64,000 bases of DNA from positions 224,001 through 288,000 of the forward strand of contig CAWIGG010000003.1 in assembly GCA_963835575.1 (NCBI GenBank), in the 5' to 3' direction. The translations under genes and the position numbers were made by a program. The notes under the pieces are model-generated. The model saw only the letters and a program-made list of their open reading frames with translations, was not told where the DNA came from and made no database searches. How positions within the stretch are numbered: position 1 is the first letter of the stretch; each line of letters starts with the position of its first letter. The stretch is from an uncultured Spirochaetota bacterium (lineage in GTDB: Bacteria > Spirochaetota > Brevinematia > Brevinematales > JAOACQ01). This document shows, in pieces, positions 1-64,000 of the stretch.

Positions 1-228
1 TTGGCTTCCGTCAACGAAAAAGCAGAATATCTGCTTTAGTATATTCTCGATCTTTTGCCCTTTTGAACTTTTCCGCAGGCCGTCAAATATTCCAGTAATC
101 AGCGATAATACGTGTGTCCCTTTGAGGTATCTGCAAAAAAATGCCAATCCTCCCCTGCCGCTTAATAGATCATCCGTTATTCCAATTTCAGAAATCTCAT
201 TTTTGCAATATTTATTTTTTTCAGCCAT
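1..228 (-). mobile_element. N-terminus of a probable IS1380-family transposase, running off the window edge; element end near 330
   Basis: Manual translation MAEKNKYCKNEISEIGITDDLLSGRGGLAFFCRYLK resembles the 'T.D.LT.RGGL' start of IS1380-type transposases. Not in the ORF track. Confidence 0.6.
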
Positions 229-604
229 AATTAACCTGCTTTTGCACCCAATGGGTGTTTTTTCGGGGTAAGGATGGCGGCAACCATTTCCTTACCCCAT
301 TCTATTTTAGCATGGTTTTTTATAATTCGGCTAATAAAGAATCGCTCAGTTTAGGATAATATTCCTGTTTTTAAAGATTCTGTCATTTTCATTTCAATAA
401 TTATAAAATCTATTTTCATATGTATCTAAAAAATAATAAAACCCCAGAATATTTTTACAGTTGTTTTAAATAACATAATCTTTCATCTTATAATCCGTGT
501 TAATCAGAAAAATCCGTGTTATCCGTGTGAAACATCGGATCTATACAAAATATTCATTTTAATAAAATTCTTCCTTTTCATTAAGCTGTTGGTATTATTA
601 AATG

Positions 605-1162
605 TTACCTAAGATGTTCTACCAGAATCTTTACTCCTATCCCGATCAGGATCAAACCTCCGATCAGTTCCAGCTTTTTTTCGAAAATATGGCCGAACTG
701 CTTTCCGATAAAGACGCCGGCCAGTGAAATAATAAAAGTCGTCACGCCGATTATCACAGCCGGCATGATGATGACCGTGTTCAGGAAGGAGAGGCTCAGA
801 CCGACGGCCAGGGCGTCGATGGAAGTGGCGATGGAAAGAACCAGCAGGTTGGGCATATTCATCGGACAGCTTTTTTCTTCCTCTTTTTCAAGAAGAAAAG
901 ACTCATAAATCATTTTTCCGCCGATGAAGCCTAACAGGCCGAATGTCAGCCAGTGGTCAAAGCTGGAGATTAAATTCCGGAATGAAAGTCCTGCCAGGAA
1001 GCCGAGTATGGGCATCAGCGCCTGAAAGCCGCCGAAAAAACCTGCCATCCGTAACGCCTGCGATAGGCGGACATTTTTTGTGACAAAACCGCTCGTTACG
1101 GCAACTGCGAACGCGTCCATTGAAAGCCCGACGGCTAGAAATAATAAAGTAATAATGTCCAT
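605..1162 (-). CDS. mntP: Manganese efflux pump MntP
   Basis: GLSMDAFAVA and ATSIDALAVG motifs, hydrophobic 185 aa. Confidence 0.9.
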   Translation of the reverse strand: MDIITLLFLAVGLSMDAFAVAVTSGFVTKNVRLSQALRMAGFFGGFQALMPILGFLAGLSFRNLISSFDHWLTFGLLGFIGGKMIYESFLLEKEEEKSCPMNMPNLLVLSIATSIDALAVGLSLSFLNTVIIMPAVIIGVTTFIISLAGVFIGKQFGHIFEKKLELIGGLILIGIGVKILVEHLR

Positions 1163-1176
1163 TTATAAACCTGCAT

Positions 1177-1908
1177 TTATCTATAGTTTTTCATCGCTCC
1201 GGTGAAATTTGTCGTGTAGCCGCTGTGCCCTGTCAGTAAAACACCGATGTTATCAAGCTTTGCGAGTTTTTTTATGGATTTTATTTCCATAGGAGTATCC
1301 ATATTAATGAATTCCACAAAATTGGTAGCGATGCCGTCCTGAAGGCGTAAAGTATCACCGGTGAATAAGTATTTATTATCGATCAAATAGCTCATTGAGC
1401 CGGGCGTGTGGCCGGGGGTTGACAGGGCGGTGATTTTAACGGTCCCGATTTCTATTTTTTCGCCGTCCTTTAAAAGGGTGTATTTTTTATCCAGCCTGTT
1501 ATGCATCAGTCCGAAAAAGCGGGCTGTTTTGCCGTTCACCATCTGCTCTTCGTCCTGTGAAATGTAAATCGCGGCATTCGGAAAGGCGTGGATGCCGCCG
1601 GTATGGTCATAATCCGTATGGGTCAACAGAACGGCTTTTACAGATTCAGGATTAACGCCGATTTTTTTCATCTCGCCGGTATTCAATTTGGCATCCAACC
1701 CGGAGTCAACGCAGATGGTGTTGATACCATCCGAATAAACATAGAAATTGACGATTCCCGCATTGACAGCATAAAGGCCCACGGTTATTTTGCCGGTTGC
1801 CGCGGGATGCTGAAACTTCCGCATTGAAGAAATCCGCATAAATTGAAAAGCGATAAAAATGACTATGATGCCGATTAAAATTCCAAGGATTCTCAGGAAT
1901 ATTTTCAT
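1177..1908 (-). CDS. MBL-fold metallo-hydrolase with N-terminal membrane anchor
   Basis: THTDYDHTGG, TPGHTPGS, FTGD and GH motifs. Confidence 0.85.
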   Translation of the reverse strand: MKIFLRILGILIGIIVIFIAFQFMRISSMRKFQHPAATGKITVGLYAVNAGIVNFYVYSDGINTICVDSGLDAKLNTGEMKKIGVNPESVKAVLLTHTDYDHTGGIHAFPNAAIYISQDEEQMVNGKTARFFGLMHNRLDKKYTLLKDGEKIEIGTVKITALSTPGHTPGSMSYLIDNKYLFTGDTLRLQDGIATNFVEFINMDTPMEIKSIKKLAKLDNIGVLLTGHSGYTTNFTGAMKNYR

Positions 1909-2126
1909 ATCAAAGCTCCTTAATATAAATATTATTATTATAACTTATAATTAATAATAATATGAATAATTATAATGTTGATTTACAAATTCATAAAGGG
2001 AGATTTTTCGGCGCTTTAATAGACAGCCCCTCAATTTGGACATCAATGAGGAAAAATATTGTCGTTATATCAGGAAAATATTATAATAAGAAGACTTATA
2101 TTAATTATTTTATTCCGGAGGAAAAA

Positions 2127-2573
2127 TTGAATAGTTCAATATCCGCTTATTGCGGCTTATACTGCGGTTCGTGCCCGGTCTTTTTGGAGACTAAAGAAAA
2201 GGGCCGGTATCCCGATTTGACGGATATGAGTCTAAAAACACCATGTTACGGCTGCAGGAGCGGAGTCAATCCGCCCTGGTGCGGAGAGTGTGTTTTAAAA
2301 GCCTGCGCAAAGCGTAAAGGATATGATTTCTGCCATGAATGCGGCGAGTATCCATGCCGGGAACTGATCGAATTCAGGAACAGCAGGCAGTATCCCTATC
2401 ATATTGAGGTTTTTGACTATTTAAAAACGATCAGGGATGAGGGGGAGGAAAAGTGGCTTAAAGAAATGGAAACGAGGTGGAGCTGTCCGGATTGCGGAAC
2501 ACCGGCCGGATGGTTTGACCTCAAGTGTGTTAAGTGCGGCGAGATGCTGAACGGTTATGAAAAACCGGTTTAA
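2127..2573 (+). CDS. DUF3795-like Cys-rich protein
   Basis: AYCGLYCGSC, CYGCR, FCHECGEYPC motifs; GGAGG precedes TTG at 2127. Confidence 0.75.
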   Translation: MNSSISAYCGLYCGSCPVFLETKEKGRYPDLTDMSLKTPCYGCRSGVNPPWCGECVLKACAKRKGYDFCHECGEYPCRELIEFRNSRQYPYHIEVFDYLKTIRDEGEEKWLKEMETRWSCPDCGTPAGWFDLKCVKCGEMLNGYEKPV

Positions 2574-2576
2574 TTA

Positions 2577-2622
2577 TTAAGAGCAGTTCCAAAAACTCAA
2601 AGTTTTTGGAACTGCCGCTATA
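2577..2622. repeat. Hairpin repeat homologous to the left end of the MITE at 17475
   Basis: GCAGTTCCAAAAACTCAAAGTTTTTGGAACTGCCGCTA. Confidence 0.7.
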
Positions 2623-2764
2623 ACATAAACTTCAAGTAAATAAAAACGGCGCTGCCGCGTGAAATATGCGCAGCATACGCGGCGGCCGCAATACCTGGCA
2701 CAATGGCGCATTCCAAAAAATCTTTTTTTAAACCACGGAGATCACTGAGGACACAGAGAAATTC

Positions 2765-3451
2765 TTAAATGTATTTTTTTCCATTTTTATTATTATAGTT
2801 TAAAAAAATTAGCCGGGCATATCCTGAGGATGCAAATAAGACGCCGGCAAAAAACAAAAGCCAGTCATAACGCGCCGGGAATTGGTTCGATGGCGGATAA
2901 AGCATGAAAGACGCAAGCCAGCTTATTAAGGCTCCTGATAAAAGGATTACTGTTAATAGCCCGTTTTTGATTTTAATGAATTTTTTATAAATAGTAAGAA
3001 TAATCAAGGAGCCTGTTATGCCCAATAATGAAATTGCGACAGGCGCTATGACAGGCGCAAACCATGGCACAGGTATCAGGAAAAGCACGTCCCAGTCGAG
3101 TAGCGTCTTCGGCCAGCCTTCGAATAGATAGAGCCCTCCGTAATAAACAATATCCCAGACGGCGAAAATGAAAACGAAATTGGCGAGACGCCTGATCGCC
3201 GGGCCTTTAGTTAATAGAGCGACGCTTAAAAGAACAACCAGAGTTGCAAGCTCGCGGCCCATTTCCACAAGAAGCGTATGAAGGTCGATGACGAGATTCA
3301 GGGTTAAGCCATGCGGATAAAAATGAAGACGCAGGTAATGGGCCACGGCCCCTTCGATATACCCGAAAGCGATCCCGAACGCGGCCAGTTTTATGAGTTC
3401 CGGGATAATTGACTCTTTTTTTAGAGCGGCGGCGGTCAATGCCCTTTTCAT
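2765..3451 (-). CDS. Hypothetical multi-pass membrane protein
   Basis: Multiple hydrophobic helices; WDIVYY...WP...DWDVLFLIPVPW motif. Confidence 0.7.
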   Translation of the reverse strand: MKRALTAAALKKESIIPELIKLAAFGIAFGYIEGAVAHYLRLHFYPHGLTLNLVIDLHTLLVEMGRELATLVVLLSVALLTKGPAIRRLANFVFIFAVWDIVYYGGLYLFEGWPKTLLDWDVLFLIPVPWFAPVIAPVAISLLGITGSLIILTIYKKFIKIKNGLLTVILLSGALISWLASFMLYPPSNQFPARYDWLLFFAGVLFASSGYARLIFLNYNNKNGKKYI

Positions 3452-3535
3452 ATTGTTACTCCTGAATCGTTAGTTGTATCAAAGCTCTTTGAATCTCAAA
3501 GTGTATTTTTTTATAACCTGTTTTTTTAATCCGTT

Positions 3536-3811
3536 TCAAGAGGTTTGTAAAAAATACTTATTGTCATAGCTGACTTTAACCGGGGTCTTATTCATAATAC
3601 CGGAGAATGAATGAACCGTTTGTCCGGCGGCATTCGGCGCCGCTGTACCGGCGGCGGTAAGAACGGCCGCTTTTTTTACCGTGTTCTCGCGGAAATATTT
3701 CAAAAGGGTCGATTTACCTGTGACGGCTTTGCCGGTGATGAAAAGGTTGCCGTTCGTGTTTTCCATTTTATGAAAAGCCAGCTTGAAGTCTTCCATCATT
3801 TCAATAGTCAT
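3536..3811 (-). pseudogene. Truncated PIF1/RecD-like helicase N-terminal fragment
   Basis: NLFITGKAVTGKSTLL (decayed Walker A) and GQTVHSF; only 91 aa. Confidence 0.7.
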
Positions 3812-4081
3812 ACTGCAGTCTCCTTCATTTTATTCAGCCGGGGGCAGGCTTTTGGCTTTAGTTTTTTTATCCGACTTTTTCCAATCTTTTATTTTAACAG
3901 AATAAAAAATTTAACAAAAATAATCGATAGATTTTAAATTGCATATAGGCATTCATCGCGGGAAAACTAAGAAAAAATGGATTCAGATATTTGATTGCTC
4001 CGCCGCATTTTTCTTTTGGGACTCATAATTGGAAGTTAAAACCTTCCTGCATAATGTTTAGATACCCGGTTAATATGCCGG

Positions 4082-7000
4082 GTTTCAATCCCTCATAGGT
4101 AAAGTAAAAAGTTATGAGGATATGTGGATCATCGGAATGCATCGGGGGTTTCAATCCCTCATAGGTAAAGTAAAAAGTTAAACCATTTTTCTACATTGGG
4201 TAAAAGATATTGAGTTTCAATCCCTCATAGGTAAAGTAAAAAGTGTAGCCGCCGGAGTACCGCCGCTTGCATAAACAGGTTTCAATCCCTCATAGGTAAA
4301 GTAAAAAGATGAAGAAAGAAGGATTGACCGAAGTCAGATTTAGATGTTTCAATCCCTCATAGGTAAAGTAAAAAGTTGGGGATGCTACAAAAAGATTTGG
4401 CGAGTTAAGCGAGTTTCAATCCCTCATAGGTAAAGTAAAAAGAAAATCCCAATCTGTAGAACATTCACATTCAACAATGTTTCAATCCCTCATAGGTAAA
4501 GTAAAAAGGCTCACCTTGACTTTAAACTTATCTTTCATTTATTAGTTTCAATCCCTCATAGGTAAAGTAAAAAGAGAGAATTAATACCATTACCTGATTT
4601 AGAATCAAATGTTTCAATCCCTCATAGGTAAAGTAAAAAGGTTTCGGCCTTCCAGCCATCATCAGCAGGTTATAAAAGTTTCAATCCCTCATAGGTAAAG
4701 TAAAAAGTACTGTTTTTCTTTTATTTCTGGTTTTTGTAATTGAAGTTTCAATCCCTCATAGGTAAAGTAAAAAGCTGGTCAGACGAGTATGGGTAAAACC
4801 GCTTTTATGTGGTTTCAATCCCTCATAGGTAAAGTAAAAAGGGGAATAGTTTTTTTTCTACCGTTCCCGATATAATGTTTCAATCCCTCATAGGTAAAGT
4901 AAAAAGTTTGGAATTTCACAGCAGGTACCGACTGGCGCGACTTGGTTTCAATCCCTCATAGGTAAAGTAAAAAGCAATCTGGTCGTTCGCATGTATTCCA
5001 CACTTCTGCGTTTCAATCCCTCATAGGTAAAGTAAAAAGTTTTGTTTTATTTGATTTATTGAAAATCCTTCGCAAGTTTCAATCCCTCATAGGTAAAGTA
5101 AAAAGTTTATAGGTGTACCGGTTTCTAACACCTCTTTAACAAGTTTCAATCCCTCATAGGTAAAGTAAAAAGGAAGTCAAGGAGGTTCCTGTTGAGCCGA
5201 TTTAATCTGTTTCAATCCCTCATAGGTAAAGTAAAAAGAACAATCCCCATTCCTTGACCCATTTTGCAATCATAGTTTCAATCCCTCATAGGTAAAGTAA
5301 AAAGGCAAAACTTGACGCTGAAGGGGTACCGGACGCGAAGGTTTCAATCCCTCATAGGTAAAGTAAAAAGGTATCACGTGCCGTATTTATTGCCGTACCG
5401 CTGCCGCGTTTCAATCCCTCATAGGTAAAGTAAAAAGCTGTTTTTCTTTTATTTCTGGTTTTTGTGATTGAAGTTTCAATCCCTCATAGGTAAAGTAAAA
5501 AGTCCTTTAGGTGAGGGTAGTTCAAAAGTGAGGAAAAAAGTTTCAATCCCTCATAGGTAAAGTAAAAAGGCGAAATGGACAAACTTTCACAATTGATGGA
5601 GTGTCAAGTTTCAATCCCTCATAGGTAAAGTAAAAAGATACCGGCACCCTGACCGTAACGACCCCAAGTATAGGTTTCAATCCCTCATAGGTAAAGTAAA
5701 AAGTTTCCTCTTTTGGTTCCCATTTTTCCAGATGTAAAGTTTCAATCCCTCATAGGTAAAGTAAAAAGTTATGATTTTATCCCGACCCATTATACGCTCT
5801 TCGGTTTCAATCCCTCATAGGTAAAGTAAAAAGCCCTTTCCCCTAAAGAAATTGAGATTGAATTTCGGAGTTTCAATCCCTCATAGGTAAAGTAAAAAGG
5901 CTTTACCAATGATACAGTCAAGTCAGGATATTTAGTTTCAATCCCTCATAGGTAAAGTAAAAAGGGTTGATAGACGGAACGGCATTGATGAAACCTATTT
6001 GTTTCAATCCCTCATAGGTAAAGTAAAAAGGGGAATCTGATCTCTCAATCTCAATTCCCTTTTTTCGTTTCAATCCCTCATAGGTAAAGTAAAAAGTTTC
6101 GGGCACCTGGACGGATGTCCTATGCAGCCGGAGTTTCAATCCCTCATAGGTAAAGTAAAAAGCAGCTTATACCCATCGCCTTCATATCTCCATTAACGGT
6201 TTCAATCCCTCATAGGTAAAGTAAAAAGTTGACTGGTCAAAAATAAATATATCAACATTTTTGCAGTTTCAATCCCTCATAGGTAAAGTAAAAAGATCAA
6301 TTGAATCCGCGTCTTTTTTAACCTGGAATTCGTTTCAATCCCTCATAGGTAAAGTAAAAAGCTATCTCCTACAGCATTGCCCAATAATTTTGGTTTTAGT
6401 TTCAATCCCTCATAGGTAAAGTAAAAAGCCAGGTGGGAGCGACATTAACTTTTTATGATCCAGAGTTTCAATCCCTCATAGGTAAAGTAAAAAGTAGGAC
6501 AAATTTTATTGGTCAAATCGTAATGTCGGATGTTTCAATCCCTCATAGGTAAAGTAAAAAGTATATTTATTCTGCTGCCGTTTGTGATTAATATAATGTT
6601 TCAATCCCTCATAGGTAAAGTAAAAAGAAAAACAAACATTCCTTTTCTCCATCATAATTCATAGTTTCAATCCCTCATAGGTAAAGTAAAAAGAAATATT
6701 AACGAATCTTATAGCAGAGAGGGAAAGGGGTTTCAATCCCTCATAGGTAAAGTAAAAAGGAAGGAATGGTTGCTGCTTTTATGGCTCTTGCCAAGTTTCA
6801 ATCCCTCATAGGTAAAGTAAAAAGTAGCACTGGTGACGAGGACCTTGCCACTTATTATGAGTTTCAATCCCTCATAGGTAAAGTAAAAAGAATGCCGCAT
6901 CTAACTGAGCTTTACTTATTTTTATAGGTTTCAATCCCTCATAGGTAAAGTAAAAAGCATCCACCATTTTTTGCAAAAGAATCCTGATAAGCAAGTTTCA

Positions 7001-7489
7001 ATCCCTCATAGGTAAAGTAAAAAGTTTCCGGCAAAACTTCAGTGATACTTGTCCCGGGTTAGTTTCAATCCCTCATAGGTAAAGTAAAAAGCAAGGCTTT
7101 CTGCAAATGAGATTTCCAAACAGAATAGTTTCAATCCCTCATAGGTAAAGTAAAAAGCATACACCATAGCACTTGATGGAATTGTCTATGGATTGTTTCA
7201 ATCCCTCATAGGTAAAGTAAAAAGTTATCTGTCCACAGCTTTGCATTGCACAGTGACTTAGTTTCAATCCCTCATAGGTAAAGTAAAAAGGATGTTAAAG
7301 GAGGAAGCGAATGGAAATATTAAATTTGTTTCAATCCCTCATAGGTAAAGTAAAAAGTTCTTTCAATGGTTTTTTATTCGGTTGGGGTATATGGGTTTCA
7401 ATCCCTCATAGGTAAAGTAAAAAGTCACGCTGCTCGGGTTAAATCCCCCGGCCTGTTTGGTTTCAATCCCTCATAGGTAAAGTAAAAAG
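4082..7489 (-). CRISPR. CRISPR array: 52 identical 30-bp repeats (CTTTTTACTTTACCTATGAGGGATTGAAAC) and 51 spacers of about 35-38 nt; degenerate trailer repeat near 4012-4042
   Basis: Repeats counted by eye. The ATTGAAAC 3' end, the degenerate repeat on the left and the AT-rich leader beside cas2 give - orientation. Confidence 0.98.
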
Positions 7490-7635
7490 CCCGTTTTTTT
7501 GGCTAAAAAGCCTCCTTTTTTCTGATATTTTATTATATAAGTTTTTTTCGTGAAAATCAACCCCAGATCCAATATAACGGACGCTCATTTCTGTCATAAC
7601 CCCGGTGTTTTTACATTATTACCCATCGACAGACG
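7490..7635 (-). promoter_or_regulatory. CRISPR leader
   Basis: Non-coding, AT-rich, between cas2 and the first repeat; TATAAT on the - strand near 7532-7537. Confidence 0.75.
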
Positions 7636-7902
7636 CTATAAAAACGAAATATCCGTTTTTTTATCTTTTCCGTAAACCTTGCGCTCACTGTACTGCATCG
7701 TACGGAATTTATAAATTACAAGCGAGTCGCCTTCTTCCTCATTCATCACTTTTCGGAGATCTGAGACCATCGCTTCATAATTCGCGTCGGATATCTCGCC
7801 TTCAAAAACCGAGTTCTGGACCCACAGCAGGTATTTCCGGCAGCGCTTGAGCATCTTGCCGACGCGCCTTTCCCCGATGTCGTAATATAAAATGACGAAC
7901 AT
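7636..7902 (-). CDS. cas2: Cas2
   Basis: ILYYDI...WVQNSVFEG. Confidence 0.95.
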   Translation of the reverse strand: MFVILYYDIGERRVGKMLKRCRKYLLWVQNSVFEGEISDANYEAMVSDLRKVMNEEEGDSLVIYKFRTMQYSERKVYGKDKKTDISFL

Positions 7903-7918
7903 AATTATACCCCTTTAT

Positions 7919-8929
7919 TCACCACTCCATCACAAAAGGCTCGTAATTCTCCTCGCCCATCAGGTGCTTTTCGATCTTGTAAAGCTCCATGCGGATCAGC
8001 CTGCGGTAGCTGACCTCCTTTTTCAACTTGTAATGCATGATCGTGTCCTTGTACCGTTCTTCCAGATGTTCCAGGAACTTTCTTTTCCCCTTATCATTAA
8101 GCGTAATGCCGTTCAATGATTTCTCAAAATCATCCTCCTGAATGATATTTTTATTTATGAGGGAAAAAATGCACCGGTCGCCGATAACCACCTTGAATAT
8201 CTCGGCCGCGTCCAGGTTCAGGGAAAAACGCCGGAAATTTGAGGTATGGAGAAAGCCGATCCGGGGGTCCAGGTGCGTCCTGTAGATTTCCGAAAGGACG
8301 GCGGTATAGATCATAGAGTTGGAAAAGCTGATAAGGGCGTTGATATTGTCCCGCGGGGGGCGCTTCGAGCGTCCGCTGAACTCAAAGGCGGGATTGACGA
8401 TGATCGTATTGAACGCGCTGTAATAGGACTTTTTTATTTTGCCTTCCAGCGCCATCAGGCCCTCGATGCCGTTTTCCCCCTGGATCAAGGGGACCATCGC
8501 CTCTATTTCATCAATGACAGTTTCCAGGTCTTTTTCCCTTCTATTATAATACTTGAGTACCTTCAAACTGTTTTTTGCCGCCCCTTCCACGAACTTCCGC
8601 GCGAGGCGGAGCCTTTTCGCCGTATCCATATAATGCTCGGCCTGCTTTAGGATCATATAGCCGGAATTATAATGCTCCCTGGGATAATACGATCCGATGT
8701 AATAATCGTAGTAATTAAAAAACGAAAGCATTATTTCCTTCTGTGTGAGAAACTCCAGCAGGCGCTTATTCAGCGTCACCTCGCCGAAAATGAAAATCTC
8801 CCTGACATTCTCAACGGGAATAAACCTTTTAATGATCTCCTTTGTATCCGGGTCTTCCTGCTCGAAAAGGAGTGTATCGTTCTCGCGCTTGAGGACACCG
8901 CTGTTAAAGATATAAACGGTCGATTTCAT
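7919..8929 (-). CDS. cas1: Cas1, type I-B
   Basis: RPPRDNINALISF, LDPRIGFLH, SLNLDAAEIFK; SD before MKST at 8929. Confidence 0.95.
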   Translation of the reverse strand: MKSTVYIFNSGVLKRENDTLLFEQEDPDTKEIIKRFIPVENVREIFIFGEVTLNKRLLEFLTQKEIMLSFFNYYDYYIGSYYPREHYNSGYMILKQAEHYMDTAKRLRLARKFVEGAAKNSLKVLKYYNRREKDLETVIDEIEAMVPLIQGENGIEGLMALEGKIKKSYYSAFNTIIVNPAFEFSGRSKRPPRDNINALISFSNSMIYTAVLSEIYRTHLDPRIGFLHTSNFRRFSLNLDAAEIFKVVIGDRCIFSLINKNIIQEDDFEKSLNGITLNDKGKRKFLEHLEERYKDTIMHYKLKKEVSYRRLIRMELYKIEKHLMGEENYEPFVMEW

Positions 8930-8940
8930 GAAACCTCCTT

Positions 8941-9441
8941 TTACGCCCAGCAGAAGTCGGAGTGATTGCACTTCGGGCAGAGCCTCAGGCGGACCGCCGG
9001 GGGCGGCGATTCCCGGTCAAGAACTTCCGCCAGTAAAACCTGATCGCTTTCTATTTTTTTCTCATCGTCGGAGGTCAGCTCCACAGTAACACTGAGTTTC
9101 TCCCTCGGCACTTTGATCATGCCTTTCATTTTGATATTTTTGAGTTTCAAAAGATAAAGGTAATACTTGAGCTGCCATTTCGCGCTTTCCAGCGTCTTTG
9201 ACGACTTCTTGACCTCGGCTATAAAATATTCCCCGTCCTTTTTCGTCACCATGTCGATCACCGCCTCGAACTCCGCCAGGTAAATCTGCTTCTTCTCGCG
9301 CTCAAACGAGTCTTTGTTGATCAGCCGCCCGATCTCGACAAAATCGTTCTGCTGATCGCCGCAAAGCTGACGCCGCATGAGCCACGCCTGCCTGGGGCAG
9401 ATGTGGAAGGCGTTGAAAAGGGAGGGTGGGAAGGTTTGCAT
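8941..9441 (-). CDS. cas4: Cas4
   Basis: CPRQAW, D...EVKK, QLKYY, C-terminal CPKC...C; AAGGAG before ATG at 9441. Confidence 0.92.
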   Translation of the reverse strand: MQTFPPSLFNAFHICPRQAWLMRRQLCGDQQNDFVEIGRLINKDSFEREKKQIYLAEFEAVIDMVTKKDGEYFIAEVKKSSKTLESAKWQLKYYLYLLKLKNIKMKGMIKVPREKLSVTVELTSDDEKKIESDQVLLAEVLDRESPPPAVRLRLCPKCNHSDFCWA

Positions 9442-9460
9442 AGGGCGGCTCCTTGGGTTA

Positions 9461-11797
9461 TTACAGAAAGTAAACGCTTTGCTGCTGTTTATAATATCCT
9501 GTCTCAAAACAGTAACTATCTGAGAGCTCTCCTAACCGAATAATATTCAATTCATTCTCCAATATATTCTTATAATAATTCTTTTTTGGAATTGAAATAA
9601 TATAAGAAAGGAAATCTTTTTTGAAGTTATTAAACTCTTCTTTTCTTTCAAATACAGGCAATTGCTTTAAGGCTTCATATTGTCGATATATCTTTTGTGC
9701 TTCTTCATCAACTTCAACAAAAACATCAATTTTCTGATAATCTTCAGAAATCAACCTGAAATAATACTTATCTTTCTCTTCTTCATTATAAGTAAAAGCA
9801 TATTCATAATATAATTTAGAAACATATTCTAGAAGTTTTTCCGACACATCATCCGAAGTAATATGGTTTAATATTTCGAAATACTGTTGACTAATATTAT
9901 AAAATTGATTCTCTGAAATAACCTCTGTCAATGTTGCTTTCAGAATATTCAGCGTTGATTGAATCAATACATCATCATAAATAAAACTGCTGAATTCCTT
10001 CCCTTTTTCATTTACCAGCCTGAAAAGTTTTATAAATCCTTTTTCTTTTAAAAAATTCCGATTGCAACGACCTGCAGTCTGATTTATACTGTCTAACGGT
10101 CCAAAATCACGGTATACCATATCAAAATCAATGTCTACGCCAGCTTCTATCATCTGCGTAGAAACAATAACCGCATTTTTTTCTTTTAACATTTTTATTT
10201 CTCGAATTCTTTCCAAACGATGTTTGGGAATAATATTACTGGAAAGATAGAACAAAAGCCGATCTGGCACGCTTTTCTTGAAAAAAGTATATAAATCCAA
10301 TGAAGATTGGATTGTATTCATAACAAAAAGAAAACTTTTATCACCTTCTTTCTTTAAATCCTTATAAGCCAATTCTTGGAATTCAATAAGGCTTATTTTT
10401 TCTTTTCCCTCTTTTTTCATACCGAGGTAAAGTTCAATCCTATTTAAATGAGAAAAATATTCTTTTTTTTCTGGTACCAGTTCAACAATCTCTTCTTCCT
10501 TGAATATTAATGGTAATGTTGCTGTCATCAGAATAATATGACAGTCAAAAACACAACTTAAAGTTTTAAAAGTTTCACGTATCAAAGACCAGTATTTATG
10601 AGGAATAGATTGAACTTCATCCAAGATAATAATTGAATTGGCAATATTATAGAACTTTTTTAGACTTCTATTACGATTGGTAAAGAGAGAATGAAGTAGC
10701 TGATAAAAAGTTGTGACTATAACTTCGCTGTCCCAATTTTCAATTAGGTATTCAGAGATGTCATAATTCAGGATATTTTCTTTATTATCAATATATTTCT
10801 TGTCTGCCAAATGGTGGTCTTTGATCAGCACGGAAGAATCAGGATTTCCCAAAACTTCCTGAAAAACGGCAAAATTTTGGTCAATAATACTGGTAAATGG
10901 CAGAGCATAAATTATCTTGGCATTTCGACCCAGAGACTTTCGAAGTTTCAAGGCCGCATTTAATGAAGTTAGAGTTTTTCCCATCCCGGTAGGAACATTA
11001 ATAGAAAATATTTTTTTTTCCATGTGGTGTTTTAAAATATTTTCTTGAACTTCCTGATAAATACTCTCCCTGTCAGTATTGAGCCTAGAAATACTATGGC
11101 CAAAATTTTGTTTCTTATAGTCATCAACCGCAAATTCATTCAAAACATGAACCCGTTTCTTATATTGCTTTAACTCCTCAAAGCTTCTTCCTTTATCATA
11201 AAAAATTGCGTCTCCTTTATCAGCGGTTAGTAAAAGTGAGTAAAGAAAATCCACCAGCAAGAAATCTTCTCGATCCATTTCTATTAACCTAAAATACTTT
11301 CGGAAAGCCCGGCTATCCAGATATTCTATAACTTCTGTAAAATCTTCTTTTTTGATCTGGAAGCTCAAATTTTGTTTAATATATCCTAAGTCAAAAGCCT
11401 CTAACTGTTTTAACAAAATTTTCTTCTCACTATCGTCAAATTCGAACAGTGTAACTGCAAAATTCTTTAAATCTCCATGGTGTCTATACACCATAAAGTA
11501 GCCAAAACAGGCTAATTTTTCATCAAAGATCGTCTTTTTAATAATAAAATACGTCCAGATGGCTGAAAATAATCCATGACGCGTCAATTCAGAACTTTTC
11601 TGATCTTTCAAATATCTTTGAAAATAACTGGTTGCTTTACCGAAATCATGGGTCAAACAAACAATTTCAAGCAATTTTTCGACATCCTGTCGATTATAGC
11701 GTTTAAAACGAAATATTTTCTTTTTAATAAGTTCTTGACCCAATTCAGCGACATTATGAAGATGATCAATCAACTCTTTACCGGGGTGCGATTCCAT
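9461..11797 (-). CDS. cas3: Cas3 HD-nuclease/helicase
   Basis: HDFGK, PTGMGKT, DEVQ, TAT, QTAGRCNR. Confidence 0.95.
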   Translation of the reverse strand: MESHPGKELIDHLHNVAELGQELIKKKIFRFKRYNRQDVEKLLEIVCLTHDFGKATSYFQRYLKDQKSSELTRHGLFSAIWTYFIIKKTIFDEKLACFGYFMVYRHHGDLKNFAVTLFEFDDSEKKILLKQLEAFDLGYIKQNLSFQIKKEDFTEVIEYLDSRAFRKYFRLIEMDREDFLLVDFLYSLLLTADKGDAIFYDKGRSFEELKQYKKRVHVLNEFAVDDYKKQNFGHSISRLNTDRESIYQEVQENILKHHMEKKIFSINVPTGMGKTLTSLNAALKLRKSLGRNAKIIYALPFTSIIDQNFAVFQEVLGNPDSSVLIKDHHLADKKYIDNKENILNYDISEYLIENWDSEVIVTTFYQLLHSLFTNRNRSLKKFYNIANSIIILDEVQSIPHKYWSLIRETFKTLSCVFDCHIILMTATLPLIFKEEEIVELVPEKKEYFSHLNRIELYLGMKKEGKEKISLIEFQELAYKDLKKEGDKSFLFVMNTIQSSLDLYTFFKKSVPDRLLFYLSSNIIPKHRLERIREIKMLKEKNAVIVSTQMIEAGVDIDFDMVYRDFGPLDSINQTAGRCNRNFLKEKGFIKLFRLVNEKGKEFSSFIYDDVLIQSTLNILKATLTEVISENQFYNISQQYFEILNHITSDDVSEKLLEYVSKLYYEYAFTYNEEEKDKYYFRLISEDYQKIDVFVEVDEEAQKIYRQYEALKQLPVFERKEEFNNFKKDFLSYIISIPKKNYYKNILENELNIIRLGELSDSYCFETGYYKQQQSVYFL

Positions 11798-11815
11798 ATT
11801 TCCTCCCGCTCACTC

Positions 11816-12517
11816 CTATAACCAGAGAACATTTTCGCCGTCTTCCAATCTTATATATTCAATATTCTTTAATTTAATCGTTTCGCCATTTCTTTCAAAA
11901 AGAACCTTTCCATATTCCTGGACTTCCCTTTCCTCATTCATTAAGAAAGCAAACGTGTCATTAAAATATTCCTTACCCGGCTCAAATTCTATTTGGCCGC
12001 TTTCAATATTTCTCAAGGGAACAACTGAATGGAGTTGAATATCGCCTTTTTCAGCTTTGAATGGAAAGTTTCCAACAAAATCAAAGTTAGCCAAATTTTC
12101 AGAAAGACCCAGCGTAGGAGTGTAAACACTTTTATGTTCAGTTAAGAGTTTCTTTAAGTTCCGGTATTCATTCTCATTTGTCAATTCAATATATATCCTG
12201 AACTTTGGTTCAGAAAGAAACTCGATTTTTATCTGACTTCTACCCTTTTCCAGCCGGAATTTTCTGTCTTTTGTGTTAATCAGATTTTCCGCTATCCTGA
12301 CTTTCTTGATTGGAGCCATAATCCTTAAAGCTATGCTGGAATGTTTACGATCTAAGAGCTCATTGTTCTTATTCTTTTCGATGCCCATGATTGCTCCAAT
12401 AATTCCGGTCAATGTTGTCCGCGAAGGAATAGAATAAGTCAGGGGCGAAGTGGTGGTATAAGGTTTTTTAAAATGCGCGAGTTCGCCCCAGATATCAAAA
12501 ACCAATACATCTGACAT
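11816..12517 (-). CDS. cas5: Cas5, type I-B
   Basis: FDIWGELAHFKKP...TYSIPSRTTLTGIIGAIMG. Confidence 0.92.
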   Translation of the reverse strand: MSDVLVFDIWGELAHFKKPYTTTSPLTYSIPSRTTLTGIIGAIMGIEKNKNNELLDRKHSSIALRIMAPIKKVRIAENLINTKDRKFRLEKGRSQIKIEFLSEPKFRIYIELTNENEYRNLKKLLTEHKSVYTPTLGLSENLANFDFVGNFPFKAEKGDIQLHSVVPLRNIESGQIEFEPGKEYFNDTFAFLMNEEREVQEYGKVLFERNGETIKLKNIEYIRLEDGENVLWL

Positions 12518-12528
12518 AATCCGCCACC

Positions 12529-13515
12529 TTAAAATTTTAATTGGTGCATTTTACCTTCGAGTAGTTTCTCAATTTCTACCGGTTGTTTCTTCACGGTAAA
12601 TTTGAGCCTGTTATCAGTCAGATATCGGACTTTTTCAATTTTTCCGGTATGTTTATTCAGGTTCTCTTGCAATTCAGAGATGTCAATAGCAAACTCTGAA
12701 ATATCCCTTATTTTTTCTTCCTGAACTGTGCTTTTTAGTTTAATCAGCTTGTTCAATTCCCCGATAAAGAATCCTTTCTCGGAATAATCCACGCAAAGCA
12801 ACAATCTCGGTAACTGCCCGAATTTAGAACGGGAAATCAGATTTTTCGTTCCATACCAGATCGCTTTCAGCATTAAAGCCACGTCTTCATTTTGAAGCCG
12901 TGTTTCCTTTGCCGCGTTCTCATTTACAATACCGTAAAATGAAATGAAAGAATATGGAAGAACATACTCTTCCCGGAAGGTATTTTGCGCTTTTCCTTCA
13001 CTGGAAGCAAAAGCTCCCGTTCCTTTAATATGCTTTAACTCGACCTGATGTAAAGAACGTCCCATTTGAAATTGAACTGGACCAGTAAACGTAATTGAGT
13101 TTTCACCGCCTCTTTCTTCATTGGAATCATTACTATTTTCTTTATTATCATTTTTTCCTTTCTTCTTTTTCTCTAAAGGTATAACACCACCAAAAAGTCG
13201 GATATCAATACAATTCTGTAAAATAGTATCTTTATTCTCTTGAAAATCTTTTGCGCGAGCTTTGCCATCTTTCAGTCCACCTTTATCAGAATCGGTCTGA
13301 CGAACAAAAATATTTTTATCGTTCTGACCATTATATCCTTCATACTCAAAAAGATAATCTCTAACAGTTCTTTTCAGTCGAACGTCGGTAACAATATTCA
13401 CCTTCGTTTCTTCATCCATGCGCGGTTTGTTCTCATCCAGAGGATCGCCGTTGGGATTAGCGTCCTGAATGTCATAACAAAAAAGCAATTCCGATCTTTT
13501 TTCTACTTGACTCAT
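12529..13515 (-). CDS. cas7: Cas7/Csh2, type I-B
   Basis: ANPNGDPLDENKPR, VTDVRLKRTVRD, DIRLFG. Confidence 0.93.
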   Translation of the reverse strand: MSQVEKRSELLFCYDIQDANPNGDPLDENKPRMDEETKVNIVTDVRLKRTVRDYLFEYEGYNGQNDKNIFVRQTDSDKGGLKDGKARAKDFQENKDTILQNCIDIRLFGGVIPLEKKKKGKNDNKENSNDSNEERGGENSITFTGPVQFQMGRSLHQVELKHIKGTGAFASSEGKAQNTFREEYVLPYSFISFYGIVNENAAKETRLQNEDVALMLKAIWYGTKNLISRSKFGQLPRLLLCVDYSEKGFFIGELNKLIKLKSTVQEEKIRDISEFAIDISELQENLNKHTGKIEKVRYLTDNRLKFTVKKQPVEIEKLLEGKMHQLKF

Positions 13516-13516
13516 A

Positions 13517-13921
13517 TTAAGCCTCCTCTTTTTCTTTATTTTCTTTGTTCTTGAACTTCTGGTTCAGGTTCATTCCGAGAACGAAATAATAACTCAATTC
13601 ATTGTCGCTGATGGTCTTGAAGTCCGCATAGGTCAAGTATTCGCCTGCCAGTGCTTCCAGTTTCGAATAATAGTTCTTTTTGTATTCATTGAGCTTATTC
13701 TGCACTTCGACAAATACCCTCTTCAAAATCTTTTCATCGATTTTCATTCCGTTCAGCCTTGAATAAAAAGGTTTATTTACCCGCTGTTCTGGTAAATCCA
13801 ACAGGTTTTTTGTCAATATTCCCGTTAGAAAACCCGCTTTTTTAGTATCCGTATCAAAAACGTCCGGGTGTGATTCCAGAAACTCCATATAAATTTTGTT
13901 CTCTTCCGTCATTTCCGGCAT
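13517..13921 (-). CDS. cas11: Internally initiated Cas11 small subunit (134 aa, in frame with cas8b)
   Basis: AAAGGAGG-aaaaggcc-ATG inside cas8b at codon 456. Confidence 0.7.
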   Translation of the reverse strand: MPEMTEENKIYMEFLESHPDVFDTDTKKAGFLTGILTKNLLDLPEQRVNKPFYSRLNGMKIDEKILKRVFVEVQNKLNEYKKNYYSKLEALAGEYLTYADFKTISDNELSYYFVLGMNLNQKFKNKENKEKEEA

Positions 13922-15286
13922 GGCCTTTTCCTCCTTTAGATTTTTATTTTTGAATAGCTCCATTTTTTGTACAAACATAAAAATCAATAGACTGGATAAA
14001 ACAGTAATATATACACCGCCCAAATAATCTTTTCTTATTTTAACCATAAATTTAGCTATAATGAACTGATAATCAATTTTCTTATTAGTAAATACAGAAT
14101 TTAAAACCTCAAGGAAGTTTTTATCCCAATTGCCATCAAACTTATTGTTAGGAAAAAACTTTTCCCGTAGAAGTTCAAAAGTAAAGAAAAGATCAAAATC
14201 TTCCCCATTCAAGCCGAGAATTCTTCTAAACAAATTGATCTTTTCAACTTCTTCTTTTATTTCAAAAATATGTTTGATTCTAGAAGGCAACACATCTTCT
14301 ATATAAAGAAGAATACTGAATGCCGACTTTTCTTCTTCATAAATCAGAAAGTTATAAGCCATATAATTCTGCATTTCTTCTAAGGCTTCCAATATGTCTC
14401 CTTCGGTTCGCATTAGTGCTTTTCTTTTTTCTTTGCTTAGAGAAAACTTAATTTTATTTTCCAAATCTTCAAAAATTTCATGGCTGTTATTTAAGTCAAA
14501 AGACAGTTTAGGAATAACAAAATATTTTAGACCGGCGAACTGATTTGATAAATTGCTTTTAAGATATTTTTTGCCAGCCTCAAGAGTCTCTGAACATTCA
14601 GCACAAACAGGGTAATTTCGCCAAGCCATACTTTGATCAAACCCACTCGTTACCATACCCATTTTATCAACCGTATAAAAATTATACGTGTTTACAAAAC
14701 CAAATACTTCCAAAGCTTTTTCACCACAAACAAAGCAATATTTTTGATTCGCTTTTGAAACAGTGTTGTATTTTTCATAGTACTTTACAGAGTTTTCGGA
14801 AAGTAATTGTCTTGCAACTTCCGGAAATTCGTTTAACGTTTTACCATTGATCTTTAAAGTTAAAATATAACCTTCTTTTGAATTAAGAATTTCTTTTATT
14901 GAATCTACAATAAGTTTAAAATTAATTTCTTCTTTTAAATATTCATAAAGTCTAACAAATAATTGTGAATCAATGTTTCTTATAGGCTTCATCAAATTTC
15001 TAAACGATTTTTCAACATTTTTCGAATCAACGATTAAAGTTGGCGTAAAATTACCACCGGCGGCCGTTCCCTTTTTATAAAGATAGTCTTGGAGTTTCTT
15101 ATCTGTAAATTCTTCAAGATCAAAATTGTCATATTTCACCACATCATTTATTACTGAAAATTTCAGGAAAATGACTTTGTTATATCTATTTTTCTCATTC
15201 GGGTTTTCAATCACCTGGTCCAGTTCAGATTGGTTGTTTTGCTTTGTTCTTGCATACTGCCCGATTCTATACAGTGCCGGTATCAT
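13517..15286 (-). CDS. cas8b: Cas8b/Csh1 large subunit
   Basis: CFVCG...YPVCAEC zinc motif; position directly before cas7. Confidence 0.88.
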   Translation of the reverse strand: MIPALYRIGQYARTKQNNQSELDQVIENPNEKNRYNKVIFLKFSVINDVVKYDNFDLEEFTDKKLQDYLYKKGTAAGGNFTPTLIVDSKNVEKSFRNLMKPIRNIDSQLFVRLYEYLKEEINFKLIVDSIKEILNSKEGYILTLKINGKTLNEFPEVARQLLSENSVKYYEKYNTVSKANQKYCFVCGEKALEVFGFVNTYNFYTVDKMGMVTSGFDQSMAWRNYPVCAECSETLEAGKKYLKSNLSNQFAGLKYFVIPKLSFDLNNSHEIFEDLENKIKFSLSKEKRKALMRTEGDILEALEEMQNYMAYNFLIYEEEKSAFSILLYIEDVLPSRIKHIFEIKEEVEKINLFRRILGLNGEDFDLFFTFELLREKFFPNNKFDGNWDKNFLEVLNSVFTNKKIDYQFIIAKFMVKIRKDYLGGVYITVLSSLLIFMFVQKMELFKNKNLKEEKAMPEMTEENKIYMEFLESHPDVFDTDTKKAGFLTGILTKNLLDLPEQRVNKPFYSRLNGMKIDEKILKRVFVEVQNKLNEYKKNYYSKLEALAGEYLTYADFKTISDNELSYYFVLGMNLNQKFKNKENKEKEEA

Positions 15287-15490
15287 AAAACCCTCCTTTC
15301 TCTACTGCCCCCCCGCCGTTTAAACGCCCGCCAGAATCCGCGTCAATCCGTCTCATCCGCCTGATCCGTTTCTCTTAGCGTCCCTTCGCGTGCCTTGGCG
15401 GATACCCCCGGGTAGCCTGGGGCAATTGCCCCTGGCTACCCATTATTTACTTCGCCGTCTCTATCATACCGAAGGAGCACGTGCTCCCGC

Positions 15491-15745
15491 CTATCCAACG
15501 CCGTCCCGTTTCTTAACACCGAAATGCTTTTGAAACAGTTCCTGCGCTTTCTTCCAGCCTTCTTCGGTAAACACAACCGACTTTGCCTTGCCGACGGGAT
15601 TTTCAATAAATCCCTTTTGATGCAGCCTGTCCAGCACGTCCCAATCAAAGCCCTTCCAGGCCCTGGTATTGAAGCCGTCCGAATGCGATGTCAGAACCAG
15701 GAGCGCAAGGCTTATTTCATCGGCTTTTTCTTTATTGTATTCCAT
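15491..15745 (-). CDS. DUF6429-like small winged-helix protein
   Basis: RAWKGFDWDVLDRLHQKGFI...KAKSVVFTEEG. Confidence 0.8.
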   Translation of the reverse strand: MEYNKEKADEISLALLVLTSHSDGFNTRAWKGFDWDVLDRLHQKGFIENPVGKAKSVVFTEEGWKKAQELFQKHFGVKKRDGVG

Positions 15746-15790
15746 TGTACTTCCTCCGCTTTAAAATACCCGGCATCCGGAACCGCCGGC

Positions 15791-16534
15791 TCAATCCATA
15801 TTCCCATCCAGCGCTTCCTCAAGCTTGCCGTAGAGGCAGTCCAGCTCCTTTTCCAGTTTTTTATCCTTCGCGTGATTGGCCTCAGCGGCGATAAATCCCA
15901 TCAGATCTTCCAGTTCATCCGGCGTATACAATGCCGCGATTTTTCCGTCATCCTCCTTCGCCGTTTTAAGCCGTTCCGTCAAATCATCATCCGCGAAGGT
16001 CTCATCCAGTATCAAATCCCTTTCTTTTATCTTAAGTTCAATGAGGATTGGTTCCTCCCCGTCTTCCTCCATTGAGGGATACTGTTCCGGTGATTCGCCG
16101 GATTTCTCAAGGATATAGGGGTACTTCTTGCCCGGTATGGGCTTGCGGAACTCGATCAATTCCACCGGGAAAAACCATTCGTCGCCGTAGTCGAAAAAGA
16201 AAAGAAGCCTTGCGCCGATGTCCGGGAACGCCGCCGGGATTTTCGTTCTTTTCACGCCCGGGTAATCGCTTTCCTCCCCGATATCAGCGAACAGTTCAAA
16301 ACCGGTTTTGGAATGATACGGGTCCTTGAAATTATCGTAAAACCCGAAGGGATGGTCGAAAAGAAAATCGAAGGCCTCGTTTATGGCCTCGGCCAGCCTG
16401 TAAAGCGCGGCGCTTTCCGGTACGGCGATAGTCCGCCAGGGCTTCGGGTTCAGATTGCCGAAGGCCGAGCATTTGTCGGCGGTGACTTTGAAAACAGAAA
16501 TTCTGTCACCATTTTTCACATTGAGTGTGCGCAT
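15791..16534 (-). CDS. Plasmid pRiA4b ORF-3-like / IS1096 passenger family protein with acidic C-terminal extension
   Basis: WRTIAVP...LAEAINEAFDF..DHPFGF...FFFDYGDEWFFPVEL...G.SPEQYP. Confidence 0.75.
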   Translation of the reverse strand: MRTLNVKNGDRISVFKVTADKCSAFGNLNPKPWRTIAVPESAALYRLAEAINEAFDFLFDHPFGFYDNFKDPYHSKTGFELFADIGEESDYPGVKRTKIPAAFPDIGARLLFFFDYGDEWFFPVELIEFRKPIPGKKYPYILEKSGESPEQYPSMEEDGEEPILIELKIKERDLILDETFADDDLTERLKTAKEDDGKIAALYTPDELEDLMGFIAAEANHAKDKKLEKELDCLYGKLEEALDGNMD

Positions 16535-16662
16535 GCGTTAATCTCCTTTATTATTAAAATTTCAGTTATACCAAATTTTTATTGTGTTCTCTGTGCCTCC
16601 GCGTGAACTTTCCCGCCGTACCTTCTTCGCGCCTCTTCGCGTGCCTTAGCGGATACTTCCAT

Positions 16663-17418
16663 TCACTCATTAATCTCCACCATACCGAATCCCTGCGAGT
16701 TCTTGCTGCCGAGGCAGGCGTCATAAGCGAAGTTCAGTATTTCCGGCTCGCCCGTCAGGGCATAATACCCCATCCAGCCTTTCACGAGGGTTTTATCCTC
16801 CCCGGTCCCGAAATAGAGGATTTTCTCGTTTTTGTTTCCCTGGAAAAGAGGCTTTATATTTATGGAATAGGGGCAGTCCTTCTGATAAAGCGACGTCCAT
16901 TTCTTCCGCAGGTTATTCGCCGTTAATTCCGTGAACTCGGCTTCAAACGGGCTGTAAAAATGCGTCTTTTTTTTGCCTTCGGGAGTGGTGAACGTGGTAT
17001 AATTGACGATTGGTGTAATGCATTTGATCCTGACGGCATTGGCCCGTATTTCTTTACGTTTCATGACCGCTATGGAAGAGACTGAGAGCATGTTTTCTCC
17101 CAGTTTCACCTTATCAGCTTGAATAAGGTTTTCCGCGAGCTGGGTAATTATCCAGTCGAGAGGGGAATTGATGATAAAGCCTATGGTTTGGGGAAAATAA
17201 AAGGCCTTTTCATTTTTTTCGAACCGTCCCCTTTCCAGTATGCCGGAAAAGGAAAATAATTTAAACGAACGCTTCTCGAAACGGTAGCCTTCGTTATGGA
17301 GCCATTCTCCGTCGTCCATTGCGAGGTGATTATAGATAAGCGCCTGGATATTGGCGTTGAAGCCTGTCCTTAAAAACACGTTTTTATTGACGGAGCACAG
17401 TTCGACTTTAATTCTCAT
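16663..17418 (-). CDS. cas6: Cas6 endoribonuclease
   Basis: C-terminal LGSKNSQGFG loop; FKLFSFS. Confidence 0.93.
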   Translation of the reverse strand: MRIKVELCSVNKNVFLRTGFNANIQALIYNHLAMDDGEWLHNEGYRFEKRSFKLFSFSGILERGRFEKNEKAFYFPQTIGFIINSPLDWIITQLAENLIQADKVKLGENMLSVSSIAVMKRKEIRANAVRIKCITPIVNYTTFTTPEGKKKTHFYSPFEAEFTELTANNLRKKWTSLYQKDCPYSINIKPLFQGNKNEKILYFGTGEDKTLVKGWMGYYALTGEPEILNFAYDACLGSKNSQGFGMVEINE

Positions 17419-17474
17419 AAAGCCGCCCCTTTTAATTATTAAATAGTATTATAATAGTGTCAAATATTAATTAA

Positions 17475-17686
17475 TTAAGGGCAGTTCTAAAAACTCAAAT
17501 ATTTAGAACTGCCGCTATTATATGAGTTCATGCTACCGCCCGAGTTCGCTGTCTGAAAAGATCATCAACCAGCGAACTCTATACGATAGCGCCAATTAAA
17601 TTTACAAGAGATTCTATAACCGGGGCAGTTCCAAAACCTATGTTGGAAATATCTGATTGATTTTGAGTTTTTGGAACTGCCCTTAA
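17475..17686. mobile_element. Putative 212-bp MITE with 25-bp terminal inverted repeats
   Basis: TTAAGGGCAGTTCTAAAAACTCAAA ... TTTGAGTTTTTGGAACTGCCCTTAA (1 mismatch). Confidence 0.65.
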
Positions 17687-17726
17687 GTATGAGGACATTT
17701 GAAGCTTCCTGCCGCCCGGTTCCAAA

Positions 17727-19364
17727 TTATATCCTTTTCAATTCCTCAAGAAAAGCGGGTCTCCGGGCGTTGTTCAGCCGGATTTCTTCCGTAAATTTTT
17801 GAAATTCCTTTTCCATTCCCTTCAGCTTTTTCATCGATTTCAGCAAGGCCGCGACCCTCTGGTAATGCCCCCTGCTGGAAGCGTTTTTCGTCTGCGGCAG
17901 GACCGCTTTCTTAAAAGCCTCAAAATATGCCGGAGGGTTTACATCGCCCAGGGCTTTTTGATACTCCGCCAGCGGTTCGGCCCAGGCGTTTTTGAGCAGT
18001 ACTTCCAGCGCGTCGGATTTCCTGTTTTCCCGGATGTAAAGCTCAACCAGACTGGAATAAGAGGTTTTGGCCTTCACATACTCGATAAGCCCGGGAAGTT
18101 TCTTTTCCCACATTTCAAAAGGCAGCGTCCGCTTCATTTCATCATAATAATGCCATCCGGTATTGCCCTTAAAAAGACTTTCCATTTTCCCGTAATACCT
18201 TTCCCAGTCCTTTCCTTTATAATACGAAGCCAGGAATTCCAGGGCCGCTGTCTGCGCCCGGGGGAACAGATGCGGTTCCCTCTCCTCAGCGATATCTTTC
18301 GCGCGTTCCAGTTTTTCCGTTTCAATAAGTTTATCAAGATACTTCATAAAAATACTGCCGCTCACCCGGTAATAGCTTTCATATATTCTGTCAATTTCAT
18401 CTTTTCTGCCCAACTGTTCCTGTATCCAGAGCCATGAACTCAGCATATCGTATTGCTGATAGCTGATTTCCTCAATGCCTTCGCGCGGGATCCGGTCAAA
18501 ATGAGGTTTTAAAAGCTCTTCCCAATAAAGAAGCTCTTCCCGCCCCGTCGAAACTGCGCTCAAGGCATCCTCATAGTGTTCCCGGTAATAATCCGGTTCG
18601 TTTTGAATATATTTGCCGAATAAGTACTCCATGACTTTCTTTTTTTCCGGCAAATCCAGGTCCGCGGCAATGCCGGCGAATTCATCAACGGCGTATTCAA
18701 ACTCGCCGCTGAAATCGCCGTAGGAGTCATCCACGCTTCCGGATATCTCCGCTATGCTTTCCGACGCGGCCTGGTAGATTTTCAGCGCTTCCAGGGGCAG
18801 GTTTTTTGAAAGCCAGAGACCGGCCTCCTTGTAATAGCGGTCAAAGTCCGGAGTGTTATAAAAAACGTACCTGTTATACCTGTCGTATTCTTCCATCGAT
18901 TTGATCATTTTTTTCTTATAGCCTTCAACGGTCTGATTTTTTATTTTTGTCTCTCCGAATAAGATGAGAAACCTTTCTTTCAGATCGCTGTCATCATCCA
19001 TTTCCTTTTTAATAAATTTCCTGAGTTTTTCCGGCGGCGTACGTTTCAGAATATCATCCGGCGATTCTTCAAAAGTTTTATTTTTTATGTCTGTTGATTC
19101 CTTCTCATTTAACACTGCCAATAAAACAGCTACTACATGCTTGCAGGCGCCGCCCCAGTCATAAGGACAGGTGCAGGAATAGTCATCAATGTCGTTCAGA
19201 TTGACCTTGACCTTATAGTCATTACTGCCGGAGACCGCTGCCTGGACAAAACTGCCGGTCAGTTTTATAATTTCAACCAATCCGTCTTCGTAATATTCCT
19301 CGCCGCGCACATAAGACTGGCTGTCTGAAATCGCGCGGATATCCTTTTTGCTAAACGGCATCAA
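17727..19364 (-). CDS. SWIM zinc-finger protein with helical C-terminal region
   Basis: CTCPYDWGGACKHVVAVLL. Confidence 0.85.
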   Translation of the reverse strand: MMPFSKKDIRAISDSQSYVRGEEYYEDGLVEIIKLTGSFVQAAVSGSNDYKVKVNLNDIDDYSCTCPYDWGGACKHVVAVLLAVLNEKESTDIKNKTFEESPDDILKRTPPEKLRKFIKKEMDDDSDLKERFLILFGETKIKNQTVEGYKKKMIKSMEEYDRYNRYVFYNTPDFDRYYKEAGLWLSKNLPLEALKIYQAASESIAEISGSVDDSYGDFSGEFEYAVDEFAGIAADLDLPEKKKVMEYLFGKYIQNEPDYYREHYEDALSAVSTGREELLYWEELLKPHFDRIPREGIEEISYQQYDMLSSWLWIQEQLGRKDEIDRIYESYYRVSGSIFMKYLDKLIETEKLERAKDIAEEREPHLFPRAQTAALEFLASYYKGKDWERYYGKMESLFKGNTGWHYYDEMKRTLPFEMWEKKLPGLIEYVKAKTSYSSLVELYIRENRKSDALEVLLKNAWAEPLAEYQKALGDVNPPAYFEAFKKAVLPQTKNASSRGHYQRVAALLKSMKKLKGMEKEFQKFTEEIRLNNARRPAFLEELKRI

Positions 19365-19372
19365 ATGTTCCT

Positions 19373-19801
19373 TTATTTTATTATTTCAATATCATTATCC
19401 TTCAGCCATTCCAGGGCGTATTCCTTCATCCGCTTTTCCTCGAATTTAAACCAGGCCTCGCGGATTTCCGGGAATTCCGGAAGCGCGTCTTTGAAATTCC
19501 GGAATGGTTTTCCGCCCGATATGGCCTTTATGAGCTTTTCCTGTATTTTTTTGTTTTCCACTCCCTCGATGAATTCTTCCATCAGCCGGAAGCCGTCATT
19601 GGACGGAAACGTTTCGATGGGAAGAAAGCGGCCGGGATTACTCTCTATCTCTTCTTCGCCGATGAATGCATCGCCGCCTTCTTTATCTTCCGCCAGCCGG
19701 ATTTCACCGTCTTTTAAATCCAGATACTGGTCATACCAGCTGTCGCGGTTCTGCATGGCAAAGATCAGGTCGCCCAGATCGATTTTCAGCTTTATTGGCA
19801 T
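19373..19801 (-). CDS. UPF0158 family protein
   Basis: YLDLKDGEI...MEEFI...AISGGKPFRNFKDAL...W. Confidence 0.8.
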   Translation of the reverse strand: MPIKLKIDLGDLIFAMQNRDSWYDQYLDLKDGEIRLAEDKEGGDAFIGEEEIESNPGRFLPIETFPSNDGFRLMEEFIEGVENKKIQEKLIKAISGGKPFRNFKDALPEFPEIREAWFKFEEKRMKEYALEWLKDNDIEIIK

Positions 19802-19820
19802 GGAAGTCTCCTTTTTATAT

Positions 19821-20084
19821 TCATTTTCGAAGAGCTTCTTTAAAAAAGCCTTTTTCCATTCCGCTTATTATCGTTAGCGCTTCTTCCCTGGTTTTGCCGC
19901 AGTATCTTAATTGAGGGACCAGCCTTTTACAGACATCCGGGCGTGTTTCATAAATATCGCAGAAAAAATCCCCGTCCAGATGGATGCAGCGCGTTCCAGC
20001 GGGCTTGCCTTCCGGAAGTCCGGGAATAGGCGATGTAATCGACGCGGCGATGCAGCACGCGCCGCAGTACAGTCTACATTCCAT
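19821..20084 (-). CDS. YkgJ-family cysteine-cluster protein
   Basis: CGACC...GKPAGTRCIHL...CDIYETRPDVC. Confidence 0.85.
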   Translation of the reverse strand: MECRLYCGACCIAASITSPIPGLPEGKPAGTRCIHLDGDFFCDIYETRPDVCKRLVPQLRYCGKTREEALTIISGMEKGFFKEALRK

Positions 20085-20294
20085 GGTAATATAAGTTCAT
20101 AGGGCCGCCTTATAAAATAAAAGAACCCAGCCGTTAATTATAAAGAATTGAAAAAATAAAATCTATATTATCCTATTGTAGACGCATAAAAAAGTCGTAT
20201 AATGGAGCCTTGCTCAATAAATGAATTATGGATATAATTATTAGTCAGAAGTTAAATAAAGTTGTGTAATGGATCAAGCCATAATTTAATATAT

Positions 20295-22060
20295 GGCCCT
20301 ACTGCAAAAACAATCCTACCGATTCATGTACAAAAGTTGCATAACTCGTTATAATATATGCACATGAATCAGAGAGAGGTCAAAATGTTCAAGCTGAATC
20401 AGAGACATATAGAACAGGATTTATATCCGGTAAGATATGAAATGAACCAGGAAATGAGAGAAAGTTTAAATGAAAGCTGGGCCGGGCTTTTTTACCAGAA
20501 AGTTTTCTCAAAAATAAATGAGCGGAAGTTTGCTCCACTATATGACCCAAAACTTGGTAGGAGTAATTTCCCGGTCAACATATTAGCCGGGCTGGAAATC
20601 ATGAAAGAGCTATTCTCTCTGACCGATGAACAGTTGTTTGAGCGGTATCGATATGATTTATCGTTTCGATACGCGCTGGGATTGGAAGACATCAACGCGC
20701 AGCAGATGTCGATCAGGACGTTATACTATTTTCGTGCCGCTGTGGCGGAGAATCAGGACGGGCTTTTTGACGTTATATTTGATGAGTTTCGGGATCTTTT
20801 AATTGGAGAGGTCGGGATCAAAACCGGACTGCAGAGGACAGATTCTGTAATGATTGGGGCCAATATCAAGCGGCTGAATCGGGTTATGCTGTTTCATAAA
20901 GTGTTGTCCAATATGGCGGAAGATGTTTCCAATGCTGGATTTTCCTTAAGTGAAAGATGTAAGGATTTTCTAAAACAAAATGAGGACGGATTCAGTTATC
21001 GACTGAAAAAGGAGAATTACGAATCGAAAACGGTGGAAATTGGCGAGGAAATATTCGGGCTGATTACAGAGAACGTGTTTCACAATAAAGTCAGGAAACA
21101 AAAGAGTTTCCGGCAGGCAATGAGACTTTTGCGGGAACAATGCCGGATAGAAAAAGAAGGCAAGGTGACGCTGAAGCTGCCGCGGGAAATCAAAGCCTCA
21201 TCGATGCAGTCGCCGGTGGACGAAGACGCGACCTACCGGGAGAAGCGGGGAAAACAGTATGTCGGGTATAAGGTGAACGCGGTTGAAACCTGTGACCCTC
21301 AAAATCCGATGCAGGTGATTACCAGCATAGAAACCGCATCGAATAATGCTGACGATGGGGATTTATTCCGCAGGCAACTATCTAATTTAAAAAAGGAAAC
21401 GAATATTGAAACAGCGATAAGCGATGGCGGTTATAATTCTGAAGACCTTCGGAATGAGAGCGGCGAAGACGTTCAACTGGTAATGAGCGCGATACGCGGC
21501 GTCGATCTGGAAGGGATAAAAAACAAAGCGAAACTTTCTGAGTATACAGACCCAAAAACCGGCAAATATGGGATGTGTCCGGCGGGAGAAATCCCGAATA
21601 GCATTATTGAAAATGAAGATGGTTCCGTGGTATTGAATTTTGATGTAAAAAAATGTGCCGCCTGCGATAAGAAAGAAAATTGTCTGGCCTGTGTCGGCAA
21701 GAAGCAAAGTCGGCTGGTAATAGACGCCAAAAGGGAATGGATGGATGAATTTTTGGAATTGATATGTATGGATGCAGGAAAATTTCTGATGGGACTACGC
21801 CCTGCCGTAGAAGGATTGATGAGTTTATTGAAACCAAAGTATTTGAGCGGCAGGATTTTGTTCCGTGGTCTGGTAAAAGTCAAAACCCGCATGCTTTTAA
21901 GGGGAATCGGGATTAATTTCAAGAGATATCGGGGCTATTTGGCTGATAAATCGAAGGCTGCCGCCGACATGGCCTTTGATTTCTTAATCTTTTTCCTTGT
22001 GCGGTTGAAAATTTGCCGGAATATCCCCTATGCTTGTGTTTGAATTTTTTCAGCAGGGCC
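20295..22060 (+). mobile_element. IS element (IS1182/IS5-like) with transposase 20385-22043
   Basis: TIR GGCCCTACTGCAAAAA / TTTTTTCAGCAGGGCC; DDE-type motifs RTDS, GYK, DGGY, R..VE. Confidence 0.8.
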
Positions 22061-22189
22061 ATAAATTAGCTTTCTTAGTTTTGTTAAGAGTAAATGCCGG
22101 TGGTGGAGAACTGAACTTCTTTTCCGCGAATGTGTAGAATATTGTTAAGGTAAACCGGAAATCTAAAACTTATTCATTATGCTGAAAGC

Positions 22190-22831
22190 TTAATATGAGA
22201 GTGAATAAACCACAACGTTAACGCCCATCCGTATGGCGGCTTCTCGCTTCTCGGGCGGGTCATGGTGGACTTCAGGAGCATCCCAGCCGTTCCCAATATC
22301 CGCATTATAGTCATAGAACAGAGCAATCCGGCTGTTAACAAAAAGTCCGTAGGCTTTGGGCGGACCTTCATAGTGCTCATGGATCTTGGGCAGGCCTTCA
22401 TTAAAATCATAAAATATATGGTAAACCGGGTGATCAAAAGCGATTTCCTGAAGCGGATAGTCTGGGAAGGTTTCCCTGATAGTCTTCCGGAAGGATTCAT
22501 CTAATCCGTAATCATCATTGGCAAATACAAAACCGCCGTTTAATACAAACTTACGTAGATTATTCTTTTCCTTTTCAGACAGCCTGATGGGTTCATGTCC
22601 ATTAATGAAAAGAAAATAATGCTGAAAAATCGAATCATCATCAAGGGTAAGCTCAAACACAGTTTCGTTTATATCAATACTAGTACGGTTCTTCAACTCA
22701 CTTAGAAAGCGCTTTACTTCATTCCTGGCATTGTAATAGTCTCCCCCTTTGTATTTGACAATAACAATATCAAAAGCATAGAATTGTAAAGGTATAAAAA
22801 ATAATGGAATCAAACCAAATAAAATTTTCAT
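22190..22831 (-). CDS. DUF4159-like protein
   Basis: GGFVFANDDYG, HPVYHIFYDF..GLPKIHEH, DIGNGW, MGVNVVVY. Confidence 0.8.
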   Translation of the reverse strand: MKILFGLIPLFFIPLQFYAFDIVIVKYKGGDYYNARNEVKRFLSELKNRTSIDINETVFELTLDDDSIFQHYFLFINGHEPIRLSEKEKNNLRKFVLNGGFVFANDDYGLDESFRKTIRETFPDYPLQEIAFDHPVYHIFYDFNEGLPKIHEHYEGPPKAYGLFVNSRIALFYDYNADIGNGWDAPEVHHDPPEKREAAIRMGVNVVVYSLSY

Positions 22832-23146
22832 TTCATCTCCAGAAAGCCGCCTATATTGAATATTATATCATTTCGATTATGGTTTAACAAATTTGCTTGA
22901 TAGAATTTAATTGACATGCCTAAAAAATTAATCTATACATTAAAAGTGGACTTGAAATCAATTTAAAACAAGGGGAGTAGAGATGTTTACTTGTCAGAAT
23001 TGCTTGTTTTAACAAATTGGGGTTTCCTGAAATATTCACATCTTATTTTCATGATTTTTGACAATAATTACTTAGTGAATTAGACTCTCGCCAGTTAATC
23101 GTAGTTTTCATCCGGGAAAAACCAAAATTTATTATAGGAGATACTG

Positions 23147-23740
23147 ATGTCAAAAAGTTTAGTGTTAAAGACAGCCATATTTTCCGCTGGGATAATAGCT
23201 TTCTTATCTTTCGTTGGTGTGAAAGGGTATTGTGAAAAATTGGGAAATGAGATGATAAGCATTGGTAGTTTTCCGGAAGACAGTGTTACAAACTATGCTG
23301 CTTATAATGATTTGACCCAGCAAGTAAAGGATGATCTTGCTGGAATTTGGGGATTTTTACAAGTCATGCCGGCTAAAGCCCATTTTGAAAGTAAAGGCGG
23401 TGTTTGCAAAGTCGTGTTGGATACTCCTGGTGATATTGACTGGCAGGTCCAGCTTACATATTTTCCATGCAATTTGAAAGCTGGCAAATCATATAAAGTA
23501 TCTTTTGATGTCAAAGCCGACGCAGCAAGAAAGCTTGGTTTCAAGATCGGTAAAATTTCAGGTGACTGGTTCCCTTATTCAGGGTTAAAATCTTTCGATG
23601 TGACAACGAACTGGCAGACAGTTTCTTTTGTATTCAAATCTCCTGCAACCGATGATTTCAGCAGATGGGAATTTGAATGCGCAGCAGACAAGCCTTCGTT
23701 TTATTTTAGAAACATCAGCCTGAAAACAGTACAGGAGTAA
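23147..23740 (+). CDS. Secreted carbohydrate-binding (CBM4/9-like) protein
   Basis: Signal peptide; WQVQL...LKAGKSYKVSFDVKAD...WQTVSF. Confidence 0.7.
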   Translation: MSKSLVLKTAIFSAGIIAFLSFVGVKGYCEKLGNEMISIGSFPEDSVTNYAAYNDLTQQVKDDLAGIWGFLQVMPAKAHFESKGGVCKVVLDTPGDIDWQVQLTYFPCNLKAGKSYKVSFDVKADAARKLGFKIGKISGDWFPYSGLKSFDVTTNWQTVSFVFKSPATDDFSRWEFECAADKPSFYFRNISLKTVQE

Positions 23741-23832
23741 TTGGAATAATCTTGAGAATTTTATTAGAAAACACCGGCCCAGCCATTTATATTTGGCTGG
23801 GCTTTATAAAGTATATTTTTAAACAGGAGCAA

Positions 23833-25194
23833 ATGATGAAAAAATTCATCCCGAATTTTATTATAATGGCAGTGATTGTTATCTCTTTTTCATCTGTGGG
23901 ATTTACCCAGAATAAAAATAGAAGCAAAGATAATCTTCGTTACCTTGTTCCCATATTCGATAAAATTGATGTAGAAAAAGATATATTTTATTCATCACAA
24001 AATACAAATCTCACATTAGATCTTTATTATCCTGATAAAGATACGGCAACCAACCGGGTTGCAATTATCTTAGCTCATGGCGGAGGTTATTCCTCCGGTG
24101 ACAAAACACAACTTTTCTCTCTGGCGCAAGCCCTCTCAAAACGAGGATATGTAGTCATTTGTTTCAATTACCGTTTGAATAACCAGGAATTAAGATTTGA
24201 AAAAACAATGAGAGATGTTTACGAAGATACCGAAAACACGATAATTTGGTTAAGGCAAAACAGTGAAAAATATGGGATAAATACAAATTTCATCGCCCTC
24301 GGCGGAGCTTCGGCTGGTGGAGAGATCGCCCACAATTTGCCTGATAAAAGTGGATTATTCGCAATTATCAGTATGTATGGATCATTTTCATTCCCTACGT
24401 TTAAGCTTACCCGGACTCCCACTATTCTAATTCATGGTGATAAAGATAGGACTGTTCCATACGAGACTAGTGTAAATTTTGCAAAATTATTAACAGATAA
24501 CGGTATTTTCAATGAACTATATACTTTGAAAGACATGGATCATGGAGTATTTGAAGGAAGCGGAATTGGTGAAAAAGACGATTATTTCTATAGCTCGGTT
24601 TCGCATATTTCCATGTTTTTATATAAATGCATGTACAATTACACAAATCCTGTATTTAAACCGGAAGATATTGAAATCAATGGCTTTTCTGATGAAACAA
24701 TGGTTCTAAATTTGCACCGGGATAAAAAAGAAATATCCAATAGTGGTGTAATTCATTTAAATTTAGAAAAAAATTGGAAGATAATCGGTGATACTAAATT
24801 TACCGCGGGGCAGGGAAGTATTCAAATACCGATACAAATTCCTGCTTATAAAGGGAAAACCAATATTTATCTTTTTTATCAATCTGAATATTTAGAAACG
24901 GAAAATATAAGTCCTTCAATGGTTTTAATCAAAATAAAAGATCCTGTTGCCGTCAAAATCAATCATCCTGAAATAACTTTGCAATTGGACAATCTTTCAA
25001 AAAATGAAATTACCAATAGCAAGGTTTTGATAATCAGTACTGATAATACAAATACCATAAATTTTTCATTGTCACCAGGCCAGATCTGGACATCTCCCAT
25101 ACCTGAAAATATATCAGGAAAAGTAAAAGTACAGGTTGTTCTTCAAAATGGCTGGGTTATTGATTACAAGGATTACATTGCAGCACGTAATTAA
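23833..25194 (+). CDS. Secreted alpha/beta hydrolase (esterase)
   Basis: HGGGY, GASAGG, HGDKDRTVP, H. Confidence 0.85.
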   Translation: MMKKFIPNFIIMAVIVISFSSVGFTQNKNRSKDNLRYLVPIFDKIDVEKDIFYSSQNTNLTLDLYYPDKDTATNRVAIILAHGGGYSSGDKTQLFSLAQALSKRGYVVICFNYRLNNQELRFEKTMRDVYEDTENTIIWLRQNSEKYGINTNFIALGGASAGGEIAHNLPDKSGLFAIISMYGSFSFPTFKLTRTPTILIHGDKDRTVPYETSVNFAKLLTDNGIFNELYTLKDMDHGVFEGSGIGEKDDYFYSSVSHISMFLYKCMYNYTNPVFKPEDIEINGFSDETMVLNLHRDKKEISNSGVIHLNLEKNWKIIGDTKFTAGQGSIQIPIQIPAYKGKTNIYLFYQSEYLETENISPSMVLIKIKDPVAVKINHPEITLQLDNLSKNEITNSKVLIISTDNTNTINFSLSPGQIWTSPIPENISGKVKVQVVLQNGWVIDYKDYIAARN

Positions 25195-25204
25195 CTTTAA
25201 AATA

Positions 25205-25234
25205 AGCCGCCCTGATTCTGATTGGGGCGGTTTT
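25205..25234 (+). terminator. Probable intrinsic terminator
   Basis: GCCGCCCT...GGGGCGGT followed by TTT. Confidence 0.55.
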
Positions 25235-25900
25235 ATCTGACCATAACCAAAAAGAAGGATAAAAGGAGAAATTTAATGGAACTGGTTCAAGAGCAATATA
25301 ATAATATATCATTTTACTACGAGATATTTTATTCGGGAATAGATTCAACTCAGTTTGAAAATGAATTTATAATCCAGCATAAGGAATATCTGGATAGAGT
25401 GCCAAATAATGCAAAAATTTGTGATTGCGCCTGTGGTAACGGAATTCAGGCTATAGCTTTGAAAAAACAGGGCTTTGATGTTATGGCAACTGATATTAGT
25501 GATGAAATGATAAGGTTAACTAAAAAAAAGGCAAAGGAGAACAAGTTAGATTTTCCAATAAAAAGAATGTCCTGGAAAGAACTATCAATAAACAATCCAA
25601 ACAAATTTGACGTTGTTTTCTGTTGGGGAAATTCCATTAGCAATAGTCTGTCAAAACGAGAAATGAAAGATAACCTTGAAGCAATTTATCATACAATCAG
25701 GGCAAATGGAAAATTATTTGGAAAATCCGGACGAAACATGCCGGGGTTCCGGGTGAAACATGCCACCCAATCCGTGTGAAACATGCCGGGTAATCCGGAT
25801 GAAATGTTACCACCTACCATAAGAAAAAGCGAATCAAACACGAAGAATTCCTCCGAGAATGTTAAGCTAATCCTTCTTGAAAAAATAAGAAGGAGTTGGT

Positions 25901-27457
25901 ATGCCGAACAGGAGGAAGCCTATGAAGAAAATCCGGGAAGTGATCCGGATGATCAAAGAAAACGGCCTGAGCTGCCGTGTGACATCAAAGGCCCTGGATA
26001 TTTCCAGGCCAACCGTGCAAAGATATATATCCAGGTTTGAAAAAAGCGGCCTAACCATCGCGGAAATTTATGAAATGAGCGATTCTGCTTTAATTGAAAT
26101 TTTCGAATCGATGGCAGAAGGTGACAGTCAGGAAGAAACCGAAAAGGATAATCTGTACAATGAATTCCCCGAATACAGTAAGGAACTACTGCGTACAGGC
26201 GTCAATCTGAGATTGCTTTGGGAAGAATACCTGAGAAAATATCCAGGAGGCTATCGCTATTCTCAATTCTGCTATCACTACGGCATCTGGAAAGGTTCTC
26301 TTGAAATATCCATGCACCAGGAATACAAGGCCGGAGACAAGCTTTTTGTTGATTTTACCGGCGCGAAATTTCCGATTGTAGACCGTTCCACAGGAGAAGT
26401 TATAGAGAAAGAGGTATTCGTAGCCATTCTTGGAGCAAGCCAGTATACATATGTGGAAGCGACGGATAGCCAGAAGAAAGAAGACTTAATCAGGGCTATC
26501 GAGAACGCGTTGTATTACTTCGGAGGATCACCAAGAGCCATAATACCCGATTGTTTAAAAAGCGCTGTAACGTTGGGCAATAAATATGAACCTGCAATTA
26601 ATTCTGAATTTCAGAATTTTTGCAGACATTATTCTATGTGTCCCCTCCCTGCAAGACCATATAAACCGCGAGATAAAGCACACGTTGAAAACGCCGTAAA
26701 AATCACCTACAGCTGGATATTTGCCGTTCTCAGGAATAGAGTTTTTTATACTCTGGGAGAATTGAATATTGCTATACGGGAACAATTGGGAATCTATAAT
26801 TCAAAGAAGATGCAGAAGCTCAAAGTCAGCAGGCGGGAATTTTTCGAGGAAACAGAACGGAAAGAGTTAAAACCGCTTCCGAAGGAAAGATACAGTTTTA
26901 AAAGCTTCTCAAAAGCTAAGATCCAATTCAACTATCATGTCTGTCTCAAAGAAGATTCTCATTACTACAGCGTTCCATATCGATATAGAGGCAAAATGGC
27001 AGATATTGTTACTTCCGATCGGACAGTGGAAATATTTGTTGATAATATCCGCATTGCAGCCTATCCACGGGACCGTAGAAAGCAAGTTTATACAACCACA
27101 CATGAACATATGCCGCCCCATCACAGGTGGGTCGGAGACTGGAATCCGGAGAAGTTAACACATTGGGGTAAGTCGCTTGGTCCGGATGTTGAAGAAATGA
27201 TAAAGAGAGTCCTGCAAAGCAGGGATTATCCAGAACAGGCATATAAGGTCTGTCTGGGCATCTTAAGCCTGGCCAAAAAACTCGGAAAAGAAAGGCTCGA
27301 TAAAGCCTGTAAACGGGCGCTTGATTTTCAGTATTATTCATATCAGGGAATAAAGCGGATTCTGGAGAAAGGCCTGGATAATTTTGAGGAAGAATCGGTA
27401 CTGTTTCCGGCCGTTAAGATGCATGAAAATATCCGCGGAAGAGAATATTTTGAATAG
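25901..27457 (+). CDS. istA: IstA transposase
   Basis: HTH, VDF, PDCLKSAV, KAHVENAV. Confidence 0.93.
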   Translation: MPNRRKPMKKIREVIRMIKENGLSCRVTSKALDISRPTVQRYISRFEKSGLTIAEIYEMSDSALIEIFESMAEGDSQEETEKDNLYNEFPEYSKELLRTGVNLRLLWEEYLRKYPGGYRYSQFCYHYGIWKGSLEISMHQEYKAGDKLFVDFTGAKFPIVDRSTGEVIEKEVFVAILGASQYTYVEATDSQKKEDLIRAIENALYYFGGSPRAIIPDCLKSAVTLGNKYEPAINSEFQNFCRHYSMCPLPARPYKPRDKAHVENAVKITYSWIFAVLRNRVFYTLGELNIAIREQLGIYNSKKMQKLKVSRREFFEETERKELKPLPKERYSFKSFSKAKIQFNYHVCLKEDSHYYSVPYRYRGKMADIVTSDRTVEIFVDNIRIAAYPRDRRKQVYTTTHEHMPPHHRWVGDWNPEKLTHWGKSLGPDVEEMIKRVLQSRDYPEQAYKVCLGILSLAKKLGKERLDKACKRALDFQYYSYQGIKRILEKGLDNFEEESVLFPAVKMHENIRGREYFE

Positions 27458-27469
27458 GAGGAACTGAAT

Positions 27470-28213
27470 ATGACCAATGAAGCAACTATTGAAAAAATGC
27501 AGAAGATGAAACTGCATGGGATGTCCAGGGCGTTTGAGGATATCATTGCCGGTAAAACGCCTGACGGCCTGACTGCCGATGAAACAATTGCGCATCTTGT
27601 GGATTCGGAATGGGACGAAAGGTATAATCGGAAACTGTCATCTTTAATCAAAAGAGGGCGTTTCAGATATCAGGCTGGTCTGGAGAATCTTTCTTACCGT
27701 GCGGATAGAGAACTGGATAAAAATCTGATATTGAGGCTTTCGAATTGTGATTGGATACGAAAGAAAGAAAATATGATTATTACAGGCGCTACCGGCAGCG
27801 GGAAAAGCTATCTTGCATCAGCTTTCGGTAATCAGGCTTGCCGGCAGGGCTACAGGACCCTTTATTTCAACTGTTTGAAGATTTTTACCCGGTTAAAATT
27901 CGCAAAAGCGGAAGGTAGTTACTCAAAAGAAATGAATTTTATCCAGAAGCAGGATTTATTGATACTGGATGATTTTGGTCTTGAAATTCTTGATACACCC
28001 TCAAGATTGTCTCTTCTGGAAATGCTTGAGGACCGGCATGGTAAAAACTCTACTTTGATAACTTCTCAGCTGCCGGTAAAAGATTGGTTTGAAAAAATCG
28101 GTGATCCTACGATAGCTGACGCAATCTGTGACAGGATAAATCATTCTGCTATTAAAATCGAATTGAAGGGGGTTGATTCTATGCGTAAAATTTATGCTAA
28201 AGATTCTGGATGA
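27470..28213 (+). CDS. istB: IstB AAA+ helper ATPase
   Basis: GATGSGKS, LLILDDFG, ADAICDR. Confidence 0.95.
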   Translation: MTNEATIEKMQKMKLHGMSRAFEDIIAGKTPDGLTADETIAHLVDSEWDERYNRKLSSLIKRGRFRYQAGLENLSYRADRELDKNLILRLSNCDWIRKKENMIITGATGSGKSYLASAFGNQACRQGYRTLYFNCLKIFTRLKFAKAEGSYSKEMNFIQKQDLLILDDFGLEILDTPSRLSLLEMLEDRHGKNSTLITSQLPVKDWFEKIGDPTIADAICDRINHSAIKIELKGVDSMRKIYAKDSG

Positions 28214-29102
28214 AACATGCCACCTGCCTTAAAATGTTTTGGGAATTTTAGTGTTTTGAAAAGTGGTAACATTTCGCCCGGAACCCCGGCACATTTCACC
28301 GGAATACGCAATTATTCATAGATACAAGAAATTGGGATAAATTAGTTAAAACCAAGCAGCGGTATTATACCTATGATATCAAAGAATATAATGGTAAGAA
28401 ATATATACCCTTTTATATTATGAACATTGGCGATTTTGATAAGCAATGTAATCTTGAAATGTTATTCCTTGAAATCAAAGATAATTTAAAAACAGAATGT
28501 ATCGGGTTTAAATTAGATTTTATGCCCTTTACTCATAATGATTTTAAACAGCGATTGAAAGAAGTTGGATTCAAAATATTGAAAAATAATTATAAGGATG
28601 ATGAGGATTTTTATTATCTTGTGCTTGAAAAATAGGATGTATCCTGTTAGAATTCGTTAGTTTTCACAAGTAGGTCACTTTTAACAGTGCATTAATAAAA
28701 AAGTGAAAATCCAGATAACTACACCATAGGAAAGTAAGAGAAAATTATCTTGGCTTAAAATCGATAAAATTGGAAAAATATCTTGGCTGATGACATGTGG
28801 ATTTGGAAAGCATTTTTCAGGAGAGAACTATGGGAATATTTAACAAATTATATTTCAATTTTTGTGACTATTGTAGTTGAATAAAAAAGTCGTGTAATGC
28901 TGCCATCTCAAATAAAAGATTTGTTTATGCAATTGTTAATCAAAAGTTAAATAAAGTTGTATAATGATTTAAAGAATTTTATAATCTATCGCTAAAATAC
29001 TTTAACACTTGAATAAAAAAGTTGTGTAATGATTTTTAATAAAATATTATTACAGAATAAATTTGGTCCAATATTAATATTATGTTCAGAACAATAAATA
29101 AT

Positions 29103-29300
29103 CTAATACTTATTAAAAAATAATTTTTTAAATATTTTGGTTTTTACGAATTCCTGCCCACTTTCAAGAGCTTCTTCTTCTGAATAATCCTCCATAGTAT
29201 TGGTGATTATATCTTTTTTATAAACACCCCTTTGTATCCTTTTGATAAATTGTTCGGCAGATTTTTTAACATCCGGCTTGACCAAATTTGATAATGACAT
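29103..29300 (-). CDS. Small hypothetical protein
   Basis: 65-aa ORF with AGGGGG upstream. Confidence 0.5.
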   Translation of the reverse strand: MSLSNLVKPDVKKSAEQFIKRIQRGVYKKDIITNTMEDYSEEEALESGQEFVKTKIFKKLFFNKY

Positions 29301-29341
29301 TAATTATTATCCCCCTATCTATCACTTAATATTAAATAATC

Positions 29342-30860
29342 GTAACTATCCAGCCACTAAAAAATAGTCACATGAAATATTTGCATTGAGCATGAACCAT
29401 GCTATTCTATAGCATGAATGAAGATAGAAGAGAAAAAGACTGTGCGGCCTGCTTAAAACGATTTGAAGGCATCATTGCTGATTTACAAAACCAGATAAAG
29501 GAGCAGGGTTTAATCATTCAAAGACAAGCGGAAAAGATTAAGAAATTGGAAGAACAGCTTAATAAGGACAGCCATAACAGCAATAAACCGCCGTCTTCCG
29601 ATAATCCATTCCAAAATACAGTAAAGAATTTACGGAAAAAGAGCGGTAAAAAACAAGGCGGCCAGTTTGGACATAAGGGAAATACTCTGAAGAAAGTAGA
29701 AAGCCCTGATAAGATCATAGAACATCAGGTTGAAAAATGTTCCTGTTGTGGAATTGATTTAAGTTCCGAATCAGTTAAGCGGACGGAAAGAAGGCAGGTG
29801 TTCGATATACCTCCGATAAAAGTGGAAGTTACCGAACATCGCTCGGAAGTAAAAGATTGTCCGCATTGCGGTGCGAGAGTAACGGCGGAGTTTCCGGAAG
29901 GCATAACCAATAAGGCACAGTATGGAAAAAACATTAAAGCGCATCTGGTCTATATGAAAACATATGGGTTGATACCCTATGAAAGGCTTTCGGAATACGC
30001 CGAATGTTTATTGGGAGTGCCGCTCAGCAAGGCAACGATTGAAGGATTTATCCGGGAGACCTACAATAAATTAGAAGAGTATGAACAGAAAGTCATAGAA
30101 CTGATACTAAAAGAAGTGGTTCTTCACTGTGATGAAACCGGTATTCGGATAAAAGGGTTATTAAAATGGCTCCATGTTGCCTCGAATGAACGTTTTACCT
30201 ATTATTTTTCTCATGACAAACGCGGCACAGAGGCGATGCGTGCGATGGACATTCTCACAAGATTTACCGGTATTATTATCCACGATGGATGGAAAAGTTA
30301 TCTGGAATTCTTATGCCGTCATGGATTGTGTAATGTACACCATTTGAGAGAGCTAATCTGGATACATGAGGAAATGGGTCAGGAATGGGCTAAGGAGATG
30401 GGTAATCTTCTTATAAGGATTAAGAATGATAAAGAGGCAAGTTTTCCAATACCGGCGGAAAGGATTATAGAATATGATACGGAATATGACCGGATCATCG
30501 CGAAAGGATTTGCTGTAAATCCAACGCCTGAAAAGCCGGAAGGACTTGTTAAACGCGGCAGAAAAAAGCGGGGCAAGGTTTTATGCCTATTAGACCGATT
30601 AAGAAAATATAAAGAATCTGTCCTTTTATTTATGCGGGAAAAAGATGTTCCATTCAGCAACAATTTGGCGGAACGGGATATCAGAATGATAAAAGTCCAG
30701 CAGAAAATATCAGGTACATTCAGAAGCTGGAATGGAGCGGCTGCCTTTTGCAGAATCAGGGGTTATATATCTACAGTAAAAAAGATGGGCGTCAGTGTTT
30801 ATCAAGCCCTTATTGACGCGTTGAACGGCTCCGCTATTAAATATGCGGCTGGATAGTTAC
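29342..30860 (+). mobile_element. IS66-family element with a single TnpC ORF (29399-30856)
   Basis: TIR GTAACTATCCAGCC; 8-bp TSD AAATAATC; HCDETG, CNVHHLREL, NNLAERDIR. Confidence 0.95.
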
Positions 30861-30948
30861 AAATAATCATCAATTAAAAAATTATTTTAATAATTTAAAT
30901 TTACTTGCATTTTCCCATATAGGATATACTTCATCGAAATATTTTTCA

Positions 30949-32344
30949 GAGTTATAATAGAAAGTTGTGTATAGGAATAAATATTATAAAAAAGATGGCG
31001 TACCCTCTATAATTTATTTACGACAATAAACAAAAGGAGGAATACGCCATATGCCGAAGCACAACGAAGATTTTAAGCTCTTACAGGCTTTTAATCAAGA
31101 TGAAACAGTAGAATTTTTATGTCTTGAAGAATTGGCAAGGATCGGGGCCAGGGAAATAATCAAGAAGGCTCTGGAAGATGAAATTAATGGGTTTCTTCAG
31201 GAGAGAGAGCATTTAACTATCGAAGACGGGAGAAAGGCAATAGTAAGAAATGGGTATCATAAAGCCCGTCAGATTCTCATTGGTGGAGGGGCTATTGATG
31301 TATGTATTCCGAGAACAAGGAACCGACTCGGAGGCGACAATTTTCAAAGCCTAATAGTACCGCCGTATATGAGAAAAAGCCTGAGAATTGAGGAAGCCAT
31401 TCCATTGTTGTATCTCTATGGAGTCTCAGAGATGGATATGGAGAATGCCTTGAGAGGATTGCTTGGTGAAGAAGCGAAAGGATTATCAGCCTCAAGTATA
31501 AGCAGAATGAAACAAGGATGGGGTAAAGAATATGATGAGTGGCGGACATCCGATTTAAGCGATAAAAAGTATTGCTATATATGGGTTGACGGCATTTACT
31601 TCAATGTACAGGGCAGCGAAGACCGTTTATGCACTCTTGTAATGATCGGAGCCAATGAGAATGGTGAAAAGGAGATTATTCTTGTTGAAGAAGGTTACAG
31701 AGAGAATTCCGAGACTTGGTTAGGGATATTAAGAAACCTAAAAGAAAAAGGTTTGAAAGGTCCTATTCTTTTTATCGGAGACGGAAGCCTTGGATTCTGG
31801 AAAGCAGCCAAAGAAGTATATCCTGAATCCAGATGGCAGAGATGCTGGGTTCATAAGATAAAGAACATTCTAAACAAGCTGCCCAAAGTATTACAGTCAA
31901 AGGCAAAAGAGATGCTTCATGAGATATGCAATGCTCCTGATAAGGATAATGCTATCAAAGCTTTTGAATTATTCCAGGCGGTTTTTAATCCTAAATATCC
32001 AGCAGCTGTCGAATGTTTAGAAAAGGATTGGGAGCTTATGATCGAATTTTATAACTGTCCGGCGGAACATTGGGTACATATCCGTACGACAAACGTAATA
32101 GAATCTACCTTCTCTACAGTTCGATTAAGAACTAAAAAGATGAGAGGCTGCGGAACCAGGGAAACGATTCTAATAATGGTCTATAAATTACTGGATAAGG
32201 CATCCAGGCGATGGAGAAAATTAAGAGGTTATGAAAAGATTAGCCTTGTATTGGAAGGCGCTGTTTTTGAGAACGGAGAGCTTGTAAAAAAGGCAGCATA
32301 AAAAAATGAGAGGGTATGTCATACACAACATTTGACAAAAACTC
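30949..32344 (+). mobile_element. IS256-family element, copy 1 (transposase 31051-32301), no TSD
   Basis: WVDGIY, QRCWVHK, RTTNVIES; imperfect GAGTT...GTTGTGTA ends. Confidence 0.93.
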
Positions 32345-32929
32345 AATAAGATATCAAAGTCAAATAATAAAAACAATTCGCCACTAATCACAAAAATTAT
32401 AATTGGCTGTATTATAGGCACAATATTTGGTATTATATTAACTAATCTGCCTCAACAGCAAAATAAAGAACCTGATAAAAGGGCAATAAGAATTGAACAA
32501 TTAAAAAAGCTGAAATATGCAGCTAATAATCAATTTCAAAAATATACACCAGAACAATTGTTGCATATTATAAATAGAGATTATGTCCATTACAACTCAG
32601 AATCTTATTTACATGGAGACATGGGGTATTATCAAGATCCCTACGTCACCCTTATTACAAGAAAGGGTGATTGTAAAGCATATGCAATGTTATTTTTAAC
32701 CATAATGAGAGCTGTCTATGGAGTTTCACCTAAATTTGTGGTTATTCATATTGAAGGCGATGAATACCATGCTCTTGTAGAGTGGGAAGATACATTTTAT
32801 GACCTGACATGGAATGAGGTTTATCCTGAGTCCCAATTTGGAGTTATTCATCCATCATATTCTGTTGACCAGAAATACACATATGATGATGCAATTTCTA
32901 TGATAAATTTTCAGGAAGATGAACAATAA
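32345..32929 (+). pseudogene. 5'-truncated membrane-anchored transglutaminase-like cysteine proteinase
   Basis: Frame is open from the IS end; TM helix then KGDCKAYA...HALV...YD. Confidence 0.65.
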
Positions 32930-32937
32930 TAATTCAT

Positions 32938-35900
32938 TTAATCTTTAATTAATTCATTAAATATATCAGTAAAATACATAGTTATTGAATCATAATAGGC
33001 TTCAAATACTGTAATTAATGATGAATCTAAAGATTTCTTATTTTCTAAATTTAATACTTCAATGACAATATATCTACTCACTCTATAAATTGGGTCTTTA
33101 AAATTAGAATTTTCATAATATTTATTTACATCACCATCAAAGTATATTTTAATAATATCTTCTTTTCCTTCAATATAAAATAAGGTTTTAAGATTGTTAA
33201 TGTGCCTTAATAGATATTCTTCAAAACTTTTTTCTTTTTCAATAGCTTTATTGGAAAGGAGAGTATCTGTAATATTATTAGTAAAAAAAGAATATATATT
33301 AGCATATGAAATTGTATGAAGTGAGTTTTTGTCAAATGTTGTGTATGACATACCCTCTCATTTTTTTATGCTGCCTTTTTTACAAGCTCTCCGTTCTCAA
33401 AAACAGCGCCTTCCAATACAAGGCTAATCTTTTCATAACCTCTTAATTTTCTCCATCGCCTGGATGCCTTATCCAGTAATTTATAGACCATTATTAGAAT
33501 CGTTTCCCTGGTTCCGCAGCCTCTCATCTTTTTAGTTCTTAATCGAACTGTAGAGAAGGTAGATTCTATTACGTTTGTCGTACGGATATGTACCCAATGT
33601 TCCGCCGGACAGTTATAAAATTCGATCATAAGCTCCCAATCCTTTTCTAAACATTCGACAGCTGCTGGATATTTAGGATTAAAAACCGCCTGGAATAATT
33701 CAAAAGCTTTGATAGCATTATCCTTATCAGGAGCATTGCATATCTCATGAAGCATCTCTTTTGCCTTTGACTGTAATACTTTGGGCAGCTTGTTTAGAAT
33801 GTTCTTTATCTTATGAACCCAGCATCTCTGCCATCTGGATTCAGGATATACTTCTTTGGCTGCTTTCCAGAATCCAAGGCTTCCGTCTCCGATAAAAAGA
33901 ATAGGACCTTTCAAACCTTTTTCTTTTAGGTTTCTTAATATCCCTAACCAAGTCTCGGAATTCTCTCTGTAACCTTCTTCAACAAGAATAATCTCCTTTT
34001 CACCATTCTCATTGGCTCCGATCATTACAAGAGTGCATAAACGCTCTTCGCTGCCCTGTACATTGAAGTAAATGCCGTCAACCCATATATAGCAATACTT
34101 TTTATCGCTTAAATCGGATGTCCGCCACTCATCATATTCTTTACCCCATCCTTGTTTCATTCTGCTTATACTTGAGGCTGATAATCCTTTCGCTTCTTCA
34201 CCAAGCAATCCTCTCAAGGCATTCTCCATATCCATCTCTGAGACTCCATAGAGATACAACAATGGAATGGCTTCCTCAATTCTCAGGCTTTTTCTCATAT
34301 ACGGCGGTACTATTAGGCTTTGAAAATTGTCGCCTCCGAGTCGGTTCCTTGTTCTCGGAATACATACATCAATAGCCCCTCCACCAATGAGAATCTGACG
34401 GGCTTTATGATACCCATTTCTTACTATTGCCTTTCTCCCGTCTTCGATAGTTAAATGCTCTCTCTCCTGAAGAAACCCATTAATTTCATCTTCCAGAGCC
34501 TTCTTGATTATTTCCCTGGCCCCGATCCTTGCCAATTCTTCAAGACATAAAAATTCTACTGTTTCATCTTGATTAAAAGCCTGTAAGAGCTTAAAATCTT
34601 CGTTGTGCTTCGGCATATGGCGTATTCCTCCTTTTGTTTATTGTCGTAAATAAATTATAGAGGGTACGCCATCTTTTTTATAATATTTATTCCTATACAC
34701 AACTTTCTATTATAACTCTATGAAGTTCACGAATGTTGTTATCCCAGGCACTAAAATTATTTAAAGCAAAATCTATGTAGTTAAACATAAATAATATCAC
34801 AAATGCAAAAATAATTCGCCCTTCAATTTCATCATTGTATTTGCAATATTCTGAGACTGCTGTTTTGATAATGGGCAAGTTGTTAATGATTTTATCTTCT
34901 ATATATGAATTATAAACAGTTTTGGAAAACAGTTCAGTAAATTCTTCATTATCTTGAGAAATGTTTTCTCTTTTAAAATATATGGATGAGGTTTTGAGCT
35001 CAACTTTTGGATTTTCTTCATTTGAATTCTTTAAATCTTTATATTTTTGTTTATTATTTGTATCATTTCCAGCACCAGCTTTTATCAAGGTTTGTATAAC
35101 TTCGGATTGCCCTTCTTTGTTAGCTATCATGAGAACAGTCTTACCATGAATATCTGTTGCATTTATATTTGCTCCATAATCAATCAGTGCTTTAACGGAA
35201 TTATAATCACAATTTTGAATTGCGATCATCAAAGCTGTCATACCTTCATTATCACTAATATTGACATCAGCACCAGCCTCAATCAAAGTTTTAACAACAG
35301 TAAGTTCTCTGTTATAAATAGCATCCATTAAAGGTGTCCATCCAACTTTATCTTTAGCATTTACATCTGCTCCAGCTTTGATTAATAATTCAACAACATC
35401 ATTTTTACCTACTGAAGCGGCAGAAAATAAAGCAGTTTCCCCACTCTCCCCTGTCATATTTATATTAGTCCCAGCTTCGATTAATATTTTTACAGAATCT
35501 AATTGCCCTTTTGAGGCTGCAAAAGACAAAGCAGTAGAACCTTCTAATGTCTTATTAACATCGGCACCCGCTTCAATCAATACTCTAACCGCATCTACTT
35601 GCCCACTATTTGCTGCATGTATTAAAGCTGTCCAACCATGTTTATTCTGATCGTTTACATCAGCCCCTGCCTCAATCAATAATTTAATTGCATCAGCTTT
35701 TCCACATTCGGCTGCTTTGATTAATGCCGTTTCGTTGAAGTCATCTTTCGCATTAATATTAGCTCCAGCCTCAATCAATGCTTTAATTACATCCGTTTTT
35801 CCTTCGCTAGCAGCCCACATTAAAGCTGTTGAATTTGTATTCTCAGTTGAATTAACATTAGCCCCCGCTTTAATTAATGTATTAACTGCTTCTGTCAGTC

Positions 35901-36117
35901 CATTGTTGGATGAGAATAATAAAGCCGAATTACCATATTTATCTTTTACATTAACATTGGCTCCTTTTTTGATTAATTCTATGACAGCTTCAGGTTTCTT
36001 ATTGTAGGCCGCATAAATTAGTGGTGTCCAGCCATCTTCATTTATAGAATTAATATTACCTCTATAATTCTTGATAAATTCAATATCACCATTTTGAATT
36101 GCTTTAAATATGTCCAC
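32938..36117 (-). pseudogene. Large ankyrin-repeat protein with C-terminal domain, split by IS256 copy 2
   Basis: About 10 ankyrin repeats; removing the IS and TSD TATGAAGT restores NNIRELHTISYANIY. Confidence 0.85.
33323..34718 (-). mobile_element. IS256-family element, copy 2 (transposase 33366-34616)
   Basis: One amino acid different from copy 1; 8-bp TSD TATGAAGT. Confidence 0.95.
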
Positions 36118-36170
36118 CTTTTACCCCTTAATATACCAGAGTAATTATAACATATTTATTATAAGAAATT

Positions 36171-36554
36171 TCATTCTTTCTTCCCCATCTCCTCAACACA
36201 ATCAAGCCCAGCATTGATGAGTAGATCATTGAACATGACCTTCTTCTCATTTATCCTGGCTGCATTTGGGAATGCTTTGCCATCAATAATCTTGTCCCTG
36301 GCTTCCTGCAGCTTGTCGTTAATGAAGTCGTAGAACCACATCTTCAGGTGGACTTTGCCCTTGATTGCCTTGCCTATGACTTTGCCCTTTGTCTTAAGCA
36401 GGCTTTCACAACCGTTCTTGATGATAAACTCATTGTAAAAGCGAGCTTTGCCAGCAAACAGCTTCTCTTCATATTTCTTCTCTACTGCAAAATACCTGTC
36501 ATATGTGGACTTTGAAACTGTGAAAGTGCTGAAGGACAGCTTTTCTGTGGCAAT
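36171..36554 (-). CDS. Unannotated 127-aa ORF with ATT start, or start-mutated pseudogene
   Basis: Stop-free frame IATEKLSFSTF...EEMGKKE with AGGGG upstream. Confidence 0.55.
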   Translation of the reverse strand: MATEKLSFSTFTVSKSTYDRYFAVEKKYEEKLFAGKARFYNEFIIKNGCESLLKTKGKVIGKAIKGKVHLKMWFYDFINDKLQEARDKIIDGKAFPNAARINEKKVMFNDLLINAGLDCVEEMGKKE

Positions 36555-36575
36555 ATTCTTCCCCTAATATTTTTG

Positions 36576-38060
36576 CTAATTGTCTTGTAAAACACTTTCT
36601 TTTTGTTCCTCGAAATATTGATATAAATTATTCTCGTATTCATAGAGTTGCTCTTCGGTGTAAATGAATAAATAATCGAGGATTGCTTTATTGATTGCTA
36701 AATACCTGATGTCAGATTCTCTCAATCGCGCCAGGATGTTTGCCATATAAACAATATAAACAACAGATTTATCAGGAAGCGGAGCAGACATTGGCTGATG
36801 ATGGAATTGAATTGCGGAAATAACAGAGTCCGGGAAATTCCATTTTCGAACTATCTCAGCGCCTAATGTTGCATGCGATAAACCCAGGGCCAATTTCTCT
36901 ATTATGTCCTCGTTTATTCCTTTATCCTCACAATGCTTTTTTATATTATCCAGCAAATTGGGATGCAAGAATTTTAAAACTATTTTTCCTATGTCATGTA
37001 ATAGTCCTCCCAAGTAACACTCATCTGCCATTGTCAAAAGGTTTTTGTCCCTGCAAATTTTATAAGCATAGGAAGCGCAGCGGAATGCATGTTCCCAAAT
37101 TTCCTCCTGTAATCCGTATTTCCCAGAAAATACCTTCTGCACACCTAGGGAATACAATAGATTTTTTAAACCATTTATTCCAATAAATGATAAGGCATTC
37201 AAAATATTGCTGACCTTCGATGTCAGCATGTACTGAGCTGAATTAACCAACCGGAGAATATCGGACGTTAAACCCAGGTCGCTATGAATAATTGCCGCAA
37301 CCCGTCCAAAATCAACAGCTTCATTACAGATTAAATTGAGAATATGAGTTATGTTTTCCGGAAACGCGGGTAATTCGTCGATTTCTTTTGCGATATCGTC
37401 CGAAATCAAAATTGCTTTTTTAGTACTCACAGAATCTAAAGGTATTTTTATAGTTATTTTTGTTTTACCCATTGCATCGTCAGATTTAAATATATAAGCA
37501 GAATCATCCAGTCCCAAATGCCGCAGCATCATCAGGGATGTAATTATTCCCAGACCGGCGCTTTCTTCTTTATTAGACAATGTAGTATAGGCTTCAAGAA
37601 TATCACGGGTTTTTTTGAAATTTATAAAGATATTTGCGATTCTATTTTTTTCTTGGTCGGTCATTGAAACATTATTGATAACATAAAATTCAAATACCCG
37701 GTCTTTAAGGTGAAAGCCGATTTGAGTGTTAAACGAAAATTTGTGTAAAGTATTTTCATAGTAGGTCCGGTTTTTGTTTATATCAATTAAAAAATGTTTC
37801 ATCACATCGTCATAGGTCTTTTTATTATTTATATCCCAGTTATTCATTAAAAAATAAGCCCTCTTCAAGAGAGCCCTCTTGGTGTTATCAATCAACTCGC
37901 GAAATATGTAGGAAATTTCATCTTTTAATAACGATAAATTGATTGAATCTAAAATTGAATTTAAGACAGAATTCAATTCATCGATATTTTTGTCAGAAAT
38001 ATACAGGTAGTTAAAAACAATCGGTTTCGTTTTTATATTATCAACAATTACATCATTCAT
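36576..38060 (-). CDS. HDOD-domain signalling protein with N-terminal HATPase-like region
   Basis: LPAFP...LRLVNSA...LLHDIGK...HHQP; ELIDN and SAGLG in the N-terminal half. Confidence 0.85.
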   Translation of the reverse strand: MNDVIVDNIKTKPIVFNYLYISDKNIDELNSVLNSILDSINLSLLKDEISYIFRELIDNTKRALLKRAYFLMNNWDINNKKTYDDVMKHFLIDINKNRTYYENTLHKFSFNTQIGFHLKDRVFEFYVINNVSMTDQEKNRIANIFINFKKTRDILEAYTTLSNKEESAGLGIITSLMMLRHLGLDDSAYIFKSDDAMGKTKITIKIPLDSVSTKKAILISDDIAKEIDELPAFPENITHILNLICNEAVDFGRVAAIIHSDLGLTSDILRLVNSAQYMLTSKVSNILNALSFIGINGLKNLLYSLGVQKVFSGKYGLQEEIWEHAFRCASYAYKICRDKNLLTMADECYLGGLLHDIGKIVLKFLHPNLLDNIKKHCEDKGINEDIIEKLALGLSHATLGAEIVRKWNFPDSVISAIQFHHQPMSAPLPDKSVVYIVYMANILARLRESDIRYLAINKAILDYLFIYTEEQLYEYENNLYQYFEEQKESVLQDN

Positions 38061-38133
38061 TACACATTCCCCAAAGGAAAATCTACGGTTTTTAATTAAT
38101 ATTTTCAAATAAAAAAATAGATTTAAAGTAATA

Positions 38134-38336
38134 GGGGTTACCTTGGAATTCGGAAAAAATAGTACGCTAACGAAATATAAATCTATCCATCTTATTATAT
38201 AATAAGAACTTAAAAATATCATCAATTTCAGATGATAACCCAAATCTTATGATTTTATCGGATTCAGTAACTCTTTACCCGGTAATGATATTATAATTCT
38301 TAACGTACAAAAATATCCAAATTCCAAGGTAACCCC
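38134..38336. mobile_element. 203-bp Tn3-type MITE, copy A
   Basis: 38-bp IRs GGGGTTACCTTGGAATT...TACG(C/T)TAA(C/G). Confidence 0.85.
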
Positions 38337-38888
38337 ATGTACAGCGCCGTGATCCGGCTCATGGGTTTCTGCGGTCTCCGGGCCTCTGAAGTTATCGGAC
38401 ATGAAAAACGTGAGGGGGGCGGCCTCCGGATCCGGGACATTGATCTTACTTCCGGAGAAATTATAATCAGGGACGCGAAGGACACCAGGGCGAAAGAAAA
38501 ACGGCAGAAGAAGAACAAAACAGGGCGGGTAGTCTTCGCCCAAGGGGAAACCCTCGAGGCTATGCGGTCCTGGTGGACGAAAACAAGATCCTTCCTACCC
38601 GGCCAGGATCCGGAAGATTATTTTTTCTGTAACCGGTTCGGGGGAAAAATTAACAACAGCCAGCTGAGGAGAGCATTTCGTATATACGGTGCCAAGGCCG
38701 GGATCCCGCAAGAAAAGCGTCATCCCCATGCATTACGACATTCAGCCGGTACGCGGTTTTATAAGGTTACAAAAGACCTGCTTATAACTCAAAAAATACT
38801 CGGCCATGCAAACGCCCATGAAACCGTCCGTTATGCCCATGTATCCGGCGCTGACATCGAGGAAACGATGAAAAGGGTATTGGGGTAA
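38337..38888 (+). CDS. Tyrosine recombinase copy 1 (N-terminally shortened, in frame)
   Basis: GLRASE, HALRH, LGH, RY catalytic set. Confidence 0.85.
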   Translation: MYSAVIRLMGFCGLRASEVIGHEKREGGGLRIRDIDLTSGEIIIRDAKDTRAKEKRQKKNKTGRVVFAQGETLEAMRSWWTKTRSFLPGQDPEDYFFCNRFGGKINNSQLRRAFRIYGAKAGIPQEKRHPHALRHSAGTRFYKVTKDLLITQKILGHANAHETVRYAHVSGADIEETMKRVLG

Positions 38889-38899
38889 TTTGAACTGAC

Positions 38900-41014
38900 C
38901 TATTTGTCGAATTTAAATTTTTCATTTGAACTTATAGTCATTCCACTTTCCAGTAAATTTTTCAAAATATCTGTTAATTCAATACATCTACTAACACTAC
39001 ATATCCATCTCATAATGTTTTTATATTCAGATTCAAATTTAAGATCCATATACATTTCAAGTAGATATTTTTTATTTGGTTCAGTATAATCGGTTTTTAT
39101 TGCTACGCTATTATAATCTTTGATTGATAATGATATTTCGTTGATTATATATAATACCTAAATTCCCAAAGTAAAAATACCAAATGGGGCCCCAATCTGT
39201 TATAATATATTGCTTTACAAAACAACAGAAGGAGCACCCAAATGGTGAAAAACATCAAAGTTGGTTTTACGGCGCAGGATTTGAGCAGCGTGAGCGGGAT
39301 TTATCCCGTGCTGGTATTTTTGAAAAAGATTGGGTTCAATCAGTTGCTCAAAAAATTTATTCCAGCGCGGGAATATTGTAACCAGAAATTCTCGTTCGAG
39401 CAAATTATTACGGGAATCGTGTGCGCGCTGATGGCAGGGTATAACCGGATCAAGAAGGTCGAGAATTTTACTGAAGATCCATTGTTCCGGGCAGCTCTGG
39501 GCTTGAAAGGGCCGATCAGTGATTCTACGATCATCAAGCGGATTGAAAACGTTGGTATGAAAGAATCTTACGCGATGAATGAGTTGAACGGAAAGCTTTC
39601 CCGCAAAGTCCACGCGAAGTTCCGGGTAAAAACGAAAATCGTGGACTGCGATTCGACCGTCAAGACGGTTTACGGAAGCCAGGAAGGAGCGGCGGCAGGC
39701 TACAATCCGCATAAAAAGGGAGCGAAGAGCTATCATCCGCTTCTGGCATTCCTGAACAGCACAAGGGAATGTATTCTCTCCTATTTCAGGCCGGGCGACG
39801 CTTACACAGCGAATAACGCGCCTGAATTTATCCGGCACATTTACGGAATACTCCATACCGGCTGGAAAAAACTTGTGTTCCGGATGGACAGCGGATTTTT
39901 CGACGGAAGGATTTTCGATGTCATCGAAGAAATGAAAGGGGCTTTTTTTCTGGTCAAAGCCAAAATGAAAAACCTCGCGGCGTTTCTGGAAAACAGGGGT
40001 TGGACAGCGGTTCCGGATCGAAGCGGCTGGGAACAGGCGGAATTTGAGTACCGGGCGCATGGATGGAAACATGCGAGGCGGTTCATAGCTGTCAGAAAGC
40101 TGATCCGGATAGAAACGGAAGGGCTGGTATTCCCGAAAGCGGTTTATGACTATTTTTGCTATTGTACGAATATGCGTTTGAAACCTTGGCAGGGCCATAA
40201 ATTTTACGGTGACCGGGGTACGTGTGAAAACTGGATCGAAGCCGTGAAGCAGCAGATGTTCGCCGGGATGCTTCTGACGCAAGATTTCTGGGTGAATGAT
40301 TTTCTGTGGAGCTGCAGCGTGCTGGCGTATAACGTTGGAATCTGGATGCGGTATCTGGTTGACCGGAAAAGTCACCGGGAAGAACCGGAAACATTCCGGG
40401 CGTGGTTTATTCGGGTTGCGGGGAAAATCGTGAGACAGGGCCATCAGGTAAAACTGGTGTTGAGCCGTTATTTTGCGGATAAGGACCGGTGGCGGAAATT
40501 TTACTGCCACTTATGTGAGCTGCAGATATAGCGAGTTCCCAACCGGATGATGTGAAGGCCGCCACAAGGGTGTGTTGCGCCCGGAGCAGCGGAATTTGTG
40601 GATTTACGAGTATTCAGGCATCGCCAAGGCTTGTAATTGCAGCAGCCGCGAGACTGGGATGATAAACCGATGCCAAGCAGTGCCGCGCAAGGCTGATTTC
40701 AAGCGGAAATCGCGGAACTCTGGGAATTTAGGTAATACTTTATTTTTTGCAAAATCTAATGAATGTTCATAACCATATTTATCCAAGGTCATATTTTTTG
40801 GATACCCCATTATACGAAATAATTTCGGAATCTCTTTGTCATATTTCATATAAAGATAGTCAACCTTAATGTTGTCTGATTTATTGCCAAAAATTATAAA
40901 ATATTCATAATCCAACGTTGATTGGTTTATGGAAGTATCAGGAAGCTTTGCTATTATTATATATATAAATCCTAATAGCGGATGATAACCCCTTGATATA
41001 ATAAAATCACCCAT
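38900..41014 (-). pseudogene. Hypothetical gene split by IS1380
   Basis: Removing the IS and TSD restores KNKVLYIINEISL...KFDK-stop. Confidence 0.7.
39157..40732 (+). mobile_element. IS1380-family element (transposase 39242-40531)
   Basis: TIR CCTAAATTCCCA; 5-bp TSD TAATA; DCDST, YHPL, RMDSGF, RGTCENWI. Confidence 0.93.
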
Positions 41015-41067
41015 AATATCCTCTTATAATCATTTATTATTAGCACTTTTATAACTAATTGGGTTAC

Positions 41068-41259
41068 TTACTCTTCATCTTTTTTATGAATATCCATTTC
41101 CTCGCCCATTTTAATACTTCTAAGTGCGGATATCTGAGGTTTTACCGGAGGTTCAGGTTGCGGTTTAGTTTCTATCTTTGGAACTTTGTTATTCTGAGCC
41201 TGAGTATTTACAACTGGTTGCTGATCAGCTTTTAAAGGGGTTTTATCTTCATTTGATAT
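41068..41259 (-). CDS. Putative 63-aa Pro-rich peptide (ATA start or readthrough)
   Basis: Paralogous to 41269-41400. Confidence 0.45.
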   Translation of the reverse strand: MSNEDKTPLKADQQPVVNTQAQNNKVPKIETKPQPEPPVKPQISALRSIKMGEEMDIHKKDEE

Positions 41260-41268
41260 AAATAACCC

Positions 41269-41400
41269 CTAACGTCCACCCGGAACTTTATTAGTCTCGG
41301 GAGTATGTTTGCCTTCTTTAATGCTCCTAATCCCCGATGGAACTGGTTTTTGTGGTGGTGCATTTGTATTAATTTTAGGTTCCTTGTTATCGTTTGCCAT
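41269..41400 (-). CDS. 43-aa Pro-rich peptide
   Basis: AAGGAG SD plus ATG; MANDNKEPK...PPQKPVPSGIRSIKEG. Confidence 0.6.
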   Translation of the reverse strand: MANDNKEPKINTNAPPQKPVPSGIRSIKEGKHTPETNKVPGGR

Positions 41401-41411
41401 AATATAACTCC

Positions 41412-42065
41412 TTATTTTTTGTTTGCCGCCGCTGATATTTTGTTTGTAGCGGTGGGGGTTTCAAATTTTAAAATTTTATTTGTTATTTCAACTTTAGTAA
41501 TACTCTCTTTTGGATATTTAAAAAGCGAATATGAATAAAAACAATATGTAAAAAATATTAAAATCAGAGTAAACGCAATAAACACATGCGTCGTATAAAG
41601 ATACCCTGATTTTTCATCATTTGTCACCGTGTTTGCATCAACTGCATTAGTATAATAATTTATGAACAATTCGTCATCATCATTATTAATATTTTCTTCT
41701 TTCTGTGCGGTCGATAAATTATTGAAAAAGGGATCGTCGTAATAATTTTTAATATCATTTAAATCTTTAAGAATACTTGATGGCAAAGGAAGATATTTAT
41801 ATTCGTGACCAAGATAAAACTTATATAAGTAAAAGATTGATGCTAAAAATAAAGCAATACTTATTCCTAACAGAATTAGTGTAACAACCTCAAATTTACA
41901 ATTTAAAATTTTATCCAACAACCCTTGAGATATATAGATTAAAGTCGCCCCAGATATTGATAATAGGGTAATAGTTATATTTGACTGATTATTTAGGTCA
42001 TTTTTTCTGGTGAACTCAAAAGCGTATAATGATTTTAGCATTTCAGCAGTTTCATTACGATTCAT
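41412..42065 (-). CDS. Hypothetical three-TM membrane protein
   Basis: Two N-terminal and one C-terminal hydrophobic helices. Confidence 0.65.
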   Translation of the reverse strand: MNRNETAEMLKSLYAFEFTRKNDLNNQSNITITLLSISGATLIYISQGLLDKILNCKFEVVTLILLGISIALFLASIFYLYKFYLGHEYKYLPLPSSILKDLNDIKNYYDDPFFNNLSTAQKEENINNDDDELFINYYTNAVDANTVTNDEKSGYLYTTHVFIAFTLILIFFTYCFYSYSLFKYPKESITKVEITNKILKFETPTATNKISAAANKK

Positions 42066-42182
42066 AACGCCCCCATAAAAACAGTGATAAATTCTATGAT
42101 TAATACCAAATTTAATTATATGTTGTTAAATCAAGAATGTCAATCGGGTACGCAAGATGCCCCGCCTTGATAACTCCCTATA

Positions 42183-42220
42183 GGGGTCGGCTCACGAAAC
42201 GGAAATTTAACCACGTTAAG
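42183..42220 (+). mobile_element. Tn3-family 38-bp terminal repeat
   Basis: GGGGTCGGCTCACGAAACGGAAATTTAACCACGTTAAG. Confidence 0.8.
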
Positions 42221-42297
42221 GATTTTCAATGGGGGTAAGTTAGGCTGATCCTACGCCAGCCCCTCAGCCTGGTTACTCTGACCAAACTGTAAAATAA

Positions 42298-42374
42298 GTA
42301 CCGAAAATAACTTTACAATTCCGAAAGTCCCGGATATACTAAATTGAGTACCGAAAATACATTATTTTCGGTAC
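42298..42374. promoter_or_regulatory. Putative recombinase binding/crossover site
   Basis: GTACCGAAAATA direct repeat plus inverted pair GTACCGAAAA-TACATTA-TTTTCGGTAC. Confidence 0.6.
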
Positions 42375-42388
42375 ATGAGGCTATTTTA

Positions 42389-43021
42389 ATGGAAATGACT
42401 GTTTTCATGACTGACGATGAAATTACCAGGCTCCTGCGGTCATTCAACCCCAGGATGACGAACGGGATCATGTACAACGCCGTGATCCGGCTCATGGGTT
42501 TCTGCGGCCTCCGGGCTTCCGAAGTTATCGGACATGAAAAACGAGAGGGGGGCGGCCTCCGGATCCGGGACATTGATCTCACTTCCGGAGAAATTACAAT
42601 CCGGGACGCAAAGGACACCAGGGCGAAAGAAAAACGGCAGAAGAAGAACAAAACAGGGCGAGTAGTTTTCGCCCAGGGGGAAACCCTCGAGGCCATGCGC
42701 ACCTGGTGGACAAAAACAAGATCCTCCCTACCCGGCCAGGCTCCGGAAGATTATTTTTTCTGTAACCGGTTCGGGAGGAAAATAAACAACAGTCAGCTGA
42801 GGAGGGCTTTTCGTATATACGGGAACAAGGCCGGGATCCCGCAAGAAAAGCGGCATCCCCATGCATTACGTCATTCAGCCGGTACGAGGTTTTACAAGGT
42901 TACAAAAGACCTGCTTATAACACAAAAAATACTCGGTCATGCAAACGCTCATGAAACCGTCCGTTATGCCCATGTGTCCGGCGCTGACATCGAGGAAACG
43001 ATGAAAAGGGTATTGGGATAA
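42389..43021 (+). CDS. Tyrosine recombinase copy 2 (full length, 210 aa)
   Basis: GAGG SD; FMTDDEITRLL N-terminus; R-H-R-H-Y catalytic residues. Confidence 0.9.
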   Translation: MEMTVFMTDDEITRLLRSFNPRMTNGIMYNAVIRLMGFCGLRASEVIGHEKREGGGLRIRDIDLTSGEITIRDAKDTRAKEKRQKKNKTGRVVFAQGETLEAMRTWWTKTRSSLPGQAPEDYFFCNRFGRKINNSQLRRAFRIYGNKAGIPQEKRHPHALRHSAGTRFYKVTKDLLITQKILGHANAHETVRYAHVSGADIEETMKRVLG

Positions 43022-43062
43022 TTTAAAGGCTCTGGATAAGCCGTTAAGGGGGGGGGGAGAAA

Positions 43063-43524
43063 ATGGATATTTTTGAAGCGGCTCGCAATGGCAATGTTGC
43101 GTTTATTAAGAGTTATAAAGGTGATATCAACGCGGTGAATAAAGATAGCTGGACGGCTTTGATGTGTGCAGTCTACCAGGGCAATCTGGACGCTGTCAAA
43201 GCATTGATCGAGGCTAAGGCTAATGTCAGCGCTGTGGATATAAACGGCAGGACGGCTTTGCATGAGGCGGCTCTGTGGAGGTTCGCTGATGCGGTTAAGG
43301 TATTGATTGAGGCAAAAGCCGATGTCAACGCTGTGGATAAATGGGGCTGGACACCTTTGTTTGAGGCAGCTCGCATTGGTCAAACAGACACGGTTAAAGT
43401 ATTGATCGAGGCAAAAGCCAATGTTAACGCGAAAGATACAAACGGTAAGACGGCTTTGATGCTCGCGACTGTATGTGAGCGCATGGACGTGGTTACAGAA
43501 TTAAAAAAAGCTGGCGCGGAATAG
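43063..43524 (+). CDS. Small ankyrin-repeat protein (ank1)
   Basis: 33-aa TAL/TPL repeats. Confidence 0.9.
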   Translation: MDIFEAARNGNVAFIKSYKGDINAVNKDSWTALMCAVYQGNLDAVKALIEAKANVSAVDINGRTALHEAALWRFADAVKVLIEAKADVNAVDKWGWTPLFEAARIGQTDTVKVLIEAKANVNAKDTNGKTALMLATVCERMDVVTELKKAGAE

Positions 43525-43610
43525 ACGGTTTCTGGACCAGAGTGACGGACTCAAAACGTGAATCCTACGTAATTCTAACAAGGGATTCCTTTTAAATAAC
43601 ACTTTGACGA

Positions 43611-43640
43611 TTGACATTTACATCTCAAAACAGGTAAGAT
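43611..43640 (+). promoter_or_regulatory. Sigma70-like promoter for ank2
   Basis: TTGACA-18 nt-TAAGAT. Confidence 0.5.
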
Positions 43641-43673
43641 TATTGAGTCTTTGAAATTGAAGAAGGTTAGGGA

Positions 43674-44135
43674 ATGGGTATTTTTGAAGCGGCTCGCAAT
43701 GGCGATGTTGCTTTTATTAAGAGTTATAAAGGAGATATCAACATCGTGGATAATGTCGGTATGACGGCTTTGATGTGGGCGACTAACTATGGCCACACGG
43801 ACGCGATTAAAGCATTGATCAAGGCCAAGGCTAATTTAAACGCGACGGCTAAAGACGGCTCGACGGCTTTAATGATAGCGGCCTCCTATAGGCATACGGA
43901 TGCGGTTAAAGTTCTGATCAAGGCCGGGGCCAATTTAAACGCAGCAGATGAAAGGGGTTTGACGGCTTTGATGGATGCGGTCCTTGAGGGAACAACGGAC
44001 TCTGTTGAAGTATTGATCGCAGCTAAGGCCGATGTCAACATGGCGGATATTTACAGCAATACGGCTTTGCTAATTGCAAAAGCAAATAAATATAAAGATA
44101 TAATCAAGCTCTTGAAAGAAGCAGAGGCAAAATAA
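43674..44135 (+). CDS. Small ankyrin-repeat protein (ank2)
   Basis: Same N-cap, ankyrin repeats. Confidence 0.9.
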   Translation: MGIFEAARNGDVAFIKSYKGDINIVDNVGMTALMWATNYGHTDAIKALIKAKANLNATAKDGSTALMIAASYRHTDAVKVLIKAGANLNAADERGLTALMDAVLEGTTDSVEVLIAAKADVNMADIYSNTALLIAKANKYKDIIKLLKEAEAK

Positions 44136-44182
44136 ACGATATGTTAAACGGTAAAGTCTCTTACCGGGTAGAAGGTTAGAAA

Positions 44183-44446
44183 ATGGACATTTATGAAGCG
44201 GCTCGCAATGGCGATGTTGCGTTTATTAAGAGTTATAAAGGCGATGTCAACGTCGTGGATAAATGGGGCTGGACGGCTTTGTTTGAGGCGGCTTGCAATG
44301 GTCACACGGCCGCGGTTAAAGTATTGATAGAGGCAAAGGCCAATGTCAACGTGGAGGATACAAACGGTAAGACGGCTTTGATGCTTGCGACCAGATGTGG
44401 GTACATGGATGTGGTTACAGAATTAAAAAAGGCTGGCGCTAAATAG
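44183..44446 (+). CDS. Minimal ankyrin-repeat protein (ank3)
   Basis: N-cap, one internal repeat, C-cap. Confidence 0.85.
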   Translation: MDIYEAARNGDVAFIKSYKGDVNVVDKWGWTALFEAACNGHTAAVKVLIEAKANVNVEDTNGKTALMLATRCGYMDVVTELKKAGAK

Positions 44447-44616
44447 ACAGATCCTGGGGAAGAGCCGGGATTCTGGCTGTGGACTGTTAAAAAAACCCTA
44501 CCCGTGAAATCTTGGCAATTCTAACAGGGTATTGCGTGAAAAAGCCATTAAAAGTTGCAAAATTTTGATGGGAGAATATAATTACCCGCAAAATTGAAAG
44601 TGTGGGAGGTTAGAAT

Positions 44617-45411
44617 ATGGGTGATCTTAATTCAGTGGACAAAAATAATAAAATGGTTAAAATTCCAGGTGGTACTTTCCAGATGTATTCCCAAAAGGTA
44701 ACAGTCTCATCATTTTCTATTTCAAAATTTGATATCAAGCAGGGCGAATGGGTAGAGATTATGGGAGATAATCCATCACATTTTAATGATAATCTTAATA
44801 ATCCCGTTGAAAATGTTTCATGGTATGATGCGGTTGTTTATTGCAATAAAAGGAGCATAAAAGAGGGCCTGACCCCGGTGTACTCAATCAGTGGAAGTAC
44901 CGATCCTTCCTCCTGGGGAGCAGTGCCGACTTCAATAAATTCCATCTGGAATACTGTTACCGCTGACTGGTTTACCAACGGATACCGGTTGCCTACAGAA
45001 ATGGAATGGATGTGGGCGGCCATGGGGGCCGATACGGCGAATCCGGGGCAGGTTAATCTCACCGGCTACAATAAAGTCTTTGCGGGGAGCACAGGGGCTA
45101 ATGGTATTAATGACTATGCCTGGACCAACGGCAATAGCGGAGGAACCACGCATCCGGTAGGTACTAAATTGACGAACGAGCTTGGCCTGTATAACATGAG
45201 CGGGAATGTGTGGCAGTGGTGCTGGGACTGGTATAGGAATTATCCGATGGATTCGCAAACGGATTACCGTGGAACGGCTTCGGGCACGCGCCGCGTCTTA
45301 CACGGCGGCAGTTGGTACGACGGATCGTCGTACGCTACGGTTGCCTATCGCGCCGACCGCAACCCGTTTAACCAGCTCAACAATATCGGGTTCCGTGTTG
45401 TGCGCCCCTGA
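44617..45411 (+). CDS. FGE-sulfatase/C-type-lectin-fold protein, probable DGR target
   Basis: PVENVSWYDA, RLPTEMEW, GLYNMSGNVWQW, GGSW...NIGFRVVRP. Confidence 0.88.
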   Translation: MGDLNSVDKNNKMVKIPGGTFQMYSQKVTVSSFSISKFDIKQGEWVEIMGDNPSHFNDNLNNPVENVSWYDAVVYCNKRSIKEGLTPVYSISGSTDPSSWGAVPTSINSIWNTVTADWFTNGYRLPTEMEWMWAAMGADTANPGQVNLTGYNKVFAGSTGANGINDYAWTNGNSGGTTHPVGTKLTNELGLYNMSGNVWQWCWDWYRNYPMDSQTDYRGTASGTRRVLHGGSWYDGSSYATVAYRADRNPFNQLNNIGFRVVRP

Positions 45412-45626
45412 GTTCTGCAGAAATCGAGTCCCTTTAGCCGCGTAGGCGTCAAGCCTGAGCGGGTTAAGGGACTCGTAAGCGAAATACACGTCGCGTTTGC
45501 GCGGCGTCGCCTTATATTGTATTGGATATAGATTTGCCATTGTTAACGCAATTTGTATCGTTTCCTTGTGGGCTAACTGGGAACACCGGAAGGTGCTTTT
45601 TTAAGCATCATACCGTAAAAATACCC

Positions 45627-46177
45627 ATGTACAACGCCGTGATCCGGCTCATGGGTTTCTGCGGCCTCCGGGCTTCCGAAGTCATCGGACATGAAAAACG
45701 AGAGGGCGGAGGACTCCGGATCCGGGATATAAACCTTACTTCCGGAGAAATTACGATCCGGGACGCAAAGGACACCAGGGTGAAAGAAAAACGGCAGAAG
45801 AAGAATAAAACAGGCCGGGTAGTTTTCGCTCAGGGAGAAACCCTCGAGGCCATGCGGACCTGGTGGATAAAAATAAGGTCCTCTCTCTCCGGCCAGGCTC
45901 CGGAAGATTATTTTTTCTGCAACCGGTTCGGGGGAAAATAAACAACAGCCAGTTGCGGAGGGCTTTTCGTATATACGGGAACAAGGCCGGGATCCCGCAA
46001 GAAAAGCGGCATCCCCATGCATTACGTCATTCGGCCGGCACGAGGTTTAATAAGGTTACAAAAGACCTGCTTATAACACAAAAAATTCTCGGACATGCTA
46101 ACGCCCATGAAACCGTTCGTTATGCCCATGTGTCCGGCGCCGATATCGAGGAAACGATGAAAAGGGTATTGGGGTAA
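45627..46177 (+). pseudogene. Tyrosine recombinase copy 3 (-1 frameshift near 45935)
   Basis: Near-identical to copies 1 and 2, split over two frames. Confidence 0.85.
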
Positions 46178-46211
46178 TTTGAAATCCCGGATAAGCCGTT
46201 AAGGGGGGGGG

Positions 46212-46265
46212 ATGGGTATTTTTGAAGCGGCTCGCAATGGCGATGTTGCGTTTATTCAGAGTTAT
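46212..46265 (+). pseudogene. Ankyrin N-cap fragment
   Basis: ATGGGTATTTTTGAAGCGGCTCGCAATGGCGATGTTGCGTTTATT then unrelated DNA. Confidence 0.75.
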
Positions 46266-46369
46266 TGGTTATAATCCTATAGGTACTGACAAAAAATTGA
46301 AGCAGAAAGGCCAAGATAGAATTATTTGTCGGAAAGTTAACGGATTCAGGTATTTATTAGGGGGTATTT

Positions 46370-46708
46370 ATGATTTACACAGAAAAAGAAGTTCAGGATA
46401 TTCTAAAAAATTATTTTGGTAATAGAATTAATGAAATCTTTAAAACCGATGGTTTTAGTTTATTTTTAAAGGAGTATTACAGCAATGGAATCGGAAATAA
46501 TCCTCTAATTCTTTTTTTAAATAAAAATTATATGGAGCTTGGAATTCAAGAATATTCTTTTGCTCCCCCCAAATACACTAATTTAAATGACATAGATTTG
46601 TCTAAATGGGAATTTCCCAGAATTCATCCTATAGAAAACTGGATGTATATGAAGGAAAGTAAGATAACTAAAATAATTGGTGATCATGAAGTCATTAGGA
46701 CAAAATAA
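46370..46708 (+). CDS. Hypothetical protein
   Basis: 112-aa ORF with AGGGGG upstream. Confidence 0.55.
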   Translation: MIYTEKEVQDILKNYFGNRINEIFKTDGFSLFLKEYYSNGIGNNPLILFLNKNYMELGIQEYSFAPPKYTNLNDIDLSKWEFPRIHPIENWMYMKESKITKIIGDHEVIRTK

Positions 46709-46801
46709 AGACCGGGAAAATCACCTGGTCAAAGCTAATTGTCATATCAAACAGCGAGGTAATTTATGTCTATTTTCCAGGAAAGAAGTTGATTTAACGG
46801 T

Positions 46802-47200
46802 ATGATTGATTTAAAAAAGGCGGTTCTGTTTTCAAGTGGTGATTCTAATATTTCTTTTTTAGCAAAATGTTTGGCAGATGAGGTGAGAGCTGATTTAGTG
46901 CCTTTTATTAAAATAAATAACTGTGATTTTAATAAATATAATTTAATATTCATTGGTTTAAAAATTGAGGAAGGGAAATTAGATCCATATTATAAGAGAA
47001 TTAAATTTAAGAATAAAGATGTTCAAATATTTTATTTTTACCCGTCTGATACAAACGCATCATTTGATGCACTCGAAAAAAAACTTGTTAATAATATGAT
47101 TAAAGGTGATAAGAACTTTTATACTCCTGATTTTGATAGAAAGAAATTATGTGATAATATTCAAACTTGGGGTACTTTAGTAAGTCAATACACAGTTTAA
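46802..47200 (+). CDS. Degenerate flavodoxin-like protein
   Basis: AVLFSSGDSNISFLAKCLA...YNLIFIG pattern. Confidence 0.45.
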   Translation: MIDLKKAVLFSSGDSNISFLAKCLADEVRADLVPFIKINNCDFNKYNLIFIGLKIEEGKLDPYYKRIKFKNKDVQIFYFYPSDTNASFDALEKKLVNNMIKGDKNFYTPDFDRKKLCDNIQTWGTLVSQYTV

Positions 47201-47219
47201 AAATAAATGGGGTTAGAAA

Positions 47220-47603
47220 ATGGACGTTTTTGAAGCGGCTCGCAATGGCAAAGTTGCTTTTATTAAGAGTTATAAAGGCGATGTCAACGCCGTGACTAAA
47301 GACGGCTGGACGGCTTTGATGGAAGCGGCAGGGGAAGGGCGCATGAACATTGTCAAAGCATTGATCGCGGCGAAGGCCGACGTCAACGCGGCGGCTAAAG
47401 ACGGCTGGGCGGCTTTAATGTATGCGGCTTCAGAAGGGCAAACGAGTACAGTTAAAGCATTGATCGAGGCAGGGGCCAATATCAACGCAGCGAATAATAA
47501 AGGCGAGACGGCTTTATCGCTTGCTATTGATAATAAGCATACAGGAATTGCCAAGCTCTTGAAAGAGGGGGCAACGCAGAATTCGGAGAAAATTGTACTC
47601 TAA
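47220..47603 (+). CDS. Small ankyrin-repeat protein (ank4)
   Basis: Same N-cap, two internal repeats. Confidence 0.9.
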   Translation: MDVFEAARNGKVAFIKSYKGDVNAVTKDGWTALMEAAGEGRMNIVKALIAAKADVNAAAKDGWAALMYAASEGQTSTVKALIEAGANINAANNKGETALSLAIDNKHTGIAKLLKEGATQNSEKIVL

Positions 47604-47640
47604 GCCGTAGCCGATACCCCGGCCCATTGTTTGTCGGATT

Positions 47641-47870
47641 CTAATTTTTCTTCCCATTAACGGTATCTTTCATAGCTCTTCCTGGCTTGAAACATGCAGA
47701 TTTTCTGGCCGGGACTTTTACTTCTTCTCCAGTTTTAGGGTTTCTTGCAACCCTGGCTTTCCTTTGCTTTATGCCGAAAGTTCCGAATCCACGAATCTCG
47801 ATACGATTTCCAGCACCCGTATTCTCAATGGAATCCTTCAATTTATCAATGAATTTAGTGAACGAATAAG
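47641..47870 (-). pseudogene. HU/IHF-family gene lacking its N-terminal helices
   Basis: IEIRGFGTF...ARNPKTGEEVKVP...FKPG. Confidence 0.75.
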
Positions 47871-48046
47871 GGATGCGCTGTCAAGGACGGTCAATGTGAG
47901 GCCTTCAAAGGACACAACAGGCCCCCCCTTGACAGGACTTATTTAAAGCCCCTACAAAGGGTATATTTCAGGCCTATGATTGAAAATAACAACGCCATAA
48001 CAACGAGGTTCTAACCCTCACTATGTACAAAGTTACCTAAGGGCCA

Positions 48047-48337
48047 TTATAAAACAACAGCGATAATGTCGTCGCCGGAAAGGATAAGGTAATCCGCTTC
48101 TTCAATCTTGATCTGTGTTCCGGCGTACTTATCATAAATTACTTCATCCCCTACTTTCACTTCGACAGGAATAAGTTCTCCCTTGTCGTTCTTCTTTCCA
48201 GGGCCTATAGCCTCAATAACTCCGCGCTGCGTTTTTTCTTCCTGCGCGGTTTGAGGGATATAAATACCGCCTTTAGTTTTTTCTTCAGTCTTATTTACTT
48301 TGATTAAAACCCTGTTACTCAATGGTTTGACCTTCAT
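48047..48337 (-). CDS. groES: Co-chaperonin GroES
   Basis: KPLSNRV...TKGGIYIP...KYAGT. Confidence 0.95.
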   Translation of the reverse strand: MKVKPLSNRVLIKVNKTEEKTKGGIYIPQTAQEEKTQRGVIEAIGPGKKNDKGELIPVEVKVGDEVIYDKYAGTQIKIEEADYLILSGDDIIAVVL

Positions 48338-48378
48338 ATATCGCCTCCAATATAATTATTATTTTAATAAAAATAAGC

Positions 48379-50013
48379 TTAATACATATCACCCATTCCG
48401 CCGCCGCCTCCCGGAAGCATCATCGGGGCTTTTCCATTTTCAGGCTTATCGGTGATCAGCACTTCGGCTATCAAAAGCAGGCCTGCGATGGAGGCTGCGT
48501 TTTGAAGGGCGATCCTTCCGACTTTGGCAGGATCTATGATACCCGCTTTAACCATATCAACCCATTCGCCTGTTAAAGCATTATAACCGATCCCTTCTTT
48601 TGATTCCTTGGCTTTATAAACGACAACAGATCCGTCGATTCCGGCGTTGTCGGCTATCAGGCGCATAGGCGATTCGAGAGACTGGTAAATAATGTTTATT
48701 CCGACTTTCTCATCCGGGTTATCAGCTTCAATTTTAGCAACGGCTTTCTGCGCCTTGAGCATCGCAAGTCCTCCACCGGGAATGATGCCTTCTTCTATCG
48801 CGGCCCTGGTGGCGGAAAGTGCGTCTTCAACGCGAGCTTTCTTTTCTTTTAATTCAACTTCGGTAGCGGCACCAACTTTAATAATGGCAACGCCTCCGGA
48901 AAGTTTTGCGAGCCTTTCCTGGAGTTTTTCCTTGTCGTAATCTGAAGTGGTATCTTCTATCTGTTTTTTAATCTGCTTGATTCTTGCCTGTATGTCTTCT
49001 TTTTTACCGGCCCCGTCGATGATGACTGTGTTTTCTTTATCGATTTTGACTCTCCTGGCCTTTCCGAGATCGTCCAGGGTTGTGTTCTCAAGCTTCATGC
49101 CTTTTTCTTCTGAAATTACGTTGGCTTTTGTAAGAACAGCTATATCTTCAAGCATGGCTTTCCTTCTGTCTCCGAATGCGGGAGCTTTCACAGCCACGCT
49201 GTTTAATGTCCCTCTCAGCTTGTTGACAATTAAAGTGGCCAGAGCTTCTCCTTCGATATCTTCAGCGATAATAAGAAGTGTTTTACCGCTCTGGGCGATT
49301 TTCTCAAGAAGCGGGACAATCTCTTTCAGAGATGATATCTTCTTGTCATAAACCAGAATGAAAGGCTCTTCAAGTTCCGCTATCATGCTTTCAGCGTTTG
49401 TAACCATGTAAGCTGACAGATAACCTCTGTCGAACTGCATGCCTTCTACAACATCCACTAAAGTGTCCATGACCTTGGATTCTTCTACAGTTATAACCCC
49501 GTCTTTGCCTACCTTGTCCATGGCATCTGCGATATATTCGCCGATTGTCTGGTCATTATTAGCTGAAATTGACGCCACGTTGCGGATCTCTTCCCTGCCT
49601 TCAACCTTTTTTGACATCTTTTTGATCTCTTCTACAACGACTGCCACGGCTTTATCAATGCCTTTCTTGATAAGTGTGGGATTGCTGCCAGCTGTAACAT
49701 TCTTAAACCCTTCCTTAATAATTGCATGAGCGAAAACAGTGGCTGTAGTAGTGCCGTCACCAGCTATATCATTTGTTTTTGTCGCAACTTCCTTAACAAG
49801 CTGCGCTCCCATGTTCTCAAAGCGATCATCAAGTTCGATTTCCTTGGCTACGGTAACGCCGTCTTTAGTTATAGTCGGAGCACCGAATTTCTTGTCAATA
49901 ACTACATTACGACCTCTCGGGCCGAGCGTTGCACCAACCGCTTTTGAAAGTTTTTCAACACCGATTAGTAATTTTTGATGTGCTTCACTTGAAAACATCA
50001 AATCTTTTGCCAT
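48379..50013 (-). CDS. groEL: Chaperonin GroEL
   Basis: [17 protein letters not shown] tail; AGGAG before MAKD. Confidence 0.97.
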
Positions 50014-50394
50014 ACGATCATCTCCTATATTATTATTTAAAAATCCAACGTTGTTTAAAAAATTTAAAAGAAATATAATCAAATTTCTGTGTCATATACT
50101 TACATTTTCTCAAATTAATGTTTTCCATAGTGTCAAAAATCGATTGATTTGTTTGATTAATCCAATTAAACTTTGTAGTGCGAATTTTTGCAGGACAAAA
50201 TTAAAGGAAAGGTAAGTTGTGTTTTACTGTATTCGCATTAAGTGAGCAAGTATAGTCAGTATTTTCATTATTGTCAACAGGTCGAATTGCTTCATAATAA
50301 ATCCACTCAAAACGGAATCGTTGCCTCAAATAAAAATCCACTCCAAATTATACTAAATCCAGTTCAAAACTGCAATGGACTAGAGGATGAAATT

Positions 50395-50433
50395 GGGGTT
50401 ACCTTGGAAAAGGGAAAAAATAGTACGTCTAAG
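50395..50433 (+). mobile_element. Isolated Tn3-type end related to the 203-bp MITE
   Basis: GGGGTTACCTTGGAAAAGGGAAAAAATAGTACGTCTAAG. Confidence 0.75.
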
Positions 50434-50967
50434 GATTTTTAGAGTTAACAACATCATTCCCTATAAATATTTATAAAAATGCGTCAGATTGAAGTACACG
50501 GCCCTATGGGAGCGAAGCTGCCACCAGGGGCAAAGTAAGCTCCTCAGCCTGGCCGACCTGGTACAGCTCCAGGGAGATATCGCCTTGGTACTCGCCCAGG
50601 CTTCCGGCAGATCGGCGGAGTGCATTCGGTCGGATGAAAGCCTCATCGGGCATCGAAAGACGGCCTCACATTGACCTTATTGAGGCTCTATTTTCATAAC
50701 AGCCCTTAAAAACGGCTCTTCCCCGGACATGTCGCCATTTCCGGCCATCGCCGCCGATCGGCGAATTGATGCATCGATCGAAAAGATAGCGAAACAAGAC
50801 AATTGGGCTGATATAAGGATTCGTATAAATTATATAAATCACTTGGTTATAATTAGCAACAAGGGAATAATCATTGTAAATATTATTACTTTCGGCTTGA
50901 ATATTTGGAGAAAATGTCGTATAATTGTTTATGAAGATGTCGTAATATTATAAATGAGGTTATTATT

Positions 50968-51381
50968 ATGCCGATAGGCAATACTTTAGAAAAAAGGATA
51001 CAATACAGGATTAAAAGGAATAAAGCTTCTGTGTTTTTGCTTTCGGATTTTGCTGATTTATCAGATAAAGATCAGATTATGCGCGCATTAAAAAAGCTAA
51101 TAAACAAAAAGCTTGTTGTCAAAGTAGGGCAAGGTCTTTATACCCGAGCAAGAATATCAACAATAACGAATAATCCTATTCCTGAAAAGGATATTATATC
51201 TGTTGCCAAAGAAGCTTTAAAAAAACTTAATGTAAAAGTTGTACCATCTAATTACGATATAATGTACGAAACAGGGAAATCAACCCAGGTTCCAACTGGA
51301 AGGGTTATAACTGTTAAAAGTCGAGTGTCAAGAAAAATTGGGTTTAATGGAAACTTTATAAAATATGCCAAAGCAAATTGA
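50968..51381 (+). CDS. AbiEi/DUF6088-like antitoxin
   Basis: wHTH with KVGQGLY, STQVP; overlaps the toxin gene. Confidence 0.8.
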   Translation: MPIGNTLEKRIQYRIKRNKASVFLLSDFADLSDKDQIMRALKKLINKKLVVKVGQGLYTRARISTITNNPIPEKDIISVAKEALKKLNVKVVPSNYDIMYETGKSTQVPTGRVITVKSRVSRKIGFNGNFIKYAKAN

Positions 51382-52339
51382 AAAAATTGTTTATGAAGAT
51401 ATTGCCGCTGAACTTGGCGTTAAGCCTTCTTTTATTGAAAAAGATTATTACGCCGTACATATACTAAATGAATTATCAAAGATAGAATATGAAAACGCAA
51501 AGTTAATATTTTCAGGCGGAACTTGCTTATCAAAGGGATACAAGCTTATAAAAAGATTTTCTGAAGACCTTGATTTTAGAATAGATACAACTGTGCCTTT
51601 TACAAGGCCGCAAAGAAGAGAGTTTAGAGAATTTATAATATCAAAAATTAAAGACCTTCCAGACTTAGAGTATTTAGAAGAATCTTTAGACATAAAAAAC
51701 AATAGTGAATTATTCGGGTTTAATGTTAAATATCCGAAATTGTTTACTTTTAGTGGTGGATTAAGAAACGATTTAAAATTGGAATTTACTTTTAAAAACT
51801 TGCAACTCCCCACTAATACATGTCCAATTGAAACCTTTGTATCAAAATATACTGGTAAAACTGAAATAACAAAGATGAATTGTATTTCCCCTGTTGAAAT
51901 CGGAGCAGACAAATTAAGTGCTTTGATGTGGCGGGTTGATATAAAAAACAGAACAAAGCCACAAGGTCATGTCGCAAATGATGCAACCATCATAAGACAT
52001 TTACACGATTTATCTGCTTTAGAAAAGCTTCTATTAAACGATGTTTTTATAAAGTGTGCTGAGAAGTCTTTTGAAACCGATAAAGGTCGTAGTGGTTCTA
52101 ATGATCACATTATTTTAGCTGAATATGCAAAAAGGACTTTAGATAAGTTAAAAACAGATAGTATTTATGCCAAAGAGTACAAGGAATTTGTTGATGCTTT
52201 GTCTTATTCCAAAGAATCTGAGACGATTGATTTTAAAAGGGCTTTATCATCTTTTGAGAGAATTGTTGATTTTATCAAAATGGATATTAATAAAAATCAT
52301 GCAATTAAAAAAGACAATAGCCGTGGGATGGGAATGTAA
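51365..52339 (+). CDS. AbiEii-family nucleotidyltransferase toxin (type IV TA)
   Basis: IEKDY, FSGGTCLSK, RFSEDLDF, RHLHD. Confidence 0.88.
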   Translation: MPKQIEKIVYEDIAAELGVKPSFIEKDYYAVHILNELSKIEYENAKLIFSGGTCLSKGYKLIKRFSEDLDFRIDTTVPFTRPQRREFREFIISKIKDLPDLEYLEESLDIKNNSELFGFNVKYPKLFTFSGGLRNDLKLEFTFKNLQLPTNTCPIETFVSKYTGKTEITKMNCISPVEIGADKLSALMWRVDIKNRTKPQGHVANDATIIRHLHDLSALEKLLLNDVFIKCAEKSFETDKGRSGSNDHIILAEYAKRTLDKLKTDSIYAKEYKEFVDALSYSKESETIDFKRALSSFERIVDFIKMDINKNHAIKKDNSRGMGM

Positions 52340-52462
52340 ATAATATTAGGGTTTACCGAAATCCAGCCCAGCTCCTCAGCCCGGCTGTTTTTTCCGCCGC
52401 CGGCCGGCCACTGCAGATTCCCCCGCCTTTAGTTCGGTCATTACCTCGATGGCGGTCTTAAT

Positions 52463-52665
52463 GGGGTTACCTTGGAATTCGGAAAAAATAGTACGCTAAC
52501 GAAATATAAACCTATCCATCTTATTATATAATAAGAACTTAAAAATATCATCAATTTCAGATGATAACCCAAATCTTATGATTTTATCGGATTCAGTAAC
52601 TCTTTACCCGGTAATGATATTATAATTCTTAACGTACAAAAATATCCAAATTCCAAGGTAACCCC
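52463..52665. mobile_element. 203-bp Tn3-type MITE, copy B
   Basis: Nearly identical to 38134-38336. Confidence 0.85.
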
Positions 52666-53221
52666 ATGTACAGCGCCGTGATCCGGCTCATGGGTTTCTG
52701 CGGCCTCCGGGCTTCCGAAGTCATCGGACATGAAAAACGTGAGGGGGGCGGCCTCCGGATCCGGGACATTGATCTTACTTCCGGAGAAATTATAATCAGG
52801 GACGCAAAGGACACCAGGGTGAAAGAAAAACGGCAGAAGAAGAATAAAACAGGCCGGGTAGTTTTCGCTCAGGGAGAAACCCTCGAGGCCATGCGGATCT
52901 GGTGGACAAAAATAAGGTCCTCTCTCTCCGGCCAGGCTCCGGAAGATTATTTTTTTCTGCAACCGGTTTGGGGGAAAAATTAACAACAGCCAGCTGAGGA
53001 GAGCATTTCGTATATACGGTGCCAAGGCCGGGATCCCGCAAGAAAAGCGTCATCCCCATGTATTACGTCATTCGGCCGGCACGAGGTTTTATAAAGTTAC
53101 AAAAGACCTGCTTATAACTCAAAAAATACTCGGCCATGCGAACGCCCATGAAACCGTTCGTTATGCCCATGTCTCCGGCGCTGACATCGAGGAAACGATG
53201 AAAAAGGTATTGAGGAACTAA
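52666..53221 (+). pseudogene. Tyrosine recombinase copy 4 (+1 T frameshift near 52950)
   Basis: T7 in place of T6; HVLRH variant. Confidence 0.85.
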
Positions 53222-53334
53222 TCCCCACTGCCGATCCGTCCGGGATATCCAGGAGATCTTTCCAGGACGATATCGACCTGGTTGCCAGATTCCCGGACGG
53301 ATCCCCTCACAGGGTTAAAAAGACGGCCATACAA

Positions 53335-53858
53335 CTACTTTGTTTTTTTATTCATCCAAGATTTAATATTTAAAAAATCAATTTTAAAAAACTTTAAAAT
53401 CTCAAATATTAATACGAAAATACCAACAATGTCAATAACAATACCCAATACTTTATAATTATATATGTATATTAATATGCCGACTGCAATTATGATACAA
53501 GTTATTGCTATAATAAGTATTTTGCGGAAAAAAGTAAGCACTTTACTAAAAAACAAGTTACGCTTTTCTCTTTTATCCGATTTCTTTTTTTCATCTGATC
53601 TATATTTATCAAGTTCCAATTTTTGAGTTTGTAATTCTCTTTTTAATATTTCGATTTCCTCTTCATTTTTCTGGGCTTTATATTTAAATAATTCTTGTTC
53701 TTGAATATATTTGTCCAAACTTTTTTCGGTGATAGAACTTAAAGTATTATTTAAATCATATTCAGTAATATCTTCAGGTTTTTTTGTCTGTTTTCTAAGA
53801 GCTACAATATTAGCTTTTGCTTGTTCTTCAGACATATTACCTTTTTTATATTCATCCT
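53335..53858 (-). pseudogene. 3' remnant of a coiled-coil/2-TM protein gene, apparently truncated by a MITE
   Basis: Frame is open up to the MITE end; no clear SD. Confidence 0.5.
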
Positions 53859-54109
53859 GGGGTCCCCGCAGAATTCGGGAAATTTAGTACGCTAAGGGAT
53901 AAAATATTGCTGTAAGGGCCGTGTTTGCTATATTTTTGGCACATTGCTATATCCATATTTCAGCAACAAGATACCCGGTTTTATCCCTTAGATTCGGCGA
54001 TTTTACTATGTTTTTAGGGCTATTTCTCCCCTCCATGTTGCTATTTTAGTAGATTTTAGCAACATGCTATCGTTAGCGTGCTGTTTTGCCCGAATTCTGC
54101 GTTCACCCC
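53859..54109. mobile_element. 251-bp Tn3-type MITE, second family
   Basis: IRs GGGGTCCCCGCAGAATTCGGGAAATTTAGTACGCTAAG / GGGGTGAACGCAGAATTCGGGCAAAACAGCACGCTAAC. Confidence 0.8.
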
Positions 54110-55271
54110 TTTCAGGACAATGGATTGACAGGCTAAGAAAACAGGTTCCCATGAGATATCTTGTTCTTGATATGGATAGTTCTGTAAGCGAAACCTATGG
54201 CAGACAGGATGGGACAGCATATAACGGACATTTTGGATGTACTTGTTATCATCCTCTTTTTTGTTTCAACCAGTTTGGAGATGTCGAGTTTGCACTGCTG
54301 AGGGAAGGTAATGTACACAGCGCTAAGGACTGGAAAACAGTACTGGAACCAATAGTTTCCCGTTATCGTAATTGAAAGTTTCCACATTACTTCAGGGGTG
54401 ATGCCGGCTTTGCCAAGCCGGAGATTTATGAGTACCTGGAATCAGAACACTTCAGGTATGCGATCCGCTTGCCAGCCAATGACGTCCTGCATCGTGAAAT
54501 CGATCATCTCATGACAAGGCCGGTAGGACGGCCATCACATGCACCAGTTGTCTGGTATCATGAATTCCAGTACAAGGCTGCAGTATGGAATCGGAATCGC
54601 CGGGTAATAGCAAAAGTTGAATGGCACCAGGGGGAACTATTCCCCCGTGTTGGATTTATTGTAACAAATCTTCGATCCAAAAAGAGGAAAGTTGTCCGTT
54701 TTTACAATATGAGAGGAACAGCGGAACAATGGATCAAGGAGGGCAAGAATGCGGTAAAGTGGACACGTTTATCGTGCCATGACTTTATCGATAATCATGT
54801 CCGGCTCCAGTTATTTGTTCTTGCTTACAATCTTGGGAACTTCTTTCGAAAGTCAGCATTACCCAGGTCAATGCGACATTGGACAATGACAACTCTCAGG
54901 GAGAAACTGATCAAAATCGGCGCTAAAATCGTACGACATGCCCGATATATAGTCTTTCAGATGGCCGAAGTTGCGGTTTCGCAAGAGATGTTCGCCGCTA
55001 TTCTTGGAAGAATTGGCAGACTACGGCTCCTTTTTGGAGTTGGCGAATAACAAGATTAAAAACAGAAAAAAGATAATTTATACAAGGGATTACTGTCGGG
55101 TTTTTGTAAAAAGGTTATCAGAAAATTGCCCGAAATCTGATATTATAAAAACTATGAAGGAATTTCATGAAAAGAAAACCTGAAATTGCCATTGACAAGG
55201 TTATTTTGCGGTTTTATAATAAGAAAATCTCTCAAAAGGGAGAATACTGTAAGTCATTTGGGAAATATCGG
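54110..55271 (+). pseudogene. 5'-truncated IS1380-family element with an internal stop; right end near 55271
   Basis: LDMDSS, CYHPLF, RGDAGF, RGTAEQWIKEGK; TGA at 54373. Confidence 0.85.
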
Positions 55272-55349
55272 ATAAATATTATTTATTTTTTTCATTTTTC
55301 ACATATTTGAATCGTATTATATATAGAAGCATAAAACGGAGGATTTTTA

Positions 55350-57812
55350 ATGAAGAAACTGTTTTTTATCCCGGTATTGGCTGTCATATTAACGGCCGGC
55401 TGCGCTGTTATTCCCGGAGGTCCTTCCGGCTCTAACAGTTCTTCGGCATCAAGCAGTCCTTCCCAGGTCATCTACCCAAACTATATTCTGGAAATCACTT
55501 ACTGCAGTCCCGGCCCTGATGGGACCTGGTTTACAACGGATGACATCGCCCTGGAGTACCAGATTTATTTTAATAATAATCAGGATAATATATTGTACTC
55601 AACCGGACCCGACCATATTCCTTTTACTTCCGACGATTATATTGAAGGCTACTGGACCAATATAGGCGGCTACAGCGGCAAATGGTGCAACGGTCCGGGC
55701 CCTGACGGTATATGGTTCACCGCCGACGACCATGTCGAACATGCAGAAAGATGGGACATAAAACCAAACCTTATCTATTCCAACCAGGGATCGGACGGGA
55801 CCTGGCTGACAGGCGACGATATTCAATCGGGGTATTATCAGGATACTCTTGACGCGTACGGCGATATTACCAAACGCATCCGCTATGGTGGTAAGGGCCT
55901 TGACAACACTTGGCAGACTGCTGACGACACTTTAGGACAGGATTGGTTCGGAACATACTGGAAAGCCGACTATGACGGCGATAAACAGGGCATATACTGG
56001 GCCTGGACGCATTACTCTTCATACGATTCTAACGATAATTTGAGAGAATTTCGTCTTCATGTATTTTCAGCCGGCTCGAAATTTTATACCCGGGAGTATC
56101 TTTTTACGAACGCGGGGCCGGACGGCGTCATGTTTACCGGCGATGATCCTCTGGCCTATTACAAAATCGCCATTAAATATGATTCCTTTCCGACAAACTT
56201 GAACGATAGTTCGGCAAATGTCGATCCCGCAAATATCGGAGATTTAGAGGTTTCCGGTGTTCCCGACGGCAGCCATCCATTTACCAATTCCAGGGTCTTC
56301 GGTTTTTCACAGATAGGAAATTCTCAGGAAGATCCGCAGGTTTTCACGCTTTGTCCGGACGTCAATATGCGCGCATGGCAGAAATGGGATATTTGGGGAA
56401 CGAATACCAGCGATTACAGCCAGGCCTATATCAATAAATGCCGGAGCAGCAATATCCTTTTCATTGCCGGAGGAACGATGTCGATCGTGTTCAGAGACGA
56501 AGCGGCAAATGACGCCCAGTTCCAGGATTGGGCCACAAGGGATGCAGGGGGAAATCTTATGGAACATGCGGGGATCTCGCCGGGAGCCTATAGGGGTTCT
56601 ATGGCTAATCCTTCTTTCCGTGCGCATGTCCTGGAATATTTAAAAAAACAAATCGATCTGGGCGTTGACGGTTTATTCCTGGATGAATTGGACGGCGGTT
56701 ATTACGGCAATGAAGGATACGATGATTATTTTATCAGGGACTTTAACCGTTATCTTATGAATAAATATCCCGGATATACCAGGAATGACTGGATCCAAAA
56801 TTTCGGTATGACATCGAATAATGTAATCCGCAGGGACATCCCCTACTCTGATTTATACGGAAATTTTAATTACCGTAAATATCTTGAACAAAAAGGCTGG
56901 AATGGAAATCCAGGAACAGCGGCAAATCCTCTGGCTCCCGAATGGGGTTATCCTGTTGCAAACCGCTTCGATATTCATGACACAAGTTTTACCGGGAAAT
57001 ATGTGGGGCTTTATATTAAAGATATTATGGTTTCGCTTCGGAAATACGCGAGGGATAAATATTCCAGGGAGCTTTTGATCACAGCTAATGGAATTTTTCC
57101 ATGGATGGATTTCAACAGTCTGGGGATGTATGATGGCAATCATGATGATTATGGTATGGTAAACGCGGATTATGTTCCGGTCCAAGGCGGACATCTCAAC
57201 GGTTCTAAATCGCTGAAAACCGTCTATTTGAAAATGCTGGCGAAAAGCCGGGATGTTTCAGGCAATGTGCCGCTGGTCCTCTTTATGGACTGGCCCAATA
57301 TTATGATTAACGGTTACTATAATCTGTCCCTTGCTGAAAAGGAGGATTTCTGGCGGATCTACGCGGCCGAGGCCTATTCCTGCGGCCTGCAGTTTGCCTT
57401 CCATCTCCGGACGGTTATACCTTCCGAACCGACGGCTACAGATTCCGGAATACTTTCTTTCCTCGCGGATTACTCACGGTTTTATCAACAGAACGCGGGA
57501 TTATACCGGAACGTGACGAACACAGGAATTTCTGCTTCAACCGGAGCCAAGACCAATATTGCCTGCAATCTGACTTACCAGCCTGATAAAGACCGATATA
57601 TTCTGCATCTTGTAAACCATAATTATAACAATCAGATCATGCCGCAATCGGCTTTTACCGTTTCTCTTAATCTGGACCGCAGCCCGACAAACATAACGCT
57701 GATTTCGCCGGATACGAATATCACGCAAAATTTGTCATTTACAAAGGCTGGAAGTTTATTACAGATCAATGTGGACAATATTGATTTTTATGATGTGTTG
57801 ATAATCGAATAG
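55350..57812 (+). CDS. Lipoprotein with GPDGxWxTxDD repeats and a putative glycoside-hydrolase TIM barrel
   Basis: Lipobox LTAGC; GVDGLFLDE motif. Confidence 0.65.
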   Translation: MKKLFFIPVLAVILTAGCAVIPGGPSGSNSSSASSSPSQVIYPNYILEITYCSPGPDGTWFTTDDIALEYQIYFNNNQDNILYSTGPDHIPFTSDDYIEGYWTNIGGYSGKWCNGPGPDGIWFTADDHVEHAERWDIKPNLIYSNQGSDGTWLTGDDIQSGYYQDTLDAYGDITKRIRYGGKGLDNTWQTADDTLGQDWFGTYWKADYDGDKQGIYWAWTHYSSYDSNDNLREFRLHVFSAGSKFYTREYLFTNAGPDGVMFTGDDPLAYYKIAIKYDSFPTNLNDSSANVDPANIGDLEVSGVPDGSHPFTNSRVFGFSQIGNSQEDPQVFTLCPDVNMRAWQKWDIWGTNTSDYSQAYINKCRSSNILFIAGGTMSIVFRDEAANDAQFQDWATRDAGGNLMEHAGISPGAYRGSMANPSFRAHVLEYLKKQIDLGVDGLFLDELDGGYYGNEGYDDYFIRDFNRYLMNKYPGYTRNDWIQNFGMTSNNVIRRDIPYSDLYGNFNYRKYLEQKGWNGNPGTAANPLAPEWGYPVANRFDIHDTSFTGKYVGLYIKDIMVSLRKYARDKYSRELLITANGIFPWMDFNSLGMYDGNHDDYGMVNADYVPVQGGHLNGSKSLKTVYLKMLAKSRDVSGNVPLVLFMDWPNIMINGYYNLSLAEKEDFWRIYAAEAYSCGLQFAFHLRTVIPSEPTATDSGILSFLADYSRFYQQNAGLYRNVTNTGISASTGAKTNIACNLTYQPDKDRYILHLVNHNYNNQIMPQSAFTVSLNLDRSPTNITLISPDTNITQNLSFTKAGSLLQINVDNIDFYDVLIIE

Positions 57813-57823
57813 GGATAAATTGG

Positions 57824-57864
57824 GCTGTCCCAAAGGTTTCACGCTTTTGGGACAACTTTTTTTT
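57824..57864 (+). terminator. Intrinsic terminator
   Basis: TGTCCCAAA...TTTGGGACA followed by a T-run. Confidence 0.7.
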
Positions 57865-57976
57865 ATTTCAAAATAATTTTCCCCCATCAATTAATTAAAG
57901 AAATATTTTTCAATTTTTTCAATTTTTACATATTTGAATCGTATTATATACAGAAGCATTAACAGGAGGATTTCAA

Positions 57977-60900
57977 ATGAAGAAGCTGATATTTTTTGTT
58001 CCGGTATTAGCTGTTATATTACTAACCGGCTGTGTACTGATGCCGTCCGGCAATAACAGCCGGAACAATAATGGTAATATTGCCGACACAACTACCAGCT
58101 GGAACTTTATCACCGGCAAGACCGGGAGTAAGACCGTCATGACGCGTGTGGATGGAAATTATTCGGCGGGCGTCAACATCGGAATGGACAAATACGCTTC
58201 CATATCCGTTTTGAGCGAAATAAAAAGCAAAGCTTCCAGAGACCTGCTGAATGGGGCTAAAAATCTTCTTTTTGACGGGACCAACTCCACACCCCCCGGC
58301 TACTCCTGCGCTTTTGAGTACAACAGCGATTATTATATGCTCTTCGGATACAGCCAGGGTATCTTTAAACTCTATAAATACTCCAGTGAGGATGATACAA
58401 ATGTTTACTTTACATCCAGTTCTCTCTGGGATTTTTCCCAGGTCAGCAATATCATCAATTCGGCTCCTTATAATAGTATGCAGACGCCATGGATATTATG
58501 CCCGACATACAATGACGCAAGAAAAACGTTCTATTTCACGCTCTGCTATTGGGTGCATAATACAGTTAAAGGGGATTATATCAAGATCAGAATATATGAG
58601 TCCAAACTTCAGGGCTCCGCTTTCGGACCGGCCTCAGAACTAAGGGGCACAATTAACCCCTTCCATCCCATTCATTACCTGAACGGACAGTGGCACAGCG
58701 AAAATGACTTTAGCGGACGGGGCGGACTCTGGTGGGTCGGCAGGATGTATGTGACCCAGGACGGTAAAAAGGTTTATTTCAACTGCATGAACCTTAACGG
58801 GGATAATACCGTCATGAAGCAGACTTCGCCTTTTATTCCCCCTCTGCCGAATGCCAATGATCTGGCCGGTTCGGGAATATCCGATATGTTTGACCCGCGG
58901 ATGATCCGGACATATGTCTGTTCGGCTGACATACTGGACGACGGTACCCTGACGAACGTCCGGCAGCTTCCTTCAAGCATCAACCGCGGAGGCGTCAACT
59001 TTGTCTGCGATATCTCGCCCGACGGATCGACGCTCTATATAGCGCATATGAATATGGATGCCGCCGGCTGGGCAGCCCTCTGGGCGGCCGGCTGGGGCCC
59101 AGACGGTTTGGTCCTTCAATGCTGTCAACAGCTTGCCTCAGATGTACAGTACTGGAACGGCACTATTGAGGCAATGAGTTCAATTGTGCCTACAGGAAGC
59201 CTGACTCTGGAATTATTGTTTGACGGTTACATCGCCGACACAAGCGGTTTTAATCAGCCCTTTACCGTAAACGGGACCGTTCTGACCAACGATAGGAATA
59301 ATAATCCGAAAAACGCCAGTTATTTTAACGGCGTCAGCGATTATATCACCATTCCGGATTTGAGAAATACGGCGTCCTTTACATACAGCTGCTGGTATTA
59401 CTATATCTCCAATACCGGGAACTGGGACAGGCTTCTCTATTTCGGAAAGGATTCCGACAATAATATCAGCCTGCATATCCGGAATCAGGGAGGCGCCTAT
59501 CTGCAGTACTGGTATAATTATAATAATAACCTCGCCTCAAGCGTTATCAGTTCGACCGTAATGCAAACGAACCAGTGGTACCATATCGCGCTTGTCGTGG
59601 ATTCCCAGGCAAAGACCAGCTCTTTATACATCAACGGAAATCTTGACGCTTCAAGCGCCTGGGCACTCGACCATACGCCTGCGGACTTGGGAGCCTGCTC
59701 TGAAAACTATATAGGAAGAATCGGCAATGATTATTTAAAGGGCATTCTGGACGATATCCGGTTTTATAACCGCGCCCTTAATTCCAGCGAGATCGCTAAA
59801 TTATGGGGCGGGCCTGTTACTACCAACGGTTCCGACTCAAGGCTGCCGGACATACCTGATGATCAACTGGTTCATAACGGGAACCCGAATAATTATAATG
59901 TCTATATATTAACAGGGGATTCCCTTTCCAACGAATCCGTTACGGTGAACAACCTCGCCGTCGATACCTCAACCGTCGGATCGATATCGGCATCCGTCCA
60001 GAATATCCTCAATTCCAAAAACACATTGACGGTGGTATCCGAGACTTACTCGCCGTCCCCCGACTATGTCATTGACTATACCGGCCCGGCTAAACAGGTT
60101 TCCGACACTTATTACGGCGTCAACATACAGATCATAAGCCACCGGTTTTTCACTCTGCCGAAGTATAAAGAACTGATCAGGAATATCAAAGTGGATATAG
60201 CCCGTTTTCCCGGCGGCCAGGAAAAGGTCCGCTATGACCGGAATGATCCATCCTCGGACAATGATGAACTGGGTACAAACGGGCCGTACCAATTTAAATT
60301 GACAGGGGGAGATGTATCCAATTATATCGCTTTATGCCGCGAACTGAATATTCAGGCGGAACCGGAAGTCAATCTTTATAATGATAATGTTGACATGGAA
60401 AGCAATATGATCGACCAGATCGTGAACGGACTGGGATATGACCTTAAATATATTTCCGCCGGAAATGAACCTGATAATGACACCGCTAATTATATAGATG
60501 TATATAAACGCTACTTCCAGGCTATAAGAGCCGTCAAACCGGATGTCTCTTTTGCTTTTTCAGAACTTTGCTCCTGGGATAATCCGGATTTAAATAATTA
60601 CCTGGACAATATGCTGGGCCAGTTGAGCGGCTGCAACCCGGGAGCCCTTTCAGTCCACTGGTATATGCTCGGCGATCATGGACAGGATCCGAACTCGCCC
60701 GATTATCCTTCCATTGAACATCTGGTTATCCGGAATAACAGCCACATTGAAATATCCTACCTTTCAAATATCTATTTAACAATGAAACAGAAAAGGGACC
60801 AATATATACCGGGCAGCAAGCTTTTTATCGGAGAATTTAACGCATGCTGGAGCGCTACGCCGGCATCTGTAGTAATACAAGATTCCCTGGCAACGGCCAT

Positions 60901-61291
60901 ATATACGGCAGAGGTTTTTGAATACGGCAAAAAGCTCGGTTTCGATTCCATGCAGTATTTCAGCCTGTCGGACCCTCTGGAATGGGATTTATGGAAACCG
61001 GCATTAATCGCCGTTAAAAACGACTATGATACCATGGTCGTCAGGCCCCAGTATTATGTCCGGATGTTCTACAAATATGTTTGCGGCGATAAATTTGTCG
61101 ATATCGCCGATAATCAAAAAGATGATTACTCAATTTACGCTTCCAAAGACAATAATTATAATTATCTCATGCTCATCAACCGGACGGAAGATAAAAACTA
61201 CAAAATGTATACAAGGGTCATCACTCAGCAGGGTACAAAATGCCTGAAGCTGATATTGCCCAAACATTCGGTAACGGCTATAAAGTTTTAA
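57977..61291 (+). CDS. Lipoprotein with LamG-like domain and clan GH-A glycoside hydrolase
   Basis: LTGC lipobox; WYHIALV...LDDIRFYNRAL; RFPGG, GNEP, IGEFN. Confidence 0.75.
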   Translation: MKKLIFFVPVLAVILLTGCVLMPSGNNSRNNNGNIADTTTSWNFITGKTGSKTVMTRVDGNYSAGVNIGMDKYASISVLSEIKSKASRDLLNGAKNLLFDGTNSTPPGYSCAFEYNSDYYMLFGYSQGIFKLYKYSSEDDTNVYFTSSSLWDFSQVSNIINSAPYNSMQTPWILCPTYNDARKTFYFTLCYWVHNTVKGDYIKIRIYESKLQGSAFGPASELRGTINPFHPIHYLNGQWHSENDFSGRGGLWWVGRMYVTQDGKKVYFNCMNLNGDNTVMKQTSPFIPPLPNANDLAGSGISDMFDPRMIRTYVCSADILDDGTLTNVRQLPSSINRGGVNFVCDISPDGSTLYIAHMNMDAAGWAALWAAGWGPDGLVLQCCQQLASDVQYWNGTIEAMSSIVPTGSLTLELLFDGYIADTSGFNQPFTVNGTVLTNDRNNNPKNASYFNGVSDYITIPDLRNTASFTYSCWYYYISNTGNWDRLLYFGKDSDNNISLHIRNQGGAYLQYWYNYNNNLASSVISSTVMQTNQWYHIALVVDSQAKTSSLYINGNLDASSAWALDHTPADLGACSENYIGRIGNDYLKGILDDIRFYNRALNSSEIAKLWGGPVTTNGSDSRLPDIPDDQLVHNGNPNNYNVYILTGDSLSNESVTVNNLAVDTSTVGSISASVQNILNSKNTLTVVSETYSPSPDYVIDYTGPAKQVSDTYYGVNIQIISHRFFTLPKYKELIRNIKVDIARFPGGQEKVRYDRNDPSSDNDELGTNGPYQFKLTGGDVSNYIALCRELNIQAEPEVNLYNDNVDMESNMIDQIVNGLGYDLKYISAGNEPDNDTANYIDVYKRYFQAIRAVKPDVSFAFSELCSWDNPDLNNYLDNMLGQLSGCNPGALSVHWYMLGDHGQDPNSPDYPSIEHLVIRNNSHIEISYLSNIYLTMKQKRDQYIPGSKLFIGEFNACWSATPASVVIQDSLATAIYTAEVFEYGKKLGFDSMQYFSLSDPLEWDLWKPALIAVKNDYDTMVVRPQYYVRMFYKYVCGDKFVDIADNQKDDYSIYASKDNNYNYLMLINRTEDKNYKMYTRVITQQGTKCLKLILPKHSVTAIKF

Positions 61292-61311
61292 TATTAAACA
61301 TTCATTATAAC

Positions 61312-61346
61312 GAAACAGGGTTGGATACTATGTCCAACCCTGTTTC
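61312..61346. terminator. Strong hairpin terminator
   Basis: GAAACAGGGTTGGA-N7-TCCAACCCTGTTTC. Confidence 0.75.
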
Positions 61347-61373
61347 TATTAAAGATCAGTATTAATCCTTGAA

Positions 61374-61578
61374 GGGGTCCCGCCAACATTTCCGACAAAA
61401 CCCCCTCTAAGTGATTTTCTTAGCATACTATTTTTCCCGAATTCTGCGTCAATTATTTCTTTGATAATAGGTTGCCTTCCCTTTCCCCATTCTTTTATAA
61501 GACCCAAACCGATTAATTTATCAAAATCTTTTGCTCTGGTTGGGGTCAGCTCACGAAACGGGAAAAATCGTAGCTAAG
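61374..61578. mobile_element. Cluster of Tn3-type ends (61374-61411 +, partial 61419-61449 -, 61542-61578 +)
   Basis: GGGG...CTAAG pattern; 61542 resembles the end at 42183. Confidence 0.65.
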
Positions 61579-61598
61579 GTTTAAAGTTACTTAAGATA

Positions 61599-63023
61599 TT
61601 ATATTTTTAGTTCATTTGGTATTAAAGGAAGTTCAATAATAAAAGTGGACCCATTATTCTTACTCTCAACTCTGATAATACCACCAAACATTTCAATTAC
61701 TCTTTTAGAAATAGATAACCCGACTCCAGTCCCTGGATAGTTAGTTAACTTACTATCCTTTATCCTGAAAAATCGGTCAAAAATCTTTTCTTGATTTTCA
61801 ATACTGATACCAATACCAGTATCAATCACTTCTATGAAAGCTTTATTTTGAATAATTTTAGAAATAATGGATACAGTTCCAGTTTCTGTAAATTTAACAG
61901 CATTTTCAACAATATTAAATAATGCCAGATATATTAATTCTTTATCCACCATAACTTTTGCATTAGAAAGACCATCTTGATTATTAAAAAGTATATTCTT
62001 ACTTTCGGCAAGTGAGGTAAGATTTTCAAAAACCTGATTTATGCTATGTTGCAATAGTATGGGCTCTTTGGAAAAGTTAGCACTTTCCTCCAACCTTGCT
62101 AATAGGAGAAGTTTATTAATCAAGGTCTGAAGAAAAGCAGTTGATTCTAATAAATAATAAAAAGATTCTTTGAGATCATCATTAAGATCAGGGGAATTGA
62201 TTTGATTCTCAATTTTAATCCGGATGACTGATAAAGGGGTTTTTAATTCATGTGCTACATCTGAAATGAATTGTTTCTGGTGCTCAAACGACTTTTCAAT
62301 CCGGGATAAAAGATTATTGATTTCATCAGTCAATTGACCCAATTCATCTCCGGGATTCTCAAGAGGTATCCTTTCATGCAGGTTGTTAGTACTTATCCGG
62401 TTTGTCCTCACTATAATTGTCTTTATCGGTTTTAGAATTCTCCCGCCGAATAAATAGCCCACTATACCGATGAAACCAAGGAAGAGAAAAACACCAAGAA
62501 AATCAGCTATTGAAATTAATTGAAATTCCTTAAAATAATCATTGTATTTTACAGCTGTGATTATATAATAGTGAATTTTACTATTGAGAAAAACGGGTTC
62601 TATGCGGGTTCTGAAATATGACTGTTCGTCATGATTTTCTGGTTTACTCAAGCTAACTTTTGTGTTATGGATTCTTTTTGATTTTTTTAATGCTGAAGTC
62701 ATAATAAAATCTGAATCACTTAAAACAATAGGATTTATCTTTGCATAGGATGAAATATAAAGAATCTGTTTATCTGAAGAAAGGACCATTGTCCATCTAT
62801 CATCAATCAAGGATAAATCATCCGTTTCTTTAGTTATTATGAAGTCTTTATCCTTATCTAATTCAAAAATGTTAATTATCTCTTTAGTTAAATTTTTTAA
62901 TTCTTTATCCTCAGAATCGTAAGTGAGCTTAACGAATAGTGCTAGGACAAAAACACTAAAGATGATTATGATTGTTGCGCTCAATGCTATGTATAATAGT
63001 GAAATACGTGTTCTGATTTTCAT
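61599..63023 (-). CDS. HAMP sensor histidine kinase
   Basis: AHELKTPL, NAVKF, DTGIG, GTGVGL. Confidence 0.93.
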   Translation of the reverse strand: MKIRTRISLLYIALSATIIIIFSVFVLALFVKLTYDSEDKELKNLTKEIINIFELDKDKDFIITKETDDLSLIDDRWTMVLSSDKQILYISSYAKINPIVLSDSDFIMTSALKKSKRIHNTKVSLSKPENHDEQSYFRTRIEPVFLNSKIHYYIITAVKYNDYFKEFQLISIADFLGVFLFLGFIGIVGYLFGGRILKPIKTIIVRTNRISTNNLHERIPLENPGDELGQLTDEINNLLSRIEKSFEHQKQFISDVAHELKTPLSVIRIKIENQINSPDLNDDLKESFYYLLESTAFLQTLINKLLLLARLEESANFSKEPILLQHSINQVFENLTSLAESKNILFNNQDGLSNAKVMVDKELIYLALFNIVENAVKFTETGTVSIISKIIQNKAFIEVIDTGIGISIENQEKIFDRFFRIKDSKLTNYPGTGVGLSISKRVIEMFGGIIRVESKNNGSTFIIELPLIPNELKI

Positions 63024-63703
63024 TTCAGATCCTTATCAGTTAAAATAAATCCAAAACCTCTTTTTGTTTGAATGAGTGATTTTTCTTGAGTATCAATTTT
63101 TTTTCTCAAATTTTTAATATGAACATCAATGAAATTTGACATGGAAGTCTGGTCGAGTGATTCTCCCCATATATGTTCTCCAATATCTATTCTAGTTACC
63201 AACCGGTCTTTATTGTATGCTAAGAACTCAATGATTTCATACTCTTTTGGAGAAAGGCTAATCAATATTCCTTTACTCTTTGCTTGTTTGAGAGAAGTAT
63301 TGATTTCAAGATTGCTTATTATTATTATATTCTGACTGATTTTAAACTCCCTCCGTAAAAGGGATCTGATCCTGGCTAATAGTTCAGAAATTGCGAATGG
63401 TTTCGTTAAATAGTCTTCCGCACCAAGGTCCAAACCTTTCACTCTATCTTCCACTAAATTTTTTGCCGACAACATTAACACTGGGATAGAAAGAGAATTT
63501 TTCCTGATAGTTTTCAATACAGCAAAACCGTCGACTCCGGGAAGCATGATATCCAATATCATTAAATCAAAGAGAGATTCAAAGACTTTATCCAGAGCTT
63601 CTTCACCATTTGCAGCCCTTTCCACTAGGTATTTCTCACTGATCAGAGTATCAGCAATGCTTTTAGCTAAAAGCGGATCATCTTCAACTAATAAAATTTT
63701 CAT
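63020..63703 (-). CDS. OmpR/PhoB-family response regulator
   Basis: LVEDD, LDIMLP, KPF, TKRGFGF. Confidence 0.95.
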   Translation of the reverse strand: MKILLVEDDPLLAKSIADTLISEKYLVERAANGEEALDKVFESLFDLMILDIMLPGVDGFAVLKTIRKNSLSIPVLMLSAKNLVEDRVKGLDLGAEDYLTKPFAISELLARIRSLLRREFKISQNIIIISNLEINTSLKQAKSKGILISLSPKEYEIIEFLAYNKDRLVTRIDIGEHIWGESLDQTSMSNFIDVHIKNLRKKIDTQEKSLIQTKRGFGFILTDKDLK

Positions 63704-63765
63704 TTTATACCTATAAATTATTTAATAGTATTACACGCAGCATTTCATATTTCAAGTTTTTTAAC

Positions 63766-63782
63766 CTTCATTCAATCTTCAT
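63766..63782. promoter_or_regulatory. Possible OmpR-type direct-repeat box
   Basis: CTTCAT-tcaat-CTTCAT (11-bp period) upstream of TATAAT in the divergent promoter. Confidence 0.45.
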
Positions 63783-63822
63783 AGTAGTAAGTTATAATAT
63801 AAAAGATTTATAGGAGAGAATT

Positions 63823-64000
63823 ATGAGCCAATCCATAAGTAAAGATTCTAAATTCATGCTGAGTAAAGTTCCAGAAGTAACGATTTATTTCTGGATCATC
63901 AAAGTATTATGCACAACTGTTGGCGAGACTTTCTCTGATTTTCTGAACATTAATCTTGGTCTCGGTCTGACTTATACCTCAATTATTATGGGAGCCTTAT
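63823..64000 (+). CDS. COG4705/DUF347-like membrane protein, partial
   Basis: SKVPEVTIYFWIIKVLCTTVGETFSD; AGGAG SD. Confidence 0.8.
   Translation, partial: MSQSISKDSKFMLSKVPEVTIYFWIIKVLCTTVGETFSDFLNINLGLGLTYTSIIMGAL

Follow-up and report, generated by a model that had tools for sequence, protein, structure and literature searches.

The DNA analysed here, a window of 64,000 nucleotides, contains an island of mobile elements and defence genes from the genome of a Brevinematales-like spirochaete, in which a segment of about 550 bp with a Phage_integrase domain occurs in four copies (at 38337, 42389/42469, 45627 and 52666), all on the + strand and within a 15-kb span. Because only copy 2 is whole and only copy 2 has a target site, we consider that the stretch is probably a patchwork left by Tn3-family elements rather than a dedicated cassette system that shuffles binder genes; copy 2 and its site would form a module of the TnpI/IRS kind, and copies 1, 3 and 4 would be fragments. 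The patchwork consists of known kinds of element, together with the family of mini-resolvases to which copy 2 belongs and which is little described.

Copy 2 and its upstream site

Copy 2 (42389..43021, +) is the sole full-length gene, encoding 210 aa against a family length of about 207 aa. Judged by its sequence, the product is a catalytic-domain-only, Xer-like tyrosine recombinase. The Pfam model Phage_integrase matched it with an E value of 3e-28, and it carries R42, K75, H158, R161, H184 and Y193, catalytic residues that are invariant across the 12 aligned sequences. Its best profile matches were XerA, XerC and XerD, all under their cut-offs, and the matches of sequence and fold to XerA, XerD and XerH were confined to the catalytic domain of those proteins. 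The NCBIfam invertase models matched with E values of 8e-15 and 8e-14, a plasmid-borne fimB was about 32% identical, and the integron-integrase models matched only residues 131-200, far under their cut-offs. Among the 29 database proteins listed, 13 matched at E 2.5e-37 or better, with lengths of 167-218 aa, mostly about 207. Like the small tyrosine invertases of the FimB/FimE type, the recombinase has a length of about 200 aa and a catalytic domain only, but it shows no inverted site pair around a switchable segment; it has instead a single site with a direct accessory arm.

This candidate recombination site, which is IRS-like (42285..42375, +), sits behind a Tn3-type terminal repeat and ahead of copy 2, the gene lying 168 bp inside the repeat. 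It has three parts, spanning 42297-42374: a direct arm, AGTACCGAAAATA, at 42297 is followed 50 bp on by a 10-7-10 palindromic core, GTACCGAAAA-TACATTA-TTTTCGGTAC, at 42348-42374, and a promoter-like match (42312-42340) falls between the arm and the core. When at most one mismatch was allowed, the window had no more than three occurrences of the arm motif, each of them within 42297-42375; the core occurred once, against 0.01 expected. This occurrence is also single in the whole genome, the sole other near match (C3:25358) lying inside coding sequence, and therefore the core has no recombination partner that could serve as a substrate for cassette exchange. The identical three-part layout with the 50-bp spacing was found in two other organisms (loci L069 and G020); the homology between copy 2 and L069 extends over 736 bp, and in G020 all three arms were changed together, from GTACCG to GTAGCG.

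In the mechanism that we propose, the 210-aa recombinase would bind the one direct arm and the two inverted arms just 5' of its own gene, would recombine two directly repeated copies of the site, either in transposition cointegrates or in replicon dimers, and may repress its own promoter, placed inside the site. The arrangement resembles that of TnpI/IRS in Tn4430, Tn5401 and TnBth4 as set out in the relevant passages of two papers (PMC7157771, PMC2847244), where the recombinase gene immediately follows a site of its own, composed of an inverted core and one or more directly repeated accessory arms (the IR1-IR2 core plus DR arms of the IRS; PMC2847244), a promoter is included in this site, and the whole is placed just inside the terminal repeat. 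The likeness to TnpI is one of layout, however: the copy 2 protein, of about 210 aa, is without an N-terminal DNA-binding domain, one direct arm is visible and not two, and the gene is not followed by tnpA. TnpI itself has 284 aa. The copy 2 module is placed inside its terminal repeat in the way seen where a TnpI-type transposon has its left end, but the transposase would have been lost.

Truncated copies of the recombinase

When the genome was searched with copy 2, the matches of more than 31% identity (6 of 15) all fell at the same four places, showing that the rest of the 4.39-Mb genome has no further copies. An earlier note on this DNA had described four near-identical recombinase genes on the + strand within 15 kb; the number, the strand and the span hold, but the copies are 87-95% identical to one another (copies 1 and 2, 93.4%; 1 and 3, 89.5%; 2 and 3, 91.7%; 2 and 4, 92.0%; 3 and 4, 93.1%), with 90 of the 553 aligned columns variable, and only one of them is a whole gene. 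The other three lack the first 27 codons, all of them beginning at one common nucleotide, and a scan of the window for the arm motif revealed no upstream recombination site at any of them. Copy 1 (38337..38888, +) keeps an open frame of 183 aa, whereas copy 3 (45627..46177, +) is frameshifted by a 1-nt deletion and copy 4 (52666..53215, +) by a 1-nt insertion (+1 T), both frameshifts sitting in homopolymer runs of the assembled sequence. Copy-1-like and copy-3-like tracts make copy 4 a mosaic, with a four-gamete pattern. The exchange among the copies is, as far as the alignment tells, ordinary homologous recombination or gene conversion, and the copies would have swapped tracts by homologous recombination at a later stage. 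The homology of the recombinase module stops within about 12 nt of the stop codon in four different contexts, a feature for which our preferred explanation does not account.

The divergence of the copies is not what would be expected of fragments that died long ago. In every pair, most of the differences are synonymous (dS 0.23-0.47, omega 0.03-0.12), and the sign of purifying selection extends to truncated against truncated copies (dS 0.47 and omega 0.07 for copies 1 and 3; omega 0.10 for copies 1 and 4). The private substitutions of copies 1 and 3 are likewise mostly synonymous (8:2 and 7:3, synonymous to non-synonymous), in excess of the 23% synonymous expected (p = 2e-4 and 2e-3, respectively). 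Either the truncations are recent, or the variation was imported from functional copies, or a truncated form is functional. In the last case, the 183-aa recombinase fused to a miniature element (TIME, see below) would be a maintained gene, translated from the ATG next to the TIME end by way of the AAGG in that end, and would act in trans as a partner, competitor or regulator of the resolvase, the TIME and the short recombinase together being the unit that spreads. We regard this as unlikely. Although the frame of copy 1 is open and an AAGG contributed by the TIME end lies 7 nt 5' of its ATG, two of the three truncated copies are frameshifted, no promoter-like match was found on the + strand inside TIME-A, and there is no binding site near the truncated copies. 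The translations of all four copies retain every catalytic residue, but the truncation deletes two parts of the structure model, helix 9-17 and the beginning of helix 24-39, and with them the family-invariant E11, L15, R22 and G26. The left limit of the repeat shared by copies 1 and 4 is the exact outer end of the TIME, as expected of a spreading unit, yet the private changes of copy 4 are 1 synonymous to 3 non-synonymous, and a 183-aa form with this start is absent from the 29 database relatives listed.

Tn3-type ends and miniature elements

Eleven Tn3-type ends, which fall into two families of terminal repeats, lie within 23.4 kb of the window. As had been noticed earlier, such ends (GGGG...ACGYTAA) closely precede three of the copies, namely copy 1 (38134-38170 and 38300-38336), copy 2 (42183-42220) and copy 4 (52463-52499 and 52629-52665). 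The repeat ahead of copy 2 (42183..42220, +; GGGGTCGGCTCACGAAACGG...CACGTTAAG) is of the second type, with its inner end toward the gene; it has relatives at 61542-61579, at C3:297.8 kb, at C5:280.5 kb and inside the transposon on C2 described below, and no matching right-hand repeat was found for the copy-2 element.

Three miniature elements, two of 203 bp and one of 252 bp, are Tn3-derived (TIMEs). TIME-A (38134..38336, +) consists of two 37-nt inverted ends, 81% complementary, around 129 bp, and the outer end of its right repeat adjoins the ATG of copy 1; TIME-A' (52463..52665, +) is 99.5% identical to it and makes the same junction to the recombinase. Also present is a partial TIME-A (50394..50480, +), a left end about 71% identical, followed by a GC-rich 35-nt element (50538-50572) that occurs upstream of the recombinase site in L069 as well. 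TIME-B (53859..54110, +), the 252-bp element, interrupts an insertion-sequence transposase gene, and its interior includes 33 nt that match, at 91% identity, the site ahead of the small recombinase gene in the C2 transposon. Like known TIMEs, these elements are 203-252 bp long and non-coding, their Tn3-type ends match an autonomous element of the same genome, and TIME-B carries a piece of the resolution site of that element. They differ from known TIMEs in that a 5-bp target duplication was found at 0 of the 4 TIMEs of the window (the flanks of TIME-A are TAATA and ATGTA), in the fusion of TIME-A to a truncated recombinase gene, and in their host, a spirochaete and not an enterobacterium or a pseudomonad. 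Two of the three presumed recombinase fragments are joined to the 203-bp TIME.

The autonomous element lies in another part of the genome (C2); it is a complete Tn3-family transposon of 10.7 kb, with terminal repeats at both ends and a perfect 5-bp duplication, TTATT. A repeat-like sequence, a site, a 197-aa tyrosine recombinase and a 988-aa TnpA follow one another, which is the layout written as '<T <A res tnpI> tnpA>' for Tn5401 and TnBth4 where PMC7157771 describes them; the order of toxin-antitoxin pair, site, recombinase and tnpA is common to the C2 element and to the TnpI/IRS transposons of that description. The ends of the 203-bp TIMEs match the inner part of the C2 transposon ends, and this transposon could supply the transposase for the elements of the window. 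The two repeat families, the three TIMEs, the IRS-like site and the C2 transposon with its similar small recombinase bear out a Tn3-family, TnpI-like and MITE reading of the region. In L069, an independent metagenome contig, one whole copy is accompanied by a fragment that adjoins a Tn3-type end; no terminal repeat lies ahead of the site in L069 or G020. A Tn3 transposase was present in 0 of 128 loci of distant relatives (23-34% identity), within the DNA fetched around them, and the Tn3 link therefore rests on this one genome.

As in TIME-COMP, two direct copies of TIME-A bracket 14 kb. The direct repeats of TIME-A and recombinase (38134-38885 and 52463-53215) might be scars of replicative or one-ended Tn3-type transposition, in which a circular donor of about 14 kb with copy 2, the ankyrin and FGE genes, copy 3, groESL and AbiE was fused into the chromosome and never resolved; we give this course of events little probability. 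Such products arise from one-ended transposition of Tn21/Tn1721-type elements. The direct repeats start exactly at the outer TIME end, and the 140 nt following TIME-A and TIME-A' differ at four clustered positions only, but beyond this stretch the two recombinase copies diverge by 7-11%, so that a donor fusion needs later gene conversion. A source of transposase is present in the genome, but the whole structure is without a 5-bp duplication (TAATA on the left; flanks of the AACTA/ATGTA type on the right). Much of the bracketed DNA is GC-richer than its surroundings, and it holds second copies of GroEL and of the HDOD neighbour as well as a toxin-antitoxin pair, yet it showed no gene for replication or partition. 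The HU, GroES and GroEL genes (47641..50082, -) are a second copy set in the genome; this GroEL is 86% identical to the copy on C2, and three relatives have one copy each. The toxin-antitoxin pair consists of an AbiEi-like (DUF6088) and an AbiEii gene (50968..52339, +).

Ankyrin and FGE genes

Copies 2 and 3 run, as the earlier note had it, through a common linker into the same ankyrin start: they share 648 bp at 91.7% identity, extending through a linker of GGATAAGCCGTTAAG and a run of G (43022..43062, +, with G10, and 46178-46211, with G9) into the first 54 nt or so of the ankyrin gene. Behind copy 2 are three small ankyrin-repeat genes (43063..44446, +; 153, 153 and 87 aa) with a hyperconserved start and a gene for an FGE-sulfatase domain protein of C-type-lectin-like fold (44617..45411, +; 264 aa). 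Behind copy 3 and its linker, 54-65 nt of an ankyrin start are present as a fragment (46201-46265), and a fourth ankyrin gene (47220..47603, +) has its last codons replaced by a solo Tn3-type end (47567-47603). The window also contains an insertion-sequence transposase gene (DDE_Tnp_1_4, 429 aa; 39242..40531, +), and the end of this element is multi-copy in the genome.

That note proposed that these genes belong to a non-autonomous recombinase/MITE platform, a cassette system for defence or for the generation of diversity, by which genes for ankyrin and CLec binders are amplified and shuffled; this is very improbable. The shared linker and ankyrin start, the first 60 nt or so of the four ankyrin genes (93-94% identical, against 56-79% in the remainder), the G10 and G9 tracts just 5' of the ankyrin starts (2 of the 5 tracts of at least 9 G/C in the genome) and the defence and mobile-element surroundings would all suit such a platform, but the genome has one recombination site, three of the four copies are without the site and 27 codons, and ankyrin genes follow the recombinase in 0 of the 2 other loci examined (L069 and G020). 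The ankyrin and FGE genes are preceded by their own promoter-like sequences, and ankyrin genes that are not accompanied by the recombinase are common in the rest of the genome. As for the generation of diversity, the contig showed no reverse transcriptase and the FGE/CLec gene no template repeat; neither DGR nor integron features were found. As in integrons (IntI, attI, attC), a recombinase and its adjacent site are followed by small unrelated genes, with toxin-antitoxin pairs nearby; unlike in integrons, no repeated attC-like palindromes were found and the genes have promoter-like sequences of their own. In the Tn3-type patchwork that we favour, the ankyrin and FGE genes behind copy 2, which are GC-richer, would be passengers.

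That a single recombinase gene was falsely multiplied, or that chimeric joins were made in the metagenome-assembled genome, is very unlikely. Although the genome is a 7-contig assembly of 94% completeness and only 7% of the sampled words occur in two public runs, which are kept as contigs, the copies differ from one another in their flanks and by substitutions peculiar to each, the independent L069 contig repeats the combination of a whole copy with a fragment by a Tn3-type end, and the long genes of the window are intact.

The copy 2 recombinase and its upstream site

Repeat finding, a four-way alignment and self-BLAST bore out the four + strand recombinase copies of the earlier note, as a segment of about 550 bp: copy 1 at 38337-38888, the segment of copy 2 at 42469-43021, copy 3 at 45627-46177 and copy 4 at 52666-53215. 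Their pairwise identities are 89.5-93.4%, rising to 94.9% for copies 1 and 4 once the element in front is included, and a protein search of the whole genome (4.39 Mb in seven contigs) confined all four to the window, the next best match being 31% identical. Copy 2 alone is a whole gene (42389-43021, 210 aa).

In a 12-sequence alignment R42, K75, H158, R161, H184 and Y193 are invariant, that is, the RKHRH pentad and the tyrosine nucleophile are present. Profile, sequence and fold comparisons placed the similarity of the copy 2 protein to XerA, XerC/D and XerH in their catalytic domain alone, its fold match being to Xer catalytic domains, and revealed no N-terminal core-binding domain; in the profile search the protein fell below every curated family cut-off. 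Among the matches listed, 13 of 29 proteins had E values of 2.5e-37 or better and lengths of 167-218 aa, most of about 207, and the database proteins listed included a subfamily at 41-49% identity to copy 2, which is marked by the motif GHEKREGGGLRI. The closest database protein is attributed by one source to a Brevinematales bacterium. Relatives in the genome collection were only 23-41% identical, and in the metagenome collection L069 was the single close contig, the remaining 79 of its 80 kept loci being 27-34% identical. Small relatives of ~190 aa and about 30% identity, annotated merely as recombinases, were seen on plasmids and a phage-plasmid; the matches on Bacillus plasmids, where inspected, were recombinases other than TnpI. 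Around the distant relatives, none of 128 loci had a Tn3 transposase within the flanking DNA covered.

Upstream of copy 2, a direct arm AGTACCGAAAATA at 42297 is followed 50 bp further on by a core, GTACCGAAAA-TACATTA-TTTTCGGTAC, at 42348-42374. Apart from the direct arm and the two arms of the core, no place in the window matches the arm motif with at most one mismatch. The core is found once in the window against 0.01 occurrences expected, and it is also single in the genome. Three loci could be compared with their genomic context: the window, the metagenome contig L069 and the congeneric genome G020. The gene in L069 is 97% identical and has the same upstream layout and spacing with a different 7-bp spacer, and that in G020 is 68% identical and again has this layout and the 50-bp spacing, all three of its arms reading GTAGCG instead of the GTACCG of the copy 2 site. 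Because the three arms change in concert in G020, which is the best evidence available, we regard them as putative binding sites of the recombinase. A promoter-like match (42312-42340) is situated between direct arm and core, which would allow the copy 2 recombinase to regulate its own gene. The near match at C3:25358 was rejected as a second core site, as it falls within the coding sequence of a flavodoxin-like protein. At copies 1, 3 and 4, the arm motif search of the window found neither the site nor its arms.

This arrangement resembles the TnpI/IRS module in its catalytic residues and in a site, directly upstream, made of an inverted core and a direct arm, as the IRS anatomy of TnpI is outlined in sections of PMC2847244; one direct arm only is seen in the copy 2 site. 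It differs in that no co-linear tnpA follows copy 2, ankyrin genes standing there instead, whereas such co-linearity is present in a transposon on contig C2 of the same genome, with a recombinase 23% identical to copy 2. Our main reading is that the region is probably Tn3-family debris with a compact module at copy 2; copy 2 and its site can be likened by layout to a TnpI/IRS resolution module, and resolution activity would be predicted. The portions of PMC7157771 that treat TnpI name it only for Tn4430, Tn5401 and TnBth4, and a term search of PMC8138268 met TnpI once, in the reference list. We considered a circular permutation of GC-rich segments, site and recombinase, as sequence downstream of copy 4 locally resembles that preceding the L069 site, but the similarities were weak (score 46), not significant in BLAST, and the idea was dropped. 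A Fim-type invertible switch was rejected, the genome having one core site and no inverted pair. The region gave no hits in Rfam and tRNA scans.

Tn3-type ends and miniature elements

The window contains 11 Tn3-type ends of two sequence types, all within 23.4 kb. One of them, of 38 nt at 42183-42220, is the left repeat of the copy 2 element and the only one; unlike a Tn3-family transposon, bounded by a pair of ~38-bp inverted repeats (GGGG...TAAG), the element has no right end and no 5-bp duplication, and no inverted partner of this repeat type was found in the window or the genome. Nor did tblastn with the TnpA of contig C2 find a transposase in the window with an E value better than 1.5.

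Four miniature elements derived from Tn3 (TIMEs) each consist of two inverted Tn3-type ends within less than 500 bp and no gene: TIME-A (38134-38336, 203 bp), TIME-A' (52463-52665, 203 bp, 99.5% identical to TIME-A), TIME-B (53859-54110, 252 bp) and, elsewhere on the same contig, TIME-C (G000:C3:297556-297805, 250 bp), which has an interior about 85% like that of TIME-A and different ends. A 5-bp target duplication was seen at none of the four (TAATA/ATGTA, TTAAT/ATGTA, ATCCT/TTTCA and CCATA/TATTA). Two other Tn3-type ends, 61419-61456 (-) and 61542-61579 (+), closely precede a histidine-kinase gene. We also noted a GC-rich element of ~20-40 nt with repeated CAGCTC, at 42256-42275, 50538-50572 and 52363-52385 in the window and at 2626-2665 in L069; in both it stands upstream of the recombinase site or beside TIME-A copies.

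The genome's sole Tn3 transposase (C2:440648-443614; sole PF01526 match at C2:442385) belongs to a complete 10.7-kb Tn3-family transposon at G000:C2:439007-449689 (L019 7008-17690), which has a perfect 5-bp duplication, TTATT, on both sides. Its TnpA of 988 aa is 72-74% identical to TnAs1/Tn21-type plasmid transposases, and directly before tnpA lies the tyrosine recombinase, of 197 aa, with a site of repeated GCTAAAAT arms and a palindrome. The parts of the transposon run from a Gp49/HTH toxin-antitoxin pair through a repeat-like sequence of the copy 2 type, the site, the recombinase and TnpA to TetR/LolA-like passenger genes. This order is that of Tn5401 and TnBth4, as those two are presented in part of PMC7157771. 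An annotated Methylomonas relative has a serine 'recombinase family protein' before tnpA, where the C2 transposon has its tyrosine recombinase; in a second relative inspected, the neighbour of tnpA was unannotated. Since both ends of the C2 transposon have the same inner 15 nt, AAAATAGTACGCTAA, as the TIME-A ends, and its site recurs at 91% identity over 33 nt in the interior of TIME-B, the TIMEs are probably derivatives that the C2 TnpA could move.

Truncation, probable exchange and signs of selection in the recombinase copies

Copies 1, 3 and 4 share their 5' limit at one common nucleotide, 27 codons into the gene. In copies 1 and 4 an ATG directly adjoins the outer end of a TIME-A element; before copy 3, where a degenerate TIME may lie, BLAST found no homology, and all that is shared with a TIME end is CCC, the last 3 nt, and a 13/15 match. 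Copy 3 has a frameshift caused by a 1-nt deletion and copy 4 one caused by a 1-nt insertion. Homology of the module stops at most about 12 nt from the recombinase stop codon in four contexts, which the main reading does not explain. Copy 4 is a mosaic, like copy 1 in columns 1-133 and 316-385 and like copy 3 in columns 155-295 and 409-493, and these tracts therefore point to homologous exchange among the copies.

Between all pairs of copies the differences are mostly synonymous (dS 0.23-0.47, omega 0.03-0.12). Substitutions private to one copy are divided 8:2, 7:3 and 1:3 between synonymous and non-synonymous in copies 1, 3 and 4, respectively; pooled, 16 of 24 are synonymous, when chance would give only 23% (p 8e-6), and TIME-A and TIME-A' differ at 1 of 203 positions. 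From this synonymous excess and the near-identity of the TIME-A copies we infer that the recombinase copies have been under selection for most of their separate history, and purifying selection on truncated copies is a result against simple decay. Three accounts can be considered: the truncation may be recent and have spread through recombination, the variation may have been imported from functional copies, or the short form of 183 aa may be functional, although the truncation costs one helix and four family-invariant residues.

A bolder alternative, which we consider improbable, is that Tn3-type ends seek the recombinase module ('res hunting' by a TIME) and that the short recombinases fused to a TIME are kept by selection. 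In its favor, Tn3-type ends and the module meet in four kinds of junction in two organisms: the outer end abuts codon 28 (copies 1 and 4, and probably also copy 3); in L069, a recombinase fragment (columns 234-400) has its column 234 at a distance of 23-26 nt from the outer end of a repeat of the TIME-A type; the inner end is 168 bp upstream of the copy 2 start; and, possibly, a degenerate end starts where copies 2 and 3 have their stop codon. Omega in the truncated copies is about 0.1. If res hunting were true, the locus would be a recombination hub coupling a resolution module to miniature transposon ends, with new genes such as the ankyrins captured beside it.

Provided that the main reading is right, most of the region is ordinary debris of mobile elements and ought not to be listed as a new system. 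Tn3-family transposons, TIMEs and TnpI/IRS-type resolution are all known kinds of element. Of lasting value would be a clear example of a catalytic-domain-only recombinase of ~207 aa with a conserved, co-varying three-part site, a combination of which we found no description in the literature searched; a complete Tn3-family transposon with a tyrosine recombinase where a close plasmid relative has a serine resolvase; and the unexplained purifying selection in truncated copies. Together, these three make a further class of Tn3-family resolution module a directly testable idea.

Ankyrin genes and the surrounding island

Behind copy 2 stand three small ankyrin genes and then a gene with an FGE-sulfatase domain. 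After copy 3 come the same linker, an ankyrin start of 54-65 nt, two unknown ORFs and then the fourth ankyrin gene, the end of which is cut by a solo Tn3-type end. The earlier note had inferred here a recombinase platform that shuffles binder genes, and our comparison did not bear this out: ankyrin genes neighbour the recombinase in 0 of the 2 other loci, a HEPN gene being next to it in L069 and unrelated genes in G020, and the rest of the genome has many ankyrin genes too. The TIGR02249 match reached 53.7 bits, where the cut-off is 265, and covered residues 131-198 of copy 2 only, and a repeat search found no repeated attC-like palindromes, which speaks against an integron. A diversity-generating retroelement was rejected as well: the genome has seven RVT_1 matches, none on contig C3, and a template repeat is lacking, as the last 220 nt at the 3' end of the FGE gene match only its paralogues' own 3' ends (74% and 67%). 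Only two public peat-metagenome runs, both stored as contigs, contained parts of the window (7% of the words sampled from it); the pieces were short and of low depth, with a few short-sided joints among the ankyrin repeats.

The small ankyrin genes share a 5' block of ~60 nt, made up of ribosome-binding site and first 18 codons, which is present only here, in five copies (43052-43116, 43663-43727, 44172-44236, 46201-46265 and 47209-47273) that are 93-94% identical, versus 56-79% for the rest of the genes. It contains a 7-bp hairpin with a GCGA/GCAA loop, flagged by the terminator scan, and its conservation could reflect gene conversion or a constraint at the RNA level. Directly before ankyrin start codons lie a G10 tract (43048-43057) and a G9 tract (46203-46211), which may be prone to slippage; they are two of the five G/C runs of at least 9 in the 4.39-Mb genome, G10 being the longest.

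The window as a whole is a mobile-element and defence island: besides type I-B cas genes and five other kinds of insertion-sequence transposase, it has an AbiE pair and an HDOD gene. On contig C3, considered as a possible plasmid, no ParB match was found. The type I-B-like operon (7919-17415: cas1, cas4, cas3, cas5, cas7, cas8b/TM1802 and cas6) adjoins insertion sequences at 20-35 kb, with DDE_Tnp_1_6, IS21, IS66 and two Mutator/IS256-type transposases. The repeats of TIME-A plus recombinase enclose 14 kb with a second HU-GroES-GroEL set (47641-50082), the GroEL of which shares 86% identity with that at C2:1525224; each of three congeneric genomes has a single copy. The block may be an unresolved or one-ended transposition product, but no target duplication was found around the block (38134-53215), around 47567-54110 or, as noted, around any TIME. 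On one side of the set is a solo Tn3-type end (47567), on the other a partial TIME-A (50394). Between partial TIME-A and TIME-A' lies a pair of an AbiEi-like (DUF6088) gene and an AbiEii nucleotidyltransferase gene (50968-52339). Just after copy 4 there is a perfect 13-bp inverted repeat, GATCCGTCCGGGA (53233-53245) and TCCCGGACGGATC (53291-53303), with the two halves 45 bp apart. Finally, a palindrome of GTTCCAAAAAC and GTTTTTGGAAC, separated by 4-7 nt, occurs on all large contigs (e.g. C2:169715, C4:428298 and C5:73340), with more than 25 copies as loose matches.

What the first reader, a model, noticed from the sequence alone, without database searches (positions are those of the whole stretch)
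43063..47603. Natural DARPin-like ankyrin library with constant caps and 1-3 interchangeable repeats
Seen: ank1-4 share a near-invariant roughly 60-nt start (M[D/G][I/V][F/Y]EAARNGxVAFIKSYKGD), carry 3, 3, 1 and 2 internal repeats, and use two C-cap types. The framework (TAL..A...G..D.VK.LIEAKA.VN) is conserved while hairpin and first-helix positions vary strongly (MCAVYQ, HEAALW, FEAARI, MWATNY, MIAASY, FEAACN). ank3 looks like ank1 minus two repeats (shared GTGGATAAATGGGGCTGGAC and C-cap DNA). Known: these are the positions randomised in designed ankyrin binders. Inference: diversifying selection and repeat shuffling of small binders with no signal peptide. The gene at 36117 is a distant long member.
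Basis: partly seen in the sequence, partly recalled or inferred. Interest (0 to 1): 0.75.

Follow-up and report, generated by a model that had tools for sequence, protein, structure and literature searches.

The report
Fast-evolving natural DARPin-like ankyrin cluster
Four small ankyrin-repeat genes with near-identical starts and different repeat numbers sit as cargo in a transposon-derived island; their predicted binding surface has likely been under diversifying selection, making them probable defence-type binders, but no dedicated shuffling machine was found.

Summary
The four genes are real: 3, 3, 1 and 2 internal repeats, 5' caps 88-92% identical, and a predicted fold matching DARPins (TM 0.94). 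The variable-position pattern is generic (rho 0.92 with 258 other repeats of the family), and the cap is a family-wide protein motif, not a conserved DNA site. Two signals go beyond that. Caps are younger than bodies (synonymous differences 0.10 vs 0.29). A site model finds positive selection at repeat positions 13, 14 and 16 (LRT 17.7; 0 of 10 control sets significant), although it weakens to p=0.02 if that segment has older ancestry. One recombinase copy is a clear mosaic of two others, so ordinary gene conversion is sufficient to explain the module swapping. Verdict: a small, likely adaptively diverging set of cytoplasmic binders, not a demonstrated library system. Targets are unknown; immunity or decoy function is the most likely role.

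The parts
42183..42220 (+). Tn3-type 38-bp inverted repeat (left end of the unit)
   Evidence: score 37.6; shuffled-contig maximum 11.5; Tn3 transposase elsewhere in the genome
42389..43021 (+). Intact catalytic-domain-only tyrosine recombinase (int2); ORF also open from TTG at 42344
   Evidence: PF00589; homologs start at this ATG
43063..43524 (+). ank1: N-cap, 3 internal repeats, C-cap
   Evidence: AlphaFold2 pLDDT 98.2; TM 0.94 to a DARPin
43674..44135 (+). ank2: N-cap, 3 repeats, C-cap; its stop codon lies inside the rpoZ fragment
44132..44174 (+). 43-nt fragment of an rpoZ gene, 42/43 identical to G001's rpoZ
44183..44446 (+). ank3: N-cap, 1 repeat, C-cap
44555..44582 (+). Sigma-70-like promoter match; similar sequence precedes ankyrin genes in G002 and G004
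   Evidence: consensus match only
44617..45411 (+). FGE-sulfatase-domain gene, 90.6% identical to the gene directly behind rpoZ in G001
45626..46177 (+). int3: 5'-truncated, frameshifted recombinase copy with the same 3' flank as int2
46212..46265 (+). Fifth N-cap copy (stub); stop after 20 codons
46370..46708 (+). AT-rich (27% GC) ORF of unknown family
   Evidence: no Pfam, NCBIfam or Atlas hit; weak PADLOC hit E 3e-4
46802..47200 (+). AT-rich (26% GC) ORF, weakly flavodoxin-like
   Evidence: E 0.002-0.004, below cut-off
47220..47603 (+). ank4: N-cap, 2 repeats, C-cap whose end is read from an inverted repeat
47567..47604 (+). Tn3-type inverted repeat overlapping the 3' end of ank4
   Evidence: score 47.7
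34693..36117 (-). Long distant ankyrin gene (474 aa) with the same cap type
38134..38888 (+). 203-nt miniature element with Tn3-type ends, plus truncated recombinase copy int1
52463..53215 (+). Second copy of the 203-nt element (202/203 identical), plus int4, a mosaic of int1 and int3

Best explanation
These are four small, signal-peptide-free ankyrin paralogs carried in a Tn3-type mobile island, whose caps and repeats were likely exchanged by ordinary homologous recombination and whose predicted binding face likely diverged under positive selection, so that each would bind a different protein, most plausibly an incoming toxin or phage protein. Shown: the gene anatomy, the mobile setting, the family-wide origin of the cap, mosaicism of a neighbouring recombinase copy, and lower synonymous divergence in caps than in bodies. 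Inferred: positive selection (probable, about 0.6), the recombination route, and any defence role (about 0.35; no target or assay). Predicted only: the DARPin-like fold.
For: Site model M1a vs M2a on the 9 window repeats: LRT 39.3 (single-base changes) and 17.7 (multi-base changes allowed), sites 13, 14, 16, with 10 and 5 weaker. It holds without ank3 (16.2) or ank1 (8.8), and 0 of 10 control repeat sets were significant. At the a-priori DARPin positions omega is 2.19 (p 0.016) against 0.18-1.27 in 13 converged controls under the same model; core omega is 0.27. Between ank1 and ank3, 6 of the 12 changed residues fall at positions 13-16. Synonymous differences in caps are 11/114 against 43/147 in bodies, while caps at gene starts in other genomes show 0.36-0.51 against 0.45. 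int4 alternates between int1-like and int3-like blocks: 56 sites in 11 runs, 0 of 20000 shuffles as clumped. One 98%-identical contig has hairpin INGK where ank1 repeat 3 has KWGW. Setting: 10 Tn3-type ends and 4 recombinase copies between 38134 and 61579 (11 profile hits in the window in all). Near-identical recombinases carry HEPN-like and TIR-like neighbours in L035. Ankyrins are listed as immunity proteins in polyimmunity loci (PMC3482391, passages).
Against: Framework omega is also the highest in the window set (0.51 vs 0.06-0.32), and the variable-to-framework ratio (4.3) lies inside the control range (2.1-5.3). The a-priori test is not significant under F3x4 with multi-base changes (p 0.14; p 0.11), and under the simplest model 2 of 6 controls also exceeded 1. 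Giving positions 9-17 their own depth drops the signal to p 0.02 on sites chosen after the fact, and 4 of 16 neutral simulations with a deeper segment passed the 5% threshold (maximum 13.8). Only 1 of the 7 amino-acid differences listed for the related strain is at a DARPin position. The cap-vs-body contrast is p 0.01 for one trio but 0.07-0.14 on shorter alignments. No tract signal among repeats. No toxin, phage target or expression evidence.
Confidence: 0.5

Rival explanations
1. Ordinary paralog drift. The genes are relaxed cargo in a decaying island; ankyrin surface positions always vary, and gene conversion of caps and framework lowers synonymous divergence enough to mimic selection.
For: Column conservation matches 258 family repeats (rho 0.92). 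High framework omega and an unremarkable ratio. Simulated false positives. Strain differences mostly off the binding face. Debris all around: a stub, 3 broken recombinases, ank4 cut by an inverted repeat.
Against: All 4 ORFs are intact with core omega 0.27. 0 of 16 deeper-segment simulations reached the observed 17.7. Silent differences inside positions 9-17 (0.53) barely exceed those at 18-33 (0.46).
Confidence: 0.3
2. A recombinase-driven cassette system, like an integron, shufflon or rAID array: int2 would recombine at a site in or just before the constant cap, joining caps to different bodies and capturing genes.
For: An intact recombinase directly precedes a co-directional array, and the recombinase-plus-cap junction is duplicated. 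The stub breaks inside the cap. ank3 with its spacer stands between two pieces that are adjacent in G001. A GTTAG motif precedes ank2, ank3, ank4 and FGE. rAID arrays have this overall layout (10.1101/471110, passages).
Against: The cap is not conserved at silent sites across 34 other caps (0.51-0.53). No attC-like hairpin in the 3 spacers folded (z 0.48, -0.84, -1.41). No integron integrase over cut-off in the genome. None of the 4 other loci holding this recombinase or a piece of it (L028, L035, L036, L037) has an ankyrin array. The GTTAG motif also precedes lone ankyrin genes in G004 and G006, which fits a ribosome-binding context. All caps face the same way, unlike a shufflon.
Confidence: 0.1
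3. Housekeeping adaptors: cytoplasmic offshoots of the lineage's large secreted ankyrin family that bind the cell's own proteins and diverged by subfunctionalisation, without any conflict.
For: 18-44 matches per genome in the 4 congeners. 24 of 28 capped relatives have a hydrophobic leader. Lone cytoplasmic members sit among housekeeping genes, as in G006 L196.
Against: No ortholog above about 56% over the full length in 30 relatives. The mobile setting and the selection signal are not expected for conserved adaptors.
Confidence: 0.1

Closest known systems
DARPins (designed ankyrin repeat proteins)
   Same: N-cap, 33-residue repeats and C-cap; the ank1 model superposes at TM 0.94, rmsd 1.0; variable positions include 13 and 14.
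   Different: Natural and only four genes; framework not fixed (repeats 59-85% identical); the strongest sites include 16 and 10, which DARPin libraries keep fixed; caps vary; no target known.
Imm-ank ankyrin immunity proteins and polyimmunity loci (PMC3482391, passages)
   Same: Ankyrin-only proteins clustered without a toxin gene alongside.
   Different: No cognate toxin and no other recognised immunity family found in the cluster; neutralisation untested.
rAID-1 arrays of Bacteroidales (10.1101/471110; PMC12247911; passages)
   Same: Tyrosine recombinase at the 5' end followed by co-directional small genes; interface positive selection is reported for rAID immunity genes.
   Different: The recombinase is a 210-aa catalytic-only type found in 2 of 401 genomes of the phylum sample; the ank genes are 45-49% GC, above the 41% rAID criterion; no repeated intergenic motif shown.
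Non-autonomous Tn3-family elements with tyrosine resolvases (recalled class)
   Same: 38-bp ends of Tn3 type; a Tn3 transposase beside a short tyrosine recombinase elsewhere in the genome.
   Different: No matched 5-bp target duplication in 18 end pairs tested; element limits unresolved.

Membership tests
Ankyrin repeat proteins | Pfam ankyrin match over the curated cut-off | tested here: met
   4 of 4 genes
Ankyrin repeat proteins | Helix-turn-helix solenoid with terminal caps | tested here: met
   prediction only, ank1 only:
DARPin-type library | Variation concentrated at positions 2, 3, 5, 13, 14, 33 | tested here: inconclusive
   identity 0.21 there vs 0.62 elsewhere, but the family shows the same pattern (0.12 vs 0.53) and positions 10 and 16 vary as much
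DARPin-type library | Fixed, interchangeable framework and constant caps | tested here: not met
   N-caps 88-92% identical, but repeats 59-85% and C-caps 50-88%
DARPin-type library | Members bind different targets | not testable with these tools
   no candidate target
rAID-1 | 5' tyrosine recombinase with 2 or more co-directional downstream genes | tested here: met
rAID-1 | Downstream genes at 41% GC or lower | tested here: not met
   ank1-4 and FGE 45-49%; only 2 of 7 downstream genes qualify
rAID-1 | Recombinase over 44% identical to the B. fragilis rAID recombinase | not tested
   that protein was not fetched; the 13 homologs carried no such label
rAID-1 / Imm-ank | Neutralises a toxin | not testable with these tools
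   needs an assay
Integron | IntI-family integrase | tested here: not met
   0 of 37 TIGR02249 matches over cut-off; int2 scores 30 of 265 bits
Integron | attC hairpins between genes | tested here: not met
   3 spacers folded, none better than shuffles
Diversity-generating retroelement | Template repeat differing only at adenines | tested here: not met
   no close extra copy of the ank or FGE 3' regions in the genome; ank1/ank3 differences are not adenine-specific
Tn3-family element | 38-bp ends plus a Tn3 transposase available | tested here: met
   the end consensus is recalled, and the profile was built from 7 window copies
Tn3-family element | 5-bp target duplication around a defined element | tested here: not met
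   0 of 18 end pairs

The most novel reading that the evidence does not exclude
A natural DARPin library in a free-living spirochaete relative: the adjacent tyrosine recombinase uses the constant cap as its crossover site to swap ankyrin bodies and capture DNA, generating an adaptive repertoire of intracellular binders against toxins or phages.
Probability: 0.1. Interest if true: 0.8.

Novelty: new variant of a known kind. Interest (0 to 1): 0.42.

Why it matters
If the selection signal holds, this is a natural case of minimal one-to-three-repeat capped ankyrin binders diversifying in a bacterium with no sign of a eukaryotic host. It points to an unknown conflict and offers a natural cap and scaffold to compare with engineered DARPins. 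It also shows that the 'DARPin pattern' alone is not evidence of a library. Searches for a prior description found none: ankyrin + Brevinematales, 0 papers; ankyrin + orphan immunity + tyrosine recombinase, 0; ankyrin + positive selection + gene conversion + repeat number, 2, both on eukaryotic NLRs by their listing; one search listed 8, none on this by title. Most subscription journals are not in that library.

Tried and rejected
An exact 18-nt cap pattern in genome contigs gave 70 scattered single hits in unrelated taxa, treated as chance and not used. Protein searches found no close relative: ank3 only itself among 2 candidates, ank2 two hits at 37-45%. The viral scan gave 3 loci at 37-41%, generic ankyrins, not followed. 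The Atlas gave generic ankyrin clusters for ank3 and nothing for the 46370 ORF. No RNA holder was listed; this says nothing about expression. The two DNA runs are contigs of one study at depth 2-6; they cover ank1's 3' part to ank2 and not ank3, the stub or ank4, and show no cap-to-cap joint. Random family trios as a control for cap-vs-body rate were saturated and uninformative; three start-of-gene relatives were used instead. One of 14 control sets failed to converge and was dropped; one set had too few repeats, and two fitted at parameter extremes. A palindromic recombination site in the cap was rejected: no silent-site conservation in the family and no fold. DGR and integron readings were rejected. 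No tRNA in the window. Four look-ups of earlier findings returned nothing. No complex prediction was run, because there is no candidate partner. No supplements were read.
Full report
Observation. Cut in DARPin register they give an N-cap of 25 residues, 3, 3, 1 and 2 internal repeats, and a C-cap. N-caps are 88-92% identical in DNA, repeats 59-85%, C-caps 50-88%. An AlphaFold2 model of ank1 from a 10-sequence alignment has pLDDT 98.2 and superposes on DARPin crystal structures at TM 0.94. DARPin libraries randomise positions 2, 3, 5, 13, 14 and 33 (PMC8248824, passages).

The genome is likely a Brevinematales spirochaete: the closest recombinase homolog (96%) is labelled so by its source. An intact 210-aa tyrosine recombinase ends 41 nt before ank1. 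Three more copies, 92-93% identical, lie at 38337, 45626 and 52666, all cut at the same base, two of them frameshifted. The third is followed by the same flank as the intact one and by a fifth cap that stops after 20 codons. A profile built from 7 window copies of a 38-bp repeat of Tn3 type (consensus recalled) found 24 sites in the genome, 11 of them in the window, and none in a shuffled 1.07-Mb contig. One overlaps the end of ank4. The genome has one Tn3 transposase, next to another short tyrosine recombinase. The 43 nt after ank2 are a piece of rpoZ, 42/43 identical to G001's gene. In G001 that gene lies directly before an FGE gene 90.6% identical to the window's, with no ankyrin genes, while G000's own rpoZ is elsewhere at 78%. 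So the cluster is a patchwork built on a segment likely acquired from a congener, with ank3 and a promoter-like spacer set between the two pieces (inference). The recombinase was found in 2 of 401 genomes of the phylum sample. Its 4 other loci carry other cargo.

Is the pattern special? Mostly not. 30 of 31 genomes searched match ank1, with 18-44 matches in each of the 4 congeners. In the regions fetched, 61 ankyrin ORFs were found, and 34 further caps of this type (31 in relatives, 3 in G000). 24 of 28 capped relatives have a hydrophobic leader; 0 of 4 window genes do. Across the family the cap is conserved in protein but not at silent sites (0.51-0.53 differing), so it is a structural cap and not an old DNA site. 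Column conservation in the 9 window repeats tracks that of 258 other ungapped repeats from 69 ORFs (Spearman 0.92).

Module exchange. Within the window, silent differences are 11 of 114 in caps and 43 of 147 in the next 52 codons. Comparisons with three start-of-gene relatives give 0.36-0.51 in caps and 0.45 in bodies. A codon model gives bodies 3.6 times the cap's synonymous depth (p 0.01), or about 2.5 times on shorter alignments (p 0.07-0.14); control trios give 0.9-1.9. The window repeats do not form a clade in a tree of all 267, though support is low for 99-nt sequences. The fourth recombinase copy is a block mosaic of the first and third (56 informative sites, 11 runs, 0 of 20000 shuffles), so conversion between repeats happens in this island regardless of ankyrins. 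Contigs of two peat-metagenome runs match ank1's 3' part, the spacer and ank2 at about 98%. One of them, at depth 3.1, reads INGK at repeat positions 2-5 where ank1 has KWGW (loose end). Three of 11 listed differences fall in ank2's cap, two matching a paralog's allele, and none in the 149-nt spacer. Against this, identical tracts among the 9 repeats are no longer than in column shuffles.

Selection. With the six DARPin positions fixed beforehand, omega was 1.6-4.3 depending on the model, with p from below 0.0001 to 0.14. Under F61 with multi-base changes it was 2.19 (p 0.016), against 0.18-1.27 in 13 of 14 control sets that converged. Under the simplest model 2 of 6 controls also exceeded 1. 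The site model without prior positions gave LRT 39.3 and 17.7, picking 13, 14 and 16, with 10 and 5 weaker. It survived dropping ank1 or ank3, and 0 of 10 control sets were significant. The main caveat is that converted framework and older variable segments can mimic selection. Neutral simulations gave at most 1.6 in 8 runs without a depth difference, and up to 13.8 in 16 runs with a 2.5- or 4-fold deeper segment; 4 of those 16 passed the 5% threshold and none reached 17.7. Letting the segment take its own depth left p 0.02 on sites chosen after the fact. Framework omega is also high (0.51), and only 1 of 7 strain amino-acid differences is at a DARPin position. I put positive selection at about 0.6. 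These models are my own scripts, run on 9 sequences of 33 codons.

How it likely works. Shown: anatomy, setting, family origin, local conversion. Inferred: a cytoplasmic member of the lineage's ankyrin family was copied within a mobile island; recombination in the near-identical caps and frameworks changed repeat number and joined one cap type to older bodies; selection changed the end of helix 1. Function is the weakest step. Ankyrins are known immunity proteins in polyimmunity loci (PMC3482391, passages), recombinase-headed immunity arrays exist (10.1101/471110, passages), and their interfaces are reported under positive selection (PMC12247911, passages). That makes toxin or phage binding the best guess, at about 0.35, with no direct evidence. 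The cluster fails the tested membership features of rAID (GC), integron and DGR. PMC8683736 and PMC8229355 were read as passages for DARPin design.

Verdict. New variant of a known kind; interest 0.42.

Noticed in passing
window 47641-50010: A second groEL (86% to the C2 copy), a second groES (79%) and an HU/IHF-like fragment lie between Tn3-type ends; possibly captured chaperonin cargo.
   Followed up: partly
window 38336, 45626, 52665: Three recombinase copies are cut at the same base; two abut the 203-nt element, but the third has a different upstream sequence. Unexplained.
   Followed up: partly
window 43573-43670 and 44519-44616: Both spacers hold TTCTAAC about 90-100 nt before a complementary GTTAG motif at the next start. 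It resembles an integron core, but no hairpin folds.
   Followed up: partly
window 45425-45520: Strong double hairpin after the FGE gene (z -6.5), with no other copy found in the genome.
   Followed up: partly
window 42298-42372: Repeated GTACCGAAAATA motif with a palindrome before the recombinase, with similar motifs in L035 and L028; likely its own binding or resolution site.
   Followed up: partly
window 7919-17418: cas-like gene cluster (Cas1-, Cas4-, Cas3-, Cas5-, Cas7-, Cas8- and Cas6-like by eye from the translations); labels recalled, not tested.
   Followed up: no
window 30948-34719: Two near-identical mutator-family transposases in inverted orientation (1398-nt arms, 100%) enclose 976 nt with two small ORFs.
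   Followed up: no
window 50968-52339: DUF6088 plus AbiEii nucleotidyltransferase pair between Tn3-type ends.
   Followed up: no
G000:C3:297557-300840 and L031:7797-10794: A different tyrosine recombinase, ankyrin gene(s), a GGDEF/EAL-like gene and a Tn3-type end occur together in both G000 and G004: a second mobile ankyrin unit.
   Followed up: partly
L126, L146, L148: Long secreted relatives contain the N-cap again internally, as if capped modules were fused in tandem.
   Followed up: no
L132 (G002:C2:1093700-1098600): Three tandem capped ankyrin genes with a shared C-terminal domain; here cap (0.92) and first repeat (0.86) diverge together.
   Followed up: partly
window 44550-44576 and 43051-43083: In both runs a contig joins the ank3 spacer promoter to a different ankyrin start, so this promoter also heads other ankyrin genes.
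   Followed up: partly
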